Assembly (NCBI GenBank): GCA_030704615.1
Contig: CM060734.1
Coordinates: 54,002,001-54,066,000, forward strand
Reading direction: 5' to 3'
Source of the DNA: Takakia lepidozioides
Lineage: Eukaryota; Plantae; Bryophyta
Length of the DNA stretch: 64,000 nucleotides
In this document: positions 1 to 64,000 of the stretch, piece after piece
How the letters are laid out: every line of letters starts with the position of its first letter
Numbering within the stretch: the stretch's first letter is position 1
Program-made: the position numbers and the translations under genes
Notes under the pieces: generated by a model
What the model was told of the DNA's origin: nothing
Databases searched by the model: none
The model's input: the letters and a program-made list of their open reading frames with translations, nothing else

Positions 1-595
1 TCTGGTCGGGCTTCACCCCTTCCCCCATCATTTGCTCATAGGTCTCCAAAGCATTCCTACCACACCCATGCTTGGTAAATCCTGCAATCATTATATTCCA
101 CGTGATCAAAGATCGTTGAGGCATTCTGTTAAACACTTGGTGAGCATCCATGATGCTCCCGCACTTAACATACATGTTGACAAGGGTGTTGAGTAGAAAA
201 ACATTTGGCGTGAATCCACTTTGGATAATGTGAGTGTGCACCTGCTTTCCAGCTTCCAGGCCTTTCATCTTGATGCACTTATGCAAGAGACTGACATACG
301 TATCTGAATCTGCTGAAATGCCTCCTTGGTTTAGAGTCTGTAGAGCCTCTTTCAGTCTGCCTGCCTCACAAAGCATCTTCACATGCCCAGAAGTGCCAGA
401 AGTTGCATTGTGGACTACTTCTCTTGATCCTCTTCCAGAAGCTGTGCTCATGGTTGAGGTGCCTGATTTTATCAACTGTGCCGCTGCAGCTGCTGCCTTC
501 AGTTGACCATCTACCCATGCAGGTTTCTTGTAGCTATTGATCCACAGGGAATCATAGGTAATCTTGTGCTTGAAATCTGGCCCTTTTGGATGAAT
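1..595 (-). CDS. PDF-motif/PLS-PPR(-DYW) gene copy 1, 5' part of main exon (runs off window start)
   Basis: Near-identical reverse complement of 4713-5310 ([18 protein letters not shown]...[11 protein letters not shown]...first PPR motifs). Confidence 0.8.
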   Translation of the reverse strand, partial: MHPKGPDFKHKITYDSLWINSYKKPAWVDGQLKAAAAAAQLIKSGTSTMSTASGRGSREVVHNATSGTSGHVKMLCEAGRLKEALQTLNQGGISADSDTYVSLLHKCIKMKGLEAGKQVHTHIIQSGFTPNVFLLNTLVNMYVKCGSIMDAHQVFNRMPQRSLITWNIMIAGFTKHGCGRNALETYEQMMGEGVKPDQ

Positions 596-2200
596 CTGGA
601 CCCACACTCTATCCCTGCTCCTTCAGCTATCCATGCCTCTGCACAAATCATGCATACATTCTTGCCTAGCTGCTAGCAGCTGACAATGACAGCCTAGATT
701 TGTTCTAGGAAACACCCAACTCAACTTATCACACTAGTTCCTATGCCAATTGCATCCGCTACTCCCTGTAATCCAACAGGCATTCACCTTCTTGCCTCGA
801 TTGTCCTACCACTGACTTGGGTCAGAAAAGTGTTCATTCCACAGCTTCTCCTCGCCTCTGTAACCTGTTTCTGGATACTTTCCTGTTGTCACATTGGACA
901 GTATCATGTCAAAGTCACTCCAAACTACATTCACTCAACCAGCTAACTTGCAGAATTCAACATGAAAATTTAGGGCCGATTCTGATAAGAGGAAAGACAC
1001 GGTGAAATGTGTTGAAGAAGGTGCCTTCATTAGCAGTGCCTGATTTTACCAATTGTGCCGCCGCTGCTGCGCCTTCCAGTTGACCATCTACCCATGCAGG
1101 TTTCTTGTAGCTATTGATCCACCGGGAATCATAGGTAATCTTGTGCTTGAAATCTGGCCCTCTTGGATGAATCTGGACCCACACCCTATCCCTGCTCCTT
1201 CAGCTATCCATGCCCCTGCACAAGTCATGCATACATCCTTGCCTTGCTGCTAGCAACTGACAATGACAGCCTAGAATTCTTCCAGCAAACACCCCACTCA
1301 TACTTATCACACTAGTTCCTATGCTGACTTGCGTCTGCTTCCAACAGGCATTCACGTTTTTGTCTCCATTGTCCCACCATTGACTAGGGTTGGAAAAGTG
1401 TTCATTCCAAAGCTTCTCCTCATCTCTGTTATCTGTTTTTGGATACTTTCCTGCTGCCACATCGGCAGTGACTTGTCAAAGTCACTCCAAACCACCACAG
1501 ATCCACCCACCGAGCTAACTTACAGCATTCAATATGCAAATTCAGGGCCGAGTCTGATGAGAGGGCAAAACAGGCTGAAATAGGTCGAAGAAGAAGGTGC
1601 CCTCACCACATTGTCCTTGACCTTGACCCATGGAGAATTTGACCGACCATCAACCCAAAAGGACCTCTTGTGTGTGCTGCTTGTGTCTGTAGTCAGGTAA
1701 CGTCGGATTGGTCTGTGAGAACCACCACGGTGCAGCTGAGCAGGCAGAGATTGAAACACGGCCTGCTAAGACCAAGCTGACTCTAGAATACCAAATCATG
1801 GTACTAACAGGAGCCAAGAGGCCACATTTGCAGGATGGACAAACTTCTTCACGTGTACATTAAGAAAAAGCCAGACCTTGCGATTGCGGTTGTCCCACCA
1901 TCGTGAAGGATCTTTAAAAAACTCATGCCAGCTCTGCTCCGTGCTCCAAGGTAGAGGTTTGTGCTCGAAAATCCGACAGCATCAACATTTCGACAAGGTC
2001 CTTTACTGAGGGGTGCTAGTGAGCTTTCAACAACATTCATGCAAGTTGTTTTGGGCTCCATTGGGCTCTACACGATGAGGAACAACGATTATGTCCAGAC
2101 TTACACAGATGCTAACCCAGCTTATGTTTGCAGTCTGGAGATTGTAGAGTGGTCTCTGAAAACGAACAGGGAGGAAGGCGCTGAGCAGACAGAGTCTTTT
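596..2200 (-). pseudogene. Upstream PDF-motif exons and introns of PPR copy 1
   Basis: Half-exons WHEFFKDPSRWWDNRNRK (~1877-1935), KLWNEHFSNPSQWWDN (~1355-1450) and IHPRGPDFKHK (~1040-1172). The proximal half-exon has TGG>TAG (QW*DNR, ~807). Confidence 0.65.
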
Positions 2201-2822
2201 ACCTAAGTATCTCTTTGCCTGATCTCCTCCAAGCTGTTGTTCTGGGAGGGTCGTTCGGTTGTTTGGTTGTATAGCTTCTGTCTCCTACTACTTGTTCTTT
2301 GGGAACTTCACCCATTGTACATGTTGTAAATAAAGTCTGACAGGGTTTGATCATTTACCGTGGCATTCCAATATGTAGTCGTTCAAAAAATATAAATCAG
2401 CCAAAGCCAGTGGACATCAACGGGGCTGTCCGAAAGGTGTCTATTGCATACGGGGCCCCACATGGCTATTGCCTGCCTCGGGCAATTGCATGTGGGGCCC
2501 ATTTGGCGGCTGCGTTAAAGCGCTAACCGCTAGGAGCCATCAGAACGGGCACGACGACGAAGCGGTGGTCGATGTAGGGCCCCTGACCACTGCCACATTG
2601 GAAGAGCACAGTAATATACTCGTTGAAAGTTGGGTAAAAGCACACGTTCTTGAGCAGAGTTTGGAGTTCGTTGGTCCTCATCCTGTAGAGCCCAATGGAG
2701 CCCAAAACAACTTGCATGAATGTTGCTGAAAGCACACTAGCACCCCTCAGTAAAGGACCTTGTCAATATGTTGCCGCTGTCGGATTTTCGAGCACAAACG
2801 TCTACCTTGGAGCACGGACCAG

Positions 2823-4712
2823 AGCTGGCATCAGTTTTTTAAAGATCCTTCACGATGGTGGGACAACCGCAATCGCAAGGTGTGGCTATTTCAAATGTGG
2901 GCTCTTGGCTCCTGTTAGTACCATAATTTGGTTTCTTCCTGATGTTTACAAGGTTCTTCTTGGGAGAGTCAGCTTGGTCTTAGCAGGCCGTGTTTCAATC
3001 TCTGCCTGCTCAGCTGCACCGTGGTGGTTCTCACAGACCAATCCGACATTACCTGACTACAGACACAAGCAGCACACACAAGAGGTCCTTTTGGGTTGAT
3101 GGTCGGTCAAATCCTCCATGGGTCATGACACAAGGTGAAGGACAATGTGGTGAGGGCACCTTCTTCTTCGACCTATTTTTTTTGCCCTCTCATCAGACTC
3201 GGCCCTGAATTTGCATATTGAATTCTGTAAGTTAGCTCGTTGGGTGGATCTGTGGTGGTTTGGAGTGACTTTGACAATTTGCTGCCGATGTGGCAGCAGG
3301 AAAGTGTCCAAAAACAGATAACACATATGAGGAGAAGCTTTGGAATGAACACTTTTCCGACCCCAGTCAATGGTGGACAATGGAGACAAAAGGTGAATGC
3401 CTGTTGGAAGCAGACGCAAGTCAGCATAGGACCTAGTGTGATGAGTATGGTTGGGATGTTTGCTGGAAGAATTCTAGGCTGTCATTGTCAGTTGCTAGCA
3501 GCAAGGCAAGGATGTATGCATGATTTGTGCAGAGGCATGGATAGCTGAAGGAGGAGGGATAGAGTGTGGGTCCAGATTCATCCAAGAGGGCCAGATTTCA
3601 AACTCCAGATTACCTATGATTCCCTGTGGAAGGAAAGCTACAAGAAACCTGCATGGGTAGATGGTCAACTGGAAGCCGCAGCAGCAGCGGCACAAGTGAT
3701 AAAATCAGGCACTGCTAATGAAGGCACCTTTTTCAACACATTTCACCCTGTTTTCCCCTCTTATCAGAACTGGCCCTAAATTTCCATGTTGAATTCTGCA
3801 AGTTAGCTGGTTGAGTGAATGTAGTTTGGAGTGACTTTGACATGATACTGCCAATGTGACAACAGGAAAGTATCCAGAAACAGGTAACAGAGACGAGGAG
3901 AAGCTGTGGAATGAACACTTTTCTGACCCCAGTCAATGGTGGGACAATCAAGGCAAAAAGGTGAATGCCTGTTGGATTACAGAGAGTAGCAGACACAATT
4001 GAGCATAGGAACTAGTGTGATAAGTTGAGTTGGGTGTTTCCTAGAACTGTCATTGTCAGCTGCTAGCAGCAATGAATGCATGATTGTGCAGAGTCATGGA
4101 TAGCTGAAGGAGCAGGGATAGAGTGTGGGTCCAGATTCATGCAAAAGGGCCAGATTTCAAGCACAAGATTACCTATGATTCCCTGTGGAAGGATAGCTAC
4201 AAAAAACCTGCATGGGTAGATGGTCAACTGGAAGCCGCAGCAGCAGCGGCACAATTGATAAAATCAGGCACTGCTAGTGAAGGCACCTTCTTCAACACAT
4301 TTCACCCTGTTTTTCTCTCTTATCAGAACCGGCCCTAAATTTCTATGTTGAATTCTGCAAGTTAGCCGGTTGAGTGAATGTAGTTTGGAGTGACTTTGAC
4401 ATGATACTTCCAATGTGACAACAGGAATGTATCGAAAAACAGGGAACAGAGATGAGGCGAAGCTGCGGAATGAATACTTTACTGACCCCAGTCAATGGTG
4501 GGACAACCGAGGCCAAAAGGTGAATGCCTGTTGGATTACAGAGAGTAGCAGACGCAATTGAGCATAGGAACTAGTGTGATAAGCTGAGTTTGGTGTTTCC
4601 TAGAACAAATCTAGGTTGTGATTGTCAGCTGCTAGCAGCAAGGCAAGGATGAATGCATGATTTGTGCAGAGGCATGGATAGCTGAAGGAGCAGGGATAGA
4701 GTGTGGGTCCAG
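2823..4712 (+). CDS. Upstream exons of PPR copy 2 encoding tandem OSB-type PDF motifs (spliced; some degenerate)
   Basis: AG/GT-bounded half-exons, e.g. 4425-4519 (GMYRKTGNRDEAKLRNEYFTDPSQWWDNRGQK|gt), splice in phase to ag|[11 protein letters not shown] at 4713. The unit repeats about every 560-580 bp (3299/3576, 3866/4135, 4425/4713), with a diverged first unit at 2823/3036. Confidence 0.65.
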
Positions 4713-6695
4713 ATTCATCCAAAAGGGCCAGATTTCAAGCACAAGATTACCTATGATTCCCTGTGGATCAATAGCTACAAGAAACCTGCATGGGTAGATG
4801 GTCAACTGAAGGCAGCAGCTGCAGCAGCACAGTTGATAAAATCAGGCACCTCAACCATGAGCACAGCTTCTGGAAGAGGATCAAGAGAGGGAGTCCACAA
4901 TGCCTCTTCTGGCACTTCTGGGCATGTGAAGATGCTTTGTGAGGCAGGCAGACTGAAAGAGGCTCTACAGACTTTAAACCAAGGAGGCATTTCAGCAGAT
5001 TCAGATACGTATGTCAGTCTCTTGCATAAGTGCATCAAGGTGAAAGGCCTGGAAGCTGGAAAGCAGGTGCACACTCACATTATCCAAAGTGGATTCATGC
5101 CAAATGTTTTTCTACTCAACACCCTTGTCAACATGTATGTTAAGTGCGGGAGCATCATGGATGCTCATCAAGTGTTCAACAGAATGCCTCAACGATCTCT
5201 GATCACGTGGAATATAATGTTGGCAGGATTTACCAAGCATGGGTGTGGTAGGAATGCTTTGGAGACCTATGAGCAAATGATGGGGGAAGGGGTGAAGCCC
5301 GACCAGATCACGTTTGTGTGCGTTTGCAATGCATGTGCAAGCCTGGGAGCCCTGGAAAAGGGCAAAGAGGTCCATGGCGACATCGTCAAAGCTGGAATTG
5401 TACCAAATGTGATTCTGAACAATACCCTCGTGGACATGTATGCCAAATGTGGGTGCATCGAGGATGCAAAGGGAGTGTTCGACACTATGGCTGAACGAAA
5501 TAAGGTGTCGTGGAGTGCGATGATTGCAGGATATGCACAGCAACGGCGCGGGATGGAGGCTTTGGAGACGTATGAGCAAATGATAGGGGAAGGGGTGAAG
5601 CCCGACCACATCACGTTTGTGTGCGTTTGCAGTGCGTGTGCAAGCCTGGCAGCCCTGGAAAAGGGCAAAGAGGTGCATGGCGACATCCTCAATGCTGCAA
5701 TTATACCAAATGTCATCCTGAACACTGCCCTGGTGGACATGTATGCGAAATGTGGGAGCATGGAGGATGCGAAGGGAGTGTTCAACAATATGGCTGAACG
5801 GAATGTGGTGTCGTGGAGTGCGATGATTGCAGGGTATGCACAGCAGGGGCGCGGGATGGAGGCTTTGGAGACGTATGAGCAAATGATGGGGGAAGGGGTG
5901 AAGCCCGACCGCATCACGTTTGTGTGCGTTTGCAGTGCGTGTGCAAGCCTGGCAGCCCTGGAAAAGGGCAAAGAGGTGCATGGTTGCATCGCCAAAGCTG
6001 GAATTGTACCAGATGTCATTCTGAACAATACCCTCGTGGACATGTATGCCAAATGTGGGTGCATCGAGGATGCAAAGGGAGTGTTTGACAATATGGCTGA
6101 ACGAAATGTGGTGTCGTGGAACGCGATGATCGCAGGATATGCACAGCATGGTTGTCATAGGGAGGTCGTGCATCTATTTGAAGATATGCAAAAGAACGGC
6201 TTGAAGCCGAACAGTATCACCTTTATATGTGTTCTCTCTGCATGCAGCCACGCTGGCCTACTGAATGAAGGAAGACGCTACTTTGATTCCCTGAGTCAAG
6301 ATCATGGTGTCACTCCGACAGTAAAGCACTTTGGCTGCATGGTGGACCTTCTTGGACGTGCGGGACAACTGGATGAGGCAGTGGACCTGATCAATAAAAT
6401 GCCAATCAATCCAGATGTTCTGATGTGGAAGACCTTGCTTGGTGCCTGCAGAATCCATGGCAATGTGGAGATGGCTGAATGTGTGGCAACATCTATCCTC
6501 AAGTGGGATGAACAGGATGCCGCGACTTATGTGTTGCTCTCAAACATCTACGCTGCAGCTGGCAGGTGGGATGATACTGCAAAGGTGAGAAGAATGATGA
6601 AGGTCAGAGGGGTTAGAAAGGAGCCAGGTCGCTGCTGCATTGAGGTTGGCAAGAGGGTGCACACCTTTGTTGTAAGGAAATCCATGCTGAGCTGA
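4713..6695 (+). CDS. PLS-class pentatricopeptide repeat protein (C-to-U editing factor type), main exon of copy 2; frameshifted just after the PG box
   Basis: L-S-P triplets ([32 protein letters not shown]), P2-L2-S2, E motifs ([26 protein letters not shown]) and PG box KEPGRCCIE. Confidence 0.92.
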
Positions 6696-7006
6696 GAAGA
6701 TTGTCTGGGCAGATGAAGGAGGTGGGGTATGTGCCTGACACTCGCTTTGTATTGCATGATGTGGGGGAGGAGGAAAAGGAATTTTCTCTTTGCCACCACA
6801 GTGAGAAGCTGGCCATTGGTTTTGGGCTGATCAGCACGACCCCTAGGACGCCTCTGCGTCTCATCAAGAACCTTCGAGTGTGTGGTGACTGCCACACCTC
6901 CACCAAATTCATCTCAAAGATTGTTGGCCGAGCAATTGTTGTACGGGACGCTAACCGCTTTCACCACTTTGAAGATGGGATTTGTTCTTGTGGGGATTAC
7001 TGGTGA
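6675..7006 (+). pseudogene. DYW cytidine-deaminase domain of copy 2, out of frame with the PPR tract
   Basis: HSEKLA (HxE), CGDCH (CxxC), terminal CSCGDYW*. Detached by a 25-bp deletion relative to copy 3 (25135-25159). Confidence 0.9.
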
Positions 7007-7675
7007 AAGGATGTTTTGTTGGAAAGTTGCGAGTGTCCTACTTCATTCATTGATCTGTGTAGCTACTCAGATCATCCACCATTTCCTGAGAGTATTGACC
7101 ATGATGTACTGTTAAGTGCATTTCCTGTGGCATATCCACGGGAAATGATAGTGGGGTCTACCCGGCATAGTTTGGAAAGTCAGCCCATAATTACACTTGA
7201 CTGAAGGGGTGACATTGGACTGACTTTGGTGACAGTGGATGGAAATCAGAGTGCTGTCCTAATTCTGGGTTTGGTTGGTGGAGCTTCTCCAAAGCTTGAA
7301 GATGGAAGTGAATACAAATTTTGATGAGCTTGATTAGCCCTGTGCACAAGTTTGTTCAGCATCTTAAATTTGGACATGTTTGTTTGTTTCTTGTGGTGTG
7401 GCTTTGGATGGAGCCCTTGACGAACTTGCATAATAATGTCAAAAGCTAGCTTTAACCCACCAAGATCCAATCCCATGGTGGCTGCTTGAAAGTTCAAGTA
7501 GTGATTGTAAGGGTATTTGGGTATGTTGTTATTGATCGATTCGGCTTGACTCCCTCACACTATAACATCGGTTTGTGCATGTTGGAGTTCAAGGTTGGGG
7601 CACAGAGGCCACCCACTTCAGAACACAATGGCTACAGTTGGAGACCAGATTTGGGAGCATGTATGAAACAACCTT

Positions 7676-8220
7676 TAAACCCTAAACCTTAACCCTGGAT
7701 CATAAACCCCAAACCCCAATCGGGGTCAATGAAGAAGAGGTGGAGTGGATAAAACGTGAGTGACATGGTGAAGGTCAATGAGGGATTATTTATGAAGAAG
7801 AGATGAAAAAACCGAGCTCCGTCGTGAAGCTGAAGGAAACTTGTAACTTTGATGAAGAGGTGAAATAAAAGTGGAAGTGTCATTGTGAAGCTTAATGAGG
7901 GTTCAATTTTGAAGAAGAGGTGAGAAAAAAAGGAGGGACATGGTGAAGGTCAGCGAGGGTTCAATTTCGAATTGAATTTCGAATCAGAGGTGACAAAACT
8001 GGAGCGACAAAGATGGCCAACAAGGCTTCGATTTCGAAGAAGAGGTGAAAAAACTGGAGTGTGAGATGGTGAAGCTCAACGAGGATTAACAAATGAACAT
8101 ATGTTTCCAGAACTCTTCTACTGTGCCATCTCCTATGTCGAGGCCCAAGTGCGACCTCTAGTGTAGCTTATGCCGTCGGCCAGAGGTGAGAAAAAAGCTG
8201 TTGCGACATCTTGAAGGTCA
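7676..8220. repeat. Degenerate telomere-like motifs followed by an imperfect ~60-bp tandem repeat
   Basis: taaaccctaaaccttaaccc, then recurring gaagaagaggtga...gtgaag(g/c)tcaa..gaggg units. Confidence 0.6.
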
Positions 8221-8239
8221 ATGTTTCTCAGGGAATTAA

Positions 8240-8993
8240 CCCTTAACTTCCTCGCGACCCGTTTCAGGTTGCACTGTTTGAATGAACCATCCTAACTTAT
8301 GCAGATGAAGTTTTTTTACATTCATTCAATCTGAGCATGCCATTTGGAGCAGGCATGCGACCTCCAGATTTTTCTCAAGGGACGAGATCAGAAAATTTTT
8401 GGTTGGAGGGGCCATTGAAGCATATTAGGTTAGGGATGCCAGAACTGTTTGATGCTACTAGACGCATTTGAAATTCGGTTTTCACTGATAGATCCTATTG
8501 AATTTTTCCTAGTGTAAGACGACCTCTCGAGTCTCACCGCAGGGATTTGTGTAATTATGGTTTTTGGGACAACATGTTTTGGAGGAAAGCTTCAGGCTTG
8601 AGGGGTGAACATGTCAACCCTCACCAAAACACATACAAAGCAGCCTATGCAGTAAAATTTTGGTTTGATATGAAATTTGGAATGCACTTTGCATTTGTAC
8701 TATGCTGGGGTAGCCCTTTTGGAAAATTTCAAAAGCGCCTTAACATGTATGGTCAATGCAAATAAAGGATTTTTTCAGACCCAAAAAAAAGAAAACGTCT
8801 CCAAAAAAACATTATAATCTCTCAAACTCAACGGTGATCCTAAGATTTGGGGAGATGGTGTAAAGGTCATGTAGGTATGTATGTGTATGGTCAATTTTTG
8901 TGGATGAATGCTGGTAGGTGGGTAGCCTCCCGTTAGTTCTAAGGGGTAGTAGTTTTGGGGAGTGAAAAAATTCACCTTGTAGGAAGTTAAGGG
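8240..8993. mobile_element. Non-autonomous piggyBac-like MITE (754 bp)
   Basis: Perfect 13-bp TIR CCCTTAACTTCCT / AGGAAGTTAAGGG, flanked by TTAA (8236-8239 and 8994-8997). Confidence 0.8.
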
Positions 8994-9238
8994 TTAAGCT
9001 TGCGTTGACGCAAGCTTAATCCCAGCCCCTGTTGGCACATGGGAATTTTTTTTTTTTAAACAATTAAAAAACAGAGCCCTAACAAACTGCCCTGTTCGTG
9101 CAGGGAAACGGGCTTGGAAATAAGCTTGCATTGACACAAGCTTCATCCCAACCCCTCTTGGCACATTGGAATTCAACAATGAGTGGGATTGCAGGGCCTC
9201 ATTGGGCAGGAAATTAAGCCAAGAATCCCTCCGTCCTT

Positions 9239-9571
9239 TTGGAATTCTTCGAATCTTTCGAATCCGCAAGAATTCTTCATGCTCGGGTGACAGGAACTAT
9301 GGTAGTTCCTTCACCTGGTTATGGTCGGGTGTATACCTTGGTCATTTGTGGGTCTGTTGTACATGACATGGTATATCAAGTGACGGTGGGGAATTTTTTA
9401 GATTGTGCTTGCCCCAATTTTGTGTGCATGCGTGAGGGCAGTCTTGGGAAGAGAGGGAAATGGAGCCTCTGCAAACATCTTTACTACATCTACTTGCGTA
9501 GGATGTTTTGTGACCCCCAATTCATTCACCAGCTGACACTTGGTGACAGCGAAGTGTACACTCTTTTGTAG
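9239..9571 (+). pseudogene. SWIM zinc-finger C-terminal fragment of a MULE-like transposase
   Basis: YQVTVGNFLDCACPNF...CKHLYYIY matches the SWIM CxC-xn-CxH signature. Confidence 0.7.
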
Positions 9572-10612
9572 CGTGACACTGGCATTTCTGAGTAGTGTGG
9601 CCTATGATGTAATTGAAGCCATGTCACTACAGCTTCAAAAGATTGAATCTTGTCGTAGATATTCAGTAAGACTATGCTTACCCTTAACATTTTGTTGTGT
9701 CATTCGCCCTCACCTTTGTCGGCGGAGTACAAATGAACCTTGAGCAATGCAGATTTCTGTCTTTCAAGAAAATGCATGAAATAGTTCAGCTGTCCTTGTA
9801 TCGCGCGCTTCTTTGTCCACAGTCCCTCCATCACGTGCTCATGTGTCCCGTTTCTAGCACCAATGGCATGGCTGTAGACTGCGTCTTCCTGCCCATGCGT
9901 AACTACTTCCACAGTAATAGGACCTCCTCGTGATGTTCCTTGTTAGAGGGCCTGCTTCTCCCTCTTCTAAGCCCTGCGCTCACACTTAGTGGGCAAACCG
10001 TGAGCCCAGCTCGAAGGCTCACGGGGTTGGGTGTGACTCACACCGTAGCGTCACTCACCCCAACATTCATCATACTCCATTCAAAGCTGAAAAAAAAAAC
10101 CAGACTGAGTGCAACATACAAAAGGTAAAAAAAAAAATTGTAATCACAAAGCCGATATGCTCAATCTTTTGCGCCTCTCCACATCAATGATCCAACCGCA
10201 AAAATGAAACCCCTCCCATAGCAAATACAACATGGCGCACCCTAACGCCATAACTGCTACCTCGAAACACTCCCCTCTAAGTATTGTTCGCAATCGCAGT
10301 ATTGCTCCGCACGTTACTGTGACCGGTATGGCATCAGTTTGGGTATGTTTGGAACCCTAAGTTCTACACACGCCCAGGGTATAGGCTGCATGACACACCA
10401 GCCGGGGTGGTTTTGGCATACCCTTACCTATACTTTGCACATACCCCGCCTGACTGGCACAGACCAGCACAACATTGGTTAGTACATATTTTAGTGGGCT
10501 CTACACACGCAGGGCCCCAAATAACCTGCAAACACGAACCAAGATGGATCATTAATAGAACAACTAGCTGAGATGAATCAAGCCCCCTAGGGATAAAACT
10601 GCAAGTTCGTGT

Positions 10613-13600
10613 TCAAAATAATTGATGGTTCCGAATTTCCACCTCTGTCTTGGCATCACCCTTGCAGAAAATAACAAGGCATCCGTCGTCCTTCAGTAGG
10701 GATGCTGCCAGTGCGAGTGCATGCGGGACGGTATCCTTTGACTTTGCATTCCAAACGGGCACAATGTCATCTATGCCACATCCTCTGGTAGACTGCCCAT
10801 CTGGGAGATCCACCATTACAAGGTCTGCCCCCGCTTTAGGGACTGTGCCACCCCTACGCAATGGCTCGGGGGAGCGGTGCCTCTCCAGAATCGTCGATAT
10901 CTCCCCTAGGCTCTGGCCACTTACTCGTTGTTCCTTTGGATGCAAGCCTGCGGATGACCAGCTGGAACCAATCGCACTTGAGGCATGCTACGTCTGTGTT
11001 TGGTAGCCCTTCTCACAAAGAGATAGCCTCGTAAAGCAGCACGGTTGAGAGCTGCATGCCCCTACCGTCACTTGTGTTTGCCCAAGCAGGATTTCGAGAA
11101 GATCGATTCCTTCGCTCAATCTAGAAGTTGTGTAGGGGGTCTGTAAACGCCAGTTGGTTGTCTACCCTCTGAGCACCATCTATCTCATCCACACCCTCCA
11201 CACCTTGATTGCCTGTAGGCCTTGTGCCGGGGGGGGTTGCCTGCCCTATGGTGGGTGTCTTCTTCGGTTTCTGTTTCCTTTTCCTTGGTTTCTTCTTGGC
11301 CACCGCTTCTTCCAGAGCTGTATTCGCTTGTTGCAGGTGTGCGGCAGTGACAACTGCAGCCTCCTCGGCACCCTCTTCCGTCAATGGCTCCATGTGAGTT
11401 GGTGCAGCCAGTTCGTTCTTGGTGTACTTCTTATACACTTCCAGTTCAACGTCAGGAATGATATCGGTGGGCAAATCTAGCCACCAATAGCAAGGCAGAT
11501 GCGTGACTTTAGCGTACTCGCCCAACTGCCTGCCGTTGTACATTATGCAGTCGGATCGGAGGCTGGCCCACTGTGTGACACTAGCGGGAATACACCTGAT
11601 ATGCTTGTTGGCGAGCAAATAAAAGTTTATGTACCTGTTGCAGTGCACGAAAAGTCGACGTCAGGACAGACATTGGCCTGATAGTAATGAGAAGTGTAGG
11701 ATATAAAACCGAACCTTTTGGTCTCTCACCAGATGTAGTAGTCGGCAGCGACTATGACACCAAATAGTTCGATGGCAGTGTCATAGTCGGTGACGACTGC
11801 AACTCCTAACTGTGGGTTAGCCAGCCACCCAGCTGGGCGATACCGGAATAAGGGTGTACATTATATGACATGGATTCAAAGGACCCACCACAGAGTCGTT
11901 GCCGACTATGGAATTGAGTTAGTTTTTAATTTGCGGGCTAAAGTCACGCCCTTCTTGCAATAGTCGACAGCGACTATGATTCCATAAAGGGCAAAACATG
12001 TGTCATAGTCGCTGAAGACTATGACCAGGCCAACTTTGGGTACGACAGGGCCGGCTTTCTATAGTCGTTGCCGACTATACCCAATGGATACCCTATACCC
12101 AATGGCTACCCTATATTGAATTGAGTTGGTTTTTAATTTGCGGGTAGTACTCACGGCCCATGTCGGCAGCGACTATGAACCAATAAGGGGCACAACCCGT
12201 GTCATAGTCGGTGGCGACTATGACCAGGCCAACTTTGGCTACGAGAGGGCCGGCTTACTATAGTTGTTGCCGTCTATACCCAACGGCTACCCTATATAAA
12301 ATTGAGTTTGTTTTGAATTTGCGGGCAGTAGTCACGGCCCTCTTGCAATAGTCGGCAGCGACTATGCACTCCTAAGGGGCAAAACCTGTGTCATAGTCGG
12401 TGGCGACTATGACCAGGCCAATTTGGATACGACAGGGCCGGCTTGGTATAGTCGTTGCCGACTATACCCAATGGCTACCCTTTACCCAATACCCTATACC
12501 CTACCCTATACCCAATGGCGCCTTCTTTTAGTCGTTGCCGACTATGAGTACAATGTCTGAGCCCAGTAGTCGGCGCCAACCACGAGCAACAACACTACTG
12601 TCGACTACCGGAATGTTTGCCGACTACAACGAGCCTACATATTCTTTTTCGACCGCTACTTCCCACACCCATTTTGCTGTATGGCATATGCGGAGGGTGG
12701 GTGAATTGCATTGACAATTATGTACCTGTACAGGAGCTTGCGAGCTGGTAAGTTCCACCAGGCTGCTCAGTAATTGGTCAACTGCGGGCAGACCCATCCT
12801 TCATCTCGCACCAGAATAGCTCCTTCCAGAACTTGAGGCGGAAATCGTCCACCCAGACAGAGAGGGTCTTCAGAGTGGGAGCCTCTTCCTGGGTTGGCAG
12901 CTGCAGGAACCCTTTCTCAACCAGCATGGCCAACTGCCGCTCTGCTTCCTCCGTTTGCTGCGAGTCCACCACGTCAATTGTTAGAGATGAGAAATTGCAA
13001 CAAATAACTGTAACATGAAGCCACCACCAGTATTGCCAACATCTTACTTGGAACCACCATGTCATTTTGTCGCACCACAAGCCAAACACCACATCTGTGG
13101 GAGCATGGGGGAATTTTCCATTTTTGCGGGTTGTGGAGTCAGAATTCCACAGCTTCAACCATAAAATCTTCTCCTTCGGGCTGACCTCGTTCGTGGCAAG
13201 CATCTGCAACTTCTCGAGAGTCATTTCCGGCTTCTGATTGATGGCAAGAGACTTGTAATGCGTGGTTATCTAAAAAATAAAGCCAGTTCCGAGTGCAGGA
13301 CCGCATATGGAAGAATATTTTGTGATTTTGGTGTACCACTTCGTCCTGTGCACTTGGAAATGGCTTGCCAGTTTCTTCCGGATGAGGTCGGTGTTCTCAG
13401 CGGTGGCAGGTAGGTGGGCATGGCATCCAAGCAGGCGTTTCTAATTCTACGGAATCCCTCCTGACCCATATACTCTATTAGGGCGTCCCGCGACATTGTC
13501 ATCAAGTTCCCATCCCGCTTGTTCAAGCACTTCTCGTAGACGTCCGCTGGAAGAGCTGATTGGTACTGCTCAACAGGTGTAGTTGCGCACTTCTGGAAGA

Positions 13601-14927
13601 AGAATAGCTTGTGCGGAAGCTCGTTGGACACATTTCCACAATCTATCACGCTGCAAAACGCACAGAACAAGACCTTTATGTGACCATGGACCTTATTGAA
13701 ATTCGTGAAAAAAAATACTACCTACAAAACTCAGCAGGGATTTTAGGGTTTAGGTTGGGCTCCATGGGATAGTCGGCGCAGACCATACTTTTAGCGAGGC
13801 GGTTGTCAATGGAGGCATTGTGGGAATCTTCTCTGAACTCCCTCCCACCAGACAATACTTCCCACTCCATCTCACACTACACGTCTAATTAATGAATTGG
13901 TCCACGAAGCACCCACTGGGACTGCTTATGCAAGACTTGCAACCCCATGCAAACGACATCCCCGAATTGCTAAACCCTATACTTATGCTCATGTGAGCAG
14001 AAGAGGAGATAAAAACTCACACATTCATAGGATTCATTGCATACCGTATAAGGCCCAGATCGGAACTCTTCACATCCATAATCTTGGCGTTCATCCGGTA
14101 GTGCCAGCTCGCCTCGTCTGTGTGCTGCTCACGTATGACCTCCATCCAAGCATACCACCTGTGATTCCCGTCGTAGATGTGCAGCCATTTGTTGGAGAGA
14201 AACTCACACTCCGTGTTCTTTATGTCTTCCTCAAATGCAGCATCCGCTGCCTGCCAATGTTCAGACCATGCATCCCAACTCCTTGTTGGATTTCTTGGCT
14301 CTGTCCACTGTCGTCGTTGATGGAAAGTAGTAGTGATGCAAGTGCATCATTGTACCTGTCCGCTTCAAAATACAACTTGAGCTTGTTGATGCCTGGGCGC
14401 TCAGCCATGCGCACAGCCGGGAGGGGCTGCATCCTGCATAATGGTATCCTTGGCGGAGCACCATTCCGCAGCAAGTGCAAAATAGAACTCATTGTGTGGC
14501 TCATGGCACTTGTAGTGAGTGAGAGTAGGGTTTGCTTCCGCATGTCGCCAGTCAAAACAACGTCCGCCAGAACATTGTCTTGCACACTTGGAGCATTTTG
14601 AACAGGTCCGCCACCCTGTGCGCTCGTTGCTGGACCTGGCGATGCAGCGCTTCGAAAAACAGGGGAGAGGGGAGGACGATCCATCGATGGTGTGGCCGAT
14701 GTAGACACCAAACCGCCTTCCTGTGAAGTCGTTGATTTCTTATGAAGTTTCACTAATTTTGTGGGAGGTCTAGCACCCTCGCTGCTCTGTTGGGAGACCA
14801 CCGTCCGCCTGCGCAGTATGCGTGTTTGCGTGGGCAGCACAAACTCCCCCTCTTCCTCCACTTGAGGCTCCATGACGACAACGTTCCCCTGCTCAAAAAT
14901 AGAAAGTGAAGCCGAAGAGTCAGGCAC
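10613..14927 (-). pseudogene. Degenerate multi-exon gene: ParB/Srx-like domain, then N-terminal half of a beta-class amino (N4C/N6A) DNA methyltransferase-like domain
   Basis: IPLCRMQP...WSEHW...LHIYDGNHRWYAW (DGNHR at 14172-14158, after a frameshift near 14300). Downstream ADLVMVDLPDG...ASLLKDDGCLVIFC (10830-10660). Intervening ORF pieces are separated by AT-rich or repeat-filled putative introns. Confidence 0.55.
11740..12660. repeat. Array of TAGTCG-N4-CGACTA palindromes within a ~190-bp tandem unit
   Basis: Many copies, e.g. tagtcggcagcgacta, tagtcggtggcgacta, tagtcgttgccgacta. The larger unit starting ttgagtt.gtttttaatttgcggg recurs at ~11913, ~12121 and ~12302. Confidence 0.8.
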
Positions 14928-17030
14928 CGCAGAGGAGAATCCGCATGACCGTATGCACTGCCGAACCCGGAAAGGGATCAGAACCCGTCCTACGCGGGCT
15001 GTAACGTATGCCTACGAAATTGAGGTAGTGCCACGCAGCCGGCTACACGCCGTAACCGGACTATGTGCCACGTGGCCCGCGCCAAAATTCAAATAGCAAT
15101 AACGGATGAAAAATCGAATCCCCCATCCATGGAAGCACGCCATCCGTTGTCATCCAATGTGGATGTTAAATGTGCGTCGAATTAACTCCATCCAAACCTA
15201 CATCAGAAATATGAGATGGCTGCCACATCCCCAAAATTGAGAAATAGCCTCCTGCCACTCCGCTAGACGACTCAGTAACTTCCGACACGTGGCCTGGACT
15301 CCATCCAAATAGTTTAGGATGAGAAATATAAGAGGAATGAATGGTAAAACTTATGTTCAATCGAACGCTGTCAATGTCAATATCCGCGAATCTCTTCTGG
15401 GTGCAATGGGGGTCCGGGTTTGCAGAACGTCATCTTAAATGGTATAATCAACTTCTAATATCTGAACTCCATATCGGAACTTCATATCCCCGAATCTTAA
15501 TATCCTCTACAGGCTCGTGGAAGTTTCTGGAGGAGCAGAAATTATGAGTCACATAGCGCATATTCCGGATGTGAATGACTAAATCTAATTTGCAAATTAA
15601 AGAGTCTTTGTCTTGAAATATCACGGATTTTGACATAGCCAATAATATCACCTCAATCACATGGTTTGTGGTATGGGAATGGAGGGATTGTGGGGAGGGG
15701 TTTTGGATCAGGGTCGGGTTGGGGAACTTGAGAGATTTGTCTCTCCGTTGTAGCTCGTTGGGTGGGAGATGCGGAGTGGTCCAGATGGCAGGGCATGCTC
15801 TTGTGGGTGGTAATGTGGGAACATTGTGTGTGGCTTTAGAACCAGGCTAATGAACTGATGGCATGAAATGTGCATTGTAGAGTTGATGAAGCGGAATCTT
15901 CTTTAGGAATGACGGACTTCTGATAAACAGTGAGTATGCCAGCATCACAGGCTGAGTGTTCATGCTCTTGCTACACCTCCAGTGTGATTGAATTTTTTCC
16001 AACAGAGGATTATTTCTCCCGTGTGTATGGCATGATGGTTTAGTGTGTTACATGGTTTGTCCATCTGTCTTGCATAAGTTGATTTGCTTGCTTGCCCTTG
16101 CAGTGTAATGGATGCCTATGCCTATCCCTGAAGAGGTGAATTGGCAACCACACAGTCGGGAAATGCCATCCGCAAGAATTGGTCGGCACCGACCATACAC
16201 TATAATGCCTTTGAAGTGGATGTGTTCACTGTCTTTAACTCTGTAAATTTCCACGAATTTCAATAATTCCATAAGGTTGGTGTCGACTTGGATATCATCG
16301 ACTGCCTCCATGCGGCGCAAACCGCCACAACATCCGCCAAGCACATTTGTCGGCGCCGACTACACCCTCACAATGCGGGAAATGGTTTTAATTTCAACCG
16401 AGTATCTGAAGGTCGGTCGTGACTACAAGCACATTTAAGCCAAAAACTCTATTGGAAGGCAAATTTGTGCGTTCGTACGGAAGTCGGCAGCGACTACAAT
16501 GCATTAATGGAAAGCGCTTGTCGATTTAAGCAATAGTCGCTGCCGACTATTCCGTTTGCAGGCCAATTTGCCAAAAAAAGCCACATGAAATGAACATCTT
16601 TAGCGACCTTGGCAGATCTGTTGACCGACTTCAACAAAAACTGGTATAGTCACCAACGATTACTCCGATTCGTCTTCCAATTCAATGTAAATCTGCCTGA
16701 TCCGTCGCTGGAATTAATTTGAACTTTATGAAGTCGGTACCGACTACGGAAGAAAACCTGTCCCACTAACTATTTCACAATGTTCATGCCTTTCAAATAG
16801 GCGTGGTCGGCAATGACAATAAGGCATCCCCCTGTGGCGTAGAACAAATTCAGATAAAGAGGAGGTTAATGGTTGTTTCGAAATGGCCGTTGCCAGCTGA
16901 ACGTGCCGCCGCCAGTTGTTGCGCAGACGATTTTCATCCGACCTAAAATCCATTAAATATTCCTTTTGCATTTAATTTTTACCGTTGTTGACGTACAGTT
17001 CGTTAGGAAATCGTAAATTGCGTTGTATGC

Positions 17031-17520
17031 TTGCAACAGGTCATGTGCTCCTCATCTGCCCCAGTGCTCACACGCTGTGTAGATTCGGCAGAGTACTCCA
17101 GTTTGCAACTGTCGACCACTCGTGAGCATCCTACTCTGGCTTCCGTCCGTGGTGCTAATGTGGTGAAAACTGACAGCATTGAGCTCTCTAGTGGCGACAG
17201 CGATGAATGTGTGGTTAATAGATCCAGTAGTGGAAGGCGGGAGAGCACTCCGGGAAAATCTGCTTCATCTCCACAGAAATTGCGGCGAGGGGAGTTTATG
17301 GGCAACAACGTTAAATTCGCACAGCCCGCTCAATCTATACTGGATGTGTTGAAGCTTCTGCACCTAGACTCCAAATCGTAGCTTGGAAGGATAAATTTTG
17401 AAAATTTTGAAGCAAGGAAGGTGAGATGCTTGCCGAGGATCGCTGACGGTGATGTTTTGTATGAGCTGCCACCCACATCGAACACATCTCCAGCTGGGCA
17501 GCTTGAGGGCATGGACCGCA
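17031..17520 (+). pseudogene. Probable N-terminal fragment of a MULE/SWIM-family transposase
   Basis: Protein-like reading through one stop (SILDVLKLL...KVRCLPRIADGDVLYELPP...LEGMD); preceded by the same TAGTCG palindromes at 16350-16830. Confidence 0.4.
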
Positions 17521-17913
17521 GTCGTTGCAGACTATACGGTACTAATACCCCGTGGGTTCAAATGTTATGCAATGAAAGGACCATGTACGGATGGCGGGTG
17601 CAATAGTCGTTGCAGACTATATGGTTTAACTTCATATCATGTCAGTTCTGCATATTCGGGAATGTATAAAAGCGTCGAGTGGAAACCGTTCTTTTTAAAC
17701 TTATGACGTGCTCATGTGAGCGGAGGATCACACTTGGTAGAAATATAGCCTAACGAATGCATCACGTTCCAGAGATGTAATGCTCTGGTCAGTGCCGACT
17801 AAGACATTACGTTCACTCACGTGAGCGGCATCACCGAAGTGCATATTCAGTGTTTATAGAAACTGAAGACTTACATTGCGAACATATGCTCCCAATTGGT
17901 AGTATCGGTATGT

Positions 17914-18335
17914 TCACCACGACAGCCAGCTTTCCAGCGCAGGAATGTCATTGTCTCGCACGGCACCGGAGGAGGACCACCAGGCAGGGATCGCCACAAA
18001 TGAAACCTCTGCTTCCGCCTCAGAACTTGCTGCTCTCCATTTCATACACAGCTGTATATGTGCTTTTTGAAGGTCCTGCAATATATATTTTTTCGTCCAT
18101 TTGTCCAGGCTCTGGCCCCAATGGAAGCCATATGTCCTTTCTCGATCGGGCATAGGTTCTCTCTGCCATACACCATACGCACAGCAGCCCAGTTGGCATT
18201 TGCATTGTCGGCCATGAATCCTCGGAATTGTGGTTGGCCCTTCCCTGCTCTTCGCATCTGATCGTTGATGCACTCCCACATAATCACTTGTGATGTTGTA
18301 TCCTCTGATTTCATTTCACAGATTGCAATTGTCAT
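17914..18335 (-). pseudogene. MULE-like DDE transposase core fragment
   Basis: IAICEMKSED...FRGFMADNANANWAAVRMVYG...ERTYGFHWGQSLDK. The FMAD and degenerate CxFH motifs resemble a MULE core; frameshifted. Confidence 0.6.
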
Positions 18336-20410
18336 TTAGGGGTTGGTCCTTTGGAACAGACAGGTTCATTTCTCTTTCAGGAGAAGACCACTGACAGATA
18401 TGAACTGGAGTGAACTGCCCAGCAGAGATAGTCACTGGATTCAATGATTCCACCACTAGAAAGTTTGATAGCTCAATTTTGTTTAGAACTATACCCTTAA
18501 AGTGGATGGGCCATGCTTCAGTGATGTATATAACCTGATGAAGGGCTGTTGAGCAAGTGACCCAGCAACCAGGGCAAGCTTGCTGAGGACTTGCCGAGAG
18601 AGTTTGAATCCAGCTGTTAGGAATATTTTGAATCAATTGGTGGTAGCCTGACGTCCCTCTTTGAGTACCAACTATTGGAATTATTTGGTACAAAGGTAGA
18701 AAATCTCGACCGCCCCAAATGTCTTTGATTTGGGCTATGTTCAATTTATCCCAGGCAGAGAATTTTGCAGCAGAGGCTCTGTCTGCAGCGGAAGGGTTGT
18801 TGCAATTGAGGGTAAGGGATTGGCGCATGGTTTCCTCATATGATTTTGGGTCCTCTTTAACCAACCTGGGCCGAATGGTTCTCCAGACATCCCATATGGC
18901 TCTCCATAAAGGGGAACCATTAGATTTGTGTCTAAAACCCTGTGTGATCCATCGGAGAGATGGGCTCCATATTTTAGTTTTGAGGGGGGGACTTTTGAGA
19001 ATGTGCTGATAAACAAGATGCTTCCACCATCCACCTTCAGGCCCTAATAGCCTTACTATCCATTTACCCAAGAGTGCTGATATTTGTGTTCCTGGATCAA
19101 TGATCCCCAAACCACCTTTCTTTTTTGGCAGGCAAATCTGTGCCTAAGAGACAGCTGGTCTAGGGCTTCTGGCATCTGAATCTGCGCCCCATATGAAGTT
19201 TCGGATGGTTTTTTGGATCTGTTTGATCTGTGGAGCTGAGGGGCTCCAGACCGCAGCAAAGTACCATATGCTGGCCAGAAGAATCTGGTTGGCTACAAGA
19301 GCCCTTCCAGTAATTGAAAGATGACGGGAACCCCAATAAACTAGCTTCTTTTTTAGCCTGACTATGACATGGCCCAACCTCTGGTCGTCCGAAAGGTTAA
19401 TCCCAAATGGGTGCCCAAGCAGGGTAGTAACATTCCCTTGTTGCAGCCATTTGAGCCCCAAATTCCCTCCCCAATTAGAGCTGAACCCAGCAGGAATGGT
19501 GGCTGTGTCTCCAGCAAGGATGACAACTGTTTTTGTCCAATTAACTTTAAAACCAGAGGCTTCACAAAAGGTAGTGAGAGATTCAGTTGCCTCCTACAGG
19601 TTGGCATCCGTGGCCTGAAGGTATAAAACCGTGTCGTCTACAAACATTGAGTCTTTGATCTGGAGGTCAATGTTGGCTTGGGTTTTGATTTGGAGCCCAG
19701 TTATATTTGGGTTGTTGTCCAAGAGATATCCAAGAGAGTCTGCCACTATGAGGAAGAGGAATGGGGCCAGCGGGCATCCTTGACGAACTGATCTTTGGAG
19801 GTCAAATTTTTTAGAGATGAATCTATTCAGTGAAACCCTATTGGATGCGTTGAGGAGGAGTATTTCGACTCAACGACAAAAGTCGTTCAAGAGTCCTGTT
19901 TTTTGGAGAGTCGCAAACAACATTGGCCATTCAACCTTATCAAACGCTTTTTCAAAGTCTAAAAGCATGGCTATGTGTTGCCCAGTGGATTCTGCATAGA
20001 TTGGGGTCTCTTGTGCAAACAGATTATTGTCAAGGATATATCTTCCCTTGACGAATCCAGCTTGACCAGGCCTAATGATGGTTGGAAGGAGAGGCTGTAG
20101 ACGAAGGGCTAATGCCTTTGCAATGATCTTGTATGAAACATTGAGCAATGTTATGGGCCTATAGTTTGAGATCTGCTTTCTATCTCCTTTTTTGAAGAGA
20201 AGAGTGATAATTCCCTGAGCCATTTGTCTTCGCATAGATCCTTTTCTTTTGATCTCATTTGCCATTGCACAGAAGTCCTTGGATAATACCTGCCAGAGGG
20301 AGCTGTAAAATTCCATAGGCATACCGTCTATGCCCGTAGATTTTCGTTTGGACATAAGTTTCAAGGCTTTCGAGAGCTCAGTTTCAGTGAATTCTCCATC
20401 CAGAGAGGCT
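18336..20410 (-). mobile_element. Degenerate L1/Tx1-type LINE, ORF2 reverse-transcriptase fragment
   Basis: GIDGMPMEFY, NYRPITLLNVSYKI, QAGFVKGR, LDFEKAFDKV, VRQGCPLAPFLF, FVDDT, GGLGIID-like segment; has stops and frameshifts. Confidence 0.9.
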
Positions 20411-20689
20411 GCGCCTTATTTTATATTTATGTGTTCATCAAATATTGACATTATACATACTAAATTAACTATAATATGAACACACTACAATTATATTTCT
20501 ATATTTTTCATATAATTAAGATATTGTGCATTTAAAACGCTATTAATTTAAAATAAGAGGCATTAATATGTACATACAAAACCAAAAAACATAGACGCTT
20601 ACCACATACACGTACTATACGTGCAAGATAGTCCCTATATGGCAATAGGCCTATATCTTCTATAAGTTGCCTCAGATTGAGCCATGTAC

Positions 20690-20935
20690 GTGTGAGATAT
20701 GGGAGAGCGGTCCGCATCAAGTCCATAGAGTCCATGGCAAGGCGTGCCCATATCTTGTGCGCTAACGTGGCACGGAGAGGCGGGCAGGAGGGCTGGTGCG
20801 CCAGCGTGGCGTAGAGGACGTGGCGCAGCGGGCAGGTGGGAGGCCGGGCAGCCCCGGCACCCCGGCTTATCCCCGCTGTGTCTGGGACATAGGGCCGAGG
20901 GCCGCCCTGGTCTGGCGGTGAAGCCGCTCATCGGG
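20690..20935. repeat. Dispersed GC-rich repeat, also present at ~59715-59870
   Basis: Shared tatgggagagcg...gtgcgcc.gcgtggcgtagag.acgtggc...tgtctgggacatag.gccgagg; both copies follow AT-rich tracts. Confidence 0.55.
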
Positions 20936-20956
20936 ACCCACCGCAACGACCTTATT

Positions 20957-23900
20957 ATGGTAAAAGACTCTGGCTGCTCAGCGCCATCTTCCCTGGTCGT
21001 TTTCAGAGACTACTCTACAATCTCCAGACTGCAAACATAAGCCGGGTTAGCATCTGTGTAAGTCTGGAAATGTTCGTTGTTCCTCATCGTCTAGAGCCCA
21101 ATGGAGCCCAAAACAAGTTGCATGAATGTTGTTGAAAGCTCACTAGCACCCCTCAGTAAAGGACCTTGTCAAAGTGTTGATGCTGTCGGATTTTCGAGCA
21201 CAAACCTCTACCTTGGAGCACGGAGCAGAGCTGGCATGAGTTTTTTAAAGATCCTTCACGATGGTGGGACAACCGCAATCGCAAGGTCTGGCTTTTTCTT
21301 AATGTACGATATGAAGAAGTTTGTCCATCCTGCAAATGTGGGCTCTTGGCTCCTGTTAGTACCATGATTTGGTATTCTTCCTGATGTTTACAAGGTTCTT
21401 GGGAGAGTCAGCTTGGTCTTAGCAGGCCGTGTTTCAATCTCTGCCTGCTCAGCTGCACCGTGGCGGTTCTCACAGACCAATCCGCCATAACCTGACTACG
21501 GACACAAGCAGCACACACAAGAGGTCCTTTTGGGTTGATGGTCGGTCAAATCCTCCATGGGTCATGACACAAGGTGAAGGACACATGTGGTGAGGCACCT
21601 CTCTTCGACCTATTTTTTGCCCTCTCATCAGACTCGGCCCTGAATTTGCAATTGAATTCTGTCAGTTTAGCTCGTGGGTGATTGTGGTGTTTGGAGTGAC
21701 TTTGACAAGTGGCTGCCGAGTGTGGCAGACAGGAAAGTGTCCTAAAAGAGATTAACCACATATGAGGAGAAGCTTTGGAAGTGAACACTTTTCCGACCCA
21801 TTCATGTGGGACAATGGAGAACAAAGGTGAATGCCTGTTGGAAGCAGACGCAAGTCAGCATCAGGACCTAGTGTGATAAGTATGGTTGGGATGTTGCTGA
21901 AGAATTCTAGGCTGTCATTGTCAGTTGCTAGCAGCAAGGCAAGAATGTATGCATGATTTGTGCAGAGGCATGGATAGCTGAAGGAGCAGGGATAGAGTGT
22001 GGGTCCAGATTCATCCAAGAGGGCCAGATTTCAAGCACAAGATTACCTATGATTCCCTGTGGATCAATAGCTACAAGAAACCTGCATGGGTAGATGGTCA
22101 ACTGGAAGCCGCAGCAGCAGCGGCACAATTGATAAAATCAGGCACTGCTAGTGACCTTCTACAACACATTTCACCCTGTTTTTCTCTCTTATCAGAACCG
22201 GCCCTAAATTTCTATGTTGAATTCTGCAAGTTAGCTGGTTGAGTGAATGTAGTTTGGAGTGACTTTGACATGATACTTCCAATGTGACAACAGGAATGTA
22301 TCGAAAAACAGGGAACAGAGATGAGGCGAAGCTGCGGAATGAATACTTTACTGACCCCAGTCAATGGTGGGACAACCGAGGCCAAAAGGTGAATGCCTGT
22401 TGGATTACAGAGAGTAGCAGACGCAATTGAGCATAGGAACTAGTGTGATAAGTTGAGTTGGGTGTTTCCTAGAACAATCTAGGCTGTCATTGTCAGCTGC
22501 TAGCAGCAAGGCAAGGATGAATGCATGATTTGTGCAGAGGCATGGATAGCTGAAGCAGCAGGGGTAGAGTGGGGGTCCAGATTCATCCAAGAGGGCCAGA
22601 TTTCAAGCACAAGATTACCTATGATGCCCTGTGGATCAATAGCTACAAGAAACCTGCATGGGTAGATGGTCAACTGAAGGCAGCAGCTGCAGCGGCACAG
22701 TTGATAAAATCAGGCACCTCAACCATGAGCACAGCTTCTGGAAGAGGATCAAGAGAGGGAGTCCACAATGCCTCTTCTGGCACTTCTGGGCATGTGAAGA
22801 TGCTTTGTGAGGCAGGCAGACTGAAAGAGGCTCTACAGACTTTAAACCAAGGAGGCACTTCAGCAGATTCAGATACGTATGTCAGTCTCTGCATAAGTGC
22901 ATCAAGATGAAAGGGCCTGGAAGCTGGAAAGCAGGTGCACATCACATTATCCAAAGTGGATTCACGCCAAATGTTTTCTACTCAACACCCTTGTCAACAT
23001 GTATGTTAAGTGCGGGAGCATCATGGATGCTCACCAAGTGTTCAACAGAATGCCTCAACGATCTTTGATCACGTGGAATATAATGATGGCAGGATTTACC
23101 AAGCATGGGTGTGGTAGGAATGCTTTGGAGACCTATGAGCAAATGATGCGCGAAGGGTGTGAAGCCAAACCACATCACGTTTGTGTGGTTGCAATGCGTG
23201 TGCAAGCCTGGGAGCCCTGGAAAAGGGGAAACAGGTCCATGGTGACATCGTCAAAGCTGGAATTGTAACAGATGTCATTCTGAACAATACCCTCGTGGAT
23301 ATGTATGCCAAATGTGGGTGCATCGAGGATGCAAAGGGAGTGTTCGACACAATGGCTGAACGAGATGTGGTGTCGTGGAGTGCGATGATTGCAGGATATG
23401 CACGCAAGGCGTGGGATGGAAGCTTTGGAGACCTATGAGAAATGATGGGGGAAGGGATGAAGCCCGACCACATCACGTTTGTGTGCGTTTGCAATGCGTG
23501 TGCAAGCCTGGCAGCCCTGGAAAAGGGCAAAGAGGTGCATGGCGACATCGTCAAAGCTGCAATTGTACCAAATGTCATCCTGAACACTGCCCTGGTGGAC
23601 ATGTATGCCAAATGTGGGAGCATGGAGGATGCGAAGGGAGTGTTCAATAATATGGCTGCACGAAATGTGGTGTCATGGAGTGCGATGATTGCAGGGTATG
23701 CACAGCAGGGGCGCGGGATGGAGGCTTTGGAGACGTATGAGCAAATGATGGGGGAAGGGTGAAGCCCAACCACATCACGTTTGTGTGCGTTTGCAGTGCA
23801 TGTGCAAGCCTGGGAGCCCTGGAAAAGGGCAAAGAGGTGCATGGTTGCATCGCGAAAGCTGGAATTGTACCAGATGTGATTCTGAACAATACCCTCGTGG

Positions 23901-25496
23901 ACATGTATGCCAAATGTGGGAGCATGGAGGATGCGGAGGGAGTGTTCAACAATATGGCTGAACGAGATGTGGTGTCGTGGAGTGCGATGATTGCAGGATA
24001 TGCACAGCAGGGGCGCGGGATGGAGGCTTTGGAGACGTATGAGCAAATGATGGGGGAAGGGGTGAAGCCCGACCACATCACGTTTGTGTCCGTTTGCAAT
24101 GCTTGTGCAAGCCTGGCAGCCCTGGAAAAGGGCAAAGAGGTGCATGGTGACATCGTCAATGCTGCAATTGTACCAAATGTCATCCTGAACACTACCCTGG
24201 TGGACATGTATGCGAAATGTGGGAGCATGGAGGATGCGAAGGGAGTGTTCAACAATATGGCTGAACGAAATGTGGTGTCGTGGAGTGCGATGATTGCAGG
24301 GTATGCACAGCAGGGGCGCGGGATGGAGGCTTTGGAGACGTATGAGCAAATGATGGGGGAAGGGGTGAGCCCGACCGCATCACGTTTGTGTGCGTTTGCA
24401 GTGCATGTGCAAGCCTGGCAGCCCTGGAAAAGGGCAAAGAGGTGCATGGTTGCATCGCGAAAGCTGGAATTGTACCAGATGTGATTCTGAACAATACCCT
24501 CGTGGACATGTATGCCAAATGTGGGTGCATCGAGGATGCAAAGGGAGTGTTTGACAATATGGCTGAACGAAATGTGGTGTCGTGGAACGCAATGATCGCA
24601 GGATATGCACAGCATGGTTTTCATAGGGAGGTTGTGCAACTATTTGAGGAATGCAAAGAACGGCTTGAAGCCGGACAGTATCACCTTTATATGTGTTCTC
24701 TCTGCATGCAGCCACGCTGGCCTACTGAATGAAGGAAGACGCTACTTTGATTCCCTGAGTCACGATCATGGTGTCACTCCGACAGTAAAGCACTTTGGCT
24801 GCATGGTGGACCTTCTTGGACGTGCGGGACAACTGGATGAGGCAGTGGACCTGATCAATAAAATGCCAATCAATCAGATGCTGTGGTGTGGAAGGCCTGC
24901 TTGGTGCCTGCAGAATCCATGGCAATGTGGAGATGGCTGAACATGCGGCAACATCTATCCTCAAGTGGGATGAACAGGATGCTGCGACTTATGTGTTGCT
25001 CTCAAACATCTATGCTGCAGCTGGCAGGTGGGATGATACTGCAAAGGTGAGAAGAATGATGAAGGTCAGAGGGGTTAGAAAGGAGCCAGGTCACTGCTGC
25101 ATTGAGTTGGCAAGAGGTGCACACCTTCGTTGTAGATGACAAGTTGCATCCCAGAATTAAGGAAATCCATGCTGAGCTGAAGCTGAGAAGGTTGTCTGGG
25201 CAGATGAAGGAGGCGGGGTATGTGCCTGACACGCGCTTGTATTGCATGATGTGGGGGAGGAGGAAAAGGAATTTTCTCTTTGCCACCACAGTGAGAAGCT
25301 GGCCATTGGTTTTGGGCTGATCAGCACGACCCCTAGGACGCCTCTGCGTCTCATCAAGAATCTTCGAGTGTGTGGTGACTGCCACACCTCCACCAAATTC
25401 ATCTCCAAGATTGTTGGCCGAGCAATTGTTGTACGGGACGCTAACCGCTTTCACCACTTTGAAGATGGGATTTGTTCCTGTGGGGATTACTGGTGA
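20957..25496 (+). pseudogene. PDF-motif/PLS-PPR-E-DYW gene copy 3 (many 1-2 bp indels: pseudogene or unpolished assembly)
   Basis: Same upstream PDF exons; main exon from ~22581; six S-type MY(A/V)KCG motifs; E motifs, KEPGHCCIE, HSEKLA, CGDCH, DYW*. Confidence 0.88.
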
Positions 25497-27229
25497 AAGG
25501 ATGTTTTGTTGGAAAGATGCGATTGTCTTGCTTCGATCATGATGGTAGCTACTCAGATCATCACCATTTCCTGAGAGTATTGACCATGATGCACTGTTGA
25601 GTGCATTTCTGTACTGTTGAGTCATAGAGGATTGGTCATAGACACCTGTTCGGTCATAGGCCAACTTACACTAGTGTTTTGGATGGAAGGCTTGTGATGA
25701 ATTGAGATTCCCCAGAGTTCTCGACCTTGATCTTATAAGGTCAATTGGGGGGCTCTACTCTTCCCACCAGGAGAACTAAACAGGGCCACTCACCCTGTCA
25801 GTCCAATGCGACCGCATCGTGCCGCTGCAGCCGAAGAGAAAACGACATGGGCGGCCACACCCGACTTTCACTTAACACATGCTTCATCCCCTAAGTGACT
25901 CCCTGTTCATTTGTGGATGATTGTGCGAGATACCATCCCGTGTAGGCCACGCGTCCAAGCACCTGCACTTTGCCATCCCTCACTGAGCTACACCATGTTC
26001 AACGGTGTTAATCTGATCAACGCTTCCCTAGATTTCACTCCAGGCAGTCCTCACTACTCTGTATTCTATCAATCACTGCCCACAGTTACGATTCACAGTT
26101 CGCCGTTGCTGTCGAGGTGCTTGCGCTCATTACACCGTTGTGGTTGATTTCAATCATGTTCTAAACGAGTCTGGCATCCACTCTCAAGGCCGTCATTTCT
26201 GAGCTATTTCTACATATTCAGTACTCTGAGATATGTCTGAACCTTGCTCACAATTTACAGCGTTCACGCTATGCAATGACTCTGCAAAGACGGGTGACAC
26301 ATCACGTGCAAATCTACTGTTTCCACTTCTCTCATTGCTTCATAACATGTGGTGTTTGTACAACCCATGATCAGATTCACGCGGTGGCTAAGTGACCAAT
26401 CCCGTTACTAATTCTCTCACACAGTCCACGGTATTTGCTGCTGTACATCTCCATGTTGCATTCTCTTGGTCTACAATCTGTTTTCGTGTAAAACAGTCTC
26501 GGCGACGCCACCTTTGTTGGTCTCTAACTACCGTTCTTTCTCATCATCCAGAGTGCTTAAGTCTCCGCTCACTCTTTTAGCGCATAAGGGCCCAGCGGGG
26601 CCCTCCAAAGTTATCAAGAGAAAGTGGACTTGTCTCAATCGGCTACCACTTCAATCTGGAGAGCCAGGGCAGCCATAAGTAAGTTCAAACTGCCTAAACT
26701 GCTTATATTGTCTGATGAGCACTTTCAACTTTTCATCGCATGTACCACATCTTCATCGACTTCTTTAAAATGTATTTAATAGTCGTCAAATATCTATTGT
26801 TTTAATTATGGGTTGTCTATAGATATAGAGTCGGTGCAGATTATATCTCGGGTCGCATACTGTTTTTGCATAGTCGGCACCGACCATTTCTCAGTGCACC
26901 CACGTTAATATTTATAGTCGGCACCGACTATTAGAATGTTGTGTCTTGTTACTTAGTCATTGAAGTGCCGGAACGTTGAATTTGATCGGTACCGATTAGG
27001 TCGGATTTGTTCGGATCATTGTCGGTGCCGACTTTGTGTGATTTCGACGTTATAGTCTGTAACGACTACCACAACTCATTTTAGAATTATGCAGCTACAA
27101 AGTCCATTAGTTTCTTCAAACATAACCTTTACAGAATGTTGTGTTTTCTCTTACATAATACCAATCTGACGTGGTTCCTCCTCAAATTTGTAATTGTAGA
27201 CTGTGATTTTCTATGCATTTTGCCTATTG

Positions 27230-27537
27230 AGGGGCATGGACGCCAATTTCAACTTGCGGAGATAGCTTCAAAGCTTGACACCAACCACAACAACGTCACT
27301 GAGGATGTGGTCAGAAACATGGTCAGGGAGGATAGACTCCACAAACGACAAGATGGCACCTTCTTCTGTGGGGCACGTGAGAGAAGCCCCAGGTTCATGC
27401 AAACCTTCATTGAGATGTGTTCACTAGAAGGGGGAACAGTAGTCGATCTGACAGCGGGATGTGGGTCCTCCATGGTGGCTGCAACAATTTGCGGAAGGTA
27501 TCTGTTTGCCTTGGAAGGGGACGACGAGCTACTGTGA
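27230..27537 (+). pseudogene. C-terminal SAM-binding half of a beta-class N4C/N6A DNA methyltransferase-like domain
   Basis: GARERSPRFMQTFIEMCSLEGGTVVDLTAGCGSSMVAATICGRYLFALEGD fits the family pattern KP..L...I...S..GD.VLDPF.GSGTT..AA...GR..IG.E. Flanked by TAGTCG palindromes (26830-27070, 28770-28930). Confidence 0.7.
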
Positions 27538-30399
27538 GAAAGGCTAGGGGGATTGCAGCGGCAGGCACCTGCGGCCACCGTTGTCGCTAACACAGTTGTC
27601 GACACTGACTGGTTGAACGACGAAAGGGATGGCATTCAGATTCACGTACAATCGTTGGAGTGAGTAAGTCCAACTTCTATGTAAGTGTCTTCATTGTTAG
27701 CTGCATGTTCTGATTGTTTCAATTTCCTCAAATCATCATTCATGCAAAATTTGATCTAATATGTTATGTCATAATTGCAGTTACGAGCCGCCCCTGCAAA
27801 TTGCAAAACGTCCCGCTGAGGCCATCATGGGGATTCCAGGGTCTTCCACGGATACCGGGAGAGACGCTGGTAGGGAGAAGAGGCTGAAAATGCTTGAACG
27901 GGTTGCAGCTCTAACTATCTCGAAGAAAGGGTACGACCTGCCTCCCTACGCGGCAGCAGAAGCGCAGGCTCAGGCTAAGCAACCATGGACAGGAATCTCT
28001 CAGCAGACACAATGGCCAGCACAGATGAGGGTTGCTGCTCAATTTTCTACGGTACGGAACTTTTTTGATAATTCTGCAGAAGAGGGATCGGAAAGCGAGG
28101 ATCCAACGACCGAGGAAGGCTCCGACGAAGAATATGTTGACGAGGTTGTTGGTGAGGAGAGGACTCATAGCCCAAAGATCAGTTTAAGACTTGGCCTCGA
28201 CTTGCTACCGGGTCCCTCCCCCGCAACAGTAGTTTCTGGGGTGTTGCAGGACATAGCGTTAGAGTATGGTGAGGACCTTGGTAGTCTGAATGATACGTTG
28301 CATTTGCTTTACCCTAAACCCTAAACACAAAGGGGTTTCTCTAATGCGCTGAATCATTTAGAAAATATCGTACAATGATATGGGTGTAATTGAATGTTGC
28401 GCAAAATTTTACTCCAATGTCGATGTTCAGTCTTCTTAATTGCATGATCTTTACATCCTCGCCATCCTCCAACCCTTCACATTCCCCTGGTTTGGAATTG
28501 CTGGAGTGCTGAGCCTAGTCTGCTGAAGTTATAAATTGTCGGTCACAAATATCCAAATGAAAAAGGTTAGTACTCTGCTGATTGATATGAAGACCGTTGC
28601 CATGACATGCGAGCCGCAATGCCCAAATATTAAACTTATGCCCATGTGTACACTCCTTCCCTCACAGACAGTCACGCTTCAACAGTGTCCATTTCAAGAA
28701 CAAGTAGTTTCAACTATGTAGTTATAGACACAACAGGTCCAGCTTGGGTCCAGCTTTCACTGGGGATGATATAGTCGGTGGCGACCATAACACCTAACAT
28801 CGCATAAACTTGCCAATTTTGAGGGTGGTGCTATAGTCGGTGGCGACTACAATAACTCACCTGCAGCCCACGGTGATAGGCATTCCACCTTCTATTTCCG
28901 TGGAGTGTTACCACTATGCATTAAGTCGGCAGTTTTGGTTCCCGACCTCCACCTTAGAGTAGGTTCGGTGTAGGTTCGGGCGAGGGTCGGGAAACTCTAC
29001 TCATGCTCATGGATTTGCAACCCCCCAATCCTATGACGCTGCCAGAATGCCAGAGTACAAGTCTGGGAACCTTGGATCATCCAGAGTCCAGCCAGCTTGT
29101 TTACGCTTCTTTTAAAGAATTAGCATATCTTGTGTATGTTGGAATTGCAGGTACTCTTATGAAAACAAAGCTAGGCAACAAGTATGCCTTGTTGTGACAT
29201 TCACCATCAATCTGGAGAGGTAGGAGTCAGCCCAATGGCAGACCCGACGTCTTCCCTCACGTCTCAGTTTCTGGAAGGAGAGCTCTTGGTGCAACATGGG
29301 TGCCCTGGAGTTATAGTTTCATGCGAAAGGGCAGAATGGAGTGATGAGTTTGACAAGATGTGTGAACATGAAATCAGGCATGAGAGGGATGTTCCGCATT
29401 ACCATGTGTTTATGGAATGGGTAACTGAAGCACTCAAAATAGGGTTGGCTGTGTTGGCAGAGTCAGCAGAGGATGACTGGGACAAAAGCTTTTGCCTGGC
29501 TCTCATGGGCCACATCCTATCCATGCAATTCGAGGCAAGACACCCATCTGTCCATGTACCAGCAGAAGGGGTGCACATATCTATGGTGAACTGCTCTCGG
29601 AAAAAAAGACTGTTTATTCTTGGGATACAAGGACTGCAATGTCCAAGACCAAACAATGGAGGCAAAGCGAGTCTGGGAGTTGAAAGATGGCTCTGGCGAG
29701 GTATGGAGCAGGAACTGTTTTGAGCTTAAAATATTGTGCCTACTGAGTGTGCCTTATGACCCTGGAGGAAAGGCTGGTTGTGGTGCAAGCTCAAGGCTGG
29801 AGCAAGGGTTTGCAGTCAAGAGATGGCTTTGGCAAATTCTGGATCAGAAGCAAGCAAGACTTGGAGATTCCACCACATGGAGGGTCTTGGAGGATGAATC
29901 ATTGCAGATGGAGGTTGGGGTGATGGCCATCATGGTGCGAGGAGGGAATGTATCTTTGTTGGTGCATTTTTGAAGGGGCCAACGATGAGCACATCGTGAG
30001 GTTGTGTCCCTTCTGTGAACAGCTAAGTCCACTCTCCCTTACAACTGCCATCTTCTCGCAATTTCAAAACTCTACATAGAATGGCCATGAGCAAGTGTGT
30101 ACTCATGGAGTTTATGATCCCAGTAGGGTAGCATGAAATGAAGGAACCTGAGGTACTACCGATCATCATACAGAGAATCATGACATCCAAAAATTCATTG
30201 GGCCTGAAAAAACCAGTATCCTTCTTTAAGGTTGTTCATTGTCCAGTCGTGAGGTCCTTGGAAGAGTAAATTCTTTCTCTGCAAGCACTGCAGCATAAAT
30301 AGGCAACCATACAAGAGGGACTTCTTCCCCTCAATCCTACATAAGAGATTAGCTCCCTTACAGTAGCCCCCCTACACACCTTGGACTGCCCTATAATGC

Positions 30400-33300
30400 A
30401 AACTTAGCAATACCCCTTCCAACGTTGGGGCTTCTTCTTCTTCTTTTTGTGCCGAGATTCAACATCTCGGCCAGAAGCACCCTGAACTTCTGACAAGTTG
30501 TTGCTGGGCTTGTCAGGAGCGGAATTTTGCGAGCGCAATGCATGACCAGATGATGTTGATGGTGAATGTGGGCTGTGTGAGTGCTTGGACACAGCCTTCA
30601 CAAGCCCGTCTGGTGTAATGGTGTCAACTGCAATTCCATCACTCATTAGGATAGGTGTAACGAAAGCACCCTGAACCTGGATTGCTAAGCCAGATTGTTC
30701 TGGTATTGTCCCACTCACTTGTCAATTTTTTTTCAGAGCGACAATCTTGCTTGAAGATCACATTTCCCCCCCCCCCATTCTCCAACATCACTTTTGAACC
30801 ATTGTATGATACGACCTTCTTGCTTAAAATTTGAACCTCACTACTACTACTACTGTCACTCTCTGATTCAGACTTCTTGGTAGGTGCAAAATCCATACCC
30901 TTGCTTTCATGCATCTTTACCTTAACTTTTGTCTCAGGACTGCACTTCTCAATTTTTACTGTTGCCAAGAGTGGAGGAGGTGCGATTGCCAGGAGTGGAG
31001 GTGTTGGCAGAGGTCCCGTCCTTGCATATCCTCCAGTCCTGGTGGTGATGTACTACCCAAGATTGGGGTGGAAGCCGACCCAATGTTCTCGACTCCTTCA
31101 GCAGAGGCTGTTGTGGCGGTGTTCAATGGGAGGCTGTACCCAGAAGTATTCGGAAGCATGCCATGACCTGCACATAGAAGAATGGTCACATCAAAATTAC
31201 GGCTGCGCTCCCTATGTTGTACAACCAATCCTAAATCCACCTACAATTGAAATACTTCTAGGATTTTGGAGGGTGACAACAATACCCTCAAGCTCAGACT
31301 CCAGCCAGGAAGGGAATGTCCGTTCATCACTGCTCTTTTGCCTCTTTCGATGGTGGCGGTGTTCTTTTCTATCACTCCTATGCTTGTGGTCCTTGTGCCT
31401 ATCTTTCGCCCCTTGAACTGCTACTGGCTCCATGTAGGTGGGGGGATTTCCCTCTGTAACCATTGTTTGCTCAGGTAATGGTGGAACCACAACCGATTTC
31501 CCATCCTTGTTCGTCAATCCCATGTTGACAGCAGCTGTGGCCGCTGGTAGGGTGATAAGTGTTGGAGCCTATGATAGGATTTCAGTGGGAGGAGGATGAA
31601 GCTCAGGTGGCATGTGGATTGCCTTAGGTGAGGCCTTCAGTCCTGACCTTGGTTGTCCATGCTCTGAGTGGCTGCTGTCTGAATCAGAGCCTGTGGCAGT
31701 GTATGAGCTCTTTTCAGATGAATGTGTGGTGACAATAGGTCCATGTACCAGCTGGGTCTCAGGTTGTATCAGATCATCCCCACCACATAGAGTGTCCTTT
31801 TCAAATGTAAGTTGAGCCTGCAACACATTGGTAAGAGGCGGAATATGAAGCTCAGATGCAACTCCGCTGGAAGCTTCTTGCTTTGCTGGTAATCCATCAC
31901 CTGCAATTAAATAACAATGCACAGGGTTTAATTATGTTATGTCATTTCTCAATTCCTTGCAACCATGCCCACTCTCCAGTTATGCCAATCTATGTCAAAG
32001 GCTGTGCCCATCCTGAACTGTAATGAAGCCTAAACACCATGCCATGTTAATGAAATGAAGGAAATGAGATCTATGAAAATGACATCATGGAATGGAAGGG
32101 AATGACATTATGACCTGAAAGGAGTGTCCTACATCAAGCATGACATTCAATGACATATTATACCATGACAAATTCTATGACACCCATGATACAATGAACC
32201 CAATCCCTTACATGACCTGAAGGAACATGAAACTACAAACAATGACACAACATGATGGAAAACAACCCTAAGCAACACTCATGACAAGAAATGAGATGCC
32301 AGACTTGTAGTACCTGAGGATCTGTAATGAGTTCATGAACTGGAAAGGAGTTAGAATTCCACACTAACGCCATGACAGCTGGAAAAGACCCTACAGTAAA
32401 GGAAATGAAGGACAATGGAAAGGGAGCAGCATGACCCAGCAGAAAGTGGGGGACCGTCCGGATGATGACGGCTGAAGGGGAGAAGCCGGCACCGTGCCGT
32501 CACATTACTACCCCCAAATGGAAATTCGGCACCCAATATCCAACAGGGGAAGCCCGGATGAAGTTGCCTCGGGCGCAGAGGCCGGCGCGTGTGCGACAGA
32601 GAACATCCCCTGGATGGAGATTCGGCGCCGAATTCCCATCCGGGCCCCCCCAAAGGAAGTCGTGTCGGGGGGTCAGGCCAAAAACTGGCCGGCATAAAAA
32701 CATCCCCAGATGGAAAAACGGCGCCGAATTTCCATCCGGGGCGGTTCGGATGCACTCGGGGAGGGGGGAGAGGCCGGCAGGCAGAAAAAAAACTGGACTA
32801 CTCTCATCGATGTCCTTGGAAACAACTGAAATTCATTAACCATACCTGGAAAGGGACCAGCATGACTTGCCAGAAATCATATGTCAAAAAAAAAAATCGA
32901 CTACTGTCATAGCTGACCTTGCATATACCTGATGTTCATTGCTAACAATCTGGAAAATGAGCAGCATGACTTGCCATAACTCATATGTAAATCTCACTTG
33001 AAGTTCAGTCATCCCTGACCTTGCAAACACCTGAAGTTCATTGCCAACATTCTGGTAAATAAATGAAAAACCCTTTGCAAGCACTAAAACACACAAGAAG
33101 GAAAATACCTTTCAGTTCCTGTCGGGCCTTCCTCATTTGCATCCACCTTCGTCGTTCTGCAGGCACTTGAACAGCAGCAGGGTTGGCCTTCACTTCAGGA
33201 TGCATGGGGCTTCCACCATTCAGGATGGAGGAGTTGCCCACATGAAACACGGGCACACTTGTTTGAGCCCTATAGATGCATTCCAAGACAATAGGGGTGA

Positions 33301-34210
33301 TATGTGCATCTGCAGGATAGGGCCACCACATCCCAGTAAGGATACCATCCTTCGCAAACAGGACATGCATTCAATGCAATGGTGGCTTGTGGCATTGTCT
33401 GGCATGGTGGATGAAGGATGGGCATGGGCACGGTCTTTACATGTGTCCCATCCTTCATCTTCTGGATTTGCTCTGCCACACCCCAACAATGCTTAGTCTC
33501 AGTTCACACAAACATCCACTGTTACAACCTGAATACAAGGAGTTGACAAACAAAAAAGTGTACAGACCATATGTCACTACCTCACTATTGCCTAGAAAAA
33601 TGATCCTATTGCAGTGAACAATATATGTACCGGGATTGTTCTTGAATCCATTCCGATCTTTTGGGCCCCACAATTTCACACAGTCGGAGTAAGTTGAGTA
33701 CTCGTCGTTATCTCCAGCAAAGTCTTTTCTAGGGTCCAACCCTACACTGCACAGCTTCATAACATCACGAAAATACCACAATGGGTATCCCTGGAGACCT
33801 ACGGTGAAGAAATCAAAATCCGAAGCTAAGACTTTTTCCATGATCTCAGGACCTACAGTGTCGTCCATGTCGTCGTTGACATCCATAAAGTCGGTTGGGT
33901 CACAACAGACGCAGTCACCACGCCTTTTGCAACTCTCACACACTAGATACTTGCAGACTGTCTTTGTCACGACTAGGCCCCAATAGCAATCTCTCCGTGT
34001 ATTGAATTGTCGAGCATTCAACCTAAGCGCATATATACGTGGCATATTTCAGCCCATCGCTCCATCAGGACCCCTACGCGCTATAGTCAACTCTGGAGTA
34101 CTTTTCCCACTTCAGATGTTTCCAGTGAAGATATCGCAGAGTGCTAATTTGAAAACCCTCACACAACAATCAACCCTGGGCCAAATGTTTGTTGGATCTA
34201 CAGAAGTAGA
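30400..34210 (-). pseudogene. Degenerate unknown multi-exon gene(s), including a Cys/His RING-like finger
   Basis: CPVCEGWYPYWDVVALSCRCTYHPYC...C...C (~33210-33370), a Cys-rich segment CESC...CVCC, and low-complexity exons; stops present. Confidence 0.3.
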
Positions 34211-35859
34211 ATGACTACACTAACATAAGAAGGACCTTTCATACTCTGAACACACTATGACTACGTAGGAAAAGAGATGATAAGCATGCACACTGTAGAC
34301 AGACTGCAGGGAGAAGTCGAAGGACGGTGGTGAAGAGAGACGAGTCCAGCAGCAAGGAGTGGAGTCACCGCCCAAAGAACATCTAATTCGGACACTCACG
34401 AGCTGCAATGAAGTGTGTATGGGACGTGGCCTGCGATCATCATCATCTTCATTACCTAGAGTCGTTAAAATTCATGTCACCTGTAACCACCGGTGGTTGT
34501 CATCCCGCGAGCGCCGCGAACGGCATTTTAAGTCTGCTCGACTCACATGGACTTAAGAAGACAAGGCTGGCATGCGCTCAAAGATTGGAGGGCTCATTAT
34601 TGTCGTCTCTCTCACCTTTGTACTCATTTGCATGGAGCTCCACTTCAGCTTCCATGGCGGTTGGAGCATGTAACGTACCAGTGTTGTGAAAAAGACTTGC
34701 GATTTGGAGCCATACTGCATGTTAGATTTCATAAAAAAAATTGGAAGGATTCATTATAACGTCCTAGGATGAAATTTGCAAAAGATCATTGGTCATTATT
34801 ATATATATGTAATTCTTTTTAAATCAAATTTAATTCAAATGAAATCAACCAGGAAAAACAATGAATATGTGCATGAGGGGAGGCTCAGGTCATGCAATTT
34901 AGTACATAATGCTTTTATATGCTTGGAGCCTTACACTTTCTCTTAAGACATTGTGTCATTTTGACGAATATTTCATGTCATTTTCGTTGGCGCTCCAAAA
35001 GGTGTCATTACATGGAACAAATTGGTTAGATTATTTTCTAGTAGAGGGTCATTGCACCCAAGGATCCTCTAAGTCCATCATGAAGTAGTACCCAGACATC
35101 TAAAGCCTAGATGGAGTCAATGTACATGACAATTAGGGGGTGTGTACTTTGTATGAGCGGTGAGCATGAGCATGAGCAGAATTAAGCATGAGCAGCCGAA
35201 TATCCAGGGAATATTCCTTTTTTGCCTAACTTCATTTTCATCAGACAATCTCATGGCAACAGACATGGTTGGACACTACAGCCTCTAAGTCAGATTTATC
35301 CAGCAGGGTGAAGACTTGCGGTTCCAGGTCCAGGTCCTTCAGAATCTCTTCTACTGTCTTCTGCCAGGACTTAGCCTGTTTGACAGGTCGGTGGGCGGTA
35401 CTGTTTCCAAGATATAGAGTCGATTAACTTAGGATATCTGGTGTTGGACATATGCTGCAGCTGACCCCACCATCTGACCTCCCCCCCCCAACCCATTTTT
35501 TTTTCATTGTTGCCCCCTCTCTCCCTCTGTCTCCCTCTCTACTGGGAATTGGCAGTTTGCTATCAGTGTTGACTTCTTGTTTTTCTCATCCTCTATTAGG
35601 CTTTTTCATCCATACCGGATGAGCCACCAGGATGGACACTGAATTACCTCTAGGATGGTTCTTTTGGCCTTTTCATTCCTCCTTTATTGACTCTCATCCA
35701 TACCGGATGAGTCACCATGGAAGAAAAGAATTACCTCTATGGAGGTTGCCAACGGCATCCTATTTTTCCATCCATACCGGATGAAAAACTACCAGGGTGA
35801 TAATTTTTCATTCCTCTTTTGACTCACAGAGGTGTTGCACATTTTGAACCTTCCAGGCA

Positions 35860-36130
35860 TTGCTGTAGAATATTTATTCCTGTTTTTTTGCAAAAGTGCA
35901 TCAGCATAAAAGGCTCAACAGAGGGAGAGCTGGTGCACTGCCATATCATCAGAAATGGGATTCAATCCACACAACTCTCTACTCAATACCCCTGTCAACA
36001 TGCATGCCAAGTGCGAGACCAAGGTGGATGTATAAAATGCCTGAACTGCATATCATATTTACTTGGAGCAGGGTATTGGTATGGTTGGAGATTTATGAGA
36101 AAATGATACAGGAAAGTGTGCTACTGTCAT
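35860..36130 (+). pseudogene. Highly degenerate PPR fragment
   Basis: FLQKCISIKGSTEGELVHCHIIRNG and (shifted) LNTPVNMHAKC resemble L1/S1 PPR motifs. Confidence 0.5.
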
Positions 36131-36220
36131 GGTCTGGCAATGAAAAATGATCCATTACTCGGTATGCACTGTAGAGAATGCAAGCCATACCATTAGCTCA
36201 GTAATCATAAAGACTGATAC

Positions 36221-36943
36221 TGTCGCGGCCCTTTGCCTTGAGGGCAGGGGGTCGGGACACATCAGGGGCTGCCCCTGTGGTGGGGGCAGCGGCAACGATA
36301 GGTATGGGGGGCTGAGGCACCCTTGAGTGCCCAAGGCACTCAGGGAAGCGGAGGCGCTCACTAGGTGGAGCCCCGCACACCGGGTTGCGGTGGGGGTGGC
36401 TCCACAAGGGGTGGTGGTAGCTTAGTGGGACTTAGTGGGGGTGGCATAGGACTCACCATGGGGGCGGAGACCTCGTGGTGGGAGTCGTGGGGAGTCTTGG
36501 GACTCATCACGGTCCATAGGGGCCGTGGTGAGCGGGCCAAGACTCACCGCGACTCACACCGGGAGTCGAGGGTTTTCGTGGTGGTTCGCCATAAAATGGC
36601 ATGGCTGGTTGTGGAACCCCCGCGGACAGCTACAGAAGTATATATAGGGAGTAGTAACCCCGAGAACGGTGCAAGCCCGTTGGTGACCAAAAACTAGTGA
36701 GTAAGCGAGGGAGCCGGAAAGCGACCAAAGAGTGGGGAGCTGTTCCGGACTGCCATCTACCAAAGGGAATTCTCCTAGTCCCAAATAGGTGGAGGGTTTA
36801 GAGGGAAGCGGAAGGGGACCGTTATGTCCCGGTGAGCAGCCGAAACTCCAAGTTGGCCGGCGGCCAGGTTGGGAGTCAGGCGCGCGCATCAAAGCGAGTA
36901 ACTATGACTTGAAGGGGAGTTTACCGAAGTGAGGTGTGCGACA
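36221..36943 (+). repeat. 5' LTR of chromovirus
   Basis: Near-identical to 42466-43211; TG...CA ends; TATATA at ~36640. Confidence 0.95.
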
Positions 36944-36945
36944 TT

Positions 36946-36957
36946 TGGTATCAGAGC
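36946..36957 (+). promoter_or_regulatory. Primer-binding site for tRNA-iMet
   Basis: TGGTATCAGAGC, 2 nt after the LTR. Confidence 0.95.
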
Positions 36958-36998
36958 TTAGAGTTCAGTACGCGATCGTCCTTGGGATTGGCCTCATC

Positions 36999-39900
36999 AT
37001 GGGGTCGGGCAAGCCGAAGCGAAAGCGGAACGGCCCAAAAGATGATGATCCCGGTGAGCCCGATGGGGGCGACGTGTCACCGAGGCGGCCGTTTGAGGAA
37101 GCGATGAATGTTTCCGAAAACGAGGCCGCTCAGGAACGGGAGGAATCCGAGGAGTCGGAGCCCGAGGAATCCTTGAGAGCTCCGACAAACCAAGAGATGC
37201 CTCCCATGCCGGCAGCCTTTTGGGAAGGGTTGTTGGCGCAGTTTGGCGGGACGTTGAAAGACGTGTTGAAGGCGGCTAATGCCACTTCCACTAAGGCAAA
37301 GTTTAAGGTGAAGCCTAAGGAACCCGGCACCTTCGAGGGCGTTCGAAACCGGAAGGCACTCAACACCTGGCTCCTGGAGCTAGAGCAGTACTTCCGGGCG
37401 GCCAAGTTGAGTGACGAGGATCGGGTGGAAGTGGCTCCCACCTATTTGAGGGGCTATGCTCAACAATGGTGGCAGAAACGCCTTCACGACCGAGGCCCAA
37501 GCCCGGAAACCTTGAATTGGAGTGGGTTCAAGGAATTGATGAAGAGACAGTTTGTGCCCCTCAACGCATCCTGGCTTGCCCGGGACAAGATGAGGAATTT
37601 GAAGCAAACAGACGACATTCGGGGGTATGTCCAGGCTTTCAATGTGCTGTTGCTCGAAGTCGCGGACATGGCAGAACCAGAAATGGTCTTCAACTTTGTG
37701 GCAGGACTGGCCCCATGGGCTAGGCGGAAGTTGGAGGAGAAGCCACCCAAGACTTTGAACGAGGCAATTGAGAGAGCTGAATGTTTCTCGGATGTCCCTA
37801 GGGGTGAGAGACAAGGCCGTACGGAGCTGAACCACAAGAAGACCCGGCGGGAAGGTGACTCCTCCCGACCGGAAAAGAAGTGGGATAGGCCACGCGGCGA
37901 AAATGGCACGTGGAAATCGAAGGGAGGTCCTTCACACGTCAAGGCGGCACCCGGTGCTTCGAAAGGAAAAGCGGGTGGAGCGGCTTATGGCGGACAGAAG
38001 GCGACCTTTGATGGAGTGTGTTTCAATTGCGGGGAGCCCGGGCACATGGCCAAGAAGTGCACGAAACCCCGGCAATTGAACATGACTCGGGCGACCACGG
38101 AGCTGTCAGAAGATACCATCAGTCGCTTGGTGGAAGCGGTAGTCGCCAGGACTTGCAAGGTAGGCAACTATTCTTGTGAGTTGTATCAGGAAACTGGCGC
38201 CCTGCGAAAAGGGAGTCAATTATTGTTCGTGGATGGGATAATATCCGGAACTAACGTGTCGTTGTTGGTGGACACAGGAGCGTCGCACTCCTTCATGACG
38301 CCGGTGGCGGCGCGAAAGTTGGGACTCCCGACAAGTGACGTGGGGGCCTCTATTGAGGTGCGTTCTGCCAAAGGAGAACCTCAGTTGGCGACAAGGTTGG
38401 CGTTTGATGTTCCTCTTCAACTGGGGAGTTGGGAGGGACGTGAGAACTTCACTATCTGCGAGATCGATGGAGTGGATCTCATTTTAGGGATGACCTTTTT
38501 GAGCAAATCCGGAGCGGTCATAGATGGCCGCAAGAGAGTAGTCACGCTCCCATGTGGGAATGGTGACGAGGTTTTACGAGTGTCGGAAACGCCCAAATCC
38601 GTGGGAGGGCGAATAAACCTTCTGTCAGCAAAGGAGTGGGCCGTGGAGGAGGCACACGAGTCCCAGTTTTTGCTTTACATTAGAGAAGTGAAAGGAGAAG
38701 GCGATGGGGAGCCGAGCCCAGATTGGATCAAGGGGATTTTGGAGAAATACCAGGATGTGATGCCGGAGGACTTACCAAGCGGCTTGCCACCGCGAAGAGG
38801 AGTTGACCACAAGATTGAGGTGATACCGGGAGCGGGACCGCCTGCCAAGGCGCCCTACCGGTTGAGCCACAGAGAGTTGGTCGAGCTGAAGACGCAGCTC
38901 AAGGATCTAATGTCAAAGGGGTACATCCGGCCGAGTAAGTCACCTTACGGAGCCCCGGTGCTATTTGCAGACAAGAAGGATGGGACGCTGCGGATGTGTG
39001 TCGATTACAGGGCTCTGAATAAGGTGACTATCAAAAACCGGTACCCTTTGCCAAGGATCGACGACCTCTTCGATCGGTTGGCAGGAGCGAAGTATTTCAG
39101 CCGGATCGACTTGCGCTCCGGCTATCACCAAATTCGGGTGGCAGAAGGAGATGAGGAGAAGACCGCGTGCAGGACAAGGTATGGTTCATATGAGTTTTTG
39201 GTGATGCCTTTTGGGCTCACCAATGCACCAGCGACATTTAGCACGCTGATGAACAGCCTTTTCCAAGAGTGGTTGGATGACTTCGTGATCGTGTACATCG
39301 ACGACATCTTGGTGTACTCGAAAACAAAGGAGGAGCACCTGGAGCATCTCAAAAGGGTGTTCCAGAAATTGCGAGAAGGGAAGCTGTATGCCAAAGCTTC
39401 AAAGTGCGAATTCGGGGTCACAAAAGTGGAGTTCTTGGGGCATGTGATTACACAGGATGGGATCAAAATGGATGACAGAAAAGTGAGGGCGATCTTGGAC
39501 TGGGAGCCTCCGACTTCGGTCCCGGGAGTGCGATCCTTCCTAGGACTCGCCTCCTATTACCGGAAGTATGTGAGAAATTTCGCCAAGATCGCGGGGGCCG
39601 CTGTCGGACCTTCTGTGTAAATCCAAAGTCTGGGTATGGAACACATTTTGTGGCCAAGCTTTTGCTGAATTGAAGCAGCGGATGACGGAAGCTCCAGTCT
39701 TGAAAATCCCGGAGTTCGATCGTCCGTTTGAGATTCATACAGATGCATCGGACTTCGCAATTGGGGGTGTACTTATGCAAGATGGACGTCCAGTGGCTTA
39801 CGAAAGTAAGAAACTGAATGAAGTGGAGCGATGGTGGCCGACGCACGAAAAAGAGATGAAGGCGGTGGTGCATTGCCTTGAACTCTGGCGCCACTATGTT

Positions 39901-41560
39901 GGTTCCAACCCAGTGAAGGTGTTCACGGACAATGTCACGGTGAAGTATTTTGCCACGCAGCCCAAGTTGTCCCCAAAACAACTTAGGTGGCAAGATACTT
40001 TGGCAGTGTTCGACGTGGATATCCAGTACAAACCGGGACGGGACAATGTGGTGGCCGATGCTTTAAGTAGAAAGCAGCAGCTCTTGTTGGTGTACAAGGG
40101 CGAGACGGCGCTCCAAAGGAAGATCCGGAAGGCTTGCCGGAAGGATGAGCTGGCAAAGTGCGTGATGCAGGACTTGAGAATGGGGGTTAAATCGCAGTTC
40201 CACTTGCAAAACGGACTGCTCCGGTATAAGCAAAAACGTCTCTATGTGCCAAAGGGAGGGATCAGGGATAGTCTCTTGAGAGAATGCCATGATAGCCCGC
40301 TTGCGGGCCACGGTGGAGCCAAGCGCACTGCGGCACTCTTGAAGAAAGAGTATTTCTGGCCCAAACTGAGGGAGGAGGCAGAGGAGTATGTCAAGACATG
40401 CACCACATGCCAACAAAACCGGAGCGAGTACAAAAAGCAAGCGGGGCTGTTACAACCCTTGCCGATTCCAGAGGGGACTTGGGAAAGCGTCTCGATGGAT
40501 TTCATGACTGCTATGCCGCTGTCAAAAGGATTCGATGCAATCATGGTGGTGGTAGATAGGTTCAGTAAAATGGCCCATTTCATCCCCACCAAGGAGACGG
40601 CAACGGCGCAGGAGACAGGGCGACTTTACTTCGCCCACGTCTTAAAGCATCATGGAGTCCCGAAGGATATTGTCTCGGACCGCGATCCAAAGTTTACGAG
40701 TAAATTCTGGAGAGCACTTTGGAAGAAGATGGGGACGAGGCTGAAGATGAGCACCGCCTTCCGACCTACGACGGACGGCCAAACGGAAAGAGTGAATTCC
40801 GTAGTGAAGCAATTCTTGCGGAATTACGTGTCGGCAGACCAATCAGACTGGATGGAACACTTAGACGCGGCAGAGTTCTGTTATAATAACACAGAACACT
40901 CCGCGACGGGAGTTTCCCCTTTTGTGTTGGTCTATGGAAAAGCACCTCTGGTGCCGACAAGTTGGGCCGCCCAGGACGTTGAGGAACCGGCAGTAGCGGT
41001 GGTACTGGAAGAACGCGAGCGTTTGTTGAAGCTCGCAAAGTACAACATTGCCAAAGCTAGGAAACGGTATGAAAGGCAGGCGAATCGGAAGCGGAGGGAA
41101 GTGAAGTTTGAGGCAGGCACAGAGGTCTGGTTGAACATCAAGAATTTCCGACTACCTCCGGAAGTGAGTCCGAAGTTCGTACCTTCGTATGCGGGTCCCT
41201 TTCGCATTCGGAGGTTATGAATGAGGATGTGTATGAATTGGAGCTGCCGGCAAACAGCAAGGTGCACCCAGTATTCCATGTCTCCCTTTTGAAGCCTTAC
41301 TTCAAAGATGAAGCACGTCCGAATCGGCAGCAAGTGTTGGCCCGTCACCTATGCTGTTGGATCATGAAAATGAACCTGAGTACGAGGTGGAGGCAATACT
41401 TAAGTCAAGGACGTTCAAGAACCGAGAAACGGAGTATCTCGTCAAATGGAAGGGCTATCATCTTGTGGAGGCATCTTGGGTGCGTGCCTCAGAAATGGGA
41501 AACGCATCCGAGGCAGTTGCAGCGTTCGAAGGGCGACCTCAAAAGCGGAAGAAACGTTGA
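36999..41560 (+). CDS. Gag-Pol polyprotein (Gag, CCHC knuckle, protease, RT, RNase H, integrase, chromodomain), with about three frameshifts
   Basis: [31 protein letters not shown]...[28 protein letters not shown]...YLVKWKGY. Frameshifts near 39595, 41215 and 41345. Confidence 0.93.
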
Positions 41561-42465
41561 TGGGGACATCAACCTTGGAGCGTGGGGGAGGAAATGCATA
41601 CTTAGCCCGGTTTAGCTAGCTCAGGAATCCGATTGCAAAAACTTGTATTGTACAAAAATTTGTTATAAAGGAAATGGGTCCAAATATTATGCGTCCTATT
41701 GTGTTTGGAATGGTGATGCATGGTGTGGTTGGCTAGTGTGTAGAATGCATGCTAGCTTACAAAAGTGGGAGAGGTAAATTGGGTTAATCGTGTGTTTGCG
41801 CAGTGCCGAAATCGGGTGACTCCCATCCAAGGGGCAAGGAAACTTGCGCCTTATTTGGGAGTTCACGTGCTAGTGCGCACCTGGCGCGTGCGCGTACTAT
41901 AACTGCGCTACCGAGGGGGTTGCCTTGTAGTGCGGGCTAACGCGGAAGCTACGTGCTTCCGTTCACGTACTATAATCGTGTAGCCTCGGGACGAAGTCGT
42001 AGTGCGGCTTCGGCGTGTTCCCGTACCTCAGGCCAGCATTCCAAGGCGGACCCAATTGTAGTGATTGGGGCGCACGGTTGGTTCAAGATTATCTTCATAG
42101 TCAAAGAGGGTTCCAGGTGAACCCTTGCTCAAGGTGATGCCAAAAGCGGCATCATGAGCGATCGCAAGCAATGTTGTTGCAGTAAGGCGATTCGATCCTC
42201 GGGGAGGATCGTTCCTTGGCCTTGAAGTAGGCCAAGAAGAGTGCACTGGGAGGAGCTGGAGAGGCTCCACCCTTGGCCGGGACTTGGAGGAAGTCGGCCG
42301 AACTAGCTAGTGGAGAGTAGAGTCAAGTGTGGGGTTTGGTTCTTTGCCATGGGACGCCATGGTGCGGAAACAAACTCCTTGATGTGGGACGCCACAGCTT
42401 GGATGTTCGTTTCTACAAAATGGACAAGTCGATGAGGACATCGACTCCCTGTTGGTAGGGGTGTG

Positions 42466-43211
42466 TGTCGCGGCCCTTTGCCTTGAGGGCAGGGGGTCGG
42501 GACACATCAGGGGCTGCCCCTGTGGTGGGGGCAGCGGCAACGATAGGTATGGGGGGCTGAGGCACCCTTGAGTGCCCAAGGCACTCAGGGAAGCGGAGGC
42601 GCTCACTAGGTGGAGCCCCGCACACCGGGTTGCGGTGGGGGTGGCTCCACAAGCGGTGGGGGTGGCTCCACAAGGGGTGGTGGTAGCTTAGTGGGACTTA
42701 GTGGGGGTGGCATAGGACTCACCATGGGGGCGGAGACCTCGTGGTGGGAGTCGTGGGGAGTCTTGGGACTCATCACGGTCCATAGGGGCCGTGGTGAGCG
42801 GGCCAAGACTCACCGCGACTCACCACCGGGAGTCGAGGGTTTTCGTGGTGGTTCGCCATAAAATGGCATGGCTGGTTGTGGAACCCCCGCGGACAGCTAC
42901 AGAAGTATATATAGGGAGTAGTAACCCCGAGAACGGTGCAAGCCCGTTGGTGACCAAAAACTAGTGAATAAGCGAGGGAGCCGGAAAGCGACCAAAGAGT
43001 GGGGAGCTGTTCCGGACTGCCATCTACCAAAGGGAATTCTCCTAGTCCCAAATAGGTGGAGGGTTTAGAGGGAAGCGGAAGGGGACCGTTATGTCCCGGT
43101 GAGCAGCCGAAACTCCAAGTTGGCCCGGCGGCCAGGTTGGGAGTCAGGCGCGCGCATCAAAGCGAGTAACTATGACTTGAAGGGGAGTTTACCGAAGTGA
43201 GGTGTGCGACA
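42466..43211 (+). repeat. 3' LTR of chromovirus (PPT-like ggtaggggtgtg immediately upstream)
   Basis: Copy of the 5' LTR plus a 21-bp tandem duplication (gcggtgggggtggctccacaa). Confidence 0.95.
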
Positions 43212-44147
43212 GATACGGTATCCTCACCAATAATGAAGTGATTCCCAGGCTTTGATCCTAGCCCTTTCGAGGCTCGAGCAAAGTTGCAAAAGTGATAATA
43301 CCATATCTTTTGCACAGAATATCTTGTGCCTGCCATATTGCACCTCTCCCCATTTTCTTTGTGCGCACATTTGAGAACGATCCCTGATCTCTTACCTTTC
43401 CAACTATTATCTCATTCAGTGTTGCATCTGCATTATTGGAAAAGTGGCGTTCTTTACATGTAGGAGACTGAATCGTGTGGCAGTAGAGGTAGCATCAGCT
43501 GATTGGATGTGGAATGCAAGCCAGTTAGAATTTGTAAGTCTAAGAGGAACATGTCAGAAAACCAGTTATTTCCCTGCCTTGGCTTGCTGTTGCCACTCCC
43601 ATTGGATCCATTACCTTTGCTCACAGTTTTCCAACAATTTGAAAGGCAGATAGAAATGACAGTAAGGAGCCAAGGTTTTAGCAATATGTTGGGATGTCAC
43701 CAGTCAATGTGCAAGTCAGCAGCAGCTCTGATCTGCAATCAGCTCACAAGGAATTCAGTGATTGAAGAAGATGAAGACAGAAATAGGTGTCGAAAAAAAA
43801 TGTCTACACTTTTATGTGGTTTAATATCATGCACCCATCTGTGTGAAATCAAAGTTCAAATTTGTCATGCCGCATCAATCTAAGACATACTTTAATATAC
43901 ATCCAGGTGCAGACCTCCCCACTATGTGCGGGTAACGAGATTATCTTTTAGTTCATAGTCTTGAGATTGAACGGTCATTCTTCTTGCGCGAAACAATGAA
44001 ACACCGGATGTGTGTATGTAACACCATGCGGATGTCCTGGCCCTTTTTTGTGAAAATTGACCGTAGTTCTCAGAAGTTGTCGCTAGTAGTGCGGAGCATC
44101 GTGAAGCCCTAGCTATTGTTAATCATTACAATTATGTCAAGAGTCAT

Positions 44148-44317
44148 GGAGTAGCCTAGTGGTATGGAGGTACTCGTGGTGTGCAGGTGGTCTCGAGTTC
44201 AAATTTGCGCAGTGAAATACATGTATTTTTGAAGTTTTCAAAAAACTCGAGATTGCATGGTGATTTGAACCCACAATGGGTGTCGTGACAAGGCTAATCC
44301 TTACCACTACGCTACCC
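44148..44317. other. Two convergent degenerate tRNA-like (Pol III A/B box) sequences
   Basis: Plus strand: TAGCCTAGTGG...GAGTTCAAAT. Minus strand: TAGCGTAGTGGT...cctTGTCACga...GGTTCAAAT. Stems are poor. Confidence 0.45.
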
Positions 44318-44403
44318 TCTTAATCATGCTAACCCCCTACTGTAGACTTATATTTAAGGTATTGTTTATCCCCCTATGTATGTATAATGTTGTACATTGG
44401 GGG

Positions 44404-44579
44404 TGTCGTGCGCATACATATCGCTACACAACTACATCGCTGTCCAAAACCACACAACACATGTGCACACCACACACTAGTATACCACTAGTCTGCCACT
44501 AGTCCAACCACTAGGCTACAACTAGTCAGTCACTAGGCTGCCACTACGCTGCCCACTATGGCAGTCACTAGTCCACACA
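44404..44579 (-). repeat. LTR segment A (U3-proximal part), terminal copy
   Basis: Copy of 44913-45100 lacking one 12-bp CCACTAGT-type unit. Confidence 0.9.
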
Positions 44580-44583
44580 ATAG

Positions 44584-45100
44584 TGATAAAGAAGAAGAAT
44601 ACAAGCACAAGCTCATGCGAGCTCACAAAGCTGAAGCATAAACTCATGCATATATAACCTCATCACTCAAATACAAGTCAAGCCAAGTGCACCCCACGCC
44701 ATGGGGAATCCACACTACGGCGCCATAGCTAGGCGCGGTGAGGCTCAACTCGAGAAAGATGAGCCTCCCGCGCTTGCCGTGAAGATAACCACTCCAGGGC
44801 CTAAATCTGCCTTGACCCCTGGATTGACACTTGGGCCAATCCCAAATGTCAATATGTAAAAGCTAGCTATTTCCTAGCTAGTTTCACACTAGTGGTAAAA
44901 TAACTTGACAGCTGTCGTGCGCATACATATCGCTACACAACTACATCGCTGTCCAAAACCACACAACACATGTGCACACCACACACTAGTATACCACTAG
45001 TCTACCACTAGTCCAGCCACTAGTCCAACCACTAGGCTACAACTAGTCAGTCACTAGGCTGCCACTACGCTGCCCACTATGGCAGTCACTAGTCCACACA
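44584..45100 (-). repeat. Complete LTR (segment A 45100-44913, GC, segment B 44910-44584)
   Basis: On minus it starts TGTGTGG 2 nt after the purine tract AGGGGGGCG and ends TTTATCA. Segment B appears identical to 56431-56757. Confidence 0.85.
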
Positions 45101-45102
45101 AT

Positions 45103-45112
45103 CGCCCCCCTA
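45103..45112 (-). promoter_or_regulatory. Polypurine tract (PPT)
   Basis: TAGGGGGGCG, then AT, then the LTR TG. Confidence 0.7.
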
Positions 45113-45360
45113 GCTGGTGCTTAGGTCCCTCTAAGTCCAGGTAGCCACAAGATGTGATAGTGACCATAGCCTCACTAAGTCCTCCACCACTATCCCTACT
45201 ACACTCAAACTCGATAGATCAAGAGGCCGGGTGCAAGAGTTGCCCCATCGTTAGTCGCCGTCTTGCAACCTGTGAACTTGAGCTTGGGATCTCATGTATT
45301 GACTCCTATGAGCTTGGCCTCCCATGTCTTGTTAGCTGCCTCCAGTCATGTCCACTGCCA

Positions 45361-48300
45361 CTATCCCAAGCAGTGTGGACACAACCAATCTCCGTCAGGA
45401 ACCTTCTCAAGAGGTGGTGTCAAGCATCCCATATGCCAACCCCTTGAGCATCGATCACACACCAGCATGGTGGCTGCCCCTTTGGCAGACCCACAGAGCA
45501 TGCACCTCAAACCTGCAGGTACCACTGCCAAGTTTGGGTCAACTCTGCCATCGACATTGGGAAGGTGACATGGCGCACAATTACGCACATGGTCCTTCCA
45601 AGTCATGCCATCCCGACCCTCCAAGATCAGGACCCCTGAGGGCAACACCTCTCGAACCCTCAGAATAACACGCCCTGCAGTAACATCCAGAGTCGTAGGA
45701 GCAGTCTGCTGCAAATAAACATAGTCACCAGGGCTAAACCTCCGAACCCCAGGACGATATCCTCCACCACGTATAGTGGCATACCTCAACGTATCACGGT
45801 GCTGTGCAATGGCAAGGTTCTCAAAAGCCATGGGCATGACTTTCTTGAACAACTCTGCACGCTGATCACATGCACGTACCCACACGTCCGGATCGTCAAG
45901 GTTAAGGACTTGAGCAGTGTCCCTACGAATGGCTGCAGGCAAATCCGGCTCTCGGCCAAAGAGAAGGAAATATGGTGAGAAGGAGGCAAGTGATGCTTGT
46001 TTGCTGAACCTGTAGCCCATGGCTAACCAAGGAACCTGAAGATCCCAATCTCCTAGGTGTCCCTTCTGCAAGCCATACTTGCGCAAACCCCTCTTCACCG
46101 TCTGAACAACTCTCTCTGCTAAGCCATCGGCCTCAGGATGATCCCGAGAAGTGGTGCGGTGGTCTATCAAGGCTTTATCACACAAAGCCTGAAACTCCCC
46201 CAAGAACTCTCTCCCTTGGTCCGTGAGTACCTCAGCTGGAGCACCAAATCGGCTAAGCACACGATCCAAGAATGCATACGCAGCCCCCTCACTAGCCTTG
46301 TCAGGCAATGGAACCAACTCAATCCACTTGGAGAAGTGCTCCACCATCACCAACACATATCTGTGGTGGCGCATAGTCAGTGGCAACGGTCCTGCGAAGT
46401 CAAGACTCCACCTGTAGCCCAATCCCATGATAGGTAAAGGATGCAACTGTGGTGTAGGGGCGTTGAATGAAGCACGCACCCTGTCACACACCATGCACCT
46501 AGCCACAAACTGTTGCACCTCTGTATGCATACCACGCCACCAATACTGCCCCTGCAGTAAACTGTGAGTGCGTCGCACTCCAAAATGCCCCAACTCCTCA
46601 TGGGCATGCCGCACTAACCGTGCACGCTGTGTGGGGTGAGGCACAATCCTCACCCGACCACCCTCCCACACTCGAAGTAGGTGTATCCCCTCCCACTTGA
46701 ACCTCTTGGCTCGTTGCAGGATCCGATCCCTCTCCCTGGCAGTCACAATGGCTGCCGTGTCTCCCGTGCGGAGGTAGTCCAACACAGCCGAATCCTCATG
46801 TATATCTCTGGCACCACCTAGCTCATCACTAGCCTCAGGGTCCTCAGACACTCCGTCTACAGTCATCCCTGTTGTAGGTCCAATCTGACCTCCCGATGCC
46901 AAGATACACAAAAATGCAGATGCGTGCCATCCCGGCACCATCTCCTCGTCCGTCTCACCATGCCACCGAGCTCCAGTGTCATCCTGCTGGCTCATGCATG
47001 GATTGCGACTCAATCCATCCGCATCCCGATTGACCAAACCCGGTCGATGCACAACCTGAAAGTCATACTCCTGGAGTATAAGTGCCCACCGTGCAAGCTT
47101 CCCTGTAAGCTTGTCTGACTCCATCAACCACTTGAGTGGCTGGTGATCCGTGACAAGGGTGAAAAGATTGCCGTATAGATAGCACCTGAAGTGTGCCACG
47201 GCCCACACTGCAGCTAAGCACTCTCCCTCATATGAGCTGTACTTAGCCTCTGCAGCGTTGTTCGAGCGGCTAGCGTAAGCCACTACGAACTCTCTTCCCT
47301 CATCATCCACCTGTGTGAGCACCGCTCCAAGCCCCAGCATGCTCCAATCCGTATGCAGCTGAAAGGGACGCCCCCTGATAGGTCGTCTCAAGATAGGCGC
47401 CGAGGTCAACCTCGCCTTGAGCTCTTGAAAAGCTCGTTCCTGCTCATCTTCCCACTGCCACTCCTGGTCCACCTTGGTCAGCTTGGTTAGAGCCTTTGCA
47501 ATGGTACTAAATCCCTTGACAAACCGTCTATAATAGTTTGCCAACCCCATGAAAGCTCGAACTCGGCTCACATCCGTGGGGCGTGGAATTTGTGCAATGG
47601 CCTCTACCTTAGTCTGCTGTACCCCCAATCCTCCAGGATATATCATGTGACCCAGATACTCAATCTGGTTGTGGAAAAACTTGCACTTCCCCGGATGCAA
47701 CTTCAATCCGTGCGCTCTCAAGCGCTCCAATACCACCTGAAGGTGTCTCTCATGCTCCTCCATCGTAACACTAAAGATGATGATGTCATCTATGTAGCAC
47801 CGAGCAAAGTCCACCCCTGCTAGAATCCTATCCATGACTCTCTGAAACTCTGCAGGAGCATTCTTAAGCCCAAATGGTAAGAACCGCCACTGATATAGGC
47901 AATCCTTGCCGTGCTCATTGATCCCCCAGAATGCCGTCTTCTGCTTGTCCGCCTCCTTGATTGGCAACTGGTGATATCCGGATCGTAAATCCAAAGTGCT
48001 AAAGGCCTTAGCATGCCCGATGGCATCAAAGATCTCCTCTGGTGTTGGCATGGCATACTTATCGGACTTGGTCTGACGATTTACAGGCCGGTAATCACCG
48101 CACATACGTCTCTCCGTCCAATTGCCATAGACATCCTTCTTGGCTGGCATCACTGTGGCTGAAGCATACTCTCCACCAGAGAGCTCCACCAAACCTGCCT
48201 CCCAGAGATCTTGAGTCCTCATCTGAATCAAAGACCTCTCCATGTCACTGTATCTATAGGGTCTCCGAAAGATTGGCGTGTCAGTGGCCAACTCAATACG

Positions 48301-48495
48301 GATCTCTTGACCCTTCAGTGCTCCCAAGTCCTTCAAACTGAAGGCAAAGCAATTCCTGTAAGCCCTCAGGAACCGCCGTATACGTCGTCTCTCTCCTCCG
48401 GTGACAATGGGTCCAATGTCAGGCTCCCAATTGTCCTCCGTAACTACAACCTTAAGTCCAGTGGGCTTAGAGGTAGAGGACGCGTCCCGTGGTTG
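45361..48495 (-). CDS. Pol: RT, RNase H, integrase and C-terminal PHD finger; in frame with the upstream ORF after a single TAG
   Basis: [53 protein letters not shown]: CMLC..CDRC..WHMGC..WLCPHC (45504-45370). Open from 48495. Confidence 0.95.
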   Translation of the reverse strand, partial: QPRDASSTSKPTGLKVVVTEDNWEPDIGPIVTGGERRRIRRFLRAYRNCFAFSLKDLGALKGQEIRIELATDTPIFRRPYRYSDMERSLIQMRTQDLWEAGLVELSGGEYASATVMPAKKDVYGNWTERRMCGDYRPVNRQTKSDKYAMPTPEEIFDAIGHAKAFSTLDLRSGYHQLPIKEADKQKTAFWGINEHGKDCLYQWRFLPFGLKNAPAEFQRVMDRILAGVDFARCYIDDIIIFSVTMEEHERHLQVVLERLRAHGLKLHPGKCKFFHNQIEYLGHMIYPGGLGVQQTKVEAIAQIPRPTDVSRVRAFMGLANYYRRFVKGFSTIAKALTKLTKVDQEWQWEDEQERAFQELKARLTSAPILRRPIRGRPFQLHTDWSMLGLGAVLTQVDDEGREFVVAYASRSNNAAEAKYSSYEGECLAAVWAVAHFRCYLYGNLFTLVTDHQPLKWLMESDKLTGKLARWALILQEYDFQVVHRPGLVNRDADGLSRNPCMSQQDDTGARWHGETDEEMVPGWHASAFLCILASGGQIGPTTGMTVDGVSEDPEASDELGGARDIHEDSAVLDYLRTGDTAAIVTARERDRILQRAKRFKWEGIHLLRVWEGGRVRIVPHPTQRARLVRHAHEELGHFGVRRTHSLLQGQYWWRGMHTEVQQFVARCMVCDRVRASFNAPTPQLHPLPIMGLGYRWSLDFAGPLPLTMRHHRYVLVMVEHFSKWIELVPLPDKASEGAAYAFLDRVLSRFGAPAEVLTDQGREFLGEFQALCDKALIDHRTTSRDHPEADGLAERVVQTVKRGLRKYGLQKGHLGDWDLQVPWLAMGYRFSKQASLASFSPYFLLFGREPDLPAAIRRDTAQVLNLDDPDVWVRACDQRAELFKKVMPMAFENLAIAQHRDTLRYATIRGGGYRPGVRRFSPGDYVYLQQTAPTTLDVTAGRVILRVREVLPSGVLILEGRDGMTWKDHVRNCAPCHLPNVDGRVDPNLAVVPAGLRCMLCGSAKGAATMLVCDRCSRGWHMGCLTPPLEKVPDGDWLCPHCLG

Positions 48496-51400
48496 CTATG
48501 CTGCAACCTCTTGAGCAGTACTCCCTACCTGCTCAGTCAATGACAAGGCCTCATCCTGCCCCATCATCTCATCCTTGAGGACCTCCTCAACTCGAGAAGA
48601 ATCCCCAACCTCATCCATCACAGCCGCCTTGGCTGCCAACTCCCTCTGAACCTCGAGCACCTCCCACGTGTGCCATGGATGCATGCACCCCGTGGTCCTC
48701 ATATGCTCGCCCCCACTCACTGCCTGTACCGTCTCGGTAGGCAGAGAGACCATTGAGGGAAGTGTATTCCGCACTCTGCGTTGCTCAGCTAGAGCCAAGC
48801 TGATAATCCAGGTCAAGCAATTGAGATCCATTGCTTGCCCCAACACTTGACGACGTGATGCCTCAGAAAGAGACGACACCGCCGTGGTACCAGTGGTAAA
48901 ACCCATTGCCCGCTCACGCTCGTCAGCATTAGGCTCCACTAACTGCTGCAACTGAGCATCCCACAGGAGGCCAGGTCCACTATCCCGGAAAGCATGCGAT
49001 CCTGGGAAGCTGAGCAGTGTAGGTAATGCTGCTCGTGGTTGACCCACCTTGTTGACCACTGCCAAAGGCGAACGGTCATCGTGTCTCACACGTTGAGACT
49101 GCCTCCCTGTGTCCAGAATGTTATCCACTGTGAGATGTGCTGGCCGCTGCACCCCATCAAATGCACGCTTGAGCAGTGCGGGTGGCATCATGTTAGTCCA
49201 CCATAGCCGTGGACGATGAGCCCGTGACCCCACTGTAGCTGCATCTAGCAACACTGCTGACCCAAGCCACGACCGGACTTGATGCACACTGGCCATCACC
49301 CTGGCCCGAGAATCGCCCATCAGTGGCACATTCTCCAAGATGTATGCTGGAGATACAGCTTGATGAAGCTGCAAGTGGCGCAAAACCCGCACCATCTCCC
49401 AAAACAGACCCGACCTCGAGTCTCGCAATCCATTGCCATGCCCGGCTGATGAATGCCCTTGGCAGGGCCAACCTGCCACTACCAGATCAATGGAGCCAAC
49501 CCGCTCCAAATCCTGCGCCCCCAGCAACGAAATGTCTGCTGGCAAGGCCTGCTGATATCCACGAATTGCAGACACCGACAACAACTCAGGGTACCGCTGC
49601 ACCAACTGAGCAACATGGCGAAGTGAAACGCGTCGTGCAGTCTCATCCCTCTCCACATACAGGTAACGCCGAACTCGTACACCTGCCTGTAACACAGCAG
49701 CCAATCCGGTGCTGATCCCGCCAAACAAGTCCAGAAGACAAATGCCTTCATCCGGAGACTGCCACACAATAGGTGTGGTGTCCAATGGAGACAATTGAGG
49801 TGGTCCTGGTGCAATCCCCACACTCTCCTCCTCTCCTGACGGTACAAAAGCCTCCACCCAGGCTTGTTGCACCCGTCGATCAGCATCCCGCTGCAAATCC
49901 TTGCTCGTGCCCCACAATGGAGTCTGAGCAACCATGGTAGGCAACTCCGCCATACCATACATGTCATCCTGCTCTCCCGGAGGTGGTACATCCTCTGAAT
50001 GAGCATTGCCCTCAAGCAACTCTCTAGGCCAACTCACTGCCGCTGTGAATGCTGCTAGTGTCGGCATCTTGCCTCGCTGGGCAACCGCAACTCCTCCTAT
50101 GAACGTCACAGGGAGCTGCACACGCCGGCCCTCCCCTGACTGCCATGCAGGCCTATAGGAAGCTGACTCCTCCCAAAAATCCAGGGTGAAGCCCATGGGG
50201 TACAACACTGCCCCACCAACCAGGACATCGTATGAGACTGCGTCTGTCACAATGGCCTTGGCTCGCATCACTGAGCCATCTGTAGGGTGATCCGGCCGTA
50301 GTCTGATAGCCAACTCATGCCGTGTCATGCCCCGAGCCTGCTCCGATCCTCCCAGAGACGTCTGTATCTGGAAAGGACAAGGCTCCATATCCGCCTCCGT
50401 GAGGCCCAAGCCTGCAATAGCAGCTCTGCCCAGCATCAGTGGCTGAGCTCCCGAGTCCAACAAGACTCGCAGTGGCCGGTACCTCTTGCCTGCCGGTCCA
50501 CTCAAACAGAAAATGCCATCCTGGTTGTCTAACATGACAACTCCAGGTGTCACCATGGCGCGCTCAATGGCTGGCCTAGCTGGCAGCTCCATCAACCTGG
50601 CAGCTGCAGCTTGCCATGGCGCCGCCGTGGCAGTCTTGACCCTCAAATCCGAGGATCCCTCCGGCACTACACCTCCCACTATCTCCGCAGAAGATGAAGT
50701 AACCTCCCCACTCTCACAGAGTGTAGCTGCCAGCCTGAACACCTCAGCTGGTCTTATCCCCGGCGTCGCAATCATGGTAGCCGAGAACAATGGAGCCTGG
50801 CACACAGATGTGGCCGCTCCTAGCAGCACACTAGCTGCCGTAGCCTTGGCAACACTAGGTAGTGGTGCTACCCGTGTAGCTCTCCCCAATGGCATAGTAA
50901 CCTCCGCCTCGGTAACAGTCGGGCGAGAACTAGGTGCCATGGATGGCGTCGACACTGTCTCCGCCAATGTGAATGACTGAGGAAGCCTAGCCTGACGGCT
51001 TGCCTCCCCACGCTGTGGATCCAACTCCACCTCTGCACCTCGTGGCTCAGGAACTCGTGCTGCTCCTCGAGTCACGGCTGCAGCAGACTCCACCTGCACT
51101 AGTGGTAGTGCTGCTCCACACATGAATCCCATGCCTCCCATATCTCCTCCCTCAGGAGCAGGAGGTGGACCATCCGGCCTTAGAGCCGGTACCACCTGAG
51201 CTGTAGCCATGGCAGCGAGCCTCTGCTCTAGCTGCTGAAGCCGGTTGGCCATGCCTTGGTCAACACCCTGACCTCCGCGTCCTTGGCCACGTTGAGCTTG
51301 CCCTTGGCCTGCACCTCGTGGCTGGCCACCTCGTCCTCTCTGGGCTGCTCCACCTCGCCCCCGGCCACCATTGTTCCCTTGGAACTGGCCTGGGCGCAAC

Positions 51401-52668
51401 TCAGGATGCAAACCATAACACTGAGCCTCTCCATGCCCGTGTTTGCCACAATGCCCACACTGCAACTGTGCAGGCTGTGCATGTGCCGGCCCTTTGCCTC
51501 CCTCTGGGACAATCCTTCTTGACATGGGGTCCTCCACATGTCCAGCACACCACATCCGCCCGTTGTTGGCCAGCAAATGAAGGGAGAGACCCCTGCATCT
51601 GAGGTCCTCTCTGCCCTTCCCTGAGCTTCACCTGAGCCCCCTTGTTGCCTTGAGCACGTTGAGGTAGTGGTTGGCTAGGAGCACCACTACCCCGTGGTGT
51701 CTCCTTAGCAAATCCCACCATGACCACTCGTTCCTCCACCATGTTGAGCTCTATCCGCTCTGCCAGCAAAAACACATTTGCTAAGGTGGGTTGGGCCGCT
51801 TGTAGGAGAGTTGCATCCCGCACCCTTCTCCTCAGCTCCTTGTCCAATATCCCATACCAGAATTGGACTGCCTGAGCTTCCGTAACCCCTTGGGTTACAT
51901 TTATCAAGCGCCTCATGCGAGTGAAAGCCTCCCTCAAGCTCTCGGTCGGCTTCCGTTGGAACTCTTGCAAGCTCCGCAACTTCTCTGTCCTCACCCCTTG
52001 GTAGTTCCCTCTCAACTCTTCGAAGAACTCCACAACAGGGTTGAAGGCAGGCACGGGTGCTAGTGCTGGTGCGGTAGTGGCTTGGGTGGACGTCGTAGCT
52101 ACTGTACCACCAGTCCCACTGCTGCTTGCTGAAGCTGCCGGTGCAGCGGCAGGTGTAGCCACTGCCCTCGTGGCTCTAGTGCCCCTAGTGATGGAGACAT
52201 AGTCGGGTGACCAGTACATCCTCCACTCCTCGATCTCAACCTCATGCCCCCGCCTGAACTCATGGTAATCATCCATAGGCGGCCCCTCAAGGTGCTGAAA
52301 CAGCCCTTCCATGCCATGAACGGCGTAAATAGTTGTGGATTGCGCATTTGCTGCAAATCACACCAACTATCAAACTCTTGGATAAAATCATCCAACTCAA
52401 TGGTGCCCACCGCCCCAGAGTACCTTCGTGGCCCCTTGGTAGCTCCATACATCTCCTCCATTGTGTCCCACAACAATGGCAAAGAAACAACTTGCACCGC
52501 CGGTATGAGCCCTCCTGATTCACAATCCGAATCAGAACCTTCCGTGGAAGACACAGGAGGTGAAGGTGGCCTAAACCGCACACCTCGTCTCGTGTACCCA
52601 CTAGTATCGCTAGTGCTCGAACCGGCACTGTCCCCAGCAACTAGTGGCACCTCCGTGTTGACACTCAA
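48496..52668 (-). CDS. Gag (two CCHC knuckles), aspartic protease and DNA (cytosine-5) methyltransferase; two compensating homopolymer indels
   Basis: CWTCGGPHVKKDC, CGHCGKHGHGEAQC, LLDSGA; DNMT motifs LDLFGG, YVERD, GWPCQ, ENV, HRPRLWW, ERERAMGF, RRQVLGQAM. First in-frame ATG at 52461; indels at ~52305 and ~51507. Confidence 0.9.
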
Positions 52669-53393
52669 CCGGTCATGAACATGTCCCTAACCCCCTCTTC
52701 ACAAGGTAACCGGGTAGAGAACCTGTTGCGGCTTATGGTTTGGAATACTAAGTTCCTAACATAGCCTACACCTGTACCTGCATCCACCGCAAGCACTCCT
52801 ATGGTTGGCTGGTCATCACCTCCAACCTCACCACAGGAGAAACAATGATGGTCTGGCTGGTCATCACCCCAGCCTCACCATCGACAGCATGCTCTAGGAC
52901 TGGCCGGTGATCAAATCCGGACCAATCACCTATAAAAACAAGCGCCCACACAAAACTAGCATGGCGCACAGTCAAGCATGCAGGTATGGAGGGGATCCAA
53001 ACACAAGAAATCAGATCGACAACTCCCCCACACCAAAAACAACTCCACGGTGTTGCTCCTGCAAGGACACCCCAGCCCAAACCCGGACTGACTCTTGCCT
53101 CCACCTACGGAAAGGTCTTGGCCTAATGAGAGGGTGGAAACTACGAGGAAGAGAAGCTAAAGCAATGCCTAACCCCAGCATGCTCTCATCCCAACACTCT
53201 GCCTCTCCTCTCTACCCTCACTTGCATGACCATGGGAATATCATGAAGATACTCCTCAAACCGCCCTCCACGAGCTTCAAAATTGGCCTTCCAGACCACA
53301 TGCCAGTCCTTAGGCAGTACACCAGTGCCTCCATGAGTCAGCACAGGTCAACACGGTCCACCACAGACCAGCACAGGCCCACACAGCTCACTG

Positions 53394-54900
53394 GTCACAG
53401 CCGTCACAGTCCCACAGGCCACTGGGCACAGCCTGTCGCAGCCCCTCACAGCCTGTCACAGCCTCAAAGGCCTCAGGCACGGCGTGTCACAGCCCCTCAC
53501 AGCCCGTCACAGCCCCAAGGCCATGGGCACGGCCTGTCACAGCCCCTCACAGCCCGTCACAGCCCCAAAGGCCTCAGGCACGGCCTGTCACAGCCCGTCA
53601 CAGCCCCAAAGGCCTCAGGCATGGCCTGTCACAGCCCCTCACAGCCTCAAAGGCCTCAGGCACGGCCTGTCACAGCCCCTCACAGCCCGTCACAGCCCCA
53701 AAGGCCATGGGCACGGCCTGTCACAGCCCCTCACAGCCCGTCACAGCCTCACAGGCACAGGGCACAGCCGTCAGAGCCTGTCACAGCCTGTCACAGCTTG
53801 CCACAGCCCGTCACAGCCCGTCACAGCCTCAAAGGCCTCAGGCACGGCCTGTCACAGCCCCTCACAGCCCGTCACAGCCTCAAAGGCCTCAGGCACGGCC
53901 TGTCACAGCCCCTCACAGCCCCTCACAGCCTCAAAGGCCTCAGGAACGGCCTGTCACAGCCCCTCACAGCCCGTCACAGCCCCAAAGGCCATGGGCACGG
54001 CCTGTCACAGCCCCTCACAGCCGTCACAGCCCCAAAGGCCTCAGGCACGGCCTGTCACAGCCCGTCACAGCCCCACAGGCCTCAGGGCACAGCCTGTCAC
54101 AGCCCCGCACAGCCCGTCACAGCCCCAAAGGCCACTGGGCACAGCCTGTCACAGCCTGACACAGCCCGTCACAGCCCCACAGGGCACAGGGCACAGCCCA
54201 TCACAGCCTGTCACAGCCCATCACAGCCCATCACAGCCTGTCACAGCCCGTCACAGCCCACAGGCCAGAGGGCACAGCCTGTCACAGCCCATCACAGCCC
54301 ATCACAGCTCCACAGGGCACAGGGCACAGCCTGTCACAGCCCATCACAGCCTGTCACAGCTTGCCACAGCCTGTCACAGCCCGTCACAGCCCCACAGGCC
54401 AGAGGGCACAGCCTGTCACAGCCCATCACAGCCCATCACAGCTCCACAGGGCACAGGGCACAGCCTGTCACAGCCCATCACAGCCCATCACAGCCTGTCA
54501 CAGCTTGCCACAGCCCATCACAGCCCGTCACAGCCCCACAGGCCACTGGGCACAGCCCGTCACAGCCCGTCACAGCCCCACAGGGCACAGGGCACAGCCT
54601 GTCACAGCCCCTCACAGCCCGTCACAGCCCCAAAGGCCTCAGGCACGGCCTGTCACACCCCTCACAGCCCGTCACAGCCATCAAAGGCCTCAGGCACGGC
54701 CTGTCACAGCCCCTCCACAGCCCCTCACAGCCTCAAAGGCCTCAGGCACGCCTGTCACAGCCCCTCACAGCTCGCCACAGCCTGACACAGCCCGTCACAG
54801 CCCCACAGGGCACAGGGCACAGCCTGTCACAGCTCGCCACAGCCTGTCACAGCCCCTCATAGCCCATCACAGCTTGCCACAGCCTGTCACAGCCCCACAC
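53394..54900. repeat. ~1.5-kb minisatellite (10-bp core GTCACAGCC[C/T] with AAAGGCCTCAGGCAC and AGGGCAC spacers) in the element's 5' leader
   Basis: Obvious tandem periodicity. Confidence 0.97.
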
Positions 54901-55389
54901 ATGGCCGCTCTGGCAGTTTAGCCATTTCTCCAAGGGGTTTAGCCACGCCAAGCTAGGATTTGTGTCTCTTGGACTCTAGGCTTCTTTCCACCGAGCTATG
55001 GTGGCTGTGAGGAAATCAGCAAGGTATCCTTGCTCTTTCGGCTCCCACACACCACCATAGTAGCCCTAAGCCATGAGGTGGTTGCCACAAACCAAGCCTT
55101 CTTTCTCACTTAGCCTCCCCAAACACGCCACTAAACTCAATGGCAAACAACCAAGCCCTGCTGGTTCCCAGCCCTTGTGAGCACTCATTCAAGCACTCTC
55201 ATTGGCCATAACATCTGTCTTAGAGCCTATTCCAGCCCTCTACACCTGTTGCTTCAAGAGTTGCGCTCCCTTCAAGCTTGAAGTTGAAACCCCAACTCAC
55301 ATAGGCCCTACAAGTGCTTTTCTTTCACTCCAAGTGGAAACCAGCCCTAGACCTTCCGTTCTAGCTCTCTAAGGCTTGAAAACAAGAGC

Positions 55390-55760
55390 CTCAATGGGCT
55401 GAAGGCATGCTCCACACATGCCCCACTCTCACCATAAGAGAATCAGCTCCTTTGCTTCATTTCTTGCACCCACAAACCTGAAAAATACAAGCTTCAGCAG
55501 GCTGAAAGCATGCTCTACATGCCCTACAGGGAAACCAGCCCCTTCCTTCCTTCCTTGCACTCCCACACCTGAAAGTGCAAGCCTTCACCAGGCTGATAGC
55601 ATGCTCCACACATGCATTGCCCTCACATAAGGGAAGTCAGCCCTTCCCTCTTCCTTGCTTGCCCTCCAAGCTTGAAGATGGAAGCTTCAATGAGCTGAAT
55701 ACATGCTCCACACATGCAACCTCTTCACACAAGAGATATCAGCCCCCTATCTTGGCTCCT
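55390..55760. repeat. Four imperfect ~100-bp repeats in the 5' leader
   Basis: gctga...catgctc.acacatgc recurs at ~55397, ~55501, ~55591 and ~55693. Confidence 0.6.
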
Positions 55761-56414
55761 TGGCTCCTTGATGCTCTCTAAGACAAGACTAAGCACTCCA
55801 TAGCCTTTGCCAAGCTCCTGAAACCCTAAGGCTTACATTTCCAGCCACAAGACACTTCTCTTGTGGTGCAAGAGCTCTTCTTCCAAGCTCTGTAACCCTA
55901 GGTGCACATTCCATGGCCTTGCCGCACCTCTTAGCTCCTGTTCCAGCCCTGCTCTGCCATGACAAGAGCCCTCTCAATGCTGAAGCTCGAGATTGAAACC
56001 CAATCTCACCATACTCCACAAAGTGCACTGATTTGCCCCAAGCCAAATCAGCCCTTTCGCTTGGTCTTGCAATCCTTCACACAGTGACAGCTCGCATTCC
56101 CAAGTCCAGTTCTCAGCTTTGCCACCAAAGCCACTATAACCTGCTCTTGACTGGTCCTCTTCCCAATCGTGCTTGCTCATGCATGTACACAATCTGAAAC
56201 CATCAAGGTGCTCTGGAATTACCTACAGTATGGTGCTTTCATCTCTGAAGCTGAAGATCGAATGCCAAGGTTACCACCTCGTAACCCACATCGCCTCCGC
56301 TTCTAACAACCAAGAGTTCCACGGTGCTCCTTGCATAACAACTTGGTTTCTCTCATTCTCAAGCAAAAACCACAAGTGCTACAACTAACTCGTATCTAGC
56401 ACTCATAGATACGA

Positions 56415-56430
56415 GCTCATCTTTCTCGAG
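56415..56430 (-). promoter_or_regulatory. Non-tRNA primer-binding site complementary to the element's own LTR (putative self-priming)
   Basis: CTCGAGAAAGATGAGC directly after the LTR end; 56415-56431 is a perfect 17-nt inverted repeat of 56595-56611. Confidence 0.7.
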
Positions 56431-56757
56431 TGATAAAGAAGAAGAATACAAGCACAAGCTCATGCGAGCTCACAAAGCTGAAGCATAAACTCATGCATAT
56501 ATAACCTCATCACTCAAATACAAGTCAAGCCAAGTGCACCCCACGCCATGGGGAATCCACACTACGGCGCCATAGCTAGGCGCGGTGAGGCTCAACTCGA
56601 GAAAGATGAGCCTCCCGCGCTTGCCGTGAAGATAACCACTCCAGGGCCTAAATCTGCCTTGACCCCTGGATTGACACTTGGGCCAATCCCAAATGTCAAT
56701 ATGTAAAAGCTAGCTATTTCCTAGCTAGTTTCACACTAGTGGTAAAATAACTTGACA
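56431..56757 (-). repeat. LTR segment B, 5'-terminal copy
   Basis: 327 bp matching 44584-44910. Confidence 0.93.
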
Positions 56758-56778
56758 GGGGGGTTAAAAATACCCCAT

Positions 56779-56799
56779 CCTGTGCACGCACGTGGCTAG
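56779..56799 (+). mobile_element. Possible Helitron 3' end (host element of the Gypsy insertion)
   Basis: Short hairpin cctgtgcacgcacgtgg followed by CTAG|T. Confidence 0.4.
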
Positions 56800-56828
56800 T
56801 ACATGTTGGCTGGGGTGTACCCCCCAGG

Positions 56829-57213
56829 TGTGGGATGCTTAGTTGCAGCAGTTAGTGGAGCTTAATGCTAACGAGCATGAGCGGGCGATGGGTTTTTCCA
56901 CTGGGACCACGGGGGTGTCGTCTCTCTCTGAAGCATCACGTCGTCAGATGTTGGGGCAAGCAATGGATCTCAATTGCTTGACCTGGATTATCAGCTTGGC
57001 TATGGTTGAGCAACGCAGAGTGCGGAATACACTTCCTTCGATTGTCTCTCTGCCTATCGAGACAGTATAGGCAGTGAGTGAGGACGAGCATGTGAGGACC
57101 ACGGGGTGCAGACATCTATGGCACATGTGGGACGTGCTCGAGGTTCATAAGGAGTTGGCAGCCAAGGCGGCGGTGATGGATGAGGTTGGGGAGTCTTCTT
57201 GGATTGAGGAGTG
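56829..57213 (+). pseudogene. Diverged fragment of the same retrotransposon DNMT C-terminus
   Basis: QQLVELNANEHERAMGFSTGTT...RRQMLGQAMDLNCLTWII aligns to ~48965-48580; contains stops. Confidence 0.9.
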
Positions 57214-57358
57214 TAGTGTGAATGCAGGGGAGTGACATTGAAATTTTTGTTTTTACTCATTGAGATTCTGCATTTCTACAAAGGAAGGGCCCTGGTACCA
57301 ATGTGAAAATAGGTTGAGTTGTCCCTGCAATTTATTCCATACATGTTTCTAAGTTACA

Positions 57359-58330
57359 TCATGGGAAAGGGTGAAAAAAAATGTGGGGTGAGGCTACCCT
57401 CTGCCCCAAGTTGTTCAATGGTCTCGCCGTCCACATTCTCGCCCAGTGCCTGTCTCTAATCCTCCCCAGAAAGTGCAGTAAGATCCCTTGTTCTGACAGC
57501 AATTTAGAGTGATCCTTAATGATGTTCATGTCGAGACTTAAAATTGGTTGATCTTCCGAGGATTTTGCAGCAACCTCGCTCCAGGTCTCAAGCTGTCTGT
57601 TCGGGGGAGAAGAGTATGGGACTGCACCAAGCAGACCAGGGCCACCAACCCTTCCAAAGTTACCGCTTCTTCTCCTTTCTCTCTGAGCCTTATTAGGACG
57701 GGAGTTGTTTATGGGAGGGCTACCAAAGACTGCATTGACCGGAGCCATGATGGGTAGCGCTAAAAGCATTGAATGGGAGGCTATGACCAGCCTTGAGGAC
57801 CAAAGCAAGATGAATAAGGAAGAGGGAAGCAGATCAGGGCTGCCGACGGATAGCTGTTTTTGACGAAGAGAGAAGGCCGGTAGTTGCGATGACCGGGGAG
57901 GAGATTGTGAGCCCAAAGATGAAGCAAGAATAAGGAGAGAGTGGAGAGAAAGTGACCAGGGGCAGGAACTTATTTGCCTCTCAGGCATTCGAAGGACTCC
58001 CGCTAGCTGCAGAGTTAATGTCCGTGGCAGCGAGACAAAAGGAGCTCCAGAGGGCGGGAAGAGAAGCCAACCTCTCAATATCCATATAAAGCGAGCTCAA
58101 TTTCCAAGAGAGGGGAGTGAAGGAGATAAGACAAAGCCATTGAAGAGCCATAGAGCGGGGAAAATCGCAGAAGATGGAGCGTTTTAGAGGGATGACACAT
58201 CTAGGGCAAGCCGAGAGAGAAGATGTACGGGGAGGATGCATTCGATGATGGAGAGAGGGTTCGGATGCTGCATTCGTTGCAAGCAGGGTGGGACTCGCAA
58301 ATCGGCTAAGTCCCCAGCCTCTCACCGGAA
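57359..58330 (-). mobile_element. Probable 5' region/ORF1 fragment of a LINE
   Basis: Pyrimidine-rich leader, then WSEVAAK...GILLHFLGR...WARMW, resembling the N-terminus of plant L1 ORF1. Confidence 0.35.
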
Positions 58331-58699
58331 CTTGCGGAGCACATCGTCCCCCCCCCCCCCCCCCATCCCCAATTTATACCCATATATTTTGTTAATGAAA
58401 TTGATATATCTGAGTAATGATGAGTATATGAGTAATGATTATTCAGTATGAACTTGATATACACGAGTAATATTATATACAAATAATATTTTTATATCTT
58501 GTTTATGTATCATTCAATGAGTTTTGTTTTGTTTTCAAATGACGTTTAACCTAGCTATGAAAGTGACATTATGTTTTGATGTACAAGAGTACACGTTCAG
58601 TAAATATTGATGTAAAATGTGTCACTAGTATATATAAATTAATGACCATATATAACACATGTACTCTTGCACATTTTGACACCACTGTATGGCTTATAT

Positions 58700-59320
58700 G
58701 GGTAATCCGTTTGTATGCAATCTGAACTTACAATGTATATTTGATATCCGACTAAAATGAGGTCTTATTGGCTTTTGTCAATATGTATGAATTATCAACA
58801 TCAAATGTAAAATTAGCCTAGTTAAATAACACTAATCAACCCATTTTTGACACTTTTTCATATGTGTATGGCTATACGTAAGAAAAGTTGCAATACCTTT
58901 TTGTTTTAAAATAAAAGGGGGAATTTTGTTAATAGGTCATGTAGTGTAACACTAACGCACTTAATAACACTCCTAAATTTATAATATTTTATATATGCGT
59001 ATGGTCAGAATGTGCTATACACTTTTGTTAATATGTATGAAATATCAACATGTGATGTAGCATCAGCCCACTTAAATGACACTCATAAATCCATTTTTGC
59101 ACAATTGTTCATATTTGTATGGCTCAATATGTGAAAATGTGCAATACATTTTTGTTAATATATATGAAATATCAACATCTTGTAATACTTATCCCCACTT
59201 AAATAATGGCACTCCTAAACTCACTTTTGCATATTTTTTCATATGTTTATAGCTTATTACACTAAAATGTGTCACATATTTTTGTTAATATATTAGATGA
59301 GATTCAACATCCGCAACAAT
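58700..59320. repeat. AT-rich ~125-bp imperfect tandem repeat
   Basis: ttttgt(t/c)aatat.tatgaa.tatcaacat recurs about five times. Confidence 0.6.
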
Positions 59321-61683
59321 ACCAACAAATTAAATTACTTTCAGAGTCTAAAATTTCTCTAGCTAAGCTAAAAGTCATTTGGAAACAAAACAAAACAATA
59401 CAAAACACATTCAACTATACATGACCAAGATATAAAAATATTATCATGTATATCAAGTTCATATTACTTGTCAGACTATTACTCATATATATCATATTAA
59501 AATGAAAAAATAGAGCGCAATCCATCCACCATTTTAATTTTTGTGTGTCATGTTTCACCACCATAATGGCATGCGGGGGGCATGCCATAGCGTTCATTGG
59601 CTTGCAATATCAAACATATTATGTTTCATAATGTGCAAGTGGCAATTATAGGCCTAGAATTCTGCTTTTTAATCCTCCTCCGAAGCGCCATACTAGGCAG
59701 GCAAATCCTTAACGAGACTATGGGAGAGCGTTTAGCCACAGTGTGCCCCCGGCAAGGGGGGGGGGGGGAGGTGGCTTGTGCGCCTGCGTGGCGTAGAGCA
59801 CGTGGCAGGGCAGCCCCGACACTGTCCCCTCACTGTCTGGGACATAGTGCCGAGGCACGGCGGCAAGGCATGCAGCGCCGCCAAGATGGTGGAAGTGTTG
59901 GCGAAAGCGTGAGTGGCAGCAGCAGCTCGGCCAAGACAATCCCGCGCGCGACTGACACGAAAGGAGAATCCGGCCGTTTTGCAACAGTGGGCCCCACACC
60001 GGTGAGGAGGCCTTCGGCTCGTCCCTCGACTCCGCGTTCAGCCCCGACGTCGTCCAGGCAGCCAACTTTGATTCAGCCCCGACGAGCGAGACAACCCCTC
60101 CCACAACCACCTTAGGGCCTACTCCACCATCTGTGTCAGTTGCTCCCCAAAGCAACAAGAGATGTTGGCCGCGACTGTTCCTGTTCCAAGGCCCCAGGGT
60201 CAAAGTATTCCTACCCCCATATCACATTTTCGTGATGCACACCACCAAAGGCCAAGCTCCAGACAAGTTCAAGAAGATTCGTCATCTTCACAACGGTCTT
60301 CTCCACAACGGATTCCAGGTTCTTCCCCTGCCGCCACACCGACTGAAGAACTTGCACCGTGTTTGTTGAGCCCTCCCCCACTGCGTCTTTTGGGTAGGGT
60401 CCGAGGTCCCAAGCCTGTCACTTCTCCCCCGAGTTCGCCATCCCACTCTCGGCAGCGGCTCTAAGGCGTCCCAACTTCTCTTGGTCATGAGCTTCTTCAC
60501 GCGCCATCCTCTCCAGTTGTGCAGCATGCATCGACGACCCCATCACTCTTCCCCCAACAACAGGCACCTATTGCTGCAGACCGTACCCCGTGCCCAGTTT
60601 GTGGTCGTCTTTTTGCGCGCATCAGAGGGCTTGCGCGTCATTAGCGCACGTGTGCGGCTCTTCATCAATCCCACATAGATGGTACTACTCCATATCAGCC
60701 CAGTGTCTTGCACACGCCACCTCCTGCCTTTGCATGCTGGTGTTATGCCATGGTGGGCCATAGAAAGGTAGTCGAGCTCGCAGCCCCTCCCTATCTGAGC
60801 TTGGGCATGAACAAATGATTATCACTAATCTGGCACCTTCGGAGGGAAATGCAAACAAGGTATTGTTTTGCTGCATGTACGCGCTTCAGTTCTATATGTA
60901 CTTGTGCCTATTAGTGACCGGTTCCTATCATAGGGAGGAGCTTCTGGCATGTCATCACGTCTGACTATTGTTGTAGAGACAAAGTTACCTGTCATCGAGG
61001 AGGCGGTGACAAAGCTTCCCCAAATTGAACAGTCATTGGCATATCAGGGAATTATCCTGAACACTCTCTTAGACCTTGTGAGGGGTATAGGTGAGAAAGG
61101 GCAGGTTCAGAGGGACCCCGTGGTTGAGAGTGGTTGAGAGACGAGTGAAGACATATAAGAAGGGAGGGCACCGGCAGACTGCCCACTTCGGAAGTAGTTG
61201 TGGGTTCAATCGGCCACCGATTGGTGTCACAAATATGTCCATCGGGCAGGAGGCCTTCAATACATGAAGCAAAGTAGTTTGTTTGTTTGTTTGTTTTGTG
61301 TTGTTTTGTTTTGTAGCATTGTGATCTCCTAAACTACGGGGCCCCAACTCTGGTGCTTGGTATCGTTGGAAAGCCCTTTGATGAGGAGGGATGCAACAAC
61401 TTGGTGTCATAGTTTTTGGACATGTGGTGTGGGAGATATGGAATTTCAAGTAATTGGGTCGCTGGAAATTCGTGACAAATAGCAAAGTGGGCTTTCCTGG
61501 AACAATAACGTGGAGATCTCCCCTCTGGATACATAGGGGATTGCACTTGGACTTAGATGACACTAGACACTTGGGCCTTGGCGGCACAGGCTACCTTAGT
61601 TGGGATGAAGAGACACCATAATTTACGCTTCTTTCGGAAGGAGTCAAATATTATTATAACAATCATCATTCCAAGCATCTCCA

Positions 61684-61687
<4 letters not shown>

Positions 61688-61715
<28 letters not shown>
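61688..61715. repeat. (TA)n microsatellite
   Basis: Direct observation. Confidence 0.9.
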
Positions 61716-62521
61716 ACCTAGCTCACCTTTGAAAGAGGGTAAGAACCGCAATGTGAAGTGGCTTTTAATTATGTCGGCTATGGCCAAAGTCTTTTCTTTC
61801 TGTCCCTCTTCGACACATGTATATTTAGCATACATAACCACCAAGGCAATAAATAGGTCAATATATTCAATCGGAATAACATCAGTCGAAATACACATAA
61901 TATGTATATATATCAATATGTATGGTACGGAGGAAAAAAAATTGCAAATGAGATTTCATGTGTACCTATATGTAATTAATCTTAAAGAAAGCGACATAGA
62001 CAACCACTGTTGGTAAAACAATGCATTGTTTTATTCAACCTATTATTTATTATGCGAATTCTCTTTCGCATATAGAGAGTCTTCATTCATTCATTTCTTA
62101 ATAAAATAAAATAAAAAATAAATACATATATAGTTTTAGGTCACCATAATAGAAAGAGACAAAGAGATAAGACTTTGGCCGTACCCAACGTAAAGTATGA
62201 GCCACTTTGCCTTGCAGCTACTACCCTATAAAGAAAGCAGGTCGTGCCAATGGGGTATCCAAGGTACCTAGGGTACCAAGGGTGGATATGTCACCATAAA
62301 ATAGTTATGTATCAAATTACAGCAAAATTATATACCAAATTATTATAGTATACAAATTTTTAGTCAATACTCTTACAGAGTGAAGTAGAATCTATGTTTG
62401 TGGTTCTACCAAAGATATGTCACACTCTTATCAATCAATATTCTTACAGAGGTATCATCTTGAAAATGAATCAATGTTTGTTTCCCCTCTCCCGGCGGTA
62501 TATCAAATTCATATCCATCAA

Positions 62522-63255
62522 CCCTTAAGTTCCCAAGCCCTTTTTTGACTTTTTATCAATTTTGGGTACCTAGCTGCAGTAAATTGCCCCTAGAAACCTA
62601 CCGAAAATCATCCAGAGATTCCAGCCTTATAGCAATGGGCCCAGCTCATTTATGCATGACATACCAAAAAAGGAGCCAAGTCCACCGTGGAAATTGTGAG
62701 ATTATAGCGTTGGCCCCGACCTCAAATATTAGGTCCCAAAGAAAAAGTGAGAAAGAAATTGGTTTGACCAAATCAAAACCTAGCTTTATCCAATTTTGCT
62801 TGCCCCAAGACCCACCATTTCCAAATCAAAATCTCAAAATTGACAAGAGAAAATGTGCCTCCAAATGAAGTATTTTTTTTTCTACAATTTTTTTAAAAGC
62901 CAATGGTGGATGTGTGTATGTAATGCTCACACACCACAAGGTGAAGTGCTTTTTCCAAAATTGCTAATTTTATGCCAAAAATGGCCTTTGGAGTGTAATC
63001 TGTTTTGGGCTTGTTTACCTGCCACGTCAGCGGTCAACAAGCCCTTTTCAGGCCCCAAAACGTAAATGAGAGATCTAAGATATTTTTGTAGGTCGAAGAT
63101 TTTGTTTTTTTTTGTTTTTGTTTTTTGCATCGTACTCGAGACAAATCCCTTGTTATTAAAGCTTCAGGAGTGGGCCCCATCAGATTAGATCTGCAAATTT
63201 AGGTCGAACTGCAAATTCAAAGTGACCCGATTTAGGTCGCTTGGGAACTTAAGGG
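62522..63255. mobile_element. Second non-autonomous piggyBac-like MITE (734 bp)
   Basis: 17-bp TIR CCCTTAAGTTCCCAAGC / GCTTGGGAACTTAAGGG; flanks TCAA and TTAA. Confidence 0.75.
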
Positions 63256-64000
63256 TTAACACTCCAATAGAGGTACCATATCATACTATTTGCTTTATTA
63301 TACATAACGTTTCATGTCATGCCCCATCAGAAGTGCTTTGACGATGTCAAGAAACAGGATGGCAGGCACAGGCGGTCCCGATTTGTCTTTTTACATTATA
63401 TATTAGAGTGTCATTGAACCGCTCGCTTTTATTTCCTTAATTATTTAAGAACAACACAACGCCAGGGCTGACGGTTTTATTTTTTTAGTTTCTATTTTTA
63501 TGTATCAAAATAGCCAGCTCCGGCGGTCTTAGGACGTTTTTTTATTTCTTTGAGTAATTATTTTTAAAGTTTGGGAAGGTCAGAAATGACGGTCCTGATT
63601 TTCTTTTTCTCTTTCCCATGTTTTCCATTCCAGACCACTAGAAGCTGGCGTTGCATATTTTTATATTATATTTGGGAAAAATATGCATTAAATAAATTAA
63701 AGCTGAGAAAAAACAATCCGGGCGACCACCATAGCGGTCGCCCAGGAAAGAGCGTCTCCACTGTGGTGATTGCCCTGGAAAAAAAAAGCTTTCTTTTAGA
63801 GATTTAAAATTATATTAATAGAATAGGATTTCTTTTTTGAGTGGTCGCCTGGGAAGAAATTAAATTTAAGTAATAAATAACAGAAAACTAAATAAATAAC
63901 AGAAATTAAAAAATAAATAAAGAAAACAAACTATAGAGATTAGACTAAAAATAAACTAAAATATTCAGTAAAACAATAAAATCGACGGTGACCACTGGGA

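Follow-up and report, generated by a model that had tools for sequence, protein, structure and literature searches.

A stretch of 64,000 nucleotides from Takakia lepidozioides (hereafter the window) contains a broken copy of a multi-copy plant gene, split by an inversion of positions 10631-26587, whose family carries a predicted ParB/Srx-fold domain followed by a predicted beta-class amino-methyltransferase fold. Short palindromes are concentrated at this gene, and we regard it as an evenly balanced proposition that the transposon accessory protein of this ParB-methyltransferase type recognises the palindromes of its own element, in a parS-like manner, and in this way prevents silencing of the element. 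The architecture itself has already been reported in algal transposons: two algal genome papers, in the parts available, propose that transposon ParB-methylase proteins bind and mark their own DNA. The concentration of the palindromes at the gene and the enrichment of their core upstream of distant relatives are new here.

The predicted gene has six exons and about 1,250 codons, more than was first noticed from the sequence. The original prediction had placed it at 10613..14927; the location was right but the limits were not, since the gene starts at 14873 on the minus strand, is broken rather than ended at 10631 and resumes at 26588-28324 on the plus strand. Both peptides from which it had been recognised are present on the minus strand, about 3.3 kb apart as claimed: the ParB-like WSEHWQ...YDGNHRWYAW in an open frame at 14017-14346 and the methyltransferase-like ADLVMVDLPDG...LLKDDGCLVIFC within 10613-10987. 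Exon 1 (14021..14873, minus strand) encodes a low-complexity N-terminus and then the putative ParB/Srx-fold domain (about 14023-14450, minus strand, with DGNHR at about 14170), assigned through the fold matches of a homologue; it contains a frameshift near 14276, where other copies have one extra base. Exon 2 (13048..13650, minus strand) encodes a conserved helical central domain and carries a stop at 13266-13268 and a frameshift near 13421, again at a place where other copies have one extra base. Exon 3 (12726..12957, minus strand), whose frame was deduced from the LLYR/LFYR exon end of relatives, has a stop at 12778-12780 and a probable frameshift near 12752. The 5' part of exon 4 (10631..11634, minus strand) encodes a CYWW segment, an NLS-like basic run (KKKPRKRKQKPKK) and the predicted catalytic half of the beta-class methyltransferase fold, and is interrupted by stops at 11121-11123 and 11013-11015 and by a frameshift near 10890. 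The 3' part of this exon (KVIKRKWTCLNRLPL) lies at 26588..26678 on the plus strand, with TAA at its end and then a GTAAG donor. Exon 5 (27200..27659, plus strand) encodes the predicted SAM-binding half, with RERSP at 27376, VVDLTAGCGSS at 27439-27471 and ALEGD, and has a probable frameshift near 27233 and a stop at 27535. Exon 6 (27781..28324, plus strand), which would encode an acidic low-complexity C-terminus, was placed by splice sites and phase.

The catalytic half of the methyltransferase thus stops at 10631 on the minus strand, and the SAM-binding half resumes 16 kb away, at 26588-27534 on the plus strand. At the left breakpoint (10630..10631) the loose ends of contigs align with the sequence from 26588 forward and, in reverse, with that leading back from 26587; the same loose ends define the right breakpoint (26587..26588), and both junctions are spanned by contigs of other copies. 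Given these loose ends, the view that 27200-27534 belongs to a sister element was dropped. The window copy is a pseudogene, itself dead, with five frameshifts and six in-frame stops. Contigs of other copies are free of five of these lesions, and seven of the ten variants listed for the catalytic exon are synonymous, which was read as a sign of selection. Among the matches listed from two presumed-RNA runs there was no usable splice joint, which has no bearing either way on expression.

A read-through of the frame at 12727-14346 matched 155 proteins (E<=0.001) among 1.84 billion, in the ParB exon or in the next domain, and three Adiantum proteins (P0059, P0065, P0155) hold both motifs on a single chain; the two peptides are therefore above chance. 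That both parts belong to one gene, as had been predicted, is agreed upon by these three chains, the related loci and the junction contigs; of the 25 non-redundant loci whose downstream DNA is long enough, 21 have both methyltransferase halves after the ParB exon. Phage, viral and prokaryotic collections yielded no close relative of the ParB-methyltransferase gene. The viral contigs gave one weak locus of 18 pattern matches and none of 60, the prokaryotic genomes one weak 25-residue match of 10, both at loci with no match to a window piece; the ParB exon found one weak match in the phage collection, and a transposase piece found three chance matches among plasmids.

Support for the ParB-like part of the original prediction came from structure. 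Homologue P0012, rather than the split sequence of the window itself, was modelled (pLDDT 87.5) and compared with 48,161 chains by VIA. The eight best rows all belong to the ParB/Srx superfamily (Z 7.7-5.4: KorB, PadC, Srx, SerK, pNOB8 ParB, SbnI, again Srx, and Atu1540), the next, unrelated chain having a Z of 3.4; the match to KorB (Z 7.7) aligns 92 residues with an rmsd of 2.4. The top rows of Foldseek were Noc, ParB and Srx, with a best E=0.013. The predicted match is middling, with Z under 8 and this E value, and the structure comparison gave no result that spoke against the fold. In an alignment of 42 rows, the G, N, H and R of the G-N-H-R motif are retained in 42, 40, 38 and 34, respectively, and an Arg upstream of G-x-x-R in 23 of the 25 rows that cover its position; the G-x-x-R signature has a role within the ParB/Srx superfamily. 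Sequence profiles did not see the ParB part: the Pfam families ParBc and N6_N4_Mtase, to which the original prediction had appealed, were not found by sequence (0 families for each of its two peptides), 40 ParB/central homologues hit no ParB family in Pfam, and a PHROG ParB-like match reached E=0.089. A word-index search among longer proteins with the ParB piece gave nine candidates, none of which scored, and a PDB match of the ParB profile to caspase-3 was rejected as chance. The structure comparisons revealed no DNA-recognition helix-turn-helix; the conserved helical domain that follows ParB is without an assigned fold.

The candidate target of the protein is a 16-bp palindrome, TAGTCGGCACCGACTA. 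All 30 of the 30 TAGTCG-N4-CGACTA sites in the window lie in the introns and flanks of the gene, compared with 0-2 sites in ten simulated windows. They include nine upstream (16180..17801), 14 in intron 3 (11739..12582), partly within a 199-bp tandem repeat, four in intron 4 (26871..27068) and two downstream of the stop codon (28772..28849). The core, TCGGYRCCGA, contains two CpGs and is enriched upstream of distant relatives, in 11 of 30 loci versus one of 66 control windows, the upstream window having been picked once the histogram had been seen; the other 19 loci have under two core matches there. Near the relatives 85 matches were counted, whereas 150 shuffled cores gave a mean of 28 (maximum 82), and one or more of the shuffled cores exceeded the near/far ratio of 3.4, the highest reaching 4.2. 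In flanks that had no part in the selection, self-complementarity was perfect at 19 of the 85 sites versus 26 of 4,400 random places. In the relatives, core sites are most frequent 0.5-2 kb upstream of the ParB motif, in the interval that separates the two divergent genes, a location consistent with regulation. Many palindromes of relatives have decayed from C to T and from G to A at their CpGs, indicating that no lasting protection was conferred. The observed/expected CpG ratio is raised in the palindrome regions (0.86-0.90) but just as high in a young LTR element (0.84), and is thus uninformative.

The amino-methyltransferase-like part of the original prediction was likewise borne out on a homologue model. 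Residues 343-615 of P0151, in a model whose overall pLDDT is 58.5, resemble M.BceJIV (Z 14.5, rmsd 4.2, 208 aligned) and CcrM and M.MboIIA (both Z 14.4); the first ten structure matches are all bacterial amino-methyltransferases, and Foldseek gave E=1.5e-6. The C-terminal module is therefore predicted to adopt the beta-class fold. The SAM half of the window matches P0151 (E=2e-7), PHROG 67 (E=8.8e-5) and, at positions 165-210 and below the curated cut-off, PF01555 (E=0.011); in the phage search all 15 of the matches listed (the best 15 of 52) are DNA methylases. With phage methyltransferases, hhalign gave a probability of 94.6 for the first and a weak 22.7 for the second, and an atlas search with P0065 470-605 returned lead-level methyltransferase matches only (0.82 or less). 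A PDB match of the catalytic half to WD40 repeats was rejected as chance. The permuted order, motif IV before motif I, is found in the window, when read through the junction, and in 21 of 25 loci. SAM motif I (VVDLTAGCGSS) and the acidic ALEGD are present in the window and more eroded in many relatives.

Motif IV of the window reads D-L-P-D (10799..10810, minus strand), with no aromatic residue at position 4, and departs from the catalytic pattern (D/N/S)PP(Y/F/W); in most fern-type relatives it is DLPF. Catalysis is accordingly doubtful in the subfamily of the window copy. Derivation of DLPD from DLPY by a private mutation is unsupported, as the sole variant listed for these codons in other copies leaves the residue unchanged. 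Since the aromatic residue is lost and the SAM motif kept, binding of SAM and DNA, accompanied by scarcely any methyl transfer or none, is the more likely function of the module in this subfamily; the DLPF relatives would be the better candidates for active writers. A tree of the catalytic piece (72 columns; loci without a readable motif and P0152, P0153, P0156, P0157, P0160, P0163, P0166, P0170-P0173 and P0176-P0183 excluded) places the window beside the DLPF set; the position lacks starred support, so that no clade order was concluded.

An active, site-targeted amino-methyltransferase, which loads at the palindromes, marks its own element with 4mC or 6mA and would block or redirect the 5mC of the host, is the strongest of the other readings and an unlikely one. 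It would suit the predicted completeness of the beta-class fold, the resemblance of DLTAGCGSS and ALEGD in the window to DPFGGSGS and AIELD of phage enzymes, the retained Asp and second Pro of motif IV, the two CpGs of the core, and the F or Y found as fourth residue, after D-x-P, in 22 of the 29 database relatives with the motif. However, this position is Asp in the window and aromatic in only one of 13 readable related loci, and the CpG decay in many relatives' palindromes also argues against it. In N4CMT, the available text of PMC10406627 describes a Tyr at the fourth place of motif IV that stacks on the target base.

The window also bears on the claim that the ParB-methyltransferase gene is the second gene of a plant DNA transposon. 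A middle exon of a transposase (17872..18335, minus strand; GFMADN...GFHW...WLSW), with a frameshift and a stop, matches the transposase-like gene beside relatives, and a SWIM-like zinc-finger exon of the same family (CxC...CKH) lies, not contiguous with it, at 9257..9568 on the plus strand. From their motifs we take these pieces to belong to the Mutator superfamily; a Pfam search with them gave no MULE or SWIM match. Five of the 21 loci with 6 kb of upstream DNA have such a Mutator-like transposase, divergent each time, which ties the two genes together in some relatives, whereas in the window the transposase is fragmented and shares the strand of the gene; the order of the pieces is the same in L024 and L065. 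Neither terminal repeats nor an 8-11 bp target duplication was found in the rearranged window, and a LINE reverse-transcriptase remnant (18316..20415, minus strand; RVT_1 E=1.7e-15) abuts the transposase piece.

According to the anti-silencing model, the gene likely travels as an accessory gene of a Mutator-like DNA transposon, a dimer of its product would bind TAGTCG-N4-CGACTA, a nucleotide at the GNHR site would serve loading or spreading, and the methyltransferase-fold module would thereby be brought onto the DNA of the element. Clearly less probable, and advanced tentatively, is the extension of this model to a bacterial-derived ParB-parS-like system, widespread in the transposons of non-seed land plants, in which a nucleotide-gated clamp would load at TCGGYRCCGA in the promoter and introns and spread an amino-methyltransferase module, which would act as a writer of 4mC or 6mA in the DLPF clade and as a non-catalytic shield in the DLPD/DVPR clade.

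A structural role in assisting transposition, in which the protein, bound to the internal palindromes, would pair or compact the long element on behalf of the transposase and take no part in anti-silencing, is rather improbable. ParB-type clamps do bridge and condense DNA, the sites lie upstream of the gene, in two introns and downstream, terminal inverted repeats were not found in the rearranged window, and motif IV is degenerate in this lineage; but the methyltransferase fold and SAM motif are kept across lineages, and the intergenic peak of the relatives' sites looks regulatory. It is quite improbable that the palindromes are unrelated to the protein, being transposase-binding or hairpin repeats, and the gene a cargo with another target. 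The transposase could be the protein that binds the palindromes: the transposase-like gene adjoins the ParB-methyltransferase gene in five loci, clear arrays are absent from many loci, and Mutator transposases, in the available text of PMC1702500, carry DNA-binding domains of their own. Yet arrays lie inside the introns of the gene, away from any transposase, in the window and in relatives L008, L022, L063 and L082, and the transposase-bearing L024 has a different palindrome and no core match in its upstream window. Highly improbable, finally, are assembly errors as the source of the inversion and some lesions, with the locus really intact: at many sites the window disagrees with every aligned contig, the flanks close by being identical, a duplicated PPR gene within the inverted block also has many one-base deletions, and among the matches listed no contig spans 10630/10631 in the window's arrangement, but most of the stops are C-to-T or G-to-A changes, as expected from the decay of methylated DNA, several transversions alter amino acids, about 7 bases are absent at the junction, and the sequencing runs possibly come from individuals other than the assembled one.

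These findings bring the ParB-methylase architecture into land plants, whose genes of this kind escape standard domain searches, and supply a candidate binding site. Because its core is common to distant families, the idea comes down to a single protein and a single 16-bp oligonucleotide. If true, plant chromatin would be host to recognition of the ParB-parS type, and plants might have one more source of 4mC or 6mA.

Among known systems, the accessory gene of Ectocarpus Sola1-1_Ec32, as described in the available text of PMC12477816, lies inside a DNA transposon and is likewise a single gene (about 1,100-1,250 codons) with ParB-like and N4/N6 DNA methyltransferase domains, opposite to the transposase as in five related loci here; its product has been suggested to bind the DNA of its own element and to modify it. 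It differs in its host, a brown alga, and in its Sola-1 transposase, as against a land plant and a Mutator-like transposase, and that text names no binding site. The Bostrychia Plavaka genes PAG2/PAG3 (bioRxiv 10.1101/2025.02.11.637652, available portion) also provide a transposon-borne PF01555 methylase and a ParB-like protein, with tandem inverted-repeat arrays beside PAG3 as proposed binding sites; however, these belong to EnSpm/Plavaka elements of red algae, and two genes are involved, one joining ParB to a 2OG oxygenase, the other joining the methylase to a SET domain. Phage ParB-N6_N4_Mtase fusions at ParB-terminase loci combine the same two domain types (PMC4738411, in part), and the SAM half of the window matches phage DNA methylases, whereas in the family described here there are introns, the two domains are set apart by a large helical insert, and DPPY is replaced by DLPD or DLPF. 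Marchantia DN4MT1 and bdelloid N4CMT are bacterial-type beta-class amino-methyltransferases in eukaryotes (bioRxiv 10.1101/2021.02.12.428880, PMC8885841, PMC10406627, all in part), N4CMT being among the fold matches of P0151 (Z 11.8). They are described as host genes with SPPY and demonstrated 4mC activity, and the available text of the first two papers does not mention ParB; the window family is multi-copy, transposon-linked and without SPPY. VANC of Arabidopsis VANDAL elements, in the available text of PMC5735166, is also an element-encoded protein whose short target motifs have multiplied through tandem repeats, both within introns and upstream. Its domains (DUF1985, DUF287) are unrelated and its anti-silencing function is demonstrated, whereas for the window family this function is proposed; VANC targets vary between families, in contrast to the core described here, which is common to distant families.

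The gene is real, and it is dead in the window copy. Both peptides that the original prediction had read as ParB-like and methyltransferase-like were found as stated, and its minus strand and introns were retained, but its extent of 10613-14927 gave way to a model that runs from 14873 to 10631 and then from 26588 to 28324. The model, derived from splice sites and the exon ends of homologues, has six predicted exons, about 1,250 codons, GT-AG introns and consistent phases. Exons 1 (14873-14021), 2 (13650-13048) and 3 (12957-12726) and the 5' part of exon 4 (11634-10631) are on the minus strand; the 3' part of exon 4 (26588-26678) and exons 5 (27200-27659) and 6 (27781-28324) are on the plus strand. 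Short telomere-like CCCTAAA repeats occur where the last exon ends (28310-28325, plus) and in intron 1 (13745-13760, minus). Upstream of the gene, 15588-16015, to which neither an ORF nor a family was assigned, is matched at about 95% identity by contigs of both presumed-RNA runs.

The split model rests on DNA contigs of the same species aligned to 10250-11200, among which two reciprocal loose ends were found. Contigs of the catalytic exon depart from the window at 10630 and continue in sequence that matches the window only from 26588 onward, so that the exon reads GPAGP-KVIKRKWTCLN in other copies, and contigs from the opposite side go on in the reverse-complemented sequence that leads back from 26587. 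From these reciprocal ends it follows that 10631-26587 is inverted in the window as assembled. About seven bases are missing at the junction of the apparent inversion, which may be an assembly error rather than a real rearrangement. The segments 10261-10630 and 25540-26587, contiguous in other copies, belong to another repeat or to the element's far end.

The window copy is a pseudogene with five frameshifts and six stops, and its family is live or recently live. Among the variants listed, the lesions at 14276, 13421, 10890, 11015 and 11123 are absent from other copies, and seven of the ten listed for the catalytic exon are synonymous. The family is multi-copy, since contigs whose identity ranges from below 90 to above 99% accumulate on the region and together reach a depth, not to be read as a copy count, many times greater than that of single contigs that match the flanks exactly.

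The window is marked as land-plant DNA by its PPR genes, which carry E and DYW-type tails; LINE and LTR remnants are present too. The PPR gene at 4686-7006 (plus), with an E motif and a frame change ahead of the DYW-type tail, has a tandem duplicate at 22554-25300 (plus) that is rich in one-base deletions; another partial copy, inverted, occupies 1-746. Two LTR retrotransposons (36221-43211, plus; 44582-56728, minus) have terminal repeats that are 97-100% identical, and the second contains a 1.4-kb CACAGCCC tandem array (53395-54894). Open frames of 118-197 codons at 30642-31568 and 33458-34048 (both minus) had no Pfam match at cut-off and may be exons that belong to a host or cargo gene.

Pfam gave no match for the ParB part. 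A read-through query retrieved 155 proteins at E≤0.001, of which 150 were listed. All named homologues are from Adiantum ferns except one short record labelled bacterial. This family member, P0179, labelled Enterobacter cloacae complex, lies on a 463-bp contig that ends in intron-like sequence and is probably plant contamination in a bacterial assembly. The homologue P0012 was modelled from a 42-row alignment (pLDDT 87.5) and compared with 48,161 chains; the best eight rows were all of the ParB/Srx superfamily, with KorB (Z 7.7, rmsd 2.4, 92 aligned), PadC (7.6) and Srx (6.9) ahead of the next unrelated chain (3.4). Z values below 8 are middling, and Foldseek ranked Noc, ParB and Srx at the top but at E≥0.013; the assignment follows from the agreement among the top rows and from the invariance of G-N-H-R. 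The predicted ParB fold is thus supported on a homologue's model.

The same holds for the amino-methyltransferase fold. The model of P0151, a homologue carrying both methyltransferase halves, has a mean pLDDT of 58.5 with mostly 70-92 in the core, and matches M.BceJIV (Z 14.5, rmsd 4.2, 208 aligned) as well as CcrM, M.MboIIA, M1.HpyAVI and PvuII; Foldseek gave E=1.5e-6. The SAM half in the window matches P0151 (E=2e-7), PHROG 67 (E=8.8e-5) and, below cut-off, PF01555 (E=0.011), and the best 15 of 52 phage records matched are all methylases. The catalytic half shares D, P, G, W, D and G with the family in the alignment. Motif IV, DPPY in classical enzymes, reads DLPD in the window. Position 4 is F or Y in 22 of 29 database relatives, found by a search seeded with DLPF sequences, but in only one of 13 related loci, which are decayed copies. 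Since the Tyr at this position in N4CMT is modelled as stacking on the target base in the available text of its report (PMC10406627), methyltransferase activity is doubtful in the window subfamily, whose methyltransferase fold probably binds both SAM and DNA while catalysing little. An active 4mC/6mA writer, which the enzyme matches would allow and the non-aromatic motif speaks against, is unlikely.

Of 234 loci with a ParB exon on metagenome contigs, 80 were examined, forming 44 clusters at 95% identity; the contigs contain introns. Both methyltransferase halves lie downstream of the ParB exon in 21 of the 25 representatives with 3.5 kb of downstream sequence, and at least one half in 23, which excludes that the two parts never share a gene. 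That this is the second gene of a plant DNA transposon finds partial backing. The transposase-like gene of window 17872-18335 recurs, always divergent, in 5 of 21 representatives with 6 kb upstream; element ends were not found in the window. There this piece is on the same strand as the ParB-methyltransferase gene and interrupted by a LINE, its SWIM-like exon sitting apart (9257-9568). The transposase, without a Pfam match, is presumably of Mutator type, judging by its motifs. In L039 (922-1587, minus) and L024 (4266-4811, minus), two related loci, it has an N-terminal Cys/His region with no Pfam match, which by eye we take to resemble a GCM-type DNA-binding domain. Just left of its 3' piece in the window, 7000-8400 is a very high-copy repeat with 10 to 100 times the element's summed contig depth. 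That the protein is a structural helper of transposition is improbable.

TAGTCG-N4-CGACTA, with up to two mismatches, occurs at 30 sites in the window against 0-2 in ten simulated windows: 14 in intron 3, nine upstream, four in intron 4, two downstream and one in intron 1, with none in the rest of the 64 kb. As all lie in or beside both halves of the gene, they independently support the join. When repeated palindromes were sought in relatives, the same core was recovered with different flanks, such as ACTT-TCGGCACCGA-AAGT and AT-TCGGCGCCGA-AT; at least four perfect copies of some palindrome were present at 7 of 35 loci, against 1 of 32 far flanks. In these relatives the window core matched 85 times over 237 kb near the gene and 17-18 times over 160 kb farther out. 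Shuffled cores, 150 in all, gave a mean of 28 matches and at most 82, although the near/far ratio of 3.4 was exceeded among them (4.2). Density is highest, at about 10 per 10 kb, between 0.5 and 1.5 kb upstream of the ParB motif; in an upstream window picked after viewing the histogram, at least two matches occurred at 11 of 30 loci against 1 of 66 control windows. The 4-bp flanks, which played no part in selecting matches, show perfect self-complementarity at 19 of the 85 sites; of 4,400 random places, 26 do. The clusters of loci share kinship and are not fully independent. Some loci have other palindromes or none, and the different arrays of L015 (5593-6132, AATGGCCATT nine times), L059 (9405-9600, TGAAGAAC-N4-GTTCTTCA) and L024 (7416-8235, AAGTT-N5-AACTT) suggest site switching in some families.

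VANC proteins counter silencing via motifs in introns and upstream regions, as far as the accessible part of the report describes them (PMC5735166). By analogy, the ParB-methyltransferase protein would recognize the palindromes as ParB does parS and, VANC-like, shield its own element from silencing, the reading that we rank highest, at an even chance. That the palindromes belong to the transposase, which neighbours some of these genes, is likewise improbable, given the arrays inside introns of the ParB-methyltransferase gene.

Iyer 2011 is cited for green algae in the algal-transposon literature. Among the top-ranked results of broad queries, covering few subscription journals, no paper was found that deals with this palindrome or with genes of this kind in land plants. 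According to the portions seen of the two reports, Ectocarpus Sola1-1_Ec32 carries, opposite its transposase, a 1,104-aa ParB-like and N4/N6 methyltransferase gene, the two parts in one gene as in the window (PMC12477816), and Bostrychia Plavaka elements have a gene for a methylase and another for ParB, the latter adjoined by inverted repeats (bioRxiv 2025.02.11.637652). The architecture is thus already known from algal transposons; new are its extension to land plants, a motif IV that lacks the aromatic residue, and the conserved candidate binding site.

Follow-up and report, generated by a model that had tools for sequence, protein, structure and literature searches.

A Ty3/gypsy retrotransposon of the land plant Takakia lepidozioides carries a DNMT3-like cytosine methyltransferase ahead of a likely leaky stop codon

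C5 cytosine methyltransferases (DNMTs) carried by retrotransposons are known from several algae. The closest described system is KnitGypsy-Dnmt3 of Klebsormidium nitens, in which the DNMT lies in the Pol ORF, the repeats are DIRS-like and Ka/Ks is below 0.2 (de Mendoza et al., 2018, PMC5890265; this and the other papers are cited from the text that was accessible). The isolated Klebsormidium domain gave no DNA methylation in yeast, a result that its authors call inconclusive, and SymbioDIRS-Dnmt3 was found to methylate CG de novo (PMC5890265). SymbioDIRS-Dnmt3, SymbioLINE-Dnmt and the EpiLTRs likewise represent retrotransposon-borne C5 methyltransferases, but they belong to other element classes and hosts, with a tyrosine recombinase or as LINEs, and the EpiLTR enzyme, a relative of DNMT4, comes together with DAM (PMC5890265; bioRxiv 10.64898/2026.05.21.726589). 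What transposons gain from carrying a DNMT has been a question since 2018.

In the literature searched, DNMT-carrying elements of the KnitGypsy-Dnmt3 kind are in print from algae only. The species table of de Mendoza et al. includes Selaginella and Physcomitrella and leaves out Marchantia and Sphagnum (PMC5890265), and according to a 2019 review, land plants such as tracheophytes lack such elements (PMC6338049). The phrase 'streptophytes (Gypsy-DNMT3)' appears, with earlier work cited, in the accessible text of a 2025 paper and of a 2026 preprint, whose figures or supplements may list bryophyte sequences. The literature search, with most subscription journals outside its coverage, returned no paper on land-plant members, on the stop or on insertion from a circle. 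Methyltransferases go unmentioned in the available text of the REXdb paper, as do PHD, Fogey, methyltransferase and methylase in PMC2864245.

Here we describe such an element in a stretch of 64,000 nucleotides from Takakia lepidozioides (GCA_030704615.1, contig CM060734.1, positions 54,002,001 to 54,066,000, forward strand), hereafter called the window. As far as the available text of PMC5890265 describes KnitGypsy-Dnmt3, the two elements share the Gypsy affiliation, an intronless, non-permuted Dnmt3-like domain between protease and reverse transcriptase (RT), purifying selection and DIRS-like split repeats; the window element differs in its land-plant host, its high copy number and a conserved stop and hexamer between DNMT and RT. 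In the K. nitens protein P0064 and its clade the DNMT runs into RT in a single ORF, whereas the window element lacks one open Pol frame, and in the RT tree the Klebsormidium clade is not the direct sister of the window-element clade. The accessible part of the KnitGypsy-Dnmt3 paper mentions neither a PHD finger nor a programmed stop and proposes no mechanism behind the repeats (PMC5890265). The kind of element is already known from KnitGypsy-Dnmt3, and the new features are the land-plant host, the DNMT ahead of a likely leaky stop, an integrase with a PHD finger and permuted ends.

Element layout and the methyltransferase domain

The element is a Ty3/gypsy retrotransposon of a land plant that carries a DNMT3-like DNMT, and its features are listed in Table 1. 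It has the order Gag-PR-RT-RH-IN with a DDE integrase, TG...CA ends, a target duplication, a primer site and a polypurine tract. Two co-linear terminal LTRs with RT-made ends are lacking; the arrangement is A-X-B-A-B instead, with the polypurine tract opening B and not A. The element may resemble REM1. The window also contains a PLS-E PPR gene at 4686-6695, which marks the host as a land plant; its best match is Diphasiastrum for the repeat part (66% over 200 aa) and Ginkgo for the C-terminal part (65-68%), with low support in the tree.

Table 1. Features of the element (positions in the window)
Feature	Positions	Strand	Detail or basis
Whole element, A1-X-B1-A2-B2, ends TG...CA	44404..56757	-	repeat comparison
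Target-site duplication, 5' side	56758..56761	-	CCCC inside C run (4 bp in relatives)
Repeat A1	56429..56757	-	329 bp; 0 differences from A2 in 329
17-nt stretch in A complementary to primer site	56595..56611	-	inferred RNA 5' end (self-priming, Tf1-like)
Predicted self-priming primer-binding site	56415..56431	-	end of A1
Tandem array, 10-bp-based unit	53372..54894	.	in 4-kb leader
ORF1, Gag-zinc knuckle-protease-DNMT	48496..52461	-	1322 codons, ATG to stop
Aspartic protease active site LLDSG	50449..50463	-	motif by eye
DNMT3-like C5 cytosine methyltransferase domain	48778..49770	-	catalytic Cys in PCQ, 49467-49459; Pfam, motifs, fold
Conserved stop and CAR-YYA readthrough hexamer, TAG CAA CCA	48490..48498	-	locus comparison, variants
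ORF2, RT-RNase H-integrase-PHD finger	45361..48495	-	1044 aa, open; first Met codon 85
PHD finger at integrase C-terminus	45370..45504	-	closest solved relatives CHD4, KDM5A/B PHD1, ATXR5, PHF21A
Conserved cis box closing in polypurine tract	45102..45146	-	~90% identity to moss-type relatives
Repeat B1	44913..45102	-	190 bp; opens at polypurine tract
Palindromic B-A junction GACA-GC-TGTC	44907..44916	-	inferred integrase attachment site
Repeat A2	44582..44910	-	
Repeat B2	44404..44581	-	178 bp; B1 minus one 12-bp unit
Target-site duplication, 3' side	44400..44403	-	

The minus-strand frame 51627-48496 contains the protease motif and all DNMT motifs in order and is free of stops until its terminal TAG; ORF2 is an open frame of 1044 codons whose phase is identical to that of ORF1 across this TAG. 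No Pfam match was obtained for the protease region. The length of ORF1 is comparable to that of 29 of the close homologues, which are ORF1 proteins of 1248-1451 aa without RT. In the window copy gag lies in three frame pieces, the frame shifting near 52303 and again near 51509, and this copy is unable to make intact ORF1. As a large part of the host family, seen in contigs, differs from it at these two positions, the breaks belong to the window copy or its assembly.

The initial annotation, made from the sequence alone, had described a C5 methyltransferase with seven motifs in linear order and no interrupting stop. All seven were located on the minus strand (LDLFGG, 49734-49717; YVERD, 49659-49645; GWPCQ, 49473-49459; ENV, 49335-49327; RPR, 49215-49207; ERERAMGF, 48921-48898; RRQVLGQAM, 48855-48829), with no stop within the domain or from the protease to it; the position once assigned to GWPCQ, 49467-49459, covers PCQ alone, the motif itself being present. 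The C5 methyltransferase set of I, IV (PC), VI (ENV), VIII (RxR), IX and X is found in order. The Pfam search returned DNA_methylase (PF00145; 47.6 bits, the cut-off being 22; E 2e-12) and neither BAH nor chromo families on the DNMT ORF, which, together with the linear motifs, agrees with the annotation that the domain is not permuted like DRM and lacks those two domains.

The predicted structure of the domain (pLDDT 90.2, pTM 0.91, 28-sequence alignment) had DNMT3A/B/C only among the Foldseek matches listed, with a best TM of 0.72/0.84. A wide structural search placed DNMT3B on top (Z 28.4, rmsd 2.7, 278 aligned), followed by DNMT3A (27.9) and, with lower Z, M.MpeI (24.4), HhaI (22.0), DNMT2 (21.8 and 21.3) and DNMT1 (19.2), the lowest named values being those of ZMET2 (17.7) and MET1 (17.2). 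DNMT3A was also the best phmmer match (E 1.3e-11), with DRM2 at 9e-5 and HhaI at 4e-4, and identity to the DNMT3A/3B catalytic domain was 22-25%. Of the DNMT folds, that of DNMT3 is the nearest to the domain, which is not permuted as in DRM; judged by sequence and modelled fold, it is an intact, non-permuted, DNMT3-like C5 methyltransferase. Among solved structures, the catalytic domain of animal DNMT3A/3B matches it best in both sequence and fold, but the window domain is without PWWP or ADD and is carried by a mobile element. An atlas search with the domain gave a PF00145 cluster of Streptophyta on top (0.96), tied with phage clusters, and a search of viral contigs matched three stretches with no relatives among them.

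Among 95 full-length homologous domains the catalytic Cys was kept in 90, the motif VI Glu in all 95 and, of the two Args of motif VIII, one in 91 and the other in 94; all seven scored residues were kept in 69, and Glu replaced the Pro before the catalytic Cys in 11. Sixteen pairs were computed for dN/dS, with DNMT dS saturated in 10 of them. In the six pairs of window and moss-type copies with finite dS, dN was 0.20-0.24, dS 2.3-3.9 and dN/dS 0.055-0.10, close to the RT value of 0.046-0.10 (three finite pairs). Among 39 tool-selected, in-frame variant rows of ~503, synonymous changes made up 11/18 in the DNMT, 3/15 in the linkers and 4/6 in RT. By these sequence comparisons, the DNMT domain is kept by purifying selection. 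Neutral evolution and absence of the domain from most family members, both named by the initial annotation as outcomes that would speak against it, were not seen: dN/dS was low in all six finite pairs, and all 30 bins were covered in runs X1, X2 and X5, in which no high-depth joint skipping the DNMT was found among host copies. The family is abundant in the host, with 50,490 and 57,312 contigs on 4.7 kb and 30/30 bins (two runs, one sample); run X1 may be where the window DNA comes from.

Kinship to the charophyte element was supported by P0064 of K. nitens (45% identity, E 4e-54), and occurrence in land plants, which the annotation had left unconfirmed, by homologues at 64-76% identity in Marchantia, Calypogeia, Riccia and Sphagnum records. 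Homologues at ~50% were found in metagenome contigs and a partial one in Monoraphidium. Three layouts could be distinguished: RT-RH-DNMT-IN, which includes the Monoraphidium record, PR-DNMT-RT in a single ORF, which includes Klebsormidium, and PR-DNMT-stop-RT, which unites the land plants and the ~50%-identity families with a tree support of 0.92. The DNMT tree was rooted on distant C5 methyltransferases, without a verified cellular DNMT3; two loci considered as host DNMT3 (L071/L070) were decayed element-type copies instead. In the stop group the RT and DNMT trees were nearly concordant (L026, L031, window and L002, then Marchantia with the moss-type copies), the order of window and L002 differing between them. 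The window element branches outside the Marchantia-Sphagnum group.

The stop codon ahead of the reverse transcriptase

The initial annotation had placed the DNMT in one polyprotein with RT and reported no stops between protease and RT. It had missed the TAG at 48498-48496, 93 codons past the modelled domain; the DNMT ends the Gag-protease ORF, and a conserved, likely leaky stop precedes RT. In the window the TAG is followed by CAA CCA, which conforms to CAR-YYA, and the downstream frame is open and conserved. CAR-YYA is the essential signal of TMV and gave 6-10% readthrough in transgenic Arabidopsis, working less well with UAA (PMC2754532). The arrangement resembles TMV-type readthrough and the in-frame stops of MuLV, SIRE1 and Tca2 in having a single in-frame stop, CAR-YYA and a rationed polymerase; it differs from these in that the stop lies past protease and an accessory enzyme, not past gag or before env, and in that readthrough is here predicted (PMC2754532, PMC2194720). 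An in-frame gag-pol stop need not depend on local signals for readthrough, as in Tca2 (PMC2194720).

The junction was compared across 77 metagenome loci, 31 of which had a DNMT end followed by RT, giving 32 with the window. The first in-frame stop upstream of RT was TAG/TAA + CAR-YY-N in 30/32 (CAACCC 25, CAACCA 3, CAGTTA 2), and the complete CARYYA was present in just 5/32; as background, TAG/TAA + CARYYN occurred at 169 of 13,460 TAA/TAG stops. The two exceptions were L031, which reads TAG TAG CCA, and L041, in which a decay stop lies nearer to RT and TAG CAACCC further up. The 32 rows represent 25 distinct insertions in five families, since a sixth cluster (L010) is a moss-type copy that carries an insertion. 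Independent support therefore comes from four of five families, in two sequence forms. That the stop is a private mutation of the window copy was rejected on the grounds of its presence with the hexamer in 30/32 loci and its invariance among host copies. In three DNA runs no variants at ≥1% were found over 48490-48500, third codon positions included, with 23 variant rows elsewhere in the 160 bases around the stop. Sampling of RNA run X16 (~1 in 100 reads) yielded 0 reads.

The protein records tell of the same boundary. Of 155 homologues with at least 48% identity, 110 end 50-190 residues past the DNMT domain, 36 end sooner, one later and eight continue into RT; five of these eight gene models could be aligned across the region, and the positions where these pass over the stop vary, which is how gene predictors behave. 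The first Met past the stop is codon 85 in the window, 48 in L002 and 117 in L026, so that re-initiation fits badly in these three families; of two further loci, one has it at codon 3 and one at codon 5. In the moss-type family the hexamer is CAACCC, which ends in C and is off consensus, and an in-frame ATG that would permit re-initiation there follows it.

It is likely, from the conservation of the sequence, that the stop before RT is programmed and that RT-RNaseH-integrase-PHD is made by readthrough. In the alternative, the stop would be a shared inactivating mutation, or RT would come from a separate or spliced RNA. The majority of related copies are decayed, and the joined public models and the ATG immediately past the moss-type hexamer could be read in this way. 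Such an origin is nevertheless improbable, given that position and CARYY context are kept across families with saturated synonymous sites and in two sequence forms, that the stop is present in copies with stop-free DNMT and RT (window, L002, L026), that the joined land-plant models bypass it at differing places and that the first Met lies deep within RT in three families. With programmed readthrough, the output of Gag, protease and DNMT would be roughly tenfold that of RT and integrase.

Permuted ends and the route of insertion

Since A1 equals A2 over 329 bp and B2 departs from B1 by a single 12-bp unit, the insertion is young. The A1-X-B1-A2-B2 layout is also present in L032, and layout, junction and 4-bp duplication are common to the moss-type relatives; both ends were available for five elements, and the duplication was perfect in four of these and had one mismatch in the fifth. 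A nested insertion or an assembly artefact was rejected as the source of the layout, L032 showing it with a duplication too. The repeat order A1...B1-A2-B2 is that of the split direct repeats of PAT/Ngaro/VIPER, but the window element has a DDE integrase in place of a tyrosine recombinase, bears TG...CA at its ends and is flanked by a 4-bp duplication (PMC6681497).

As in the self-priming of Tf1/Tcn1, the primer site is complementary to the element's own repeat, whereas a PHD finger sits where a chromodomain would be in that comparison group (PMC6317226). The self-complement spans 17 nt in the window, as it does in L028 and L029/L032, where its sequence is another; in the other eight decayed copies it measures 7-12 nt, and 12 was reached by 1/2000 shuffles. 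Priming by tRNA is not favoured, as no TGG start follows A1 and the self-complement is in its place.

The polypurine tract ends at the start of B, so RT would make the ends B...A, whereas the insertions run from A to B. The inner junction reads CACGACA-NN-TGTCA, where NN is GC in the window, L005 and L032 and GT in L026. The join of A2 and B2 varies, as expected of end-joined cDNA circles: the window has two additional bases there, L032 has none, and L024/L025 have ~14, opening with primer-site sequence. In seven distinct, informative cases the insertion stops at B1 (A-X-B), and such copies could stem from one-repeat circles or from later recombination of B1 with B2 after insertion. The mirror form A-B-A-X-B, expected from two-repeat circles, was found at 0/10 distinct 5' ends. 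Taken as sequence, the end structure fits insertion from circular cDNA, and it supports this one part of what the initial annotation had proposed for the enzyme, namely a circular cDNA intermediate.

Possible roles of the methyltransferase

We propose that the DNMT would be made and packaged at Gag level, ahead of a likely leaky stop, and that it likely methylates new cDNA of its own element prior to insertion, with CG as the probable context; we regard this reading as somewhat favoured on balance. It would start from the observed layout, in which Gag-PR-DNMT, TAG CAA CCA and RT-RH-IN-PHD follow each other in a single frame, and which is common to five sequence families. TMV-type readthrough of ~5-10%, which we consider highly probable, would then yield about ten DNMT molecules per RT. 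Quite probably, self-primed cDNA flanked on either side by a B-GC-A repeat would become a circle that the integrase cuts at the inner CA-GC-TG, two-repeat circles giving A-X-B-A-B and one-repeat circles A-X-B. The last step is proposed with confidence a little above even: DNMT freed by the protease would methylate the cDNA, so that the copy enters the nucleus and the genome resembling methylated host DNA, and the PHD finger, likely reading unmethylated H3K4 tails, would steer insertion off active promoters.

PHD fingers of CHD4, KDM5A/B PHD1, ATXR5 and PHF21A prefer unmethylated H3K4, and it is from these closest solved relatives that we predict the specificity of the element's finger. By analogy to DNMT3 and SymbioDIRS-Dnmt3, the methylation context would most likely be CG. 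Circular cDNA in the nucleus might be exposed for longer than linear cDNA, which we can only guess to be a reason for marking it. CpG o/e was 0.51 in the element versus 0.87 in a neighbouring DNMT-less Gypsy of equal GC (one comparator), but the window background is about as poor in CpG (0.56) and the PPR gene no richer (0.46); CpG depletion is a weak sign of element methylation.

The DNMT might instead act at the attachment site, methylating or binding CACGACA-GC-TGTCA and so gating the integrase, with the effect of shielding the inner junction or blocking autointegration. The junction has a CG and a symmetric CAG/CTG and is conserved between the window, the moss-type copies and L026, an autonomous copy requires one of two like junctions to stay uncut, and every element seen with the A-X-B-A-B layout carries a DNMT. 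We nevertheless consider this role unlikely: the local sequence is identical at both junctions, a Gag-level enzyme is needless for a single site, L026 carries GT and not GC, and dead A-X-B copies are common (the seven insertions above), so that protection would be poor at best.

Slightly less likely still is an action in trans, with excess enzyme entering the nucleus and methylating genomic copies or rival elements as a form of copy-number control. Synthesis at Gag level would provide far more enzyme than a single cDNA requires, and de Mendoza et al. raised a rate-limiting, host-benefit function (PMC5890265). On the other hand, the DNMT domain is without a targeting reader, the PHD finger sitting past the stop on the integrase, and the family has reached a very high copy number, with tens of thousands of contigs. 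Finally, a nucleic-acid-binding or RNA-methylating particle component with incidental DNA methylation would suit the nucleocapsid-like position in a structural ORF and the inactivity of the Klebsormidium domain on yeast DNA (PMC5890265), but it is about as unlikely, given the complete, conserved catalytic set, a fold nearer to DNMT3 than to DNMT2 (Z 28 vs 21) and the CG methylation by SymbioDIRS Dnmt3 domains (PMC5890265).

Returning to methylation of the element's own cDNA, the placement of the DNMT ahead of a leaky stop suggests that dose matters and points to action in the particle. As a tentative picture of the whole, an ancient green-plant Gypsy lineage, mobile in land plants, might rely on a leaky stop of viral type to bring a DNMT3 into its particle as cargo at the level of a structural protein, have its own circular cDNA methylated and insert it via the inner palindrome into H3K4-unmethylated chromatin. 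Gene predictors splice across the stop, and bryophyte 'DNMT' gene counts include transposon copies. The family is present in the lab-workable Marchantia and Sphagnum, and its copies in the host are numerous, with young insertions among them, which makes the question of function testable. If the proposal is true, new copies would arrive pre-methylated, independently of RNA-directed DNA methylation.

Repeats and neighbours of the DNMT-bearing element

The tandem array in the leader of the DNMT-bearing Ty3/gypsy element was built on a base unit of 10 bp (CACAGCCTGT), with higher orders of 51 and 92 bp. Only 70 bp from the 5' end of the element, and in opposite orientation to it, a further copy from this family is present as a fragment, which comprises the DNMT end and the linker, is 91% identical and contains a stop. 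The second young Gypsy in the window, without DNMT, was used as the outgroup and CpG comparator. Its LTRs are ordinary and near-identical to each other, and its gag-PR-RT frame shifts phase near 39600, ahead of RNase H-integrase.

Features in the window
Feature	Position	Strand	Remark
Inverted part-copy of PLS-E PPR gene	1-746
PLS-E PPR gene	4686-6695	+
PLS-E PPR gene, second copy	about 23000-25500	+
Isolated RT fragment	19870-20415	-
Gypsy without DNMT	36221-43123	+
Tandem array	53372-54894		1.5 kb
Piece of second DNMT-Gypsy copy	56829-57211	+

Duplication of the PPR gene

The PLS-E PPR gene contains near-identical 303-bp triplets. Its duplication takes in the flanks, and the copies are 18.4 kb apart.

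Gene models and DNMT position

In five public gene models from Marchantia, Sphagnum and Riccia (P0008, P0009, P0013, P0043, P0161) the DNMT was fused to RT and the conserved stop between them skipped; several transposon ORF1 proteins carry the public name "DNA (cytosine-5)-methyltransferase". The order RNase H-DNMT-integrase, with a PHD and without the stop, was found for this DNMT in related elements, represented by metagenome loci L047-L052, L055 and L058 and by protein homologues P0042, P0050, P0051, P0054, P0059 and P0071. One element of this order belongs to the chlorophyte Monoraphidium, and in many of them motif IV reads GWECQ. The DNMT domain has changed place within the polyprotein.
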